A DNA stretch of 40,289 bases. Origin: Sphingomonadaceae bacterium (lineage in GTDB: Bacteria > Chloroflexota > UBA6077). The DNA lies in assembly GCA_050261575.1 (NCBI GenBank), contig JBLNDL010000060.1:1-40289 (forward strand). Reading direction: 5' to 3'. Each line of letters opens with the position of its first letter. Within the stretch, counting starts at the first letter, position 1. The translations under genes were made by a program, and so were the position numbers. Positions 1-40,289 of the stretch are shown here, piece after piece. The notes beneath the pieces were generated by a model that was not told where the DNA came from, searched no databases, and worked only from the letters and a program-made list of their open reading frames with translations.

Positions 1-8
1 ACGGCCCT

Positions 9-776
9 TCAGATGTTGCTCCTCGATTGCGCCCCGTCCACCACCCAGCACGCGCCGGATACGTGCGCTGCCCGCTCCGACACCAGAAACACCACCACGT
101 TCGCCACATCCTCAGGACGGCCGAAGCCCAGTGGTAGCTCCCGCCTCGCGAACTCCTCCATCGCGGCAGGATCCGCCTTCATCCGGCGATCCCACGACCC
201 CCCGGGGAAAAGGATCGACCCCGGCGCCACGCTGTTCACCCGAATCCGGAAGGGCGCAAGCTCCCGCGCCATCGACTTCGCCAGACTGATCTCTCCCGCC
301 TTCGCCAGGTTGTAGGCCGCCGTCCCACCCGCCTCCCGACCCCAGATGGAGGCGATGTGCACGATCGCACCGCCTCCCTGCCGCTGCATGTGCGGCACCA
401 CCGCCCGTGAGAAGCGTATCGCCGGAAAGAGGTTCACCGCCAGGGCCTCGCAAAACTGCTCGTCGGTCGTGTCCGTCAACTGCCCGCCCCGACTCCCCCC
501 GACGTTGTTCACCAGAACGTCCACGCGGCCGAAGCGATTCACCGCCTCCCCCACCACCCTCTCCGCCGACCCCGGTTGGGTTACGTCCGCCTGCATCGCC
601 AGCGCCTCCCCTCCCCGAGCCCTAGCCTCCTCGGCTGCCGCCAGCAGCGCCTCCTCGTGCCGGGCAACCAGCGCCACCGCGCAGCCCTCCTCCGCCAGGC
701 CGAGCGCGATGGCTCGTCCGATGCCCCGGGAGGAGCCGGTTACTATCGCCACCCTTCCCTTCAGTCCCAAATCCAT
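9..776 (-). CDS. SDR family oxidoreductase (FabG-like)
   Basis: TGSSRGIG Rossmann motif, NNVG, YNLAK catalytic YxxxK, IRVNSVAPG; ATG at 776 after a GA-rich RBS. Confidence 0.92.
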   Translation of the reverse strand: MDLGLKGRVAIVTGSSRGIGRAIALGLAEEGCAVALVARHEEALLAAAEEARARGGEALAMQADVTQPGSAERVVGEAVNRFGRVDVLVNNVGGSRGGQLTDTTDEQFCEALAVNLFPAIRFSRAVVPHMQRQGGGAIVHIASIWGREAGGTAAYNLAKAGEISLAKSMARELAPFRIRVNSVAPGSILFPGGSWDRRMKADPAAMEEFARRELPLGFGRPEDVANVVVFLVSERAAHVSGACWVVDGAQSRSNI

Positions 777-867
777 TCCCCTCACCCCCAGTCACTGCTC
801 TCATGCCGGTGAGGCGAGGCAACGGAGGAAGGCTCCCTCGACCCCCGCAGCGCGCCATCGCACGACG

Positions 868-1269
868 TTATGTCGCCCCTTCATCCCACGCCGGGGGTCC
901 ATCGCCCCCTCCCGTCCCCGCTGAGGAGCGGGAGGCGGCGCCCCGCAGATGGTAGAGCCAGGCGAAAACCTCAGCCACTACCGCGTACAACTCAGGAGGG
1001 ATGCACTCCCCCACCTCGACCTTCGACAGCGCCTCGACCAGCAGCGGGTCCTCCTTGATCGCCACTCCGTGTGCCCTGGCCAGCTCGATGATCCGCTCGG
1101 CCAGCATTCCGCCCCCCTCGGCCACCACCCTCGGCGCCGAGTCCTCGCCGGAATGGTACCGCAGCGCCACCGCACGCCTCAACGCACCCGCACCGGCGCG
1201 GCCTTCCGCGCCCTCGGGGGCATTCTCGGCACGCCGTCGTTCCCCGCTATCCATCCGATTCGTTCCCAT
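868..1269 (-). CDS. FlhB C-terminal-like / EscU-YscU family export switch protein
   Basis: AVALRY...APRVVAEG...AERIIELARAHGV...IPPELYAVVAEVFAWLY is typical of stand-alone FlhB-C proteins; lies downstream of a fliK-like gene. Confidence 0.88.
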   Translation of the reverse strand: MGTNRMDSGERRRAENAPEGAEGRAGAGALRRAVALRYHSGEDSAPRVVAEGGGMLAERIIELARAHGVAIKEDPLLVEALSKVEVGECIPPELYAVVAEVFAWLYHLRGAASRSSAGTGGGDGPPAWDEGAT

Positions 1270-1315
1270 CGCTCTCAGCCGCTCCCCACCATCCGGATGG
1301 GGCGGACTCCGTCCC

Positions 1316-2905
1316 TTACACCCGCAGGTCGACCTGCACGAGCCGCGGAGGGACCTCCACAGCCAACTCCGTCGGGTCAGGCTCCCCTGCCAGCAGCCCG
1401 AATCCGGCCGGGGCCACGCTGTACCCCAGACCCTCCAGCCCTGCCCGCAACTCGGGGAAGCCCTCTCGCAGGATCGGCAGCGCAGCCGGATCGCTCCCGG
1501 CCAGGTGGCACCTGATCTGCCTGCCGGCTATCTCCAGCCTGGCCTCTACGGTCGACAGCCGCTCAAGGTCCAGCCGCACCACCAATCGAACGCGGTCGGG
1601 GTCGATCCTCCCGCCCGCGCGGCGGTCGATCCGCAGTTCCACCGTGCCGGGGGCATCCTCCAGCGCACCGGCGATCGGCACCTGAAAGACCGCCCACTGC
1701 TCGACGGGATCGGCGGACCGTCCGGCGTTCCTCAACTGCTGAGCCTGCAAGGCGTCCGCCAGCCTGGGCGCCGAGTCGGCCAGCCGCTCCAGCGCCCGCC
1801 GAAGCTCGGCCACCGGTCCCACCGCCCCCTCCTGCATGCTCGGGGGCGCGGCCGCCACCTCTCCGGATATCTCCGCGAGTCGTCCAAGGAGAACTCGCAG
1901 GTCGCCCTCCAGCAGATCGGCGCTCGCCTTCCCCGCCACGATTCGGGCCAGGCGGTTCTCCACGCTGACACCTTGGTCCCCCAGAACCCTCCGGAGGCTC
2001 TCCACTAGTTCGGGTCGATCGGACCCGAAGGCGCCGACCACGCGCCGCGACAGATCCATCGCCGCAAGGTCCACCAGCCGCGGGATCTCCTCGCCGACCC
2101 ACTCCACCTCCGCCGTCAGCTCCTTCAGCAGGTCGGAGAGGTGCGAAAGCCCCCATCGAAGGTGGTGTAGCTGCCGTCCCAGCGAGAGGGGTGGCAGCAG
2201 CGCACGCATCACCCCCAGACTGGCCTCGGTGAGGGGCAACTCGTTCGACCGGAGGTAGGTGGCCACCTGAAAGTCGGCCTCGCTGGTCCCACCAAGCTTG
2301 GGCAGCGTCCGAGCCAACTGCTCCACGTTCTCCTTGGTGATGGGTAGCCTTCTGGCCAGCAACTGCCGTGCTGCGAATCGGTGGGGCTCGTCCGTCGGCA
2401 GATCGTACGACTGGAGCAGCTTGAGAACTACCCCCTCCGTGCTCTCCGGATCCAGTCCGGCGGAGAACCCCGGGTGCTTCTCCTGGACGAGCCGCTCCAG
2501 GTTCTCCCGAGTAACGGGGATGCCCCTGGCCAACAGCTTGCGCACCGCATCCAACTGGGACCGGTCCCCGCGCGGTCTGTAGGAGGCTGCAGGCCCCGCT
2601 CGCCGCAGTTCGCCCCCGAGCTGCCCGGCGAGCAGCCATCCCTCCCGACCAACGAGCTGCAGGAGGATCTGGTCCCGGGTCGCCTCCTTCACGGCCAGAT
2701 GGACCGCGTCCCCCACGGCAAGCTGCAGGTCGCTCAGCATCGTTGCGAGGCGGCCAGCCACCTCGACGACCACGCCCTTCGGGCCCACCTGAGCCACCCT
2801 GCCGTTGACGATCTGGCCCGGCGAGAAGGTGGGGCTCCCTACGCCGGCCTCCAGACGCGCGAAGCCGCGGGGGAGCGCACCCGTGCCTGTCGATCCGATG
2901 CCCAC
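1316..2905 (-). CDS. fliK: Flagellar hook-length control protein FliK-like
   Basis: C-terminal FliK-type domain (VRLDLERLSTVEARLEI...LRAGLEGLGY), N-terminal GQIVNGRV OB-like segment, adjacency to flhB-like gene; GTG at 2905 with GGAGG RBS chosen over the longer ORF start at 3145. Confidence 0.72.
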   Translation of the reverse strand: MGIGSTGTGALPRGFARLEAGVGSPTFSPGQIVNGRVAQVGPKGVVVEVAGRLATMLSDLQLAVGDAVHLAVKEATRDQILLQLVGREGWLLAGQLGGELRRAGPAASYRPRGDRSQLDAVRKLLARGIPVTRENLERLVQEKHPGFSAGLDPESTEGVVLKLLQSYDLPTDEPHRFAARQLLARRLPITKENVEQLARTLPKLGGTSEADFQVATYLRSNELPLTEASLGVMRALLPPLSLGRQLHHLRWGLSHLSDLLKELTAEVEWVGEEIPRLVDLAAMDLSRRVVGAFGSDRPELVESLRRVLGDQGVSVENRLARIVAGKASADLLEGDLRVLLGRLAEISGEVAAAPPSMQEGAVGPVAELRRALERLADSAPRLADALQAQQLRNAGRSADPVEQWAVFQVPIAGALEDAPGTVELRIDRRAGGRIDPDRVRLVVRLDLERLSTVEARLEIAGRQIRCHLAGSDPAALPILREGFPELRAGLEGLGYSVAPAGFGLLAGEPDPTELAVEVPPRLVQVDLRV

Positions 2906-3122
2906 CTGACGCCTCCGAGGAGATCGATTCTCGGATGCACACCTCGTGTGGAAAGGTTGCGGTCCGCCCCGTGGCACTCGCAGGCGTAAAGCCTGCGGCA
3001 ACAGACGTGGGGGCGGGCGTCCCCACCCCGGGGGCACGGGCATCTCGCCCGCCCCCGTCCCACGCAGGGGCAGAGCGGACTCCGAGTGAGGGAGGTCGCC
3101 TCCGAGAATCGTCCTACTACGA

Positions 3123-3150
3123 GTATCGGCCGGACCGACGCACAACTTGA
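3123..3150 (-). promoter_or_regulatory. Putative sigma28 (FliA/SigD) promoter for the fliK-flhB-like operon
   Basis: Minus strand TCAAG-N15-GCCGATAC resembles TAAA-N15/16-GCCGATAA. Confidence 0.6.
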
Positions 3151-3174
3151 GCCGAATGGCCCAGGCACTATAAT
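3147..3174 (+). promoter_or_regulatory. Putative sigma70 promoter for ybaK
   Basis: TTGAGC-N16-TATAAT. Confidence 0.55.
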
Positions 3175-3309
3175 TGTGTGGCCGCCCGAAACACGCCCCT
3201 CCCTCCGGAAGACTCGACGGTAGCGAGCGTGCCGCCGAGGAGCGCAGGGCGGGTGAGGGCTGGTGGACCGGCCGAGTGGTGCGGGCCGTTCAGATCGGGA
3301 GGTGGGACG

Positions 3310-3777
3310 TTGAAGGCGACCAGGGCGATGGAGATACTCGAGGCGGCGAGGGTCAGCTACGAGCTGCGAACCTTCGAGTCCGACGGCTTCACCCCCGCCA
3401 CGGAGGCCGCCGGCAAGCTGGAGATACCCCCGTCAACCATGTTCAAGACCCTCATCGCGCGGGGGGAGCGACGCGGCGTGGTGCTGGCCCTCGTGCCCGG
3501 CGACGCCACCCTCAGCCTGCGGAAGCTGGCTCAGCAGATGGGAGACAAACGCGCGGAGATGGTGGACGCATCGGAGATCACCCGCCTGACAGGCTTCGTC
3601 AAGGGCGGCGTCTCCCCGCTCGGAGGCCGGCGCGACTACCCCACCTTCCTCGATCGGTCCGCACTCGGCCACCCCCGCATCGTCGTGTCCGCCGGCATGC
3701 GGGGTCGCGTCCTCGTCCTGGCACCCGGTGACCTCGTGCGTCTCACCAACGCCACCGTGGCCGACCTGGTCGAATGA
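3310..3777 (+). CDS. ybaK: YbaK/EbsC aminoacyl-tRNA deacylase
   Basis: FKTL, TGFVKGGVSPLG and VSAGMRG motifs; TTG start with GGAGG RBS. Confidence 0.9.
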   Translation: MKATRAMEILEAARVSYELRTFESDGFTPATEAAGKLEIPPSTMFKTLIARGERRGVVLALVPGDATLSLRKLAQQMGDKRAEMVDASEITRLTGFVKGGVSPLGGRRDYPTFLDRSALGHPRIVVSAGMRGRVLVLAPGDLVRLTNATVADLVE

Positions 3778-3951
3778 CCGCAGCGAATGCAGGACGGGGG
3801 CTCGTGGAAGCCGCCTCCTCGCGACGATCCGGTCGCTCCTGGAACGCCCGCTGAGTCGATCCACGACCCCACGCGTGGATGGCCGCGACTCCAGCGCCGG
3901 ACGGTAGCCTTCCGCCTCGATCTGAGACATCTGAGGATTCGTGAGCCTCCC

Positions 3952-5244
3952 TCAGTACCGCTGCAGCGCGAGGATCGCCGCCGCCAGCGACCCCGCCAGC
4001 CCGACCCCGGCCAGGAACAGCAGCCCCGCCAGGTAACTCCCCGTCGCCCCGATGAGGAAGCCGACCGCAACCGGAGCCGTAGCCGACCCGAAGTTGGAGA
4101 GGCCGTTGTCTATGCCTATCCCCGTGGCCATGATGGGGCCGGGGACGATCCGCTGCATGATGGCGAAGTAGGCGGGAGAGCCGCCGCCCCAGAAGCCGAA
4201 GCCCAGCACCATCAGCACTGCGCACGTGGTCGGGTCCGGCGCGAGCGCCGCCAGCAGCACGCAAACGCTCGCCCCCGATAGGCCAATCGAGCACACCGCG
4301 CCACGGCTCCCGAATCGATCCGAGAGGAAGCCGAAGACCAGCCCTGTGGCGGTGGAGAACAGGTGCGGGAGCGAGGCGAACAGCACCATCTGCGCCACGT
4401 CGAAGCCTCGAGCGTCCCGCAGGTACTTGGGGAGCCAAGTGATCAGCCCGAAGTAGACGGCCAGCATCGCGAAGTGGTATCCCACAGCCAGCCAGTAGCG
4501 GTAGTTGCCCAGGAGAAGGGCGAGGTTTCGCTTGCCCTGCGCCCCTCTACCCGCCTCGCCCCGATTCCCCGCAGCGATGTGAGCCCGCTCCGCCTCTCCC
4601 ACCCACTTCGCCTTCTCCGGTCGGTCCGCTGCGAGAAACCAGACCGCTGGAAGCGCCACCAGCGCCGCCAGGGCGGCCTGGAGGAAGAAGGAGTAGCGCC
4701 ACCCGAAGACGGCGATGGTCGTGGCCAGGATCGGCACCGAAATGGCCAGGCCCACCCGCTGTCCGCTCGTCCAGATGGCGTTTGCCCCTCCCCGCTCGGA
4801 GGGTGGGAACCAGTTGCGGACGTACCGGTTGGCTATGGGGAAGAGGGGACCCTCCGCCACCCCCCGGCCGGCCCGCCCCGCGAGCAGCAGTGGATAGGAG
4901 GCGACGGCGCCCATGAGACTGCAGGCGGCCGCCCAGAAGGCGGCCATCAGCGCCAGCACCCTTCGCGGCCCAAGCAGGTCGGCGGTGGGGCTGAGGAAGA
5001 TGTTGGAGATGGCGTAGCTGACCAACAGGGCGGTCATCACCATGCCCTGCCGCTCGGGGCTCCCCTCCAGCCCCATCTCCTGCAGGAAGGTGGGGTCTGC
5101 CAGCAGCAGCGACACGTTGGTCCGGTCGAACGCCGCGAGCAACAACGCCAGCCAGAGGACGGACACAACCACGTAGCGGTAGCGCCCCACGCGGCCTCCC
5201 TTGATGCCGGTCTCCGTGTACGCCACGCCCCCGCCTTTCGCCAT
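3952..5244 (-). CDS. MFS transporter (ACS-like)
   Basis: FDRTNVS, ADLLGPRR, WFPPSERGGANAIW, about 12 hydrophobic segments; ATG at 5244 with GGAGG RBS. Confidence 0.9.
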   Translation of the reverse strand: MAKGGGVAYTETGIKGGRVGRYRYVVVSVLWLALLLAAFDRTNVSLLLADPTFLQEMGLEGSPERQGMVMTALLVSYAISNIFLSPTADLLGPRRVLALMAAFWAAACSLMGAVASYPLLLAGRAGRGVAEGPLFPIANRYVRNWFPPSERGGANAIWTSGQRVGLAISVPILATTIAVFGWRYSFFLQAALAALVALPAVWFLAADRPEKAKWVGEAERAHIAAGNRGEAGRGAQGKRNLALLLGNYRYWLAVGYHFAMLAVYFGLITWLPKYLRDARGFDVAQMVLFASLPHLFSTATGLVFGFLSDRFGSRGAVCSIGLSGASVCVLLAALAPDPTTCAVLMVLGFGFWGGGSPAYFAIMQRIVPGPIMATGIGIDNGLSNFGSATAPVAVGFLIGATGSYLAGLLFLAGVGLAGSLAAAILALQRY

Positions 5245-5399
5245 CTCGCACCCTCCACTCCCCCCTACCTGCCGCGCCGGACCACCCAGCGCCCGTTCCC
5301 CCGAGCCACGCGAAGATCGTGGCTGTGCCGGCACCCACCCACGCCGACTGGCCTGCCCGGTCCCACGTGGACCGACGGCGGGCAGGTGGGGGACGCCGA

Positions 5400-6761
5400 T
5401 CAGGGAGCCTGCTCCTCCTCCAGCGGCACCGTCCGGCGGACCACCCTGGCCTTCCACACCCGCCTTCCCCGCATGGACACCACCTCCACCACGGCGTCGG
5501 GCAGCTCCACCACGTCTCCCTCGCCGGGGATGCGGCCGAGCCGGGCATACACGAGCCCGCCGATGGTGTCCACCCCCTCCGTATCCAGGTTGAGGTCCAG
5601 CGCGCCACCCACGTCCTCCAGATCGGCGCCGCCGCTCACTATCGCCTCGCCCTCCGCCACGATCTGGATCTCGGGTTCCTCGCGGGCGTCGTACTCGTCC
5701 CGGATCGGCCCCACGATCTCCTCCAGCAGGTTGTCCAGCGTCACTATCCCAGCGGTCCCACCGTACTCGTCCACCACCACCGCAAGGTGAAGCTGCTGTC
5801 GCTGCAGATCCGGTAGCAGCTCGGCCACCCGCTTGGAGGAGGGTACGTGGTAGGTCCGCCGCATGATGCTGGTGACGGGACGATTCGCCTGCTCGGGCGT
5901 GGCCTCAGGCGGCAGCGCCTGCAGCACGTCCTTGGCGTGGACGACCCCGATGATGTTGTCCAGACTCCCGTCGTAGACGGGGAGCCGGGTGTGGCCCGTG
6001 TCAACCACCGCCTGCCGAGCCTCGGCCAGGGTGGCCTCCTTCGGAAGGGCCCGCACGTCCACCCTGGGGACCATCACCTCGGCTACGAGGGTATCGCCGA
6101 ACTCGAACACCTCGTCGATCAGCTTCCGCTCTTCCGGCTCGACTACTCCTTCCTCCTCCCCGCTGGCCACTATCGCCATGATCTCCTCCTGAGTCATGGG
6201 GCGCACCTGGGCCTGCTGGGGGTTGCCGGTGAGGCGCATCACCAGGGTGGTGCTGGCGGAGAGCAGCCACACCACTGGAGCAGCCACCCTGGAGAGAAGC
6301 TCGATGGGGCCGGCGAGCCGAAGGGCCAGCGGCTCCGCCTGCGCGATCGCCAGGTTCTTCGGGGCCAGCTCGCCCAGCACCAGCGTGACGAAGGATAGGG
6401 CCGCCGTGACGACGACGAAGGCCAGAGCGTGGGCGTTCGACGCGACTACGGGGATCGGCACCGTCGAGAGCTTGTCGCCGAGCACCACGGCGAGACTCAC
6501 CGCCCCGACCGCGGAGGCGAAGAACCCGGTCAAGGTAACCCCGACCTGGATGGTCGCCAGAAAGCGGCTGGGCTCCTCCAGCAGCCGTAGCACCGTTGCC
6601 GCCCTGGGGTCCCGCTCCTCCTCCGCCAAATGTCGTAGGCGGGACCTTCTAGCGGAGACTATCGCGATCTCGGCAGCGGCGAAGAAGGCGTTGAGCAGGA
6701 TGAGGACGAGGATGACCGCCAATTGGATGGTGATATCCTGAACTGCAGTCTCTTGCGGCAT
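5400..6761 (-). CDS. HlyC/CorC (CNNM, DUF21-CBS-CorC) family protein
   Basis: FFAAAEIAIVS, GELAPK, VMVPR, VVDEYGGTAGIVTLD, DTIGGLV. Confidence 0.93.
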   Translation of the reverse strand: MPQETAVQDITIQLAVILVLILLNAFFAAAEIAIVSARRSRLRHLAEEERDPRAATVLRLLEEPSRFLATIQVGVTLTGFFASAVGAVSLAVVLGDKLSTVPIPVVASNAHALAFVVVTAALSFVTLVLGELAPKNLAIAQAEPLALRLAGPIELLSRVAAPVVWLLSASTTLVMRLTGNPQQAQVRPMTQEEIMAIVASGEEEGVVEPEERKLIDEVFEFGDTLVAEVMVPRVDVRALPKEATLAEARQAVVDTGHTRLPVYDGSLDNIIGVVHAKDVLQALPPEATPEQANRPVTSIMRRTYHVPSSKRVAELLPDLQRQQLHLAVVVDEYGGTAGIVTLDNLLEEIVGPIRDEYDAREEPEIQIVAEGEAIVSGGADLEDVGGALDLNLDTEGVDTIGGLVYARLGRIPGEGDVVELPDAVVEVVSMRGRRVWKARVVRRTVPLEEEQAP

Positions 6762-6841
6762 CTTGTCGGGCCGCTTTCCCCTTTCGATGTTCTCCGATTA
6801 ACCCATGCCTTACCGCTAATTGTACAGCATAGGGGTGCCCC

Positions 6842-6870
6842 TTGACGCAAGCATAGCTCGGGTATACAGT
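6842..6870 (+). promoter_or_regulatory. Putative sigma70 promoter for pncB
   Basis: TTGACG-N17-TACAGT. Confidence 0.55.
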
Positions 6871-6884
6871 GCGGCAATAAGCCC

Positions 6885-6958
6885 TCAGTCATCAGCGGTC
6901 AGCCATCCGCCGTTTGAAGCAGTAATATGCTGACAGCCGACGGCTGATCGCTGGCTGA
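6885..6958. repeat. Inverted heptamer arrays (TCAGCNN)n / (GCTGANN)n forming a hairpin
   Basis: TCAGTCA TCAGCGG TCAGCCA ... GCTGACA GCCGACG GCTGATC GCTGGCT. Confidence 0.55.
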
Positions 6959-6978
6959 TTCCAATTGGAGGCGACATC

Positions 6979-8394
6979 TTGGATCACGTTTTCCTGGGAG
7001 CGCACCCAGGGTTGATGACCGATCTTTACCACCCGGACGCCGCCTACGTGAGCTGGCGGACGGGCAGGAACGGCCTCACCACCTTCGATCTGTACGCCCG
7101 AACGGCCCCCTTCGCCGGCGCATACATGCTGGTCGCCGGTCTGGAGATGGCCCTGGAGTTCGTCAAGTCCTTCTGCTACACCGATGAGGACCTGCGCTAC
7201 CTCGGCCAGATCAGGGACTACGACCCCGAGTACCTGGAGCATCTGCGCAACCTCCGCTTCACTGGCGAGATCCTGGCGATGCCGGAGGGGTCCATCGCCT
7301 TCCCCAACGAGCCGCTGCTGCGGGTGACGGCCCCCTTCCAGGAGGCGTTGCTCCTCGAGTCGGGACTGCTGCACCTGGTGAGCCTCTCCACCCTGATCGC
7401 CACGAAGACGGCCAGGGTGGTTCACGCCGCGCAGGGGCGCCCGGTCTCGGACTTCGCGCTGCGCAGGGCGCAATCGCCCTACGTGGTGACCAGGTCCGCC
7501 TTCATCGGCGGCTGCGCCAGCACTTCCTTCCTCGCCGCAGCCTACGAGTTCCGGCTGCGGGCCACCGGAACCATCCCCCACGCCCTGGTGCAGCTCTACG
7601 ACAGCGAGCGCGAGGCATTCGCCGCCGTGGCGGAAAGCTTCAACCGCTACACCCTCCTGCTCGACACCTACAACGTCCAGGAGGCCATCCACACGGCGGT
7701 GGAGGTGGCCAGGGAGTACCAGCACAAGTTGGGACACACCCTGACGGCCGTTCGCCTGGACAGTGGCAACCTGCTGGAGAGCTCCATCTACGTCCGCAAG
7801 GTGCTGGACGATGCCCACATGCCGGAGGTTCGCGTCCTGGCCAGCGGCGACCTGGACGAGTTCCGGATCGCCGAGTTGGTGGCCCAGGGCGCTCCGATCG
7901 ACGGCTTCGGTGTGGGCACCAGCATCGGGGTTGGGGCCGGCTCGATCGAGCACAAGGCCCCGGGGGGCGCCCTGGGGGCGGTCTACAAGATGGTGTGGTA
8001 CGAGGACGAGGAGTCGGCCGACCGCCCCAAGATCAAGCTGGCGGGGGAGAAGAGCACCTGGCCGGGGAAGAAGGAGGTGTACCGCATCGGCCGGTTCGAG
8101 CGGGACATCATCCAACTGGAGAGCGAGAAGCCGCCCGCAGGAGGCACCCGTCTCCTGAAGCCGGTCATCCAGAACGGACAGATCCTGCCCGGGGCCGTGC
8201 CTCCCCTCTCGGAGATCTGGGAGCTGGCCCAGCGCAACCTCATGCAACTGCCCGCCGAGTACCACGCCCTGATCGCCGAGAAGCCGTACCCGGTGGAGCG
8301 CAGCCAGGAGTTGCAGGCGCTGAGACAGAAGGCGATGACGCGCTACGGAACCGAGATACCGGCAGAGAACGGCGGCGAGAGCTTGATAGGGTAA
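6979..8394 (+). CDS. pncB: Nicotinate phosphoribosyltransferase
   Basis: LMTDLY, DFALRRA, GTIPH (phospho-His site), LLDTY, VRLDSG, ASGDLDE, FGVGT, VYKMV; TTG start with GGAGG RBS. Confidence 0.93.
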   Translation: MDHVFLGAHPGLMTDLYHPDAAYVSWRTGRNGLTTFDLYARTAPFAGAYMLVAGLEMALEFVKSFCYTDEDLRYLGQIRDYDPEYLEHLRNLRFTGEILAMPEGSIAFPNEPLLRVTAPFQEALLLESGLLHLVSLSTLIATKTARVVHAAQGRPVSDFALRRAQSPYVVTRSAFIGGCASTSFLAAAYEFRLRATGTIPHALVQLYDSEREAFAAVAESFNRYTLLLDTYNVQEAIHTAVEVAREYQHKLGHTLTAVRLDSGNLLESSIYVRKVLDDAHMPEVRVLASGDLDEFRIAELVAQGAPIDGFGVGTSIGVGAGSIEHKAPGGALGAVYKMVWYEDEESADRPKIKLAGEKSTWPGKKEVYRIGRFERDIIQLESEKPPAGGTRLLKPVIQNGQILPGAVPPLSEIWELAQRNLMQLPAEYHALIAEKPYPVERSQELQALRQKAMTRYGTEIPAENGGESLIG

Positions 8395-8529
8395 CGTTGA
8401 GCCGCCACACGCTGGACGCGCGGGCGGACACGGCCGTCCGCCCGCGCTCCATGCCCGCTCATCACGGCCCCTCGTCCCCCCGGCCCGGTACCGACGTGGG
8501 TCGGGGCGCCGAGGCTGGCTCTGGGCGCG

Positions 8530-9774
8530 CTAGGCCCGCGCCACCTTCCGCCTTGCCGCAGGCCCAACCTCCGGGGCGAACAGCCCGAACAGCAGGCAGC
8601 TCACCAGGAAGAGCCCGCTCGTGAAAAACAGGGAGGTCTCGCTGCCCGAGACGTCCGCCATCCACCCCAGCAGCATGGGCCCCACCACGTAGCCGAAGTC
8701 GGCGATCATCCGATAGCTGCTCATGGTTACAGCGTTCATGCCGGGAGGCGCCATATCGGCCGCGTAGGCCGCAGGGGCGGGCCCGCCTATGCCCCCGGCG
8801 ATCCCCCAGAAGGCCGCGCTCGCCAGGAGCCAGCCGTAACCCGGCGCGAGGGCGAAGGCGGCCATGGACAGGCCAGACAGGAGGGTGGATGGCACGATCA
8901 CCGTCTTGCGACCGTACCTGTCCACCAACTGCCCTGAGAAGTACACCATGGCCAGGTTGGACAGGCTCACCACAGTCAGCGCCACCCCCACCTGATCGGG
9001 ACTCAGCCCCAGCTTCGCAGCCCCCAGGATGGGAACCACGGCGAACACCGCTCCCGTACGCGCAAAGAACTGCGTGAAGGTCACCAGGGAGACCAGCAGG
9101 AAGCCCACCTGAGAGAGGAGCGACCGAAGCTGAACGAGGAATGGCAGCGAAGCCTGCGTCAGGGCCCGAGGGTCGACCGCTTCCCTCCGCTCCCTCATCC
9201 CCTTGGTCTCGGGCACCTTGTCGAAGGCGACCACCGCCGCCAGGATGCCTAAGGCCGCGAAGACGAAGAAGGGCACGTGGAGATCGAAGCGCTCCGCCAG
9301 CAACCCGCCCGGCAGGGGACCGATGCCGACGGCGAAGAGAAACGCCCCCTGGTAAACCGACATGGTCCGACCCCTGTTCGCCTTCGTGCTCAGATCCGCC
9401 AGGCACACCTGTCCGAGGGTCACCACCATGGCGGCGCCGATCCCGGACACGAAGCGAAACGCCAGAAACTGCTCGTAGGAGCCGGAGATGCCGCACAGTA
9501 GGTTGCCCAGGGCGGTCACCAACTCCCCCAGCACGAGGGTCCAACGGCGTCCTATCCTGTCCGCCAGGTGTCCGGCAGGCAGGTTCGTAAGGAATCGGGC
9601 AAGGCCGTACACGCCGATGGTCAGGCCTATGGCCGACTGAGAGACGCCGAAGCTCTGGGCGTAGAGGGGAACCACGGGGACGATGCTACCGAACCCCAAC
9701 TGGTTCACCGCCACCACGACGGTGAGCCAAACCAGGGCCTTGTTGTCGCGATAGAGATTGCCGATACGAACCAT
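8530..9774 (-). CDS. MFS transporter (DHA1-like)
   Basis: GHLADRIGRR and GQLVDRYGRK motif A copies, about 12 TM segments. Confidence 0.9.
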   Translation of the reverse strand: MVRIGNLYRDNKALVWLTVVVAVNQLGFGSIVPVVPLYAQSFGVSQSAIGLTIGVYGLARFLTNLPAGHLADRIGRRWTLVLGELVTALGNLLCGISGSYEQFLAFRFVSGIGAAMVVTLGQVCLADLSTKANRGRTMSVYQGAFLFAVGIGPLPGGLLAERFDLHVPFFVFAALGILAAVVAFDKVPETKGMRERREAVDPRALTQASLPFLVQLRSLLSQVGFLLVSLVTFTQFFARTGAVFAVVPILGAAKLGLSPDQVGVALTVVSLSNLAMVYFSGQLVDRYGRKTVIVPSTLLSGLSMAAFALAPGYGWLLASAAFWGIAGGIGGPAPAAYAADMAPPGMNAVTMSSYRMIADFGYVVGPMLLGWMADVSGSETSLFFTSGLFLVSCLLFGLFAPEVGPAARRKVARA

Positions 9775-9819
9775 GAAGAAACCACCCAGCAATAGCCGGC
9801 AGAGAGCCGAACCGGACCC

Positions 9820-11805
9820 CTACCCAGCAGGCTCCTCCACCCGCTGGCGGAACTGCGTCTCGTACAGGTTGGCGTAGAGACCGCCGAGGGCTAGCAGTTC
9901 CTGGTGGGTGCCCTTCTCCACCAGCCGCCCCTCGTCGATCACCAGGATCACGTCCGCCGCCAGGATCGTGCTGAGGCGATGGGCGATCACCAGGCTGGTG
10001 CGCCCAACCATCACACGCTCCAGCGCCGCCTGAATCAGCGCCTCCGACTGGGAGTCCAGGTGAGACGTGGCCTCGTCCAGAACCAGGATGCGGGGGTCCT
10101 TCAGGATCACCCGAGCGATTGCGATCCGCTGCTTCTCGCCTCCGGAGAGCCGGTATCCTCTCTCTCCCACCACCGTGTCGTATCCGTCGGGCAGGCCGGC
10201 TATGAAGTCGGCGATGTTGGCAGCCCGGCATGCCGCCTCTAGCTCCTCGTCGCTGGCGTTCGGCTCCGCGTAGAGCAGGTTGGCCCGAATGGTGTCGTGG
10301 AAGAGGTAGGTCTCCTGCGTCACCATCCCTATCGCAGCCGAGAGGGAGTCCAGGGTAACGTCGCGTATATCTACTCCGTCTATCAGGATGCGCCCCTCGG
10401 TGGGATCGTACAACCGCGGCAGCAGGTAGGTTATGGTGGTCTTGCCTGCGCCACTCGGCCCCACCAGCGCCGCCAGTTGGCCTGGCTGGATCTCGAAGCT
10501 CACATCCTGCAGTGCCCACCTGCGGCCGAACGACCGCGCGGGCTCCTCGTGGCCGTTGGGCGGCGTGAGGGGCGAGTCCTGCCCATCGCCCACGCCGCGC
10601 TGGTGCCGGCGGGGCAAAGGCGCCACCGTGCTCCCCGCCGACCACCTCCACCGCTCGACCTCCCTCAGGCCAAAGGCTCCCGGTGCCCCCTCCCCCTCGC
10701 CGTAGCTGAAGGAGACCCCCTCGAACCGGACGTGCCCCTTCACCCGATCCAGCCTCACGGCCCCGGGGCGCTCGGTGATCTCCTGGGGCAGGTCCAGCAC
10801 CTCGAACACTCGCTCAAAGCTGACCATGGAGGTGGCGAACTCGACCCTGGCATTGGTCAGGGCGGAGAGCGGGCCGTAGAGCTGGGTAAGGTAGGCTCCG
10901 AACGCCACGATGGTACCCACGGTGAACTCCCCCTGCAGCACCAGCATGCCCCCCCACCAGAACACCACGGCGGTGCCCACCGAGCTGGCGAGGCTCAGCC
11001 CGAGGAAGAACCAGCGCCCGATCACCGCCTGGCGCACCCCGATCTCCCGCACGCCGCCCGCCCGCTCCCGGAAGCGGCGGTTCTCGTCGGCCGTCCTCCC
11101 GAAGATCTTCACCAGCAGCGCCCCGCTCACGTTCAGGGTCTCGTTCATCAGGGCGTTCATCCGTGCGTTCAGATCCATCGACTCCCGGGTGACCTGCCGC
11201 AGAATACGTCCCACCCGTCTGGCTGGCACGATGAAGAGGGGTAGAACGGCCACCGAGAGCAGCGTGAGCCTCCACTCCAGGGAGAGCATCACGGCCATCG
11301 TGAGGATCAGGGACACGGCATTGGAGATGATGTTGACGCTGGTGGAGGTCACGGCTTGCTGCGCCCCGACCACGTCGTTGTTGAGCCGAGCCATCAACTC
11401 GCCGGTGCGGGTGTTCGTGAAGAAGCGCAGCGACATCCGCTGCATGTGCTCGAAGACGGCGCTCCGCAGGTCGAAGATGATCCCCTCCCCCACGCGGGCG
11501 CTCAGGTATCGCTGGTACACTCCGATCACACCGCTCAGCAGGGGGATGCCGATCATCCCGGCCGCGAGCAGGTTCAGCCGCTGGAAGTCGCGATCCGGCA
11601 ACGCGTGGTCGATCAGATCGCGGTACAGCAGGGGCGGGATCAGGGTGAGCAGATCGATCCCCAGGATGGTGAGCAACATCAGGGCGATCGGGCGCAAGTA
11701 GGGGCGCGCGTAGCCTGCCACCCGCCGCAACAGGGCTCGGCTCACGCTCGGCCTGTCCTGCTTCTCGTCGTATCGGATGTATGACCACCAGTTGCCGTTG
11801 TGCAT
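9820..11805 (-). CDS. ABC exporter, fused permease + ATP-binding domain
   Basis: GPSGAGKT Walker A, LSGGEKQR signature, ILVLDEATS Walker B, N-terminal TMD; ATG at 11805 with RBS. Confidence 0.93.
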   Translation of the reverse strand: MHNGNWWSYIRYDEKQDRPSVSRALLRRVAGYARPYLRPIALMLLTILGIDLLTLIPPLLYRDLIDHALPDRDFQRLNLLAAGMIGIPLLSGVIGVYQRYLSARVGEGIIFDLRSAVFEHMQRMSLRFFTNTRTGELMARLNNDVVGAQQAVTSTSVNIISNAVSLILTMAVMLSLEWRLTLLSVAVLPLFIVPARRVGRILRQVTRESMDLNARMNALMNETLNVSGALLVKIFGRTADENRRFRERAGGVREIGVRQAVIGRWFFLGLSLASSVGTAVVFWWGGMLVLQGEFTVGTIVAFGAYLTQLYGPLSALTNARVEFATSMVSFERVFEVLDLPQEITERPGAVRLDRVKGHVRFEGVSFSYGEGEGAPGAFGLREVERWRWSAGSTVAPLPRRHQRGVGDGQDSPLTPPNGHEEPARSFGRRWALQDVSFEIQPGQLAALVGPSGAGKTTITYLLPRLYDPTEGRILIDGVDIRDVTLDSLSAAIGMVTQETYLFHDTIRANLLYAEPNASDEELEAACRAANIADFIAGLPDGYDTVVGERGYRLSGGEKQRIAIARVILKDPRILVLDEATSHLDSQSEALIQAALERVMVGRTSLVIAHRLSTILAADVILVIDEGRLVEKGTHQELLALGGLYANLYETQFRQRVEEPAG

Positions 11806-12103
11806 GATTCCGTCCCGCCCTCCAGCGAGGAGGCCGCTCCGCAGCCAGGGCCCGCCCATTCGCGGTCTCGGTACGGCGGGGTAGGGGGCGACCATCACCA
11901 GAGCCAGGAAGTGCAAATACCAAGCCGGGGGGGGGCCACGGCAGGCCAGCGCGTGAATGCGGCCCCCGCCCAGGCGCAGGGCGGGCATTACCCCGAGGCT
12001 GTGCTCGCTCGCGCCACGCTGCCGGCCCTTCACGATACCCGGAACGCCACCCGCTCGGGCAGGCAGAGCGCTGGCGACCGGTTCGCTCCGGGGGAGGCAG
12101 TTC

Positions 12104-13894
12104 CTACGAAACCGCCGTCTTGAACTCCTGCATCAGCCCCTCCAGAACCTGGAAGCCCTGCTCCCAGAAGCCGCCCTCCAGTGGGTTCAGCCCAACAGAC
12201 TCCAGCAGGCGCTCCGGCCGATCCTTGCCGCCCGCCGCCAGCAGCTCCAGGTATCGCGGCACGAAGCCCTCGCCCTCCTCCAGGTACTTCCGGTAGAGCG
12301 CGAAGGTGAGCAGGTGGCCGAAGGAGTAGCTGTAGCAATAGAAGCGATAGTGGACGAAGTGCGGGATGGTGATCCACCCCCACCTGTCCAGATCGGCAAA
12401 CCTCACGGCGTCCCCGTACAAACGGGCGTTCTCCTCCATCCACAGCGCGCTGTACTCCTCCGCCGTGGCCACCCCGTTGGCCCTGCGGGCGTGCGCGCGC
12501 TGCTCCCATCGCGTGTACATGACCTGCCGGAAGATCGTCGCTATCGCGTCCTCGATCATCCCGCTCAGGATGCTGCGCCTCATGAGGGGATCGGACTCCC
12601 GCTCCCGCAGCAGGCTGGAGAGAAGGATCTCGCCGAACACGCTGGCTACCTCCGCCATCGGGGTGGTGGGCCCGTAGTTCAGCGGCGTCTGCCCCCTCGC
12701 CAGGTAGAAGTGGACCCCGTGCCCCAGCTCGTGGGCCAGGGTGAAGACGTCTTCCAGCCGGCCCGCGAAGTTCGTCAGCACGTAGGGATGATAGGCCGGA
12801 AGCATCCCCGAGCAGAAGGCCCCTCCACGCTTGCCGGGCCTGGGCGTGGCGTCGATCCAACGCTCGTCGAAGAAGAGTCGCGCGACCTCGCCCATCCGGG
12901 GATGGAAACGATGGAACGCGTCCAGAACCAGCCCTCTCCCCTCGTCGAAATCGTAGTGCCGCTCCTCCTTCTGGAGCGGAGCCAGGACGTCGTGGAACCA
13001 GAAGTCCCCATCCAGCCCCAGCAGCCTGGCCTTGAGCCGATAGTACTCCTGTACCAGGCCGTAGTGGGACTCGACGGTGGAGAGCAGCAGCTCGATTACC
13101 TCGGGAGACAGCTCGTTGGACAACGCCGTCGGCTCGATCGGGTCCGAGTAGGATCGAAGCCCCAGCACCGTCTTGTGCTCCTGGAACAGGGTGTTGAAGA
13201 TGTAGGTGAGCACCCGGCTGTTGGCAGAGTAGACGGTGTAGAGAGCCTCGCCCGCCCGTCGGCGCAGATCCCTGTCCGGCCTCGTACGCAGAGCCCGCAC
13301 CTCCGCGTCTGTCAGCTCCTTCCTCTCACCATCCACCTCTATGGGGAACAGCAGGCTGCTGGTGATCTCCGTGTAAAGCTGGCTCCAGGCCGAGGCTCCG
13401 GTCAGCCTCATCTGAGCGAACAGCCGCTCCTCCGGCTCCGACAGGGTGTGGGGCGCGAACTGGCGAAGCTGCCACAGATGGTGCCGGTAGTTGGCCAACT
13501 CCGGAGCCTCCAGGAAACGGGCGTACTGGTCGTCTCCGGCCGCCTTCAGCTCCACGTCGAAGAAGACCAGCCGATTGGACACCTCCGTGGCCGCCTCCCG
13601 GCTCCTGACCACGAGAGCCTGGCGCTGGGGATCCTGCGTCTGTGCCGCGAAGGCGAGCGATGCGTAGCTCATCGGCTTGTACAGCAGGGTGTGGATCTCC
13701 TCCAGTTCCCGCAGGGCATCCAGCAGCTCCGCAGGGGTCAACCCGGCCACCCTCCCTCGATATCGGTCGGAGAAGTGTTGGGCCTTCTCGCCCACCATCG
13801 CCAGGTCGGCCTCCAACTGCGGGTCGTCGAGACCCCGATAGAGATCCCTCAAGTCCCAGACGATCTCGGTTTGCGGCTTTGACGTATCGGTCAA
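12104..13894 (-). CDS. pepF: M3B family oligoendopeptidase F paralog
   Basis: WDLRDLY, GKRGGAFC, HELGH zinc motif, AEVASVFGE, IPHF...FYCYSY; TTG start at 13894 with GGAGG RBS. Confidence 0.9.
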   Translation of the reverse strand: MTDTSKPQTEIVWDLRDLYRGLDDPQLEADLAMVGEKAQHFSDRYRGRVAGLTPAELLDALRELEEIHTLLYKPMSYASLAFAAQTQDPQRQALVVRSREAATEVSNRLVFFDVELKAAGDDQYARFLEAPELANYRHHLWQLRQFAPHTLSEPEERLFAQMRLTGASAWSQLYTEITSSLLFPIEVDGERKELTDAEVRALRTRPDRDLRRRAGEALYTVYSANSRVLTYIFNTLFQEHKTVLGLRSYSDPIEPTALSNELSPEVIELLLSTVESHYGLVQEYYRLKARLLGLDGDFWFHDVLAPLQKEERHYDFDEGRGLVLDAFHRFHPRMGEVARLFFDERWIDATPRPGKRGGAFCSGMLPAYHPYVLTNFAGRLEDVFTLAHELGHGVHFYLARGQTPLNYGPTTPMAEVASVFGEILLSSLLRERESDPLMRRSILSGMIEDAIATIFRQVMYTRWEQRAHARRANGVATAEEYSALWMEENARLYGDAVRFADLDRWGWITIPHFVHYRFYCYSYSFGHLLTFALYRKYLEEGEGFVPRYLELLAAGGKDRPERLLESVGLNPLEGGFWEQGFQVLEGLMQEFKTAVS

Positions 13895-14113
13895 GCTTTC
13901 CTCCCCGCCTCCAACAACTAGGATCGATTCCTGCACAGTCCGCTACAGCACGACGCGCTGCCCCTTCCATCGCGGCAGGAGTGATGAGGCACTACGCCTA
14001 TAGTATACGGGATGGTAACAGGTTGCTCGCAGGCCGCCGCCGCTGGCCCCTCGAGCCGTCCTTCTGGTAGGATGGCACAACACGCCGAGAACGAACTGGT
14101 GAGGTTGGGCATC

Positions 14114-15910
14114 ATGGAGAAGCCTCCCAAGAGGCAAGAGCTGCCTCTACCGTACACCTGGAATCTGGAAATCGTGTACCCCGACGAGTCCCTCTGGGAT
14201 GCCGATTTCCAGGCAGTCAAGGAGCGGATCCCCCAACTGGAACAGTATCGTGGTACCCTTGCCGACTCCGCCTCTCGACTGTCGAACTGCCTGCGGCTTC
14301 GCGACGAAACCTACAAGCTGATGGAGCAGCTCCTGGTCTACGCCCAGATGCGCAAGGACGAGGACAACTCCAACAGCCACTACCAGGCCCTGTCCGACCG
14401 CGCCACGATGCTGGCCACCCAGCTATCGAGCGCCACAGCCTTCATCCAGCCGGAGATCCTCGCCATCCCGGAGGAGAAGCTGCAGGGGTTCGTGGCCTCG
14501 GAGCCCGAGCTGGCGCTCTACCGCCACCACCTGGAGGAGCTGCTCCGGCGACGCCCCCACACCCGCTCGATCGAGGTGGAGAAGCTACTGGCCGAGACCA
14601 TGGAGGTGAGCCGCACCCCCGACAACACCTTCGGCATGCTGACCAACGCCGACATGCGGTTCCCCACGATCCAGGACGAGCAGGGGCGCCCCATCGAGCT
14701 GAGCCAGGCCAGATACAGCCAACTGAGGGAGAGCCCGGACCGCCGCGTCCGGAAGGACGCCTTCGAGGCGATTCACCGAACGTTCAACAGCTTCCGTAAC
14801 ACCCTGGCCGCGTCCCTGGCGGGGAGCGTCCGCTCCGACATCTTCTACGCGCGCTCCCGCAACTACCCCACGGCCCTGGAGGCAGCCCTCGACCCCAACA
14901 ACATCCCCACCCAGGTCTACCACAACCTGATCCGCACCGTGAACGGCAGCCTCCCCTTGCTGCACCGCTACATGGCGCTGAGGAAGAGGCTGTTGGGGCT
15001 GGAGAAACTGCACCACTACGACCTCTACGTACCCATGGTGCCGGACGTCAGGATGGAGGTGAGCTACGAGGAGGCGACCCGAATGGTGAGGGCCGGCCTC
15101 ACCCCGCTGGGGAAGGAGTACCTGGCCGCACTCGAGAAGGCCCTCACCTCCCGCTGGATCGACGTCTACGAGAACGAGGGCAAGACCAGCGGGGCCTACA
15201 GCGGCGGCGCCTACACCACCCCTCCCTTCATCCTGCTCAACTACCAGGGTACCCTAACGGACGTCTTCACCCTGGCCCACGAGCTGGGGCACTCGATGCA
15301 CTCCCACTTCACCCGCTCCACTCAGCCGTTCGTCTACGGCGACTACACCATCTTCCTGGCCGAGGTGGCCTCCACGCTCAACGAGACGCTGCTGACCGAG
15401 CATCTGCTGAAAGAGAGCTCCGATCCGAAGCTCCGCGCCTACCTCGTCAACCAGCAACTGGAGCGCTTCCGCACCACCCTCTTCCGGCAAACCATGTTTG
15501 CCGAGTTCGAGCTGCAGATCCACACCCTCGCCGAGGCCGGCGAGGCGCTCACCCCGGACCAGCTCACCTCCCTCTATCGCGAGCTGAACCTCCGGTACTA
15601 TGGCCCAGAGGTCTATCCGGACGAGGAGATAAGCATAGAGTGGGGGCGGATCCCCCACTTCTACTGGGCATTCTACGTGTACCAGTACGCCACCGGCATC
15701 TCCGCCGCGGTTGCCCTGGCACACCAGATCCTCACGGAGGGGGAGCCCGCCGTCCTACGCTACCTTCGCTTCCTCAGGAGCGGCTCCTCCGACTACTCCA
15801 TCGACCTGCTCAAGGAAGCAGGTGTGGACATGACCTCGCCGGAGCCGGTGCAGCGAGCCCTGGACAGCTTCGGGAGACTGCTCGACCAGATGGAACAGTT
15901 GACGGCGTAG
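14114..15910 (+). CDS. pepF: Oligoendopeptidase F (M3B)
   Basis: TWNLE, GKTSGAYS, HELGHSMHS, AEVAST, IPHFY..FYVYQYATG. Confidence 0.93.
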   Translation: MEKPPKRQELPLPYTWNLEIVYPDESLWDADFQAVKERIPQLEQYRGTLADSASRLSNCLRLRDETYKLMEQLLVYAQMRKDEDNSNSHYQALSDRATMLATQLSSATAFIQPEILAIPEEKLQGFVASEPELALYRHHLEELLRRRPHTRSIEVEKLLAETMEVSRTPDNTFGMLTNADMRFPTIQDEQGRPIELSQARYSQLRESPDRRVRKDAFEAIHRTFNSFRNTLAASLAGSVRSDIFYARSRNYPTALEAALDPNNIPTQVYHNLIRTVNGSLPLLHRYMALRKRLLGLEKLHHYDLYVPMVPDVRMEVSYEEATRMVRAGLTPLGKEYLAALEKALTSRWIDVYENEGKTSGAYSGGAYTTPPFILLNYQGTLTDVFTLAHELGHSMHSHFTRSTQPFVYGDYTIFLAEVASTLNETLLTEHLLKESSDPKLRAYLVNQQLERFRTTLFRQTMFAEFELQIHTLAEAGEALTPDQLTSLYRELNLRYYGPEVYPDEEISIEWGRIPHFYWAFYVYQYATGISAAVALAHQILTEGEPAVLRYLRFLRSGSSDYSIDLLKEAGVDMTSPEPVQRALDSFGRLLDQMEQLTA

Positions 15911-15947
15911 GGGTCGGGCATCCGCCCGATGGGTGGGGGACTCCATC

Positions 15948-15988
15948 CGCAGAATGGGGGCTGGCGGAGATCGCCAGCCCCTTCTGCG
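15948..15988. terminator. Long GC-rich hairpin between convergent pepF and hppA
   Basis: GCAGAA.GGGGCTGGCG / CGCCAGCCCCTTCTGC inverted repeat; no U-tract. Confidence 0.45.
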
Positions 15989-15992
15989 ACTA

Positions 15993-18101
15993 TCAGATGA
16001 ACAGCGGTGCCAGCACCAGCGTGACGGTACTGAGAAGCTTGACCAGCACGTGCAGTGAGGGTCCCGCGGTATCCTTGAAGGGATCGCCCACCGTGTCGCC
16101 CACCACGGCGGCCGCGTGGATCGGCCCCTTCTTGGCTACCGTCTCGGAGCCCACCTTGAGGTAGCCAGCCTCGATGAACTTCTTGGCGTTGTCCCACGCG
16201 CCGCCGCCGTTGTTCAGTACAGTCGCCAGTATGATGCCCGCGATGGTCCCCACCATCAGCAGCCCCGCTGTGGCCTCCGCTCGCAGCAGCAACCCCACGA
16301 CGACCGGCATCCCTACGGCGAGGATACCGGGGGCTACCATCTCACGCAGCGCCGCCCGCGTCGTGATGTCCACGCACTTCGCGTAATCGGGCTTTGAGGT
16401 CCCAGCCATGATCCCGGGATCGTTTCGGAACTGCCGGCGAACCTCCTCGATGATGGAGCTTGCCGCCCGCTGCACTGCCCGGATCGCCAGGGAGCTGAAC
16501 AGGTAGACCAGCATGGCGCCCAGCATGGCGCCTACGAAGACATCCACTTTGGCGATGTTGACCACCGAGAAGTCGGCCTGGATGCCCCGGCCGCGCATCA
16601 CCTCGGCGACCTTGTCCAGGTAGGCGCTGAACAGCAGGAAGGCCGCGAGGGCGGCGGAGCCGATGGCGTATCCCTTGGTGAGAGCCTTGGTGGTGTTGCC
16701 CACGGCGTCCAGGGAATCGGTGATCCGCCTTGCCTCCGCGGGGGCGTGGGACATCTCGTTGATCCCGCCCGCGTTGTCGGTAATCGGGCCGAACGTGTCC
16801 ATGGACAGGATGTAGGCGCAGGTCATCAGCATCCCCATCGTGGAGACGGCGGTGGCGTAGATCCCACCGTGGGGAAGCCCGCTCTGAACGCCGAACCAGT
16901 AGGACAGCAACAGGGCGATGCCGATGGCAATTGCCGTGGAAGCGGTGGTCTCGAAGCCGACCGCCATTCCCGCGACGATGTTGGTGGCCGGACCGGTCTT
17001 GGAGGCCTCGGCTATCTCCCTCACCGGCCGCCACGCCCCTGAGGTGTAGTACTGGGTGATGTAGACGAAAGCGATGCTCGTTGCGATCCCCACCAGGCCT
17101 GCCCAGGCGAACCACATGTCGCCAAGCATCTGGTTGACGACGAACACCATGAACACGGCCGAAAGCGCGGCGGCCACGTAGTAGCCTCGATTGAGCGCAG
17201 CCATCGGGTTGCTCTCGTCACCACCGCCCACGAACAGCAGGCCGATCATCGATGCGATCGAGCCGAAGGCGCGGACCACCAGGGGGAAGAAGATCCAGGC
17301 CTCCGGGTAGGGCAGGCCCTGCTGCCTGGCGAAGGCGTAGACCGCAACCCCGAGGATCATGGCACCAATGCTCTCCGCCGCCGTGGACTCGAAGAGGTCC
17401 GCTCCACGGCCGGCGCAGTCGCCCACGTTGTCGCCCACCAGGTCGGCGATCACCGCGGCGTTGCGAGGGTCATCCTCGGGAATGCCAGACTCCACCTTTC
17501 CCACGAGGTCGGCCCCCATGTCGGCCGCCTTGGTGTAGATCCCACCACCCAGTTGGGCGAACAGCGCCACGAAGCTGGCACCGAATCCGAAGCCCACGAT
17601 CAGGAAGGGGGCCCTATCCGGCGTAGCCAGCCCACCGTATGCGTAGAAGATGCCCGCCACCCCCAGGAGGCTCAACGCGATGACCAGGAATCCGGAGACG
17701 GCACCGCCCCGCATGGAGACGGTGATGGCCTCGGAAAGGCTTCGCTGGGCGGCGGCCGCCGTCCGCACGTTCGACTTCACCGCCACGTACATCCCGATGA
17801 AACCTGACAGGGCCGAGCAACCGGCGCCCACTAGGAAGGCCACGGCAGTCCGGATCCCTAGCTCTGTGTCTTTCTCCACCCAGCCGATCAGGGCGCCGAT
17901 CAGCACCGAGGTGACCAGCGACAGCAGCAGGATGGTGCGGTACTGCCTCCTCAGGAAGGCCATCGCCCCCTCGAAGATGGCATTGCCCACCGCCCGCATG
18001 GCCTCGTTCCCCGTGTCGCGCCGCAGCACGTCCCACGCCAGATACAGAGCAAACAGGATCGTGACCACACCAGCAGTCGGGACCACCCATACCAAGTTCA
18101 T
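15993..18101 (-). CDS. hppA: Membrane-bound proton-translocating pyrophosphatase, K+-independent type
   Basis: GGGIYTKAADMGADLVGKVE, DNVGDCAG, GNTTKA (Lys determinant of K+ independence), GDTVGDPFKDTAGPS. Confidence 0.95.
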   Translation of the reverse strand: MNLVWVVPTAGVVTILFALYLAWDVLRRDTGNEAMRAVGNAIFEGAMAFLRRQYRTILLLSLVTSVLIGALIGWVEKDTELGIRTAVAFLVGAGCSALSGFIGMYVAVKSNVRTAAAAQRSLSEAITVSMRGGAVSGFLVIALSLLGVAGIFYAYGGLATPDRAPFLIVGFGFGASFVALFAQLGGGIYTKAADMGADLVGKVESGIPEDDPRNAAVIADLVGDNVGDCAGRGADLFESTAAESIGAMILGVAVYAFARQQGLPYPEAWIFFPLVVRAFGSIASMIGLLFVGGGDESNPMAALNRGYYVAAALSAVFMVFVVNQMLGDMWFAWAGLVGIATSIAFVYITQYYTSGAWRPVREIAEASKTGPATNIVAGMAVGFETTASTAIAIGIALLLSYWFGVQSGLPHGGIYATAVSTMGMLMTCAYILSMDTFGPITDNAGGINEMSHAPAEARRITDSLDAVGNTTKALTKGYAIGSAALAAFLLFSAYLDKVAEVMRGRGIQADFSVVNIAKVDVFVGAMLGAMLVYLFSSLAIRAVQRAASSIIEEVRRQFRNDPGIMAGTSKPDYAKCVDITTRAALREMVAPGILAVGMPVVVGLLLRAEATAGLLMVGTIAGIILATVLNNGGGAWDNAKKFIEAGYLKVGSETVAKKGPIHAAAVVGDTVGDPFKDTAGPSLHVLVKLLSTVTLVLAPLFI

Positions 18102-18264
18102 GGACTTCCCTTACCCCCTTTGTCTTCAGTCAAGAGCAAGACACGCGCCAATAGACACACGCTGCGCGACGGCCCTAGAAACCCGTCTGACAGCCACCGA
18201 ATCGTCACGACAGGCGAGAGCGTCTCGCAGCCATCTCCCGCCGGCCGGCCCCGACGAGGATAGC

Positions 18265-18830
18265 GCAAGAACAGTGGCACGACCGCCAACGACACGATCT
18301 GCTTCAGCCCGATCGAGATGCTCAGCGACGGGCCCGCCGTGTCCTTGGCGGGATCGGCGGCATACCTCGTTCGCCAGGTAGAGGGCGGCACTGCCGAAGG
18401 CACTAACGGCGAAGGACCAGAAGAGGAAGGGCATCGTGGTGCCGAAGATCGAACCGGGGATGACACCAGCCTCCAGACGGTGGATGTCCGGGATGCTCCC
18501 CGCATGGACATGGGCGGACAGTTGGCCGAACGCGATGACGACTGCCGAGCCGAGGTCGGAGTAGCCGCACAACGGCAGTCCCAACGCGCTCACCGCCAAG
18601 GATGACGTAGCGATCTCCACTACTTCCCCCAGTTGGGACGCACCTCTTGGTGCGCGCCGGTCTTCTCAACTCCACTTCCGGAAGGCCACCCGCGACCTGC
18701 CGAACCGGCACAGAGAATCCAGCGGCCGAGGGTACCGCCACCGGCCTAAACCCTGATGCGACACCACTCGGTCTCCCGATCGTGCGGGCCGGCCCTGGGC
18801 GCCCCCCCAGCCACGTATGGACAGTACCTG
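18265..18830 (-). pseudogene. Eroded, internally deleted hppA paralog remnant
   Basis: Collinear fragments across frames: GPARTI..SGVASGF, PVRQVAGGLPEV, GSIFGTTMPFLFWSFAVSAFGSAALYLANEVCRR, DPAKDTAGPSLSISIGLKQIVSLAVVPLF. Confidence 0.7.
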
Positions 18831-18855
18831 TCTCCGCAGTCGTTGGAGCGGCCGC

Positions 18856-18886
18856 TACATTAGGCCAATCAGCCGGCCTTTGTCAA
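18856..18886 (-). promoter_or_regulatory. Putative sigma70 promoter facing hppA
   Basis: Minus strand TTGACA-N18-TAATGT. Confidence 0.5.
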
Positions 18887-19059
18887 GCTCGACCGCGCCA
18901 CAGAAGCTGGCGGTAGGTAAGGGTACGTGCCACAGGGAGGATTCCGTGGAACGCCAGTTGCCTTTCGTCTCCCCTCTGTTCCGGAGGGACTCGAGCCCGG
19001 CCCGCCGGCCGCCAGGCGGTCGAGCGCGGCGTGCTCGACAACGAGAAAGGAGCGACGCC

Positions 19060-19323
19060 ATGAGGTTCAACACCTCGGAGTGGATCAGCGGTGGCCTGGC
19101 AATCGTGGGCGCCCTCAACTGGGGGATCGTCGGGCTGTTCGGCTTCAACCTGGTGCACACCCTTTTCGGCTGGTCCAAGCCCGTCGAGCGGCTCATCTAC
19201 ACCACGGTGGGGCTGGCAGGCGCCTTCTTCGCCTTCAGAGCCCTGCAGTCGCAGGGAATGCCTGTAGTGCCCCCCCAGGTGCGGGAGCAGGTCCAGGAAC
19301 GCCGCCCTGTTGGGATCGTCTAG
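19060..19323 (+). CDS. DUF378 family small membrane protein
   Basis: LAIVGALNWGIVGLFGFNLV..LFG...IYTTVGLAG; AAGGAG RBS. Confidence 0.9.
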   Translation: MRFNTSEWISGGLAIVGALNWGIVGLFGFNLVHTLFGWSKPVERLIYTTVGLAGAFFAFRALQSQGMPVVPPQVREQVQERRPVGIV

Positions 19324-19488
19324 CCATACTGCCGCCGACCGCCCATCTCGGGGGAAGCGGCCCAGCCTCGCTGGCGAGCCTCTTCCCCCGCGGTCGATCG
19401 TGACAATCCACGACACCGCCGCCATACCGCGGGCGCCGAAAGCCGCGAGCCAGCTCTTCCGGCTGGACCGCTCAGTCCGGACTGATCC

Positions 19489-19902
19489 TCATGCCACCAC
19501 TGCCTGCTCCAACTCCTCCGCGATCTGCCCCACGTCGATGAGCCAGGCCAGTGCGAGCTGCCCGGGCTGGCGCAGGGTCGAGATCAACTCGTCCGCCCGC
19601 CGCTCGAAGACGTCCTTCCCGTCGCTGACGAGGAAGGTGTTCGCGAATGAGGCACCCTTCCAACGCCGCAGGTAGCGGATCACCTTGCGCAACGCCTGGA
19701 GGCTGATGCCCGCAGCGCGCAGCTCCCTGGCAACCCGCAATGCGATCAGATCCTGGAAGGAGTAGAGGCGCTGGGTTCCCTTGCCGGACGCCCGCGCCAC
19801 GCCGGGCACGACGAACCGGGACCTCGCCCAATAGTCGAGGGTGCGATAGGGCACCCCAGTCAGCTTAGCCGCGCGCCCGGCGCTGAAGACCTCGCCCATC
19901 AT
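19489..19902 (-). CDS. MerR-family HTH regulator (Rv1830/McdR-like)
   Basis: TGVPYRTLDYWARS...GKGTQRLYSFQDL...GISLQ...LVSDG. Confidence 0.85.
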   Translation of the reverse strand: MMGEVFSAGRAAKLTGVPYRTLDYWARSRFVVPGVARASGKGTQRLYSFQDLIALRVARELRAAGISLQALRKVIRYLRRWKGASFANTFLVSDGKDVFERRADELISTLRQPGQLALAWLIDVGQIAEELEQAVVA

Positions 19903-19944
19903 ACCGATTCCGCTGCTCCTCGTCGCGGGAGGGGATACGACAGC

Positions 19945-20190
19945 CTACCAGCCGAACAGCCGCCACCACCACGGCCACCGGCCCGGTCGCGTTCGCACTA
20001 GGGCATCTCGCACCGCAACGTCGCACCGCTGCCGGTCCGCCGACAACACCCTCAGAGCAGCCTTGCCGCCACTCACCGCTGGCCTGGACATGGACGGCTC
20101 GGAACCGGTGTAGGAGCTGACGATCCGGTAGGCGTTTCCGGACACGATGGCCGAGCGATTGGAGACGTTCCCACGAGGAAGTGCACCCAT
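19945..20190 (-). CDS. Hypothetical 81-aa protein
   Basis: ATG with GAGGTG RBS just downstream of a consensus promoter; Trp-rich C-terminus. Confidence 0.5.
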   Translation of the reverse strand: MGALPRGNVSNRSAIVSGNAYRIVSSYTGSEPSMSRPAVSGGKAALRVLSADRQRCDVAVRDALVRTRPGRWPWWWRLFGW

Positions 20191-20236
20191 CCCGTTCACC
20201 TCGCCGACAGAAATGGAATGCAATGCAGTGGATTGT

Positions 20237-20265
20237 ATTATATGCCGCCGCCCGGTCGAGGGCAA
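20237..20265 (-). promoter_or_regulatory. sigma70 promoter for orf81-merR, followed by pentamer repeats
   Basis: Minus strand TTGCCC-N17-TATAAT. Confidence 0.65.
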
Positions 20266-20408
20266 TAGATCCTGAGGCGCAGGCTCCTACGTCGTGGTTG
20301 CTCCAGGGCACCGTCCGTGGCGCGCCAGAAGGTATGTGGTCTCGATCTTGCACGAGAAGAACGACTCGGTGGCGACAGGCGTGGCCCGGCCCGCCAGTAA
20401 TGCACTTC

Positions 20409-20999
20409 TCATCCGTCGGTTGCGGGCAGGTCCTTCCTGGCTCGGGTGGATCGACGACGTTTCGGGGCAGGCTCTGGCGTCATTGCCGTTTGACTGACCG
20501 AAGGAGGTCTTCTGCCCACCTTAAGGGTAGGCACGTAGTAGTCCTGCCAGTTCATGCGACTGGTCATGGAAGAGACGAACTCCCGCAAGTATGGCCAGGT
20601 GTTCAGTGGGAGGTTGGATTTCCGGAATCTGGAGAAGAGCGCATCGGTCATGGGAAGCGACGATGAATAGTCAACTGCAAAGACGACTCTGATCTCCGCT
20701 GCCAGCCGAGCGCCATCTTCCTCCTCGTCCTCGTCAGCATCCCCTCGGTGACGGATGTCCACCTTCAGCCGATGTAAGGCGCGAAAGCCATCGGCAGTGG
20801 GCTCCCACTCCATGCCCTCAACCTTCACGCTGTTGCTGGATGGTACGGGGCGGACCGGACCATACCGATTAGTGACGCTCGCCTCCTTGAGCCAGACACG
20901 ATCGAGTTCAATCTGATGGATGAACTCGGCGTACTCAAGCGGAGAAAGCTCTGTCTCCATAGTCTTGTCAGTCTCTTCTACGATCTTCTCTTTGGGCAT
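20409..20999 (-). CDS. SecB-like chaperone (TAC component)
   Basis: IELDRV beta-strand, AEIRVVFAVDY, C-terminal FRKSNLPLNTWPYLREFVSSMTSRMNW..YYVPTL matching the SecB-like N.P..xPYxRE...T.R pattern; TAATG overlap with hicB stop. Confidence 0.8.
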   Translation of the reverse strand: MPKEKIVEETDKTMETELSPLEYAEFIHQIELDRVWLKEASVTNRYGPVRPVPSSNSVKVEGMEWEPTADGFRALHRLKVDIRHRGDADEDEEEDGARLAAEIRVVFAVDYSSSLPMTDALFSRFRKSNLPLNTWPYLREFVSSMTSRMNWQDYYVPTLKVGRRPPSVSQTAMTPEPAPKRRRSTRARKDLPATDG

Positions 21000-21496
21000 T
21001 ATACCGCCTTCGATTCCTCATCATCGTCTATTAGCCAACCTGTTGCCTTTGGCGCTTTCCACTCTCCTCGCACCCTGGGTCTGCTAACACCAGGTGACTT
21101 GTGGGATCGACTCGACTGCCTCCTGGTGCGAGCCTCGGCGCACCCTTTAGCCAACAGCGTCACCATCCACGTGTTGAGGCTCACGCCCTCATCCGCAGCT
21201 TGCTCAGCGAGCTCCTCATGAAGCGAAGGAGGCATTCTGAGTCTGATGGCTCCACTGTACTCTGATGGACGCGACGGCAAGGGTATTTCCAGGCCTTCTT
21301 CGTAGGCAGCCTCCATCCAGAGCTTGAAGGCATCTTTGACCATAGGAACCAATTCGTCGAGGCTCTCTACCTGAGTCAGGCAACCCGGCAGATCTGGGAA
21401 TCTGACCACGTAACCACCCTCGGGATCAGCGATCACGTCGAAGGGATACTCGAGCGAGAGATACTCATCAAGCGGTCGTCGCCGAGCAGCACACAT
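20999..21496 (-). CDS. hicB: HicB antitoxin with RHH domain and extra C-terminal tail (putative ChAD)
   Basis: YPFDVIADPEGGYVVRFPDLPGCLTQVES; YSGAIRLRMPPSLHEELAEQAADEGVSLN RHH; about 40-aa extension containing two Trp. Confidence 0.9.
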   Translation of the reverse strand: MCAARRRPLDEYLSLEYPFDVIADPEGGYVVRFPDLPGCLTQVESLDELVPMVKDAFKLWMEAAYEEGLEIPLPSRPSEYSGAIRLRMPPSLHEELAEQAADEGVSLNTWMVTLLAKGCAEARTRRQSSRSHKSPGVSRPRVRGEWKAPKATGWLIDDDEESKAV

Positions 21497-21497
21497 C

Positions 21498-21745
21498 CTA
21501 GTTCTCCTCTTCTAACCTCAGATGCTTCCTGATCTCCGCGAGATACACATCCCTCACCCAGCGTCCCTTGATCAACGGAACGGTAACCGGGAGCTCACCT
21601 TTCTTCGTGAACACCAGGTGGCTGGTTCCCTTCTGTGGCCGCTGTGTCCAACCGAAACCTTGCAGAAGAGAACATACGTCTCTGCAGGTCATCCTCGGCG
21701 GTCGCTTCAGGATCTCAGCAACAAGCTTCTGAAGATGTGTCGATC
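21498..21745 (-). CDS. hicA: HicA mRNA interferase toxin (start uncertain)
   Basis: LLQGFGW...KGTSHLVF.K.G...VTVP...VRDVYLAEI HicA fold with catalytic His; stop lies 1 nt before the hicB ATG. Confidence 0.85.
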
Positions 21746-21772
21746 TACCTCGCGGGGAGCAATATCGCAGGA

Positions 21773-21794
21773 ATGGTACCACCGATGGTACCAC
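21773..21794. promoter_or_regulatory. Tandem palindromic operators overlapping an extended -10 of the hicAB-secB promoter
   Basis: ATGGTACCAC at 21773-21782 and 21785-21794, each containing palindrome TGGTACCA; minus strand reads TG-G-TACCAT. Confidence 0.6.
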
Positions 21795-21904
21795 ACACTG
21801 AAGGCACCAAGGATAGTATCGGCAAAGGCGGAAGCTGTCAAGCAGGGCTTGGGTCATCCCTACGGTGAGGCATCAGTCCCATACCCTTGAGGAGAAGACA
21901 AGAA

Positions 21905-22080
21905 CGGTCAGGCCGAGGCTGGCGGGACGCCGTGGGCCGAGAGGGAGGGTCAGGTGAGTCAGGGCCATCGAGACAGGTCGGGGATGGCGCGGCCGAGGGC
22001 GCGTCGGGAGAGTCTGCTGCTGCCACTCCAGCGCCGGGCTCGACTTCGAACGGATGAAGGCCAGATCGACCAGAAGCGGC
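21905..22080 (-). pseudogene. Possible decayed tyrosine recombinase fragment
   Basis: Frameshifted and stop-interrupted SPAL.W...RLSRRALGRAI..L.R....LSAHGV(R) resembles the segment leading into HxLRH. Confidence 0.35.
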
Positions 22081-22269
22081 CTGCGCTGCAGCACTGGAGA
22101 GAGTAACTGAGCCGCTTTGGGTTCGTGCTTCTCTCCCGCACTGCCCCCCACGGAGAGCGTCCGCGGGGTAACGGGGACGGTGTCAGAGTAAAGATAACGA
22201 ACGACACCGGCAAGGTCTACTACACCGTGCCGACGTCCGCGATGCCGCCCCAATACAGGGCTGTGGATA

Positions 22270-22326
22270 GGTGCCGGGGAGGGGACTCGAACCCCTACTC
22301 CCTTGCGGGAAGCAGATTTTTAAGTC
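22270..22326 (-). tRNA. tRNA-Leu(TAA) 3' fragment = prophage att site (not a complete tRNA)
   Basis: Minus strand GA-CTTAAAAA-TCTGC, variable arm TTCCC-GCAA-GGGAG, T arm AGGGG-TTCGAGT-CCCCT, acceptor CCCCGGC-A-CC; D arm and 5' half absent. Confidence 0.85.
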
Positions 22327-22451
22327 CATGGGTACCAAATCGGACGGTGTCGGAGAGTGTCAGAGGTAGTTCGGTCCTCGCCTGAGCCCCTATGTTTTCA
22401 CCCCCGATAAGAAGGACGTCTCCCCCCATCTGTCCGATGGTTTCCGGCCCT

Positions 22452-22472
22452 GTTGCTACATCCGTTGCTACA
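22452..22472. repeat. Direct repeat GTTGCTACA x2 (putative integrase arm-type sites)
   Basis: 22452-22460 and 22464-22472, about 125 bp inside att. Confidence 0.55.
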
Positions 22473-22562
22473 CGAGCTGCTGCGCTTGAGGCTTGGGCCC
22501 GCGCTTCCTCCTTCGGCACGACGGTCTTGCCATCGAAGTCGATCACCGGCAGGGGGGTCATT

Positions 22563-23030
22563 TCAGTCACAGCCTCTACCCCCCGGACCCAACAGCCGCC
22601 GTCCCTCGAACAGTTGATAGCCCGTCTCACCCCGATCGCCGGCGACGAGCTGGGGGAAGAACATCTCATCCAGGGAGATGAGGTCGAGCTTAACCATAGC
22701 GAGCTGCGCCTCGATCCAGTCCCGAAGGATACGCCAAGCCACACGCGCCGCGTGTTCGAAGGTCGTGTGCCGCGCCCCGAGACGCCGATCGCCGGCCTCG
22801 TACTTGTCTTTGAGGGCCTTCTGGACCCGCTCGATCCGCGCCGGAAGACGGAATTCCCGATCGCCCATTGGAGTCTCGGCGATGAAGGAGATCCCCGTCG
22901 GGACTCTCTTGACCCTGTCGTAGTCGATCGAGATGTTGGTGGCCCCGAACTCGACGAGAATCCTGGAGATCTCCCCGAGCGACTTCTCGGGGGCGATCTC
23001 CGTAGTGTAGTTGAGAATCACACTAGCCAT
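22563..23030 (-). CDS. Conserved phage hypothetical protein
   Basis: NYTT.I..EKSLGEI...FRLPA...ARVAWRILRDWIEAQLA pattern recalled from phage proteins; overlaps upstream ORF stop. Confidence 0.75.
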   Translation of the reverse strand: MASVILNYTTEIAPEKSLGEISRILVEFGATNISIDYDRVKRVPTGISFIAETPMGDREFRLPARIERVQKALKDKYEAGDRRLGARHTTFEHAARVAWRILRDWIEAQLAMVKLDLISLDEMFFPQLVAGDRGETGYQLFEGRRLLGPGGRGCD

Positions 23031-23319
23031 TGTCGGCCACTCCCACCTGGTATGGTTGATCGAGCTGCGTGCGCCATCCCATCTCCAGGGAGGCCCTCAG
23101 CGTCGGGTAGCTCTCGAAGACCGAGGCGAACTGATGGGCAAAGCGCTCGACTACGGCCCGTTGGCGCTCCGAGAGTCTCTGATGCCTCCATGCGAGCTGA
23201 AGCAGGGCAATCAGCGTGTAGAGATCCATCGGCGTAATGGTGAACCTGACCGAACCTTGGCCCGCCAGCATCTCCATCTCTCGGGCCATCGCCGCCACGA
23301 ACTCATTGTCTTCGGGCAT
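23023..23319 (-). CDS. Phage hypothetical protein
   Basis: Tightly packed in leftward operon, GAGGT RBS. Confidence 0.65.
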   Translation of the reverse strand: MPEDNEFVAAMAREMEMLAGQGSVRFTITPMDLYTLIALLQLAWRHQRLSERQRAVVERFAHQFASVFESYPTLRASLEMGWRTQLDQPYQVGVADNG

Positions 23320-23323
23320 TGGC

Positions 23324-23773
23324 TTACCTCAGGTTGTCGGGGTCGCTGAGCTCGATGCAGGCGACTCTGGACCCCCTGCCGCGCATTTCCGCGAGGAGCA
23401 TCTGCAGTGTGGTCCCCTCATCTTCGACGTCGTAGACCTCACGAGGATCGACGGAGATCTCGCCCTCGATGATCCTCGTCTTGCATCGGTCGTAACGACC
23501 GAGGAGCTCCTTGATGATCGGATCCGGGGGATTCGCTATGTCGAGGTTCTGGAGGACCTGGACAGCCTGGGCCTGGGCGAGCATGAGCTCGGTGGCCGTG
23601 ACGATCGCTGGCTTTTGGACCTTGCGCCGCTTGCCGTTCGCGATTGCAACCGGCGAGTAGCAGACCTGCGCCGGCTCGTCGCCGGCCTTGTAGATCCACA
23701 CCTCGATAATCCGTTGGACGTCGACCAGGACGTCCGGATTCGGCTGACAGACATACGTGGTTAGTCGCCTCAT
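23324..23773 (-). CDS. Phage hypothetical protein
   Basis: ATGA overlap with upstream ORF, GAGGAGG RBS. Confidence 0.65.
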   Translation of the reverse strand: MRRLTTYVCQPNPDVLVDVQRIIEVWIYKAGDEPAQVCYSPVAIANGKRRKVQKPAIVTATELMLAQAQAVQVLQNLDIANPPDPIIKELLGRYDRCKTRIIEGEISVDPREVYDVEDEGTTLQMLLAEMRGRGSRVACIELSDPDNLR

Positions 23774-24036
23774 GAAGCCTTCCTCCTCAACTCGGCTCGC
23801 CGAGCTCGTTGATAGCAGGTCATGCACAACGGTCCTATGCCGTAGGTCGTGGTCCTCACGACCGCAGTCCCCCCGCACTCTCGACAGCGGCCCTTGCCCT
23901 GTATCTGGACAGGAAGCTCGGTCGTTCCATACTTGCGGACTCTGAAGTAGTGCTTGACGCAATAGCCGAGACCGTAATGGGGATCATCACAGCCCTGTAC
24001 CGAGCATCCCCGGTCGTAAGCCTTCAACCGCCTCAC
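23770..24036 (-). CDS. Phage Cys/His zinc-finger protein
   Basis: CSVQGC..PHYGLGYCVKHY.R.RKYG plus CREC...CMTC. Confidence 0.65.
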   Translation of the reverse strand: MRRLKAYDRGCSVQGCDDPHYGLGYCVKHYFRVRKYGTTELPVQIQGKGRCRECGGTAVVRTTTYGIGPLCMTCYQRARRAELRRKAS

Positions 24037-24350
24037 CAGCCTCGTCTCTCCTCCTCCTGCATTTGCCGGATCAGCTCAGCTCCGGACTTGACCAGACCTA
24101 GAACCGTCTGTAGGTTGACCAGGGCGCCGGCGATCTGGTCGGTACCCTCCTTCCATGGGATCGACAGGATGATCCCCGCGGGAAGGGTCGTTTCGCCCGC
24201 CTTGAGGGCCTCATGCATGCGGTCCAGGTCGGCCAGATATCTCTCGAGCTTGCGGGCGAAGCGCTCCAGGTCGACAATCTCCTCATCGCGCCGCCGGCGG
24301 ACCTCCGCGGCTCCCCGTGTAGCCGTTCCCTGCGTGTACGCTACTGCCAC
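24033..24350 (-). CDS. Phage hypothetical coiled-coil protein
   Basis: GTG start overlapping the ARH end; stop overlaps the next start. Confidence 0.55.
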   Translation of the reverse strand: MAVAYTQGTATRGAAEVRRRRDEEIVDLERFARKLERYLADLDRMHEALKAGETTLPAGIILSIPWKEGTDQIAGALVNLQTVLGLVKSGAELIRQMQEEERRGW

Positions 24351-25369
24351 TTGCCGGCTTCCCACCCCTTCAGCCAGAGTTGGAACGCGAGGTCGCCGAT
24401 CGTCTCGATCGCCTCGACCTTGTTCCGCCAAGTGTCCGGAATCGCGTACAGACCGTGATAGGCCCCGAGGATCTGGCCAGCGATCGAGCCGGTTGAGTCG
24501 GAGTCGCCTGAGTGGTTGACGGCGACCAGGACCCCATCCCGGAACGATTGGGCCGTAAGGGCCGCGTAGAGTGCAATTGCCAAGGCCTCGTCGCCGACCC
24601 ATCCCCCGCCGAGCTCCTCGACCTTGGAGGGGGTCGGGGCGCCGGGCTGCTTCCAGAAACGGATCGCGCGTTCGACCTTGCCGAGAGTCTCCTCGTGGTT
24701 GGGCCATCTCTCGAGTTCTTCGCAGGCGGTGTTGATGGCCTGGAGCAGGGTATCCCTCTCGAGGATCCTCGAAAGGAGAAGGGCAAGGAAGCCGGCGGGA
24801 AGGTAGCCTCGCGGGTGTCCGTGGGTTATGGCCGCGGCCTCCGCGGCGATCGCGAAGACGTCGTGCCCCCAGGGTCCAAGGACGGCACAGGGGGCGACCC
24901 GCATGACCCCGCCGCAGCCGGCCGAGTCATTGATCGGCTTGGAGGTCCTTCCCCAACCGCCAGCGGCGAGGGCCGAGAGGCAGGTAGTACCGGGGACCCG
25001 GCGCGACGTGAAGGCCGGCTCGTCCATGAGGGTCGAGGCGCCCTTGTAGGGCTCGCCCATCTGGCCCTTGTACCACCGTTTGTAGGCGTCTCGGATCTCA
25101 GGTAGGACCTCGGCGGGCTCGCCGGCAAAGAGGATCCCCTCGAGGGTGAACAGGGTCATTTGGGTATCGTCGGTGATCGATCCCACGGTGCCGTAGGAAT
25201 AGGTCTGCGCCATGTCGGAGATCCCCGTCGGCCCGTAGAGCTCCCGGATCCTGGCGATGTTCAGGAACTCGATTGGAGCCCCCAGGGCATCACCGACGGC
25301 GCCGCCGACGATCATCCCCTCGACGCGGTCCATGTGGTACGGCAGTCGGCTAGAAAGTGGTAAACGCAT
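24341..25369 (-). CDS. ADP-ribosylglycohydrolase (ARH/DraG family)
   Basis: AVGDALGAPIEF, TDDTQMT, SAGCGGVMRVAP, ITHGHP, GDSDSTGSIAG metal-binding motifs all intact. Confidence 0.93.
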   Translation of the reverse strand: MRLPLSSRLPYHMDRVEGMIVGGAVGDALGAPIEFLNIARIRELYGPTGISDMAQTYSYGTVGSITDDTQMTLFTLEGILFAGEPAEVLPEIRDAYKRWYKGQMGEPYKGASTLMDEPAFTSRRVPGTTCLSALAAGGWGRTSKPINDSAGCGGVMRVAPCAVLGPWGHDVFAIAAEAAAITHGHPRGYLPAGFLALLLSRILERDTLLQAINTACEELERWPNHEETLGKVERAIRFWKQPGAPTPSKVEELGGGWVGDEALAIALYAALTAQSFRDGVLVAVNHSGDSDSTGSIAGQILGAYHGLYAIPDTWRNKVEAIETIGDLAFQLWLKGWEAGKWQ

Positions 25370-25742
25370 ACTTGATCCCATCCTCCCATCGTTGGGCGCT
25401 CTCTCGCTCCAGCTCGACGACCCTGCGGGCCATGGGAGCATCCGCGGACAGAACCGCCCGCTCGGCCTCTCCTACGGCCTCCAGGTAGTCGAAGAGCGCG
25501 ACCGTCGCCCCCCACACGGCGTTGCGGACCTGTCTCTTGGCGTCTCCGATCTTCTTCATCTCCGCCCCTTCGTCCTCGAACTCGTCGGGCCACTTGCCGG
25601 TTGTATCGGCCAGGTGGCGGGCCGCCTCGAGCTGGAAGCGGAGGTTGTTCTCGTTGGCCATCGCGTCCCGCCAGATGGCCAGTCGGTCAAGGAACTCCTT
25701 TCGGGCTTGGATCGTGTCTGTAGCCCGGCCAATCGCTCCCAT
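25350..25742 (-). CDS. Phage hypothetical protein
   Basis: Abuts both neighbours in the operon. Confidence 0.6.
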   Translation of the reverse strand: MGAIGRATDTIQARKEFLDRLAIWRDAMANENNLRFQLEAARHLADTTGKWPDEFEDEGAEMKKIGDAKRQVRNAVWGATVALFDYLEAVGEAERAVLSADAPMARRVVELERESAQRWEDGIKYAFTTF

Positions 25743-26177
25743 CTACTCGGTCTCCTTCCAGACGACCCCGTCCTCCGAACGGACGATGGTCTCGATCATG
25801 GTCCGATCGACTCTGGCTGGCGGGACATACTGGCGGGCCAGACCGACGACGAGCCAGAGGCGGCCGTCAGCCGCGGCGACCTTGGCCTCGAAGGCCTCGA
25901 GCTCCTCGGCCTCCGAGAGGCGATAGTAGTAATCGGCCTCGGGGTTGATCCGTAGGATGCCCTTCCTGGCCAGTCTCCGAAGGGCCTGGGCAAGCCGGCC
26001 CCCATCCTGGGAGGGCCCAGCGACCCGATAGGCCGGGACCCACTCGCCGGGGAGCTTGCCGGCGATCTTGCGAAACGCCTCAAGTGCCTCGTACTCAGTG
26101 GGGGTGAGAGTCGTACCCACAATCGCCTTTGCGAGGCGCTCCGTCTTCTTGAGTCTCGCCCTGAGTGCTGGATCCAT
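25743..26177 (-). CDS. Phage protein with possible winged-helix domain
   Basis: LTPTEYEALEAF...LAQALRRLARKGIL....YYYRLS; AAGGAGG RBS. Confidence 0.6.
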   Translation of the reverse strand: MDPALRARLKKTERLAKAIVGTTLTPTEYEALEAFRKIAGKLPGEWVPAYRVAGPSQDGGRLAQALRRLARKGILRINPEADYYYRLSEAEELEAFEAKVAAADGRLWLVVGLARQYVPPARVDRTMIETIVRSEDGVVWKETE

Positions 26178-26257
26178 CGTTTCCTCCTTCCCGTCCATTC
26201 CTCCTGATTGATCGATGGAGAGGCGCCTCCCGGCGCTCCTCCCAATGGGGCGGGAGA

Positions 26258-26443
26258 TCAAGATCGCGCGGTTCGAAGGATCCCGACGACCAGAAGAACC
26301 GCCATTCCGATCGGGATCCAGTTAGGAACCAGGCCGAAACCGACTGCGGCCAAAAGGGCGCCGCCGGCGATCCCCATGGTGTAGGCGGCCCAGTACTCGA
26401 GCCGTTGCTTCGTTGTCATGAGAGAGCCTCCGCCTTTCTCCAT
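26258..26443 (-). CDS. Small two-TM phage membrane protein
   Basis: Two hydrophobic stretches; GAGGAG RBS. Confidence 0.55.
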   Translation of the reverse strand: MEKGGGSLMTTKQRLEYWAAYTMGIAGGALLAAVGFGLVPNWIPIGMAVLLVVGILRTARS

Positions 26444-26470
26444 TCTCCTCGGCCTTGGGAGCCGGTCGAC

Positions 26471-26496
26471 CTCGCACCGTCTATCGACGGTGCGAG
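26471..26496. repeat. Perfect 11-bp intergenic hairpin
   Basis: CTCGCACCGTC-TATC-GACGGTGCGAG. Confidence 0.7.
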
Positions 26497-26517
26497 CGAT
26501 GGAGCCGGAAGGGCCGA

Positions 26518-27051
26518 CTAGTTGGGGATGGCGACGTCCAGGAGGGAACCCGGAGACAGAGCCTCGCCACAGTCACCGCAGTAGCAGCGGCCTTCCCCGT
26601 CCACGAACGCCGCGGGGAAAGCCATCGTCTCTTCGCAGTGGGTACAGGCGACGACCATCGGCAGTCCGAGCCTGCGGAAGACCTCCTCGTCGATCCTCTC
26701 GCCGAGCTCGATCCCTGCCTCCGCAGCACGCTCCCTCAGGACGTTCATTCCCCATCGAAAGGGTGTCTCGGTATCGGCCTCGGCCGCGGCCTGTCCTGCC
26801 TCAAGGGCCTTAGCGTGCCGGTCTTGGAGCGCGGCGTCGGCGGCCTTGAGGCCGATCTCGAGGCAGGCTCGGCAGAGGACCGCGTTATGGTTGGCGTCGT
26901 ACTGATCGGGATCGCCCTGGCCAGCCACCAGGTCATAGGTCGCGGTGAGCTCCTCCTCGATGGGCTCTTGAAGATGCCGGAGAATCAACTGATGGATCTC
27001 GTTGTCCTCGGGCCCAACGGCCCGGCCGCAGTGGAAGCATCGGTAAGTCAT
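26518..27051 (-). CDS. Phage protein with four CxxC motifs
   Basis: CFHC, CRAC, CTHC, CGDC. Confidence 0.65.
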   Translation of the reverse strand: MTYRCFHCGRAVGPEDNEIHQLILRHLQEPIEEELTATYDLVAGQGDPDQYDANHNAVLCRACLEIGLKAADAALQDRHAKALEAGQAAAEADTETPFRWGMNVLRERAAEAGIELGERIDEEVFRRLGLPMVVACTHCEETMAFPAAFVDGEGRCYCGDCGEALSPGSLLDVAIPN

Positions 27052-27084
27052 TGCTGTTCCGTCCTTTCCTGTCGTCTGCTACGG

Positions 27085-27285
27085 TCATCGATAGTCGATC
27101 AGCCCATGCTCTTGGCGCAGCCTGGCGTCTCGGAGTGCTTCGGGATCGCGCTCGAACAGGTCCCGAGCTTCCTTGGCGTCCCTCTCCCCCTTATAGTGTC
27201 CGAGGACCACTGAGCGACCGCCACGAAGTTCGCCGACTACCCAGCAGGTCTCGGAAACCCGCATGTCGTACAGCTCCGGTTCCAA
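27085..27285 (-). CDS. Phage hypothetical protein
   Basis: TTG start with AAGGAGG RBS. Confidence 0.55.
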   Translation of the reverse strand: MEPELYDMRVSETCWVVGELRGGRSVVLGHYKGERDAKEARDLFERDPEALRDARLRQEHGLIDYR

Positions 27286-27307
27286 CGATCACCCTCCTTC
27301 GGTCGTT

Positions 27308-27703
27308 CTAGCTGGCCACCGCCGCCGGCTGTCTCTCCGCGTAACCGTTGACCACGAGCCAGCGGGCCTCCTGGGTGACCCGGGTCAGAGGGGTCTCCAC
27401 GACCGAGCTCCAGGCGGCATAGGAAAACTCTGCGACCCCCCGGAGACTGTTCATCCCCACGCGATCGACGCGGTAGAGGGTGACCTCGCTGGGGTTGGCC
27501 ACCGCGAAGACGTCGCCGATCCTCACCGGAACCAGGGGCGAGCCGTCCTCGGCGAACGCCCAGGGCTTCCGCTCGTAGCCGTTGGCGTCGGCGACGACCA
27601 CCGCGATCGGCTGATCGGCGACGAGCTGCCGGGGTCGGATGACGGGTACGCAGTGCACGATCTCGATCTTGAGGCTCTCGGTCCGCGCGATGCTGGTGGC
27701 CAT
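27308..27703 (-). CDS. Phage hypothetical protein
   Basis: ATG with TAAGGAGGT RBS. Confidence 0.65.
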   Translation of the reverse strand: MATSIARTESLKIEIVHCVPVIRPRQLVADQPIAVVVADANGYERKPWAFAEDGSPLVPVRIGDVFAVANPSEVTLYRVDRVGMNSLRGVAEFSYAAWSSVVETPLTRVTQEARWLVVNGYAERQPAAVAS

Positions 27704-27716
27704 CAGTGGTACCTCC

Positions 27717-28235
27717 TTACTGCTGGCGGTAATCGATGGTCCTGTCCTTCTTGGCCGCGTTGCATGAAAGGCACAACGGCTGGATGTTGGCGATGGTGTG
27801 TGGGCCACCCTGAGACAGCGGCATGACGTGATCAGGGACTAGCCGGCCGTGGGAACCGCATGCGAGACACTTGTTGCCGTATTTCGCCTTGAGCGCAGTC
27901 CATTCCTCTTCAGTCCGTCCAGGCCCCTGAGCCTCCAAGTTGCGACGAGTAACGCGCCGGGCCTGACACCTGGCCCTAAGCTTCGGGTCTGATGCATATT
28001 GCTGACTTCTCCGCGCTGACTCCCTGATCTGGTTCTTCGGAATGGAGCGCCACTTGCGCTTGTTGGCCTTGCCCCTCTCCAGCTGCTTCGCCCAGTACTC
28101 AGAATTGGTCTTGCGTTCAGCGTTGTATGCCTTCATGCACTCCCTGCAATAGGACATGAGACCGTCAGGATGAGAACTGCACTTGCCAAATGCCTCGTCC
28201 TCTTTGGCCTCGCCACACCTGGAGCAGCGCCTCAC
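27717..28235 (-). CDS. HNH endonuclease with N-terminal zinc ribbon
   Basis: CSRC...CREC; CLAC....DHVMPLSQGG.H...NIQPLCLSCN..K. Confidence 0.88.
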   Translation of the reverse strand: MRRCSRCGEAKEDEAFGKCSSHPDGLMSYCRECMKAYNAERKTNSEYWAKQLERGKANKRKWRSIPKNQIRESARRSQQYASDPKLRARCQARRVTRRNLEAQGPGRTEEEWTALKAKYGNKCLACGSHGRLVPDHVMPLSQGGPHTIANIQPLCLSCNAAKKDRTIDYRQQ

Positions 28236-28271
28236 CTTTCCTCCCCGTCTGTATCAGTATGACACTGTGAC

Positions 28272-28300
28272 ACTATATCAAGCCCCTGAGAAGATTGCAA
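28272..28300 (-). promoter_or_regulatory. Leftward phage early promoter
   Basis: Minus strand TTGCAA-N17-TATAGT; TGACAC repeats at the start site. Confidence 0.7.
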
Positions 28301-28308
28301 TACCCCTG

Positions 28309-28336
28309 TTGCGGAACGACGCAGTGATGCTATAAT
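28309..28336 (+). promoter_or_regulatory. Rightward promoter giving a leaderless HTH mRNA
   Basis: TTGCGG-N16-TATAAT with extended TG; ATG 7 nt downstream. Confidence 0.7.
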
Positions 28337-28343
28337 GCGGGCC

Positions 28344-28550
28344 ATGAGCGAAGAGAGCGCCGAACTGGTAACAATCGAGGAGCTGGAGCGCCGCCTTGGC
28401 GTCCCCCGGCAGATCATCTACCGCCGCATGGGGAAACACCCCAATGACGCGCTGCCATACGTCGATGTCACCAAGCCCTACCACAAGCGCAGGCAGTACC
28501 GCTTCAACGTGAAGGCAGTTGCCAAGTATCTGGGCATTGAGCCGCGCTAA
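28344..28550 (+). CDS. Small HTH DNA-binding protein (Xis/AlpA/MerR-like)
   Basis: LVTIEELERRLGVPRQIIYR...LPY...RQYRFNVKAVAKYL. Confidence 0.75.
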   Translation: MSEESAELVTIEELERRLGVPRQIIYRRMGKHPNDALPYVDVTKPYHKRRQYRFNVKAVAKYLGIEPR

Positions 28551-28729
28551 TCCCCTAAACCCACCTCTTCAGCCTCTCAGGGCCAGCACCAACGCTGGCG
28601 CACTATTCCGCTTGGTCTTTGGTCAAACGGGAAAAGCCTGTGCAGAGTCCCGGTTGCCCGGGCGACTGACGGAGCGTATTGGATTGGTGCAGGGAACTCA
28701 GAGGAGGAGCGGTAGGGAGGATCGGCCGC

Positions 28730-28774
28730 AAAGAGAAAGCGGCCTCCGCGCCCACGTGGATACGCGGAGGCCGC
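28730..28774 (-). terminator. Intrinsic terminator for leftward transcription
   Basis: 12-bp perfect stem GCGGCCTCCGCG / CGCGGAGGCCGC followed by TTTCTCTTT on the minus strand. Confidence 0.7.
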
Positions 28775-28849
28775 CTCTCCCCACGGGGGAGGCCATGAAA
28801 GGAACAGCGACGCAAAGATAGCAGGACGCTCTGCCGACAGTCAAGGTAT

Positions 28850-29576
28850 TGTACTGGTTCGCTACCTCCGTGACACATCCTCCTCTCTTGGGTGTTGCTG
28901 GTACCAGTTGTCAAGGAACTGCTTGGGGGTGAGGTAGCCGAGGGCCTGGTGGGGTCTGACGGTGTTGTAGACCTTCTGTCCTTCCAGTATCACCTGGAGC
29001 TTCTCTTTGCCCCAGCGGGGATACTCCTCTCGCACCTTCCTGACGGCTTCGACCTGTTCGGCTGACCAGGTCCGTACACGGCGCTTCTTAGGAATGCTTG
29101 GACGATCCTCCAAGGTAGACAGATCCCTCGGGTTGTATCGGCGCTTCCACCGATAGAAGGTCTGGCGGCTGATCCCGAAGTGGCGGCAGGTCAGGCTCAC
29201 GTTGTGATCGTGGCTCTCGTAGTAGGAGAACCACTTCAGACGGGCCTTGGCCTGCATCGAGGGGGATGGGATCGACTTCTTGGCTAGATGGATCATGGCA
29301 GGGGTAGTGTTGGTGACGACCTTCATCGCCCTCTCCCCTGTCCAAGGGAACTCTTCGGTGCTAGACTTACCCACGGAGAGCCTCCCCCTTCGGATAGTGG
29401 ATTGGAGTACCTCCATCCTAAGGGCTGGCTCTCCACTTGCGCTACTGCCCAAGTCCGCCAACAGCAACGCTCCCGCGCTCCGCTCCGCTTCGCTTGGGCC
29501 TTAACGACAAGACTCTCCTTGTCTCTTCTCCCTTCCACTACTCCCTATGTGTCACGAACCTTTCTGAACGTACACA
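28850..29576 (-). mobile_element. IS481-family element, internally deleted
   Basis: TGT...ACA ends, imperfect IRs TGTnnnnGTTC-N8/9-CGTGACACAT, 5-bp GGTAT duplication at 28845-28849 and 29577-29581. Confidence 0.8.
28862..29326 (-). pseudogene. IS481 transposase lacking the DDE core
   Basis: HTH (TCRHFGISRQTFYRWKRRY) and PRWGKEKL joined in frame to C-terminal YNTVRPHQALGYLTP. Confidence 0.8.
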
Positions 29577-29820
29577 GGTATTGATGGCAGAGAAGGAGAG
29601 AGGGCCGAGCTTGTGGGGCTCGACCCTCCCCAGAAACCGGGGATCCACTCGGGGTCCCCTGGACCCTCTCGACGAGAGGATCCCCGCCGCGTACCGGCTC
29701 CCGCAGGATCACCCGGCAGACCAACGCATCCACTCAAGAATAAGTTTCCGAGGGGAAAAACCGCCCCCCTCGGTTATCCCCCTCGGCGCCAGGAACAGGG
29801 TGTAGGAGGTGCAGGCAGTG

Positions 29821-29852
29821 AAGGCGCCTCCCTTATAGCAGAGAGGCGCCTT
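29821..29852. terminator. Hairpin downstream of the endolysin
   Basis: AAGGCGCCTC / GAGGCGCCTT 10-bp perfect stem. Confidence 0.45.
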
Positions 29853-29920
29853 GAAGAACAAGGATACTGTGTCAGATTCAGCCCCTCGACACTGAGCCTC
29901 AGATCAGCCCCGGGGATTTG

Positions 29921-30703
29921 TCAGGCTGCTTTGAGGCTGGACCTGATGCGGTCTCGCAGCTCATCCGTCCTGCGGTCCCCCCGTGGGTACACGTCCGTCT
30001 TCCCATCCCTGATCCCAGGGTCGATCTCGCTGTGGGCCAGCAGCTCCAGCGGCATGTCCGGGTAGGCCACCAGCAGCCGATGCTTGATCCACCAGACGGC
30101 CGCCCTCACCTGCTTCTCAGTCACCGTGTACTCGTCGGTGGGCTGTGCGAACTCGATCCCGATCCAGTGCTCGCTCCACCACTCTCGGGCGTGGTAGCCC
30201 CACCTGTCCAGGGGCAGGTGCTCGGAGATCTCATCCTCGCCGACCGTCAGGTGCCAGCCGAGGTACTGCCCGCCACAACCAGCCCTGGCGTACGCCCGCG
30301 TGCCGTGGAACTCCAGGAAGCGGCTCTGCCGCCGTCCGCTCCTGGTACCATGCAAGATGATGCCCCTGGGAGTTGCACTGATCCGGCCGGCGATGGCCGC
30401 AGCAGGCACCGGATCGGAGTAGACCGTGGGGCGGTAGCCGTCGAGCTCCCAGTCGAAGCGCTCGCTGTTCAGCCGCTCATACACCAGCCCGCCGGGTCCG
30501 CGTAGCCAGGTCCGATACCCGTCGGTGAAGGCGGTCCAGTTGTCGGCCTTGCGCCAGACGAACAGGCCCTTCGTGGTGCGTTGCTGGCCGTCACCGTTGG
30601 CCGCGTGATGCTCGTTCTCCAACGGGTACCCCACCAGGTCACGCCCTAAGGCGTTCGCCAGCTCCAGGAAGCCGAGCTGATAGCGGTATCGAAGGTCGAT
30701 CAT
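29921..30703 (-). CDS. Endolysin: N-terminal putative envelope-binding domain + Amidase_2
   Basis: IILHGT, WHLTV, GYHA, IGIEF, LAHSEI..KTD amidase motifs; N-terminal GYPLENE...QQRTTKGLFVWRKADNWTAFTDGYRTW. Confidence 0.82.
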   Translation of the reverse strand: MIDLRYRYQLGFLELANALGRDLVGYPLENEHHAANGDGQQRTTKGLFVWRKADNWTAFTDGYRTWLRGPGGLVYERLNSERFDWELDGYRPTVYSDPVPAAAIAGRISATPRGIILHGTRSGRRQSRFLEFHGTRAYARAGCGGQYLGWHLTVGEDEISEHLPLDRWGYHAREWWSEHWIGIEFAQPTDEYTVTEKQVRAAVWWIKHRLLVAYPDMPLELLAHSEIDPGIRDGKTDVYPRGDRRTDELRDRIRSSLKAA

Positions 30704-31314
30704 GCCTCGCTCCTTTCAGCATCCATGAGGGCTGAGTGCATCGTGATGGCGCCCCCCAAATTCGCAGGAACGAAGGGGTGCCCTAGGAACACCTCCCTGT
30801 ATGCCATCCACATCTGCCGCGCCGCTACGATCGGAGATAGTCTTCCGCACCCAGTGCCCAAGCCGGGGATCGCGACGCTCTCAATAGAAGGCAAGTCCTC
30901 GTGATCTCTCACCGCCGACAGGATCGCTTTCATCGCCAGGTAGGCGTTCACCGTGCCCCGAATGTCCATAGGTACTCGCATCGTGGGTGCGGAGATGAGC
31001 CAGGGCACCCTTCCGTCACCTGTGGGAATAATCAGGGCTTCACCCACTAACAGCTCACCCAAGGGCCTTGACTGGATTGCTTGCTTAAGCCTCGACTGTA
31101 CTCCCCAGCCAAACCGCATGGACAGCGCATAGTCCAGCCCCCCATCCATGAACCCGAACGAGTTCGCGGGGCTGACAACGGCATCGGCATCTACGTGGCA
31201 TATGTCGCCCGCGAGAACTTGAACATCAGGGCTCTCGTCGAACAGCCGATGCCACTCAGCGCCTAGCCTCTGGTCGCTTTCCAGATGGACGAGAAGTATC
31301 TTCAAGCGGCGCAT
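30700..31314 (-). CDS. Macrodomain protein (Appr-1''-p / ADP-ribose processing)
   Basis: GDI...DAVVSPANSFGFMDGGLD, APTMRVP, IPGLGTGCG; ATGA overlap with the endolysin. Confidence 0.92.
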   Translation of the reverse strand: MRRLKILLVHLESDQRLGAEWHRLFDESPDVQVLAGDICHVDADAVVSPANSFGFMDGGLDYALSMRFGWGVQSRLKQAIQSRPLGELLVGEALIIPTGDGRVPWLISAPTMRVPMDIRGTVNAYLAMKAILSAVRDHEDLPSIESVAIPGLGTGCGRLSPIVAARQMWMAYREVFLGHPFVPANLGGAITMHSALMDAERSEA

Positions 31315-31424
31315 GCTGTGGTTCCCCCGCAGGTCATGATCATGTTCTCTCCTTTTCTCCGCTTCCCAGGTTGTGGAAGCTGTGGTATAACGACGGCGCC
31401 ATTTCGTCATGTTAGGGGAAGAAC

Positions 31425-32912
31425 TTGCTTGCCCGTCTGATCGCCCTCGGTAGACACCACCTGTTCGGCATCTGCATCGTAACAGGCCTCGCAGCGGGAA
31501 CTTATCTCCCCTGGATCCACAACTACTTCGTAGGTGACTCGTGGTGGATGGTCGAAAGGATAGGTGAGCCTGGATGGAGCTTGCTGGACCTTCTGCCGTT
31601 CAGGCGGCTGCAACAGCCACTCAACTCCACCAACTACTACGCACCCGTCAATATCACAGTGCTATGGTTCGCGTTCAGACTGGGAGGGTTTGCCCCGGAG
31701 CGATATCACCTGTTGATGATCGCCTTCCATGTCGGGGCGTCTATCGCCCTCTACTCCACGACCTGCTCGCTCACCGGAAGCCGCCTCAAAGCCATCGCGG
31801 CGGGATCCATGTTCGCTGTTCACTTCGCACTTACCGAGGCAGTGGGCTGGTACGGAGCCATGACTCACCCCGCAGCGGGGTTCTTTGGTGCGGCATCGTT
31901 GGCTCTTTTCGCACGCTTCCCGGCGACTGGAGGAAGGCTCTGGTTCGCCCTCTCCCTCGCTAGTCTGTCGATGGCGTCGCTGACACAGGTGACTGGATTG
32001 TCGTGGTTCGGCATCCTGCTGCTCGCAGACCTAATGCTTGCTGGCAAGCACAGACGGGTTGAACGGGACGTGAAGCGAGCAGCCATCCTCGTCGCATTGG
32101 GCCTGGGGATCGTCGCCCTGCAGATCCCGACCGTTACCCTCGACGGTGTTGGCGGCTACCGCTATCAGTTGGGACCCTGGGTGCTCCACAACCTCTTCTA
32201 CTACCCGATCTCCACCTTCATGCCGAACCTGGAGTTGCCCGCCTACATGCTGGTGAATGATCTGCTCGTTGCAGCCACCAGAGAGGATGCAAGACTTCAA
32301 CTGCTGGGCATGACCACTGCCTTTAACATGCTGCTGGCCTCCGGCGTGGTAGTGGTGGCCGTCCTGCTGATGTGGGCCTCCGGAAAGTCTCTTCTTCGCT
32401 TCTGCCTGCTCGCCTTTGCTGCCGGAATGGCGCCCTTCGTCCTGATGAATGGCCAGGGCTACCGATACCTGTATGTCCCGCTCATGTTTTTCTCTCTCGC
32501 GGTCTCCGATATGATCGTCGACCACTACAACCGCTTGAGATATCAGTCAGGCATGGCGGCCATCGCGGTGCTTGCCATTCTCCCGCTCTTCGTGAGCCTG
32601 TCGTTTATGGAATCACAACGACAGATGTTCTGGTGGCGGGAGGCTGGATACGTCACGCACAAGACGCTGTCCCAGCTGCGCGAGTTGCAGCCCGAGGTCC
32701 CGAACGGGGCAATCCTCGCCTTCATTGGCTTGCCCGACACGCTGCCGAACAGCAACGTCCAGGTTTGGCGCAACGGGATCGAGAGTGCTGCCCGGATGCT
32801 CTATGAGAACCCGACCTTGAAGGTGGAGAGCCTCGCCCAGGACGACCAGCCCACTGACGGCAGAATCGTCTTCACGTGGCAAGACTGGCAGTTGCGCAAA
32901 CAGAGCCCCTAG
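31425..32912 (+). CDS. Polytopic membrane protein, GT-C glycosyltransferase-like (moron)
   Basis: GD after TM1, YYAPV, FAVH..LTEAVGW, RYLYVP, about 11 TM; opposite strand to phage genes; TGgTATAAC at 31383-31391. Confidence 0.65.
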   Translation: MLARLIALGRHHLFGICIVTGLAAGTYLPWIHNYFVGDSWWMVERIGEPGWSLLDLLPFRRLQQPLNSTNYYAPVNITVLWFAFRLGGFAPERYHLLMIAFHVGASIALYSTTCSLTGSRLKAIAAGSMFAVHFALTEAVGWYGAMTHPAAGFFGAASLALFARFPATGGRLWFALSLASLSMASLTQVTGLSWFGILLLADLMLAGKHRRVERDVKRAAILVALGLGIVALQIPTVTLDGVGGYRYQLGPWVLHNLFYYPISTFMPNLELPAYMLVNDLLVAATREDARLQLLGMTTAFNMLLASGVVVVAVLLMWASGKSLLRFCLLAFAAGMAPFVLMNGQGYRYLYVPLMFFSLAVSDMIVDHYNRLRYQSGMAAIAVLAILPLFVSLSFMESQRQMFWWREAGYVTHKTLSQLRELQPEVPNGAILAFIGLPDTLPNSNVQVWRNGIESAARMLYENPTLKVESLAQDDQPTDGRIVFTWQDWQLRKQSP

Positions 32913-32921
32913 GTGCGACGT

Positions 32922-33263
32922 CTAGGTGGTCGCAGGAGGCTTCTCCGGCCCCTCTGGAGCATCCTGCTCCAACTCCGCCCGCAAGCGGAGGAACTCATCC
33001 AGCCTCAGGTCATATTGCATCCGCTTGATCGCCATGCGCAACGCTCTCAGGACCTTCCGGCGATCGAGGGACGCCGTCCAGTCCACCCAGACGTTCGCCG
33101 GGGCCTCAGGCGTCCCGAGCAGGCAGTCCCAGACCTTGATCTGGACGCTCTGCTGCACGCAGAATTCGGGGTGACCAGCCACTTCGTGGTGAGCCACGAA
33201 GGTCTTCTCCAGACGGGCCAAGTCTCGTTGCAGGATCATCAGCCGCTTCTGCTTATCCATCAT
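32922..33263 (-). CDS. Phage hypothetical protein
   Basis: Follows 33265-33516 in the operon. Confidence 0.55.
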   Translation of the reverse strand: MMDKQKRLMILQRDLARLEKTFVAHHEVAGHPEFCVQQSVQIKVWDCLLGTPEAPANVWVDWTASLDRRKVLRALRMAIKRMQYDLRLDEFLRLRAELEQDAPEGPEKPPATT

Positions 33264-33264
33264 C

Positions 33265-33516
33265 CTACTCCGCCCTGGTAATGGTCTGGACGCAGCCACA
33301 CCTCCTGATGAGGTCCATGAGGATGTCTTTCTCCGGTATGTTCAGGGCAGTGACCTTGGCCGCTAGCTCTCGGAGCGATACGATGATGTTCTCGCGCCAC
33401 TGGACAAAGTCCCGATACGCGCGATCCTTGGCTTCCACCTCAGCCTGCAGTTGAAGGAAGAGAGCTCTATCCACAAGGATCTGCTCTGGCTGCGTTACTT
33501 GTGCCTCTTGGCTCAT
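33265..33516 (-). CDS. Phage coiled-coil hypothetical protein (possible fibre chaperone)
   Basis: GGAGG RBS, directly after the tail fibre gene. Confidence 0.6.
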   Translation of the reverse strand: MSQEAQVTQPEQILVDRALFLQLQAEVEAKDRAYRDFVQWRENIIVSLRELAAKVTALNIPEKDILMDLIRRCGCVQTITRAE

Positions 33517-33527
33517 GGCTCCCTCCG

Positions 33528-34829
33528 TTAATCTCTAACGAGGAATGCAACCTCGTGGTATGGCGGGTTGTTTGAGACGTTGCCGATGCTGGTGTAGCTC
33601 ACACTTGTTGTGGTGTGGGTGTGCCCTACTACAGCCGGGCCATAGCCGCAGTTGCCGCAATGGATCCACGTTGGGTTTCCTGAGTGGGTCAGGCTGTGTG
33701 TATGCCCGCTGGCCGAGTGAGTGTGAGTGTCCTGCCCAAACGGACCACCAGGTACCGTGACGGCGTCTGGGACTGCTCTCAGGAACTTCCTCCTTGTGTC
33801 CGGCTTGGAGGCCCCATACCCCGGTGGCGCTCCGTTGGCCCATGCCCCGCCATCGCAATGGCTCCAGCCGGTTGGCATCTCAGCGAGTGGATGTGCCCAA
33901 GCCCCTACAAGGCCCCTAGGCGCCTTCAGGTTGGCGGCGAGGTCATCCGCATCGACAATCCCTGAACTATAGGCTGCCTGGTTGATGCCGTGACCGACGA
34001 AGGTAATCCAATGAACGGTGATGTTGGGTGGTTGGTGATCCGTCCTCGACGAGTCGAAGGCCGAAGCGTTCAGGGTGTGCACATGCCCCGCCGCGGCTGG
34101 CCAGGTGCCACCGCAACCGGTATCCGGTCCCATCGGAGGTCCGTCCGTTCCGTGGGTATGGGCGCAGTTGTGGACGTGATCCACAGCCCCGCCAGTCGTC
34201 CCTGGCTCGGTCGCCGTATTGGGGATGCCACGAAGGTACTTGCCCAACAGGTTTGGGGTCGTGACCCCGTTGTAGGTACCCCCATCGCACTTGGCAAACC
34301 CTGATGGAATGCCATCTGGCGAATGGCCCCACATGAAGATCATCTTCCTCGGAAGAAAGCAACTCGCTGCCAGCTCTCGTAGCGTGAGCAGCCCGCGTGA
34401 CTGCCCCTTCAGGGTGTAGACGATCGGCTTGTAGGTGAGATGCACCGGCAGATGGCTTACCGTGCTCAACGTGTCGGTGTTGCTGCTTACGGGATGGACG
34501 TGATCGCACCGAGAGAACGTCGAATTGTAATCCGAGCACTGTTCCGCCTCATGGCATGATCCCTGGGTATGTGTATGATTGTGGCTCGGGACCGAATGGT
34601 TGTGCTGGGTTGCGCCACCCATGGCGCCGGGGTTGTCTCCCGTTGCCGCCACTCCCTTGGCGAAACGGTCGAGCCAACCAGGGCGGGTGTAGGCCGGATC
34701 GTTGACCGACGCTGTGCCGTTCGCGAGTTCCCATCCGTCCGGGATCTCGGTCCCAAACAGTATCGCCCCGATACCCTGGGGGATAGGCAACTCTCTCAAA
34801 TCCCTGTGTGTCAGTATCGCTCTCGCCAT
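33528..34829 (-). CDS. Tail fibre / receptor-binding protein with three collar+HxH modules
   Basis: Three repeats of IPxGW/F..C(D/N)G...F/YLRG...GG...HxH..HxH...HxH...PP. Confidence 0.72.
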   Translation of the reverse strand: MARAILTHRDLRELPIPQGIGAILFGTEIPDGWELANGTASVNDPAYTRPGWLDRFAKGVAATGDNPGAMGGATQHNHSVPSHNHTHTQGSCHEAEQCSDYNSTFSRCDHVHPVSSNTDTLSTVSHLPVHLTYKPIVYTLKGQSRGLLTLRELAASCFLPRKMIFMWGHSPDGIPSGFAKCDGGTYNGVTTPNLLGKYLRGIPNTATEPGTTGGAVDHVHNCAHTHGTDGPPMGPDTGCGGTWPAAAGHVHTLNASAFDSSRTDHQPPNITVHWITFVGHGINQAAYSSGIVDADDLAANLKAPRGLVGAWAHPLAEMPTGWSHCDGGAWANGAPPGYGASKPDTRRKFLRAVPDAVTVPGGPFGQDTHTHSASGHTHSLTHSGNPTWIHCGNCGYGPAVVGHTHTTTSVSYTSIGNVSNNPPYHEVAFLVRD

Positions 34830-34838
34830 CTCCCCCTC

Positions 34839-35705
34839 CTATGCCGGGACAAAAAAGACCCGAATCCGGTCCCCAGTCGCCGGGGTGAAGCCGGCGAAGC
34901 TAATAGTGGATTCCCCTGCGTTGTGGATGATCTCGGCCCCCGACCCCGTCGGCCCGACGTCGCGAATGAGTCCATTCAGGATCACGATGACCTTCTTGGC
35001 CGCCTTGGCCGGGTTGCCGATCGAGAAGGACGTCCTGGCCCCGTCCGGCGCCTCGGCAGGAACGACCGTCGGGTAGTCGACCGTGAGGGTCTCCCCCAGG
35101 GCCGAGACTGATCCGTCCGAGCCCTTGGAGTAGCCCTTGTGGTCTATCCCGAAGTAGACCCTCTGGCGACCAGCCCTCGGAGCTGCCGGCGCCGTGCCTT
35201 GCTCCTCGAAATCCAGGAAGTCGGTTCGGCCGCCCGCGACGGGCGATGCCCATTCCCGAAGGTCGCTGACCTTCTCGGGCACGATGGTGTTGACCGCGGC
35301 GTCGACGGCGACCTCGGCGAGAGCAATCTCCCAGATGTTGGCGTCCTGAGTGAGGCTCGGGGCGACCGGCTCGGCCGCCGGGGTTCCCGTCTTGACCGCC
35401 GTCGTGATCGTCTCTCCGACGTAGTCGAGCCGCAAGACGACTAGGTCGATCCGGTTGAGGGTGGCGTGAGCCGCGGAGATCAGGAGGGTCTCGACGGCGT
35501 CGCTCTTGTAGAAGCACCCACGAATGTATGCGACGCCGCTCTTGATCTTTATCTGCATTCCACTCGAGTCGCCGTACACCTCCAGGTTGTTGAGAGCCCC
35601 CTTCAGGACCCCGTCCCTCAGCCAGTTCTCGGCGAGTTCCGACCATTGGGCAGCGCTGACGACCCGTCCGGCTCCCGAGGCAAAGGGATAGTAGAATTCC
35701 GCCAT
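34839..35705 (-). CDS. Siphovirus minor tail / baseplate protein
   Basis: YPF...GV....LEV....GMQIKIKSG.AYIRG...NRIDLVVLRLD...WEIALAEV. Confidence 0.75.
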   Translation of the reverse strand: MAEFYYPFASGAGRVVSAAQWSELAENWLRDGVLKGALNNLEVYGDSSGMQIKIKSGVAYIRGCFYKSDAVETLLISAAHATLNRIDLVVLRLDYVGETITTAVKTGTPAAEPVAPSLTQDANIWEIALAEVAVDAAVNTIVPEKVSDLREWASPVAGGRTDFLDFEEQGTAPAAPRAGRQRVYFGIDHKGYSKGSDGSVSALGETLTVDYPTVVPAEAPDGARTSFSIGNPAKAAKKVIVILNGLIRDVGPTGSGAEIIHNAGESTISFAGFTPATGDRIRVFFVPA

Positions 35706-35711
35706 GAGGTA

Positions 35712-36848
35712 TTACCTCCTCTCTAGCTGACCGATCCGGGCCGACAGGCGCCGGACCTGGTCGAACAGGCCGGCGTAGAGGTCCCGGGACTCATTGTTGG
35801 GGGAGAGAACGGAGGGCGTGACGTTGACCCCCTCCTGGCCGTCCATCCGGAACCGGACCTCCCGGATCTTCTCCTCGATCACGCCCCCGTGGGTGACCAG
35901 GGTCACCAGGTCCCCAAGGTAGTAGTCGCTCCAGAAGGAGACGGCCTCGGTGTCCACCGGCTCGATCGAGAGTTCCCTCCGGGCGGCGTTTTCGGCGAGC
36001 TCCTCGCCGATGGTCTGGTCGAGCTCGGCGGCATCCGAGGTGTCGCGGCGGTCCCGGAACATCTCGATCCGCCGGCCGTATCGCGCAATCGCCGCGGCGT
36101 CCGATCCCTCCCGGATCACCCGGGCGGTTCCCTCGCCGCTTCCGCCGCAGTAGACGCAGTTGGCCTTGCTGGCCTCCTCCGTGTAGTCGTAGCTGGCCAG
36201 ATTGCCGAGCTCGGGGGAGAACTTCACCAGTGCGCGCTTGTCCATGGGTTGGTAGACCTGAAACTCCAGGTTCGCCCCGCTCTGGACAACCCTCCAGCCG
36301 AGGTCGCCGCCGCCGATCGCCAGGCCGCGAAGGAGATCCCCCAAGGGGGAGAATCGAGCTCGGCCCGTGACGTTGGATCCCCTGGCCTGGTCGGGGGCCA
36401 GGGTCAACCCGGCAACCTGCCGGGCGGCAGTCGCCCCAGGGCCGGCATTGACGTTGACGTAGGCCCTCATGACGGTCTCCGCCGGCCCGGTCCGGACGTC
36501 ATAGGCGGCCGCGTCGTAGGGCGGGCCCGAGGGGACCGGCAAGGCGAGCCGATCCTCGATCCATACTTGGTCGTCGGCGCCGGCGACGATCAGGACGAAT
36601 TCGTCCTTGTTCCAGATGTAGCGCCGGAGGAGGATCTCCCCGCTCATGACGACCTCGGTTCCACGCAGGAGGATGATCCCGGACGTCCAGGTGAGGAGGT
36701 CCGCGGCATCGGAGTCGGCCGGGACCTCGAGCAGCCAATGGCCCATCTTGCAGAACCGAACGAGTGCCTCGAACCTCCGGAAGTCGTCGATCTCCCCTAC
36801 CCTCACCCTGTTGGCGTTCCGGACCGTCAGAACATAGTCGCTGCTCAT
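35712..36848 (-). CDS. Siphovirus ReqiPepy6 Gp37-like tail protein
   Basis: Position after Dit; GGSGEGTARVI, RIEMFRDRRD, DYYLGDLVT. Confidence 0.8.
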   Translation of the reverse strand: MSSDYVLTVRNANRVRVGEIDDFRRFEALVRFCKMGHWLLEVPADSDAADLLTWTSGIILLRGTEVVMSGEILLRRYIWNKDEFVLIVAGADDQVWIEDRLALPVPSGPPYDAAAYDVRTGPAETVMRAYVNVNAGPGATAARQVAGLTLAPDQARGSNVTGRARFSPLGDLLRGLAIGGGDLGWRVVQSGANLEFQVYQPMDKRALVKFSPELGNLASYDYTEEASKANCVYCGGSGEGTARVIREGSDAAAIARYGRRIEMFRDRRDTSDAAELDQTIGEELAENAARRELSIEPVDTEAVSFWSDYYLGDLVTLVTHGGVIEEKIREVRFRMDGQEGVNVTPSVLSPNNESRDLYAGLFDQVRRLSARIGQLERR

Positions 36849-37729
36849 AGCGAGCCCTCCGGCGGGACGGACTTGTAGGCCGGGGTAAAGCTCAGGGTGA
36901 TCTGAGAGTCGGTGGAGCTCCCTCCCATAGTCAGGTCCACCACGTTGATCCCGACGGCCAGGGGCCACAGGCGCGACGTCGCCGAGAGATGGTCGTAGGC
37001 GTTCGTGCCGTCCTGGTGCTTGACCGTCTTCACCCCGGGCCGGGTGTCTATGTAGAGATGCTCGCCAGCGGCGAGGGTGATCGTCAGGGAGAGGGAGTCG
37101 CCCGTGGTGAGGTTGGTCAGGGTGATATCGCTCCCTGGCCCCAGGAGGTCCCACACGGGCCAGGCCTCATGGTCCCCTGGGTTCTCGATCTGCATGTCGT
37201 CGACGAAGAGGGTCGACGGCGCGATATTGAGGGGGAGGAGCGGAAAGAACAGGGCCGCGTCGCCGATGGAGTAGGTCCGGACCAGAGGGTAGGTCGAGTA
37301 CCAGTGGGGGTCTACGGCCCGGAAGGAGACAAGGAACTTGGCCCAATCGCCGCCCCACAGCTCGCCGCCCTCTTCCCCCTCCAGTCCGGCAGCGTAGCGG
37401 CAGAATAGCTCCCGCTGCTCGCCGGAGGTTGACCGGACCCGAATCCGCCCCTCGCCCCGATCGGGGTCCATGGCGTAGACCAGGGCGCCAATCCGTCCGC
37501 GAAGGTCGTCGGGGTCCGTGCCCCTCACGAGGAGTGGAAGGTCCAGGTTCCGGGGCAGGATCTTGGTCTGGCGATATCTCGCCCCGGGGCGCCCGGGGAC
37601 CTCTTCCTCGATGAAGGAGACCGGGGGCGCAAAGGCGCCCTTTCGCCCGCGGAGAACCTGGCAATTGACACCGTCATTGAGCACCGTCTCGACGCCCGCG
37701 GGGTCGATCCAGGAGATCCTCTCGGCCAT
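36845..37729 (-). CDS. Distal tail protein (Dit)
   Basis: PGRPGARY..TKILPRNLDLPL, DPHWYS, NPGDHEAWPVW.L.GP, LWPLAVGIN. Confidence 0.82.
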   Translation of the reverse strand: MAERISWIDPAGVETVLNDGVNCQVLRGRKGAFAPPVSFIEEEVPGRPGARYRQTKILPRNLDLPLLVRGTDPDDLRGRIGALVYAMDPDRGEGRIRVRSTSGEQRELFCRYAAGLEGEEGGELWGGDWAKFLVSFRAVDPHWYSTYPLVRTYSIGDAALFFPLLPLNIAPSTLFVDDMQIENPGDHEAWPVWDLLGPGSDITLTNLTTGDSLSLTITLAAGEHLYIDTRPGVKTVKHQDGTNAYDHLSATSRLWPLAVGINVVDLTMGGSSTDSQITLSFTPAYKSVPPEGSL

Positions 37730-40171
37730 CTAACGGGCCCTCCCCATGTCTCGAAGTATCCGAGCCCGCTCGGCCTGGTAGTAGAGCTCCCGCTCCGTGA
37801 CCGCGGCCTCCCGCGCGATGACGTTGAACGTAAACGTGTCCCCGCTCGTGGGGGCGATTCCGCTCTCCTTTGAGGCCAGGGCCGGGACCAGGGACGGGAG
37901 ATCCCGCAGGGGGATGACGGCCTCGCCGCCGGCGACATCTCCGAAGACCCCCAGGGTCGGGGTGTAGACGACCCCGCCCTCGGCGAAGTTGGGGACCTCC
38001 GGCGAAACCGGCGGGCTCGGGATGTTGAAGGAGACACCATGCCGGCCGTCAATGACGATCCAGCCGAAGTCGACATGGATCGAGGCGATCGCGTTCTTGA
38101 TCCACTCGACGAGCTTGGCCCCCAGGTTCTTGAGACCCTCGCCGATGCCTAACAGGATCGCCCCTCCCATCTTGATCGCGAACTCGAACAGCTTGGGGAC
38201 TCCCTCGGTAACGATCCAGACGGTGATCGTCCCCAGGAGGCCGAAAAGGCGCGGGATGATATCGGCCGCCGCCTTGGCGACCCAGGCGATCGCCGCCGGG
38301 ACCCATTCGGAGAGGAAGTGGAAGGCCAGGACGGGGCCGTTCTCGGTGAGCCAGTCCATGACCGACCCGAGAAACGCCAGCAGGTTGGGGACGATCTTCT
38401 CTGCGGCGTCAAGGACCCAATCAAGCACCGCCGGCAGCCACTCGCCGAGGACGGTGTTGATGAGCCGCGGGGCGTTGTCGTAGATCCAGGTGAGCAACCC
38501 GGACAGCAAGGTCTCGGCGTTGACTAGGAGGGTCGGGATCGCCAGGACGATCCAGTCGACGAACTTGGTACCCCACTCCCCTAGCGTCGCGCCGAGCCTG
38601 GGAACGTTCGCCAGGATCCACTCGAGCATGGTCTCGTAGTAGGCCGCGAGACCCTTGATCGCATCTGGGATCATGGGACCGATCCAGGAGACGAAGGCGC
38701 CGGCCCAATCGGCGAGCCGCTGGATCAGAACGGGGGCCATCCCGACGATCCAGTTGAGGATCCCCATCCTGATCTCCTGGACCTTGCCGAGGATCCTCGG
38801 TACCGCCTCGCCGACCGTCATCGTGATGTTGTCAAACAGCCCGGCGAAGTAGTCGAGACCGATCTGGCGGGTCTCGGGATCGAACAGCAACTCGAAAGCC
38901 CGAACGAACCCCCCGATCGTCTTCTGAACCTCGAAGACCTTGCTGTCCAGGGTGGAGAGTGCCCCCTGGAACCCCTCGACGACCTTCTGGGCCTCGGAGA
39001 CCGTCTCCTGGAGGTCCTTGATGGGGCTCATCGCCTGGGTCAGGGGCGTCTCCATCGCCATGTCGGGTCCGATAGCGCCGGCGCCGCCGGATGCGGCCTT
39101 GCTGATCGAGTCGAGCTCCCGGGCCGTCGCAAGGACGTCCTCGATCGCCTTCTGGTAGCCCGAGACCGAGTCCTCGACCCGATCGTAGCGATCCCGCAGA
39201 TCCTCCAGGGAGGCCTTCTGCTGGTCGACGAGGACCCTCTGCCGGCTGGCGGCTTCCTCCGCAGCGGCCTGTTGCTGCCTGGCCGCTGCGAGGGCTGGGC
39301 TTATCCGTTCGATCTCCGCTCTGGCGGCCAGGGCGCCGACCTTCGCCTCCTCGAAGGTGATCTCCTTGCCCAGCTTACCGATCTTCTCCAACTCGCGCCG
39401 TTGAGGGCCGAGGGTGAGTTGTTCCTCGAGCTTGATCTTGTCGCCGGCGATCCGGACGGCGTCGAGTTGTTTCTCGATCTCCTCGATCGCCCGCTTGTTG
39501 GCCTCGATCGCGCCCTTGTCCGTCAGACCCTTGCCGGCCAGCTTGACCTCGGCGAGTTGGAGCTGCAGCCGGCGGGCAGCCTGCTCGTTCTCCCACAGGG
39601 CGTCCGCGAACTGTTGGGTTCCGGCGAGCTCAGCGCCGGTAAAGAACCTGAGGGACCTCTCGGCGGAGTCCAGTTGGTCCTCCAGGTCGGAGACCTCCTC
39701 CTTGCTCTTCCTGGCGGCCTCCTCCAGGATCTCGAGACCCTCCTCGGCGCTCTCAAGGGCCCGCGTGGCGTCCTCCAGCTCGGATCCCAACCCCTCGAGC
39801 TCAGCCTCCAGTTGGGCGACCTGGTCGCTCGCGGCCCTCCAGGCGGCGACTGCGCCTGGACCCACAGCGGCCAGGAGCCTCTCCGTCTCGGCCCGGGCGT
39901 GCTCTGTGACCCTCGCCGCGCCACCCGCCACGGCGTCCTCGAAGGCCCGAACGGCCGCCTCCGCGGAGGCAAGACCCGACCCGATCGCGGGCCCTAACCC
40001 CCCGTAGGCCCCGGCGATCGCCCCGACGCCGGCCTGGACCTGCTCCACGAGGCTCGGCGAATGGCGGGCGAAGGGATTGATCCACTGAAGAGCCTGATAG
40101 ATGGCCTGGCCGACGGTCTGGACGATCCGGACGACAGCCCCCAGGGCGGACCCGACCCCGGAGGCCAGCGA
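37730..40171 (-). CDS. Tape measure protein, C-terminal part (5' end interrupted or outside window)
   Basis: NPFARHSPS motif, long coiled coil, Trp-spaced amphipathic repeats, FAEGGVV..PT....GD..GGEAVIPL; directly upstream of Dit. Confidence 0.85.
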   Translation of the reverse strand, partial: SLASGVGSALGAVVRIVQTVGQAIYQALQWINPFARHSPSLVEQVQAGVGAIAGAYGGLGPAIGSGLASAEAAVRAFEDAVAGGAARVTEHARAETERLLAAVGPGAVAAWRAASDQVAQLEAELEGLGSELEDATRALESAEEGLEILEEAARKSKEEVSDLEDQLDSAERSLRFFTGAELAGTQQFADALWENEQAARRLQLQLAEVKLAGKGLTDKGAIEANKRAIEEIEKQLDAVRIAGDKIKLEEQLTLGPQRRELEKIGKLGKEITFEEAKVGALAARAEIERISPALAAARQQQAAAEEAASRQRVLVDQQKASLEDLRDRYDRVEDSVSGYQKAIEDVLATARELDSISKAASGGAGAIGPDMAMETPLTQAMSPIKDLQETVSEAQKVVEGFQGALSTLDSKVFEVQKTIGGFVRAFELLFDPETRQIGLDYFAGLFDNITMTVGEAVPRILGKVQEIRMGILNWIVGMAPVLIQRLADWAGAFVSWIGPMIPDAIKGLAAYYETMLEWILANVPRLGATLGEWGTKFVDWIVLAIPTLLVNAETLLSGLLTWIYDNAPRLINTVLGEWLPAVLDWVLDAAEKIVPNLLAFLGSVMDWLTENGPVLAFHFLSEWVPAAIAWVAKAAADIIPRLFGLLGTITVWIVTEGVPKLFEFAIKMGGAILLGIGEGLKNLGAKLVEWIKNAIASIHVDFGWIVIDGRHGVSFNIPSPPVSPEVPNFAEGGVVYTPTLGVFGDVAGGEAVIPLRDLPSLVPALASKESGIAPTSGDTFTFNVIAREAAVTERELYYQAERARILRDMGRAR

Positions 40172-40289
40172 CCCTAATCCGTGGATTCGGATAGGGGCAG
40201 GGCGTGGGGATGGTGAAATGAGGGGTCTGAAGACTGAGTCGCGGTGTGTGAGGGGGAGAGCAGGCGGAAAGCAACGGCGAAGGGGCAGG
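40172..40289. mobile_element. Probable IS end (IS1380-like) inserted in the tape measure gene
   Basis: Abrupt switch from TMP-like codons to non-coding-looking purine-skewed DNA beginning CCCTAATCCGTGGATT. Confidence 0.4.

Follow-up and report, generated by a model that had tools for sequence, protein, structure and literature searches.

A probable HicAB-type toxin-antitoxin-chaperone operon lying beside a prophage in a soil bacterium

Three small minus-strand genes lie beside a prophage in the stretch of 40,289 nucleotides analysed here, henceforth referred to as the window. The locus raises the question of whether these genes form a three-part toxin-antitoxin-chaperone (TAC) module and, if they do, whether that module detects phage. 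TACs are among the clearest bacterial immune sensors that detect a phage protein via competition for a chaperone. In the available text of the literature surveyed, only TACs of the HigBA, MqsRA and CmdTA types are tied to defence; the accessible main texts of a 2024 HicA gene-context survey and a 2024 HicAB review contain no reference to SecB or a chaperone.

The locus is quite probably a HicAB-type TAC operon on the minus strand, with the order hicA, hicB, secB-like gene. The hicA stop codon TAG (21498-21500) is followed by a single G at 21497 and then by the hicB ATG at 21494-21496 (TAG-G-ATG, a 1-nt gap), while the hicB stop codon TAA (20999-21001) ends on the A that opens the ATG of the third ORF at 20997-20999 (TAATG, a 1-nt overlap). 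The three frames are translationally coupled, and toxin, antitoxin and chaperone genes form one co-directional, tightly packed operon. The preliminary description had reported both junctions, and both are present in the sequence. Its naming of the products as HicA, HicB and SecB was also borne out: HicA and HicB score above their Pfam thresholds, and the third ORF is a member of the TAC-chaperone family with the SecB fold. The gene content that it gave for a block at 20409-21800 holds as well; the right end of that block does not, as position 21800 is not a defined gene start and the start of hicA is ambiguous. Features of the locus and its surroundings are collected in Table 1.

Table 1 Coordinates of the operon, its putative control elements and its neighbours in the window.
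Feature	Positions	Strand	Basis
HicA toxin domain, 64 aa from internal ATG 21692	21498-21692	-	Pfam, PHROG, alignment
Open frame upstream of the HicA domain, start ambiguous	21693-21857	-	Frame and alignment
hicB, 165-aa product	20999-21496	-	ORF and Pfam
HicB N-domain and RHH part	21143-21496	-	Pfam, phmmer, AF2 model
HicB C-terminal tail (aa 119-165), candidate chaperone-addiction (ChAD) region	21002-21142	-	Alignment and AF2
SecB-like TAC chaperone, 196 aa	20409-20999	-	AF2, Foldseek, VIA-align, profile
Two exact direct repeats GTGGTACCAT, putative HicB (RHH) operator	21773-21794	-	Repeat search
Promoter-like site TTGACA-17-TACTAT	21813-21841	-	Consensus scan, 10/12 positions
3' 57 nt of tRNA-Leu(UAA), prophage attR remnant	22270-22326	-	Match to intact tRNA
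Prophage, tail and lysis end, running off the contig end (context only)	22327-40289	.	Annotation
MerR-family regulator (context only), first conserved host gene on the opposite side	19489-19902	-	Pfam MerR_1 1.1e-13

The toxin was identified by a Pfam HicA_toxin match of 27.9 bits, barely above the cut-off of 27, covering residues 59-112 of the 119-aa ORF; the same domain scored 28.9 bits in the search of the organism's own genome. The protein also matched phrog_353, annotated as 'toxin' (3.3e-5), and a profile made from an alignment of eight HicAs matched the solved HicA 5yrz_B across the GSH motif (E 0.0037). His80, which we take to be the catalytic histidine, is invariant in all eight aligned HicAs.

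The start of hicA is less straightforward. The frame offers four candidates, ATG 21692, GTG 21782, GTG 21794 and ATG 21857. The first follows GAGG directly with zero spacer, the two GTG codons fall inside the operator-like repeats, and ATG 21857 is located upstream of the -35 element of the promoter-like site. Because residues 42-55 of the frame (LQKLVAEILKRPPR) align with the N-termini of the relatives' HicAs, a start upstream of 21692 is favoured. At the position of the relatives' ATG or GTG the window has TCG (21741-21743), located 4 nt after a GAGG, and no canonical start was found near this codon in the hicA frame. The absence of a canonical start at the homologous position had been overlooked in the preliminary description. 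The TCG is the same in contigs of three runs from one study and is therefore not an error of a single assembly; a fourth run has no contig over 21723-21775. An early 2-nt deletion in hicA was observed in the related locus L052 relative to L051. Given TCG at the homologous start, HicA translation may be weak or lost, and full expression of the toxin in the absence of a canonical start codon is regarded as moderately likely.

HicB is a two-domain protein by Pfam, with HicB_lk_antitox at residues 17-76 (2.6e-10) and the RHH domain HicB at residues 67-115 (6.1e-12). E. coli HicB was matched by phmmer over the N-domain only (6hpb_B, 3.9e-8; 6u0i_A, 2e-8), and the PDB matches span residues 15-86 only. 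The AF2 model contains a b-b-b-a arrangement, followed by a strand at residues 80-87 and helices at 90-103 and 107-132. Foldseek with the whole model returned no match at E<=0.001, the top rows being HicB entries at about 0.04.

The extra tail that had been pointed out after the RHH domain is present, the letters quoted for it being residues 123-165 of the 165-aa product. It comprises about 47 residues and contains a basic stretch, W146, W154, an acidic patch (DDDEE) and a terminal Ala-Val; residues 119-153 have a pI of 11.9, and residues 132-165 are predicted to be disordered (pLDDT below 50, no secondary structure in the AF2 model). A tail is found in all 15 other chaperone-linked HicBs that were aligned and is absent from four two-gene HicBs of 125-126 aa. 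By eye, many of the other tails have a helical segment and an RY[HQ][VF]TG[VL]P-like motif, neither of which occurs in the tail of the window's HicB. The type of this tail is shared with only two database proteins, and W146 and W154 are invariant in the three sequences of this type, which is only suggestive of a role for the two tryptophans in binding a chaperone pocket. Conceivably the tail mimics a phage structural protein, as the preliminary description proposed. A tblastn search of the whole own genome with HicB residues 117-165 found only the tail itself, all other matches having E>1 and many running across stop codons; this is a weak test of mimicry, since short linear motifs escape it and the head and major tail genes of the prophage lie outside the window.

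The third ORF encodes a protein with a SecB core at approximately residues 20-160, an acidic loop at residues 84-99 and a basic, disordered C-terminal tail at residues 161-196. Its AF2 model (pLDDT 70.7) has four strands and two helices. When the fold was checked with Foldseek, ranks 1-19 were all SecB, with 5mtw_C at the top (E 5.8e-7, TMt 0.70). That entry shows Rv1957, the TAC chaperone of M. tuberculosis, bound to its ChAD peptide. VIA-align gave a Z of 11.7 to 5mtw_C (rmsd 3.5 over 128 residues) and of 10.5-10.9 to the SecB proteins of E. coli and H. influenzae, and the chaperone family profile likewise matched 5mtw_C (E 6.6e-8) and, at 0.018, H. influenzae SecB (1fx3_A). At E<=1e-3 the family comprises 2292 representatives, and Pfam SecB is matched by 23 of 116 sampled members, the window protein itself falling below it. 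Two PHROG families were matched at about 1e-10, which indicates that relatives of the chaperone travel in phages.

No match to PF02556 was found in the own genome, which is 100% complete by marker genes, so the window chaperone is not a housekeeping SecB. That the third ORF is instead the general export chaperone, placed beside an ordinary hicAB by chance, is very improbable. The fold itself and the Z values to the E. coli and H. influenzae proteins would fit such a chaperone, but the start codon of the gene takes in the last base of the hicB stop codon, the protein does not reach Pfam SecB, and a TAC chaperone comes out best in both the structural and the profile comparison. Moreover, the gene was found in one of the 39 genomes of the order and in none of the 38 others, its GC3 is foreign, and an antitoxin almost always lies upstream of its relatives. 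The housekeeping SecB was rejected on these grounds.

Related chaperone loci were gathered from genomes (34 loci, with upstream ORFs scanned in 29 and closeness ranked by tblastn E-value). In 13 of the 29 scanned loci the neighbour upstream is HicB; seven of the eight closest loci belong to these 13 (L003-L009, 38-43% identity), and L002, the eighth, is truncated at its edge. In 7 of the 13 HicB-linked loci HicA exceeds the Pfam threshold. The remaining scanned loci mostly have HigA-like HTH antitoxins, with or without HigB, or MqsA upstream. The same HicB-chaperone order was seen in a genome of the same class (G048) and, by eye, in the metagenome loci L050-L052. In the chaperone tree the window protein falls into a 10-row group with support of 86/86, and all nine rows with a readable neighbour, the window included, are HicB-linked. 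The cassette's closest relatives carry the labels Thermomicrobiales or Chloroflexota, and the cassette is present in 3 of 66 genomes of the class. A chaperone-dependent antitoxin, and with it a genuine TAC, is highly probable.

Upstream of the HicA domain, the 10-nt repeats GTGGTACCAT are spaced 12 nt start to start, and no other exact copy exists in the 40-kb window. When one mismatch at most was allowed, five matches were found in the window compared to 0.86 expected, a number reached in 0 of 100 shuffles. Equivalent paired repeats occur upstream of hicA in L005, L008, L009, L048, L003 and L051/L052. By eye, the pairs in L005, L008, L048 and L003 are embedded in a TTGAC-17-TAC(C/T)(A/G)T promoter; no -35 of the TTGAC type was found around the pair in L009. 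HicB would presumably bind at the paired repeats. A scan for promoter consensus over 20100-22400 gave three sites compared to 0.6 expected, each being a consensus match and no proof of function.

The host is a soil bacterium, and the cassette sits beside its prophage. The lower GC that had been noted for the block was confirmed, with bulk values of 0.570 (20401-21000) and 0.565 (21001-21600) against mostly 0.64-0.71 in the host bins of positions 1-20400, two of which are at 0.59-0.60. GC3 is 0.59-0.68 in the cassette genes, 0.86-0.88 in three sampled host genes and 0.80-0.88 in three sampled prophage genes; some other prophage ORFs have values of 0.68-0.76. The block had also been called a tRNA-adjacent islet. 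In support of an islet, the spacer between the tRNA and the MerR gene measures 2026 nt here and 478 nt, without homology, in one genome of the same family. Only a tRNA fragment is present, however, with no bounding repeats: ARAGORN and Rfam each found 0 intact tRNAs in the window, and a 21-nt tRNA pattern allowing up to three mismatches was matched once. At 98% identity, the fragment matches the 3' part of the own genome's intact tRNA-Leu(taa) (G000:C57:36333-36418), which abuts a tyrosine integrase and marks the integrase end of the prophage on contig C57; it also matches the 3' part of intact tRNA-Leu in the relatives G004 and G003. No tRNA genes lie beside the related cassettes in 15 loci, so tRNA adjacency is not a trait of the family.

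The position beside a prophage was upheld. The prophage stretch (22327-40289) encodes a tape-measure protein, Dit, a Gp37-like tail protein, an amidase, HNH endonucleases and an ADP-ribosylglycohydrolase, the major tail and capsid genes being on other contigs. The cassette itself is outside the prophage, in the variable spacer between the MerR gene and attR. The MerR region is syntenic and 71-72% identical in DNA in the same-family genomes G004 and G003. A candidate second att-like site (a 17/22 match at 19927-19948) was rejected as a chance match in sequence conserved with G004. Around eight related cassettes no defence islands were found, the flanks consisting of metabolic or unknown genes.

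A mechanism can be proposed by analogy with the TACs already characterised in M. tuberculosis and E. coli. The N-domain of HicB would bind and block HicA, and its RHH domain would repress the operon at the paired repeats. The tail would destabilise HicB, with the terminal Ala-Val acting as a ClpX-type degron, unless a SecB-like tetramer held it via W146, W154 and the flanking basic residues, possibly assisted by the acidic loop of the chaperone, and so protected HicB. Competing unfolded clients would draw the chaperone away, whereupon HicB would be degraded, HicA would cleave mRNA and growth would stop.

What the natural client would be bears on the second question raised by the locus. It is possible, and we put it forward tentatively, that the client is a newly made phage structural protein and the cassette an abortive-infection sensor; a phage-defence role is plausible, and phage sensing is something we infer. 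Also to be treated with reserve, and likewise short of an even chance, is a functional TAC that is no phage sensor and instead responds to stress or acts as a selfish addiction cassette, with proteotoxic or export stress titrating the chaperone or the cassette stabilising itself and its neighbourhood. The original model of the M. tuberculosis TAC, as given in the available text of PMC8165232, has the chaperone hijacked by aggregated or exported proteins. The surroundings are ordinary metabolic genes in all eight related-cassette flanks, and a compact, AT-shifted cassette of sporadic occurrence (1/39 in the order, 3/66 in the class) fits a selfish mobile module. PADLOC made no confident defence call, giving weak matches of the third ORF to PD-T4-9_C (E 8.2e-4 and 0.026) and none for HicA or HicB. 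On the other hand, all three TACs with an established role in the accessible text of the sources act in phage defence (10.1101/2024.02.24.581848, PMC11618068), chaperone relatives occur in phages, and a site beside a prophage integration is compatible with defence. These counter-arguments are not decisive.

Decay of the cassette, in which loss of the hicA start leaves poor or no translation and an antitoxin-chaperone ('AC') remnant of little or no activity, is improbable. The TCG in place of the relatives' ATG or GTG with GAGG still before it, the agreement of three runs of one study on this codon and the independent early deletion in L052 point in this direction, and toxin-less AC systems have been described (PMC3581621, available text). 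Against it, no stop interrupts the HicA frame over 119 codons, which retain the complete Pfam domain and the invariant His, and GTG and ATG codons are available in frame; hicB and its chaperone neighbour are undamaged and remain coupled, and the two operator repeats match each other exactly. A far more ambitious version of the sensor proposal is also unlikely: a working HicA-armed abortive-infection sensor that would be the first HicAB TAC with a defence role, with recognition through an unusual tail (basic stretch, two Trp spaced eight residues apart, acidic patch) and a matching acidic loop of the chaperone, distinct from the RY-x-x-TG tails of its relatives, a chaperone adapted to some structural protein from siphoviruses resembling the prophage 400 nt away, and a start loss that means low toxin dosage and not decay. 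Together with its relatives from Thermomicrobiales and Chloroflexota, the locus represents a compact HicAB TAC family whose operator can be read, whose tails vary and in which toxin-start lesions occur naturally; the family could serve to examine how the type of tail varies together with the chaperone.

Among known systems, the classical two-gene HicAB modules (E. coli K-12, 6hpb; Y. pestis HicA3B3, 4p78) share the HicA domain, the N-terminal domain of HicB and the order of hicA before hicB; unlike the window's cassette, they have neither a C-terminal tail nor a chaperone gene. In E. coli HigBAC and CmdTAC a SecB-like chaperone guards a disordered antitoxin tail, as proposed here, and competition for this chaperone by lambda gpV or the T4 major capsid protein leads to degradation of the antitoxin and release of the toxin, according to the available text of the two reports (10.1101/2024.02.24.581848, PMC11618068). 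It was from these systems that the preliminary description took its mechanism. Both carry other toxin-antitoxin warheads, and their defence activity and triggers are experimental, whereas defence by the window's cassette is putative; the only link found by search is the weak PADLOC match of the third ORF to PD-T4-9_C at E 8.2e-4.

The chaperone of M. tuberculosis HigB1-HigA1-SecB(TA) (Rv1955-1957) is the best structural and profile match to that of the window, although the two are 13% identical. Its ChAD uses W108, R110 and Y114 (PMC6377645, available text), and the HigA1 tail ends in a Val-Ala ClpX degron (PMC8165232, available text). W108, Y114, R110 and the terminal Val-Ala of HigA1 parallel W146, W154, the Arg/Lys stretch and the Ala-Val of the window's tail. 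The toxins and antitoxins differ, a RelE-like RNase (HigB) and an HTH protein (HigA) in M. tuberculosis as opposed to a dsRBD-like RNase (HicA) and an RHH protein (HicB) here.

The system closest in make-up is the HicAB-SecB(TA) of Methylomonas methanica MC09 (Mmet-TAC), which likewise combines HicA, a ChAD-tailed HicB and a SecB-like chaperone. In the available text of the 2016 report, the toxin-antitoxin pair was controlled in E. coli only together with its chaperone, and ChAD regions were swappable (PMC5105189). The earlier statement that HicAB TACs are predicted but little studied is corrected by this chaperone-dependent example, which goes beyond prediction. No phage role for the Mmet-TAC was reported in the literature searched. 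Its host is a proteobacterium, whereas the closest relatives of the window's cassette are from Thermomicrobiales and Chloroflexota, and the two are likened by description, not by sequence. The HicAB-type TAC is thus a kind already described, and the present locus is a fairly ordinary further member with no new mechanism, whose close relatives may already figure in the ChAD alignments and TAC locus lists accompanying PMC5105189 and PMC3581621.

Three minus-strand reading frames, hicA, hicB and a third gene referred to as ORF3, lie head to tail in the cassette. A single base separates the hicA stop codon from the hicB ATG, which is preceded by GAGGAG, and the ORF3 ATG overlaps the hicB stop codon (TAATG), so the three genes are coupled as reported in the preliminary description. 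The lower GC content it ascribed to the block was also observed, both in bulk GC (0.565–0.570 in the cassette genes vs 0.64–0.71 in most host bins) and in GC3 (0.59–0.68 vs 0.86–0.88 in host genes, n = 3, and 0.80–0.88 in sampled prophage genes, n = 3, with a few further prophage ORFs near 0.7). Pfam matches of the first two products, together with the predicted SecB fold of the third, indicate that the cassette was correctly identified as a HicA-HicB-SecB-like toxin-antitoxin-chaperone (TAC) module.

Features of the cassette and its surroundings
Feature	Position	Strand	Remark
MerR regulator	19489-19902		last host gene before cassette
ORF3	20409-20999	-	196 aa
hicB	20999-21496	-	165 aa
hicA reading frame	open from 21857, TAG at 21498-21500	-
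candidate hicA start ATG	21692	-	very start of Pfam domain, GAGG directly abutting
TCG	21741-21743		4 nt after GAGG
repeat copies	21773-21782 and 21785-21794		12 nt apart
candidate hicA start GTG	21782	-	inside repeat
candidate hicA start GTG	21794	-	inside repeat
promoter-like TTGACA-17-TACTAT	21841-21813	-	separate from repeats, further upstream
candidate hicA start ATG	21857	-	upstream of -35
tRNA-Leu(UAA) 3' 57 nt	22270-22326	-	98% identical to intact tRNA-Leu end on C57
ADP-ribosylglycohydrolase	24341-25441	-	prophage; Pfam 9.3e-72; phrog_6572
transposase fragment	28862-29467	-	prophage; HTH_32/HTH_28 and short rve_3 end; low-GC stretch
macro-domain protein	30700-31410	-	prophage; Pfam 1.2e-10; phrog_2613
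495-aa ORF	31425-32912	+	opposite strand, prophage tail region

ORF3 alone matched nothing in Pfam or NCBIfam. Its only PDB sequence match was the M. tuberculosis TAC chaperone Rv1957 (E 1.3), and PADLOC returned a weak match to the defence-model component PD-T4-9_C (8.2e-4). A word-based search recovered five homologues (39–42% identity), and the profile built from these five drew 2292 proteins at E ≤ 1e-3 and 534 at ≤ 1e-10 from 1.84 billion representatives. The window protein, the five first matches and 110 of the best 150 were aligned (116 members in all), and 23 of them match Pfam SecB (best 7.5e-6); the resulting profile gave E values of 6.6e-8 for Rv1957 (5mtw_C) and 0.018 for H. influenzae SecB. 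The AlphaFold2 model of ORF3 (6-row alignment, pLDDT 70.7) contains four long strands and two helices. The SecB fold proposed earlier was recovered by Foldseek, where all listed rows to rank 19 are SecB or SecB-like, led by Rv1957 (E 5.8e-7, TMt 0.70) in complex with its chaperone-addiction (ChAD) peptide; from rank 20 onwards E values are 6e-3 or worse. VIA-align gave Z 11.7 against 5mtw_C (rmsd 3.5, 128 residues) and 10.5–10.9 against E. coli and H. influenzae SecB. Profile and predicted fold identify ORF3 as a SecB-like chaperone. Assignment as a housekeeping SecB was rejected because PF02556 matches nothing in its own genome, which comprises 103 contigs and is 100% complete as judged by marker genes. 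An acidic insertion (residues 84–99, pI 4.1) is missing from the five first homologues and is present in less acidic form in a 51%-identical relative. A low-depth 133-nt contig from sequencing run X2 (depth 4 vs 14.5 for the main form) was also noted at window positions 20453–20525; within the stretch that encodes the disordered C-tail of the chaperone it carries six differences, five of them at first or second codon positions by our own count.

The 119-aa HicA frame scores barely above the Pfam HicA_toxin threshold (27.9 bits, threshold 27, residues 59–112), and 28.9 bits in the scan of its own genome. His80 is invariant in an alignment of the window HicA with seven HicAs from related cassettes, and the alignment profile recovered 5yrz_B, a HicA of known structure, in a match that spans the G-S-H motif (E 0.0037). 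HicB matches HicB_lk_antitox (residues 17–76, 2.6e-10), the RHH-type HicB domain (residues 67–115, 6.1e-12) and the N-domain of E. coli HicB 6hpb_B (3.9e-8). Its AlphaFold2 model (8-row alignment, mean pLDDT 68) has a b-b-b-a N-domain followed by a ribbon-helix-helix, with residues 132–165 below pLDDT 50 and devoid of secondary structure. A second HicA-like gene (26.8 bits) is found in the same genome on contig C74 at about 1630–2250 (locus L047, 1128–1740); a 116-aa ORF precedes rather than follows it, and no SecB-like gene was seen nearby.

The HicB tail previously noted past the RHH domain is present and has no counterpart in four cyanobacterial HicBs (125–126 aa), which stop directly after this domain in a 20-HicB alignment. 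In the same alignment, approximately 27–80 residues follow the domain in the window HicB and in all 15 other chaperone-preceding HicBs, among which P0010 appears truncated. Among 120 HicB relatives from a word-based search (window included, many from short contigs and many of gene context not known), at least 26 residues follow the domain in 91 and at most 10 in 8; two aliphatic terminal residues occur in 26 of the 91 long tails and none of the 8 short ones. Tail sequences vary greatly between relatives. By eye, many chaperone-linked tails show a DAQARVERRL-like helical start and an R-Y-[HQ]-[VF]-T-G-[VL]-P-like motif (such tails are among those of L003, L005, L048, L050, L051, P0030, P0031, P0043 and P0046), and this is probably the chaperone-binding element of those HicBs. 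The window tail, also read by eye, has neither. It runs from a basic part (residues 119–153, pI 11.9) through W146 and W154 and an acidic DDDEE patch to a terminal Lys-Ala-Val, a type otherwise seen in just two database proteins (overall identity 87% and 65%), with both tryptophans invariant in the three sequences. A charge match of the acidic chaperone loop with this basic tail is a matter of speculation.

GTGGTACCAT occurs twice in exact form upstream of the HicA domain, with no further exact copies within the 40-kb window. A paired repeat of the same kind precedes hicA in the related loci L005, L008, L009, L048, L003 and L051/L052. As read by eye, a TTGAC-17-TAC(C/T)(A/G)T promoter encloses this pair in L005, L008, L048 and L003, and no such -35 was seen in L009. 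We infer that the repeats are a putative operator of the RHH antitoxin HicB. In relatives with printed sequence, hicA starts approximately 11–17 nt past the second repeat; the window's stretch from repeats to coding sequence is about 19 nt longer. The relatives' HicA N-termini align in frame with window residues 39–55, where a TCG is aligned with their ATG or GTG start, and every canonical in-frame candidate is unusual. This TCG is not a single-assembly error, because contigs of three runs from one study carry the same sequence. Compared with its near-twin L051 (690–975), L052 (1222–1507) has lost 2 nt from a GC run near the hicA start, which breaks the toxin frame and leaves hicB and the chaperone gene intact; lesions at the toxin-gene 5' end thus occur among related cassettes.

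A genome scan with one genome per species yielded 34 loci. Five were dropped (L002, cut at its edge, and L023, L028, L031 and L032, without a clear ORF or neighbour), and two upstream ORFs at each of the remaining 29 were scanned against Pfam. HicB is the immediate neighbour in 13 of the 29 (L003–L009, L013–L016, L019 and L022), and the next ORF passes as HicA (E ≤ 1e-3) in seven of these 13. A HigA-like HTH antitoxin occurs in ten, seven of which also have a Gp49/HigB-like toxin, MqsA in one, and a Gp49 match occupies the antitoxin slot in two owing to ORF choice. Three have no such antitoxin adjoining the chaperone: two slots are matchless, and L035 has an HTH one ORF further up. L003–L009, from Thermomicrobiales or Dehalococcoidia MAGs and Thermalbibacter longus, make up seven of the eight best loci by tblastn E-value (38–43% identity), the eighth being the best match, L002 (44%). 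All seven are HicA-HicB(169–199 aa)-chaperone except L004, whose hicA-slot ORF missed Pfam. Translations read by eye gave the same gene order in a same-class genome (G048, with 4-nt overlaps) and three metagenome loci (L050–L052). A maximum-likelihood tree of 29 chaperones placed the window in a 10-row group (support 86/86, not at the starred level) in which all nine rows whose neighbour could be read, the window among them, are HicB-linked. Flanks vary by locus, with metabolic or unknown genes predominating (34 ORFs, 8 loci), no tRNA was found beside related cassettes in 15 loci, and the chaperone occurs in one of 39 genomes of the order (the window's own) and three of 66 of the class. Conserved order, varying flanks, sporadic distribution and foreign codon usage therefore describe a self-contained, horizontally moving three-gene cassette.

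Window positions 1–19900 contain ordinary host genes (H+-pyrophosphatase, oligopeptidases F, transporters), and a siphovirus-like prophage, represented by its tail and lysis end, extends from ~22330 to the contig end. The cassette had been called tRNA-adjacent; it does lie beside a tRNA-Leu 3' fragment, and neither ARAGORN nor Rfam called an intact tRNA in the window. An intact tRNA-Leu(taa) on C57, another contig of this genome, adjoins host genes on one flank; its other flank carries a tyrosine integrase, cI-like repressor, M78 peptidase and Gp157. The same-family genome G004 shows the prophage-free arrangement, in which a phosphoesterase (77% identity with the C57 flank) is followed by an intact tRNA-Leu, a 478-nt spacer and the MerR block. 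Taken together, the remnant, the integrase-flanked tRNA and the G004 order lead to the conclusion that the prophage integrated into tRNA-Leu. One prophage is split between two contigs, window 22270–40289 (attR, tail and lysis) and C57 about 30000–36418 (integrase end). The cassette is next to the prophage, as stated beforehand, and outside it, within a tRNA-MerR spacer of 2026 nt (vs 478 nt in G004) that has no sequence in common with the G004 spacer. The latter (L037, 1022–1501) holds a different small ORF in the cassette's place, so this spot is variable between genera. Within the prophage, the ADP-ribosylglycohydrolase and macro-domain protein could remove ADP-ribose marks and may act in counter-defence against host systems that use ADP-ribosylation. 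The 495-aa ORF, with only a weak match to the protein O-mannosyltransferase 4TM C-terminal region (5.4e-4), is a possible lysogenic-conversion membrane protein.

By analogy, the cassette mechanism is most likely that of characterised TACs. HicA would be blocked by HicB, which would also repress the operon; the HicB tail would render it a protease substrate unless held by a SecB-like tetramer, and loss of the chaperone to competing clients would free the HicA RNase. It is a reasonable hypothesis that the natural competitor is a phage protein and the cassette a defence sensor, given the defence role reported for HigBAC, CmdTAC and MqsRAC (10.1101/2024.02.24.581848; PMC11618068), the two PHROG families that the chaperone matches (about 1e-10) and the neighbouring phage integration site. 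However, PADLOC gave no confident defence-model match, the flanks of related cassettes are ordinary (8 loci), no similarity of the HicB tail to other products of its own genome was detected, and the hicA start is doubtful.

HicB was counted in 2012–13 among three canonical TAC antitoxin families, each said to carry an RHH domain (PMC3581621). HicAB-type TACs, previously described as predicted but little studied, have moved beyond prediction, as chaperone dependence of the Methylomonas methanica system was demonstrated in 2016 (PMC5105189). No phage-defence test of a HicAB-type TAC was found in open-access papers and preprints, and the main texts of two 2024 HicA/HicAB papers (gene-context survey, review) make no mention of SecB or a chaperone. 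The present cassette is a newly found member of an already described kind of TAC and resembles that of M. methanica in being HicAB-type with a chaperone. SecB is reported to prefer aromatic- and basic-rich stretches, and the M. tuberculosis ChAD to touch its chaperone via W108, R110 and Y114 (PMC6377645); the ClpX degron of that antitoxin is described as its last two residues, Val-Ala, inside the ChAD region (PMC8165232). The window tail in parallel presents W146, W154, a basic stretch and the terminal Lys-Ala-Val.
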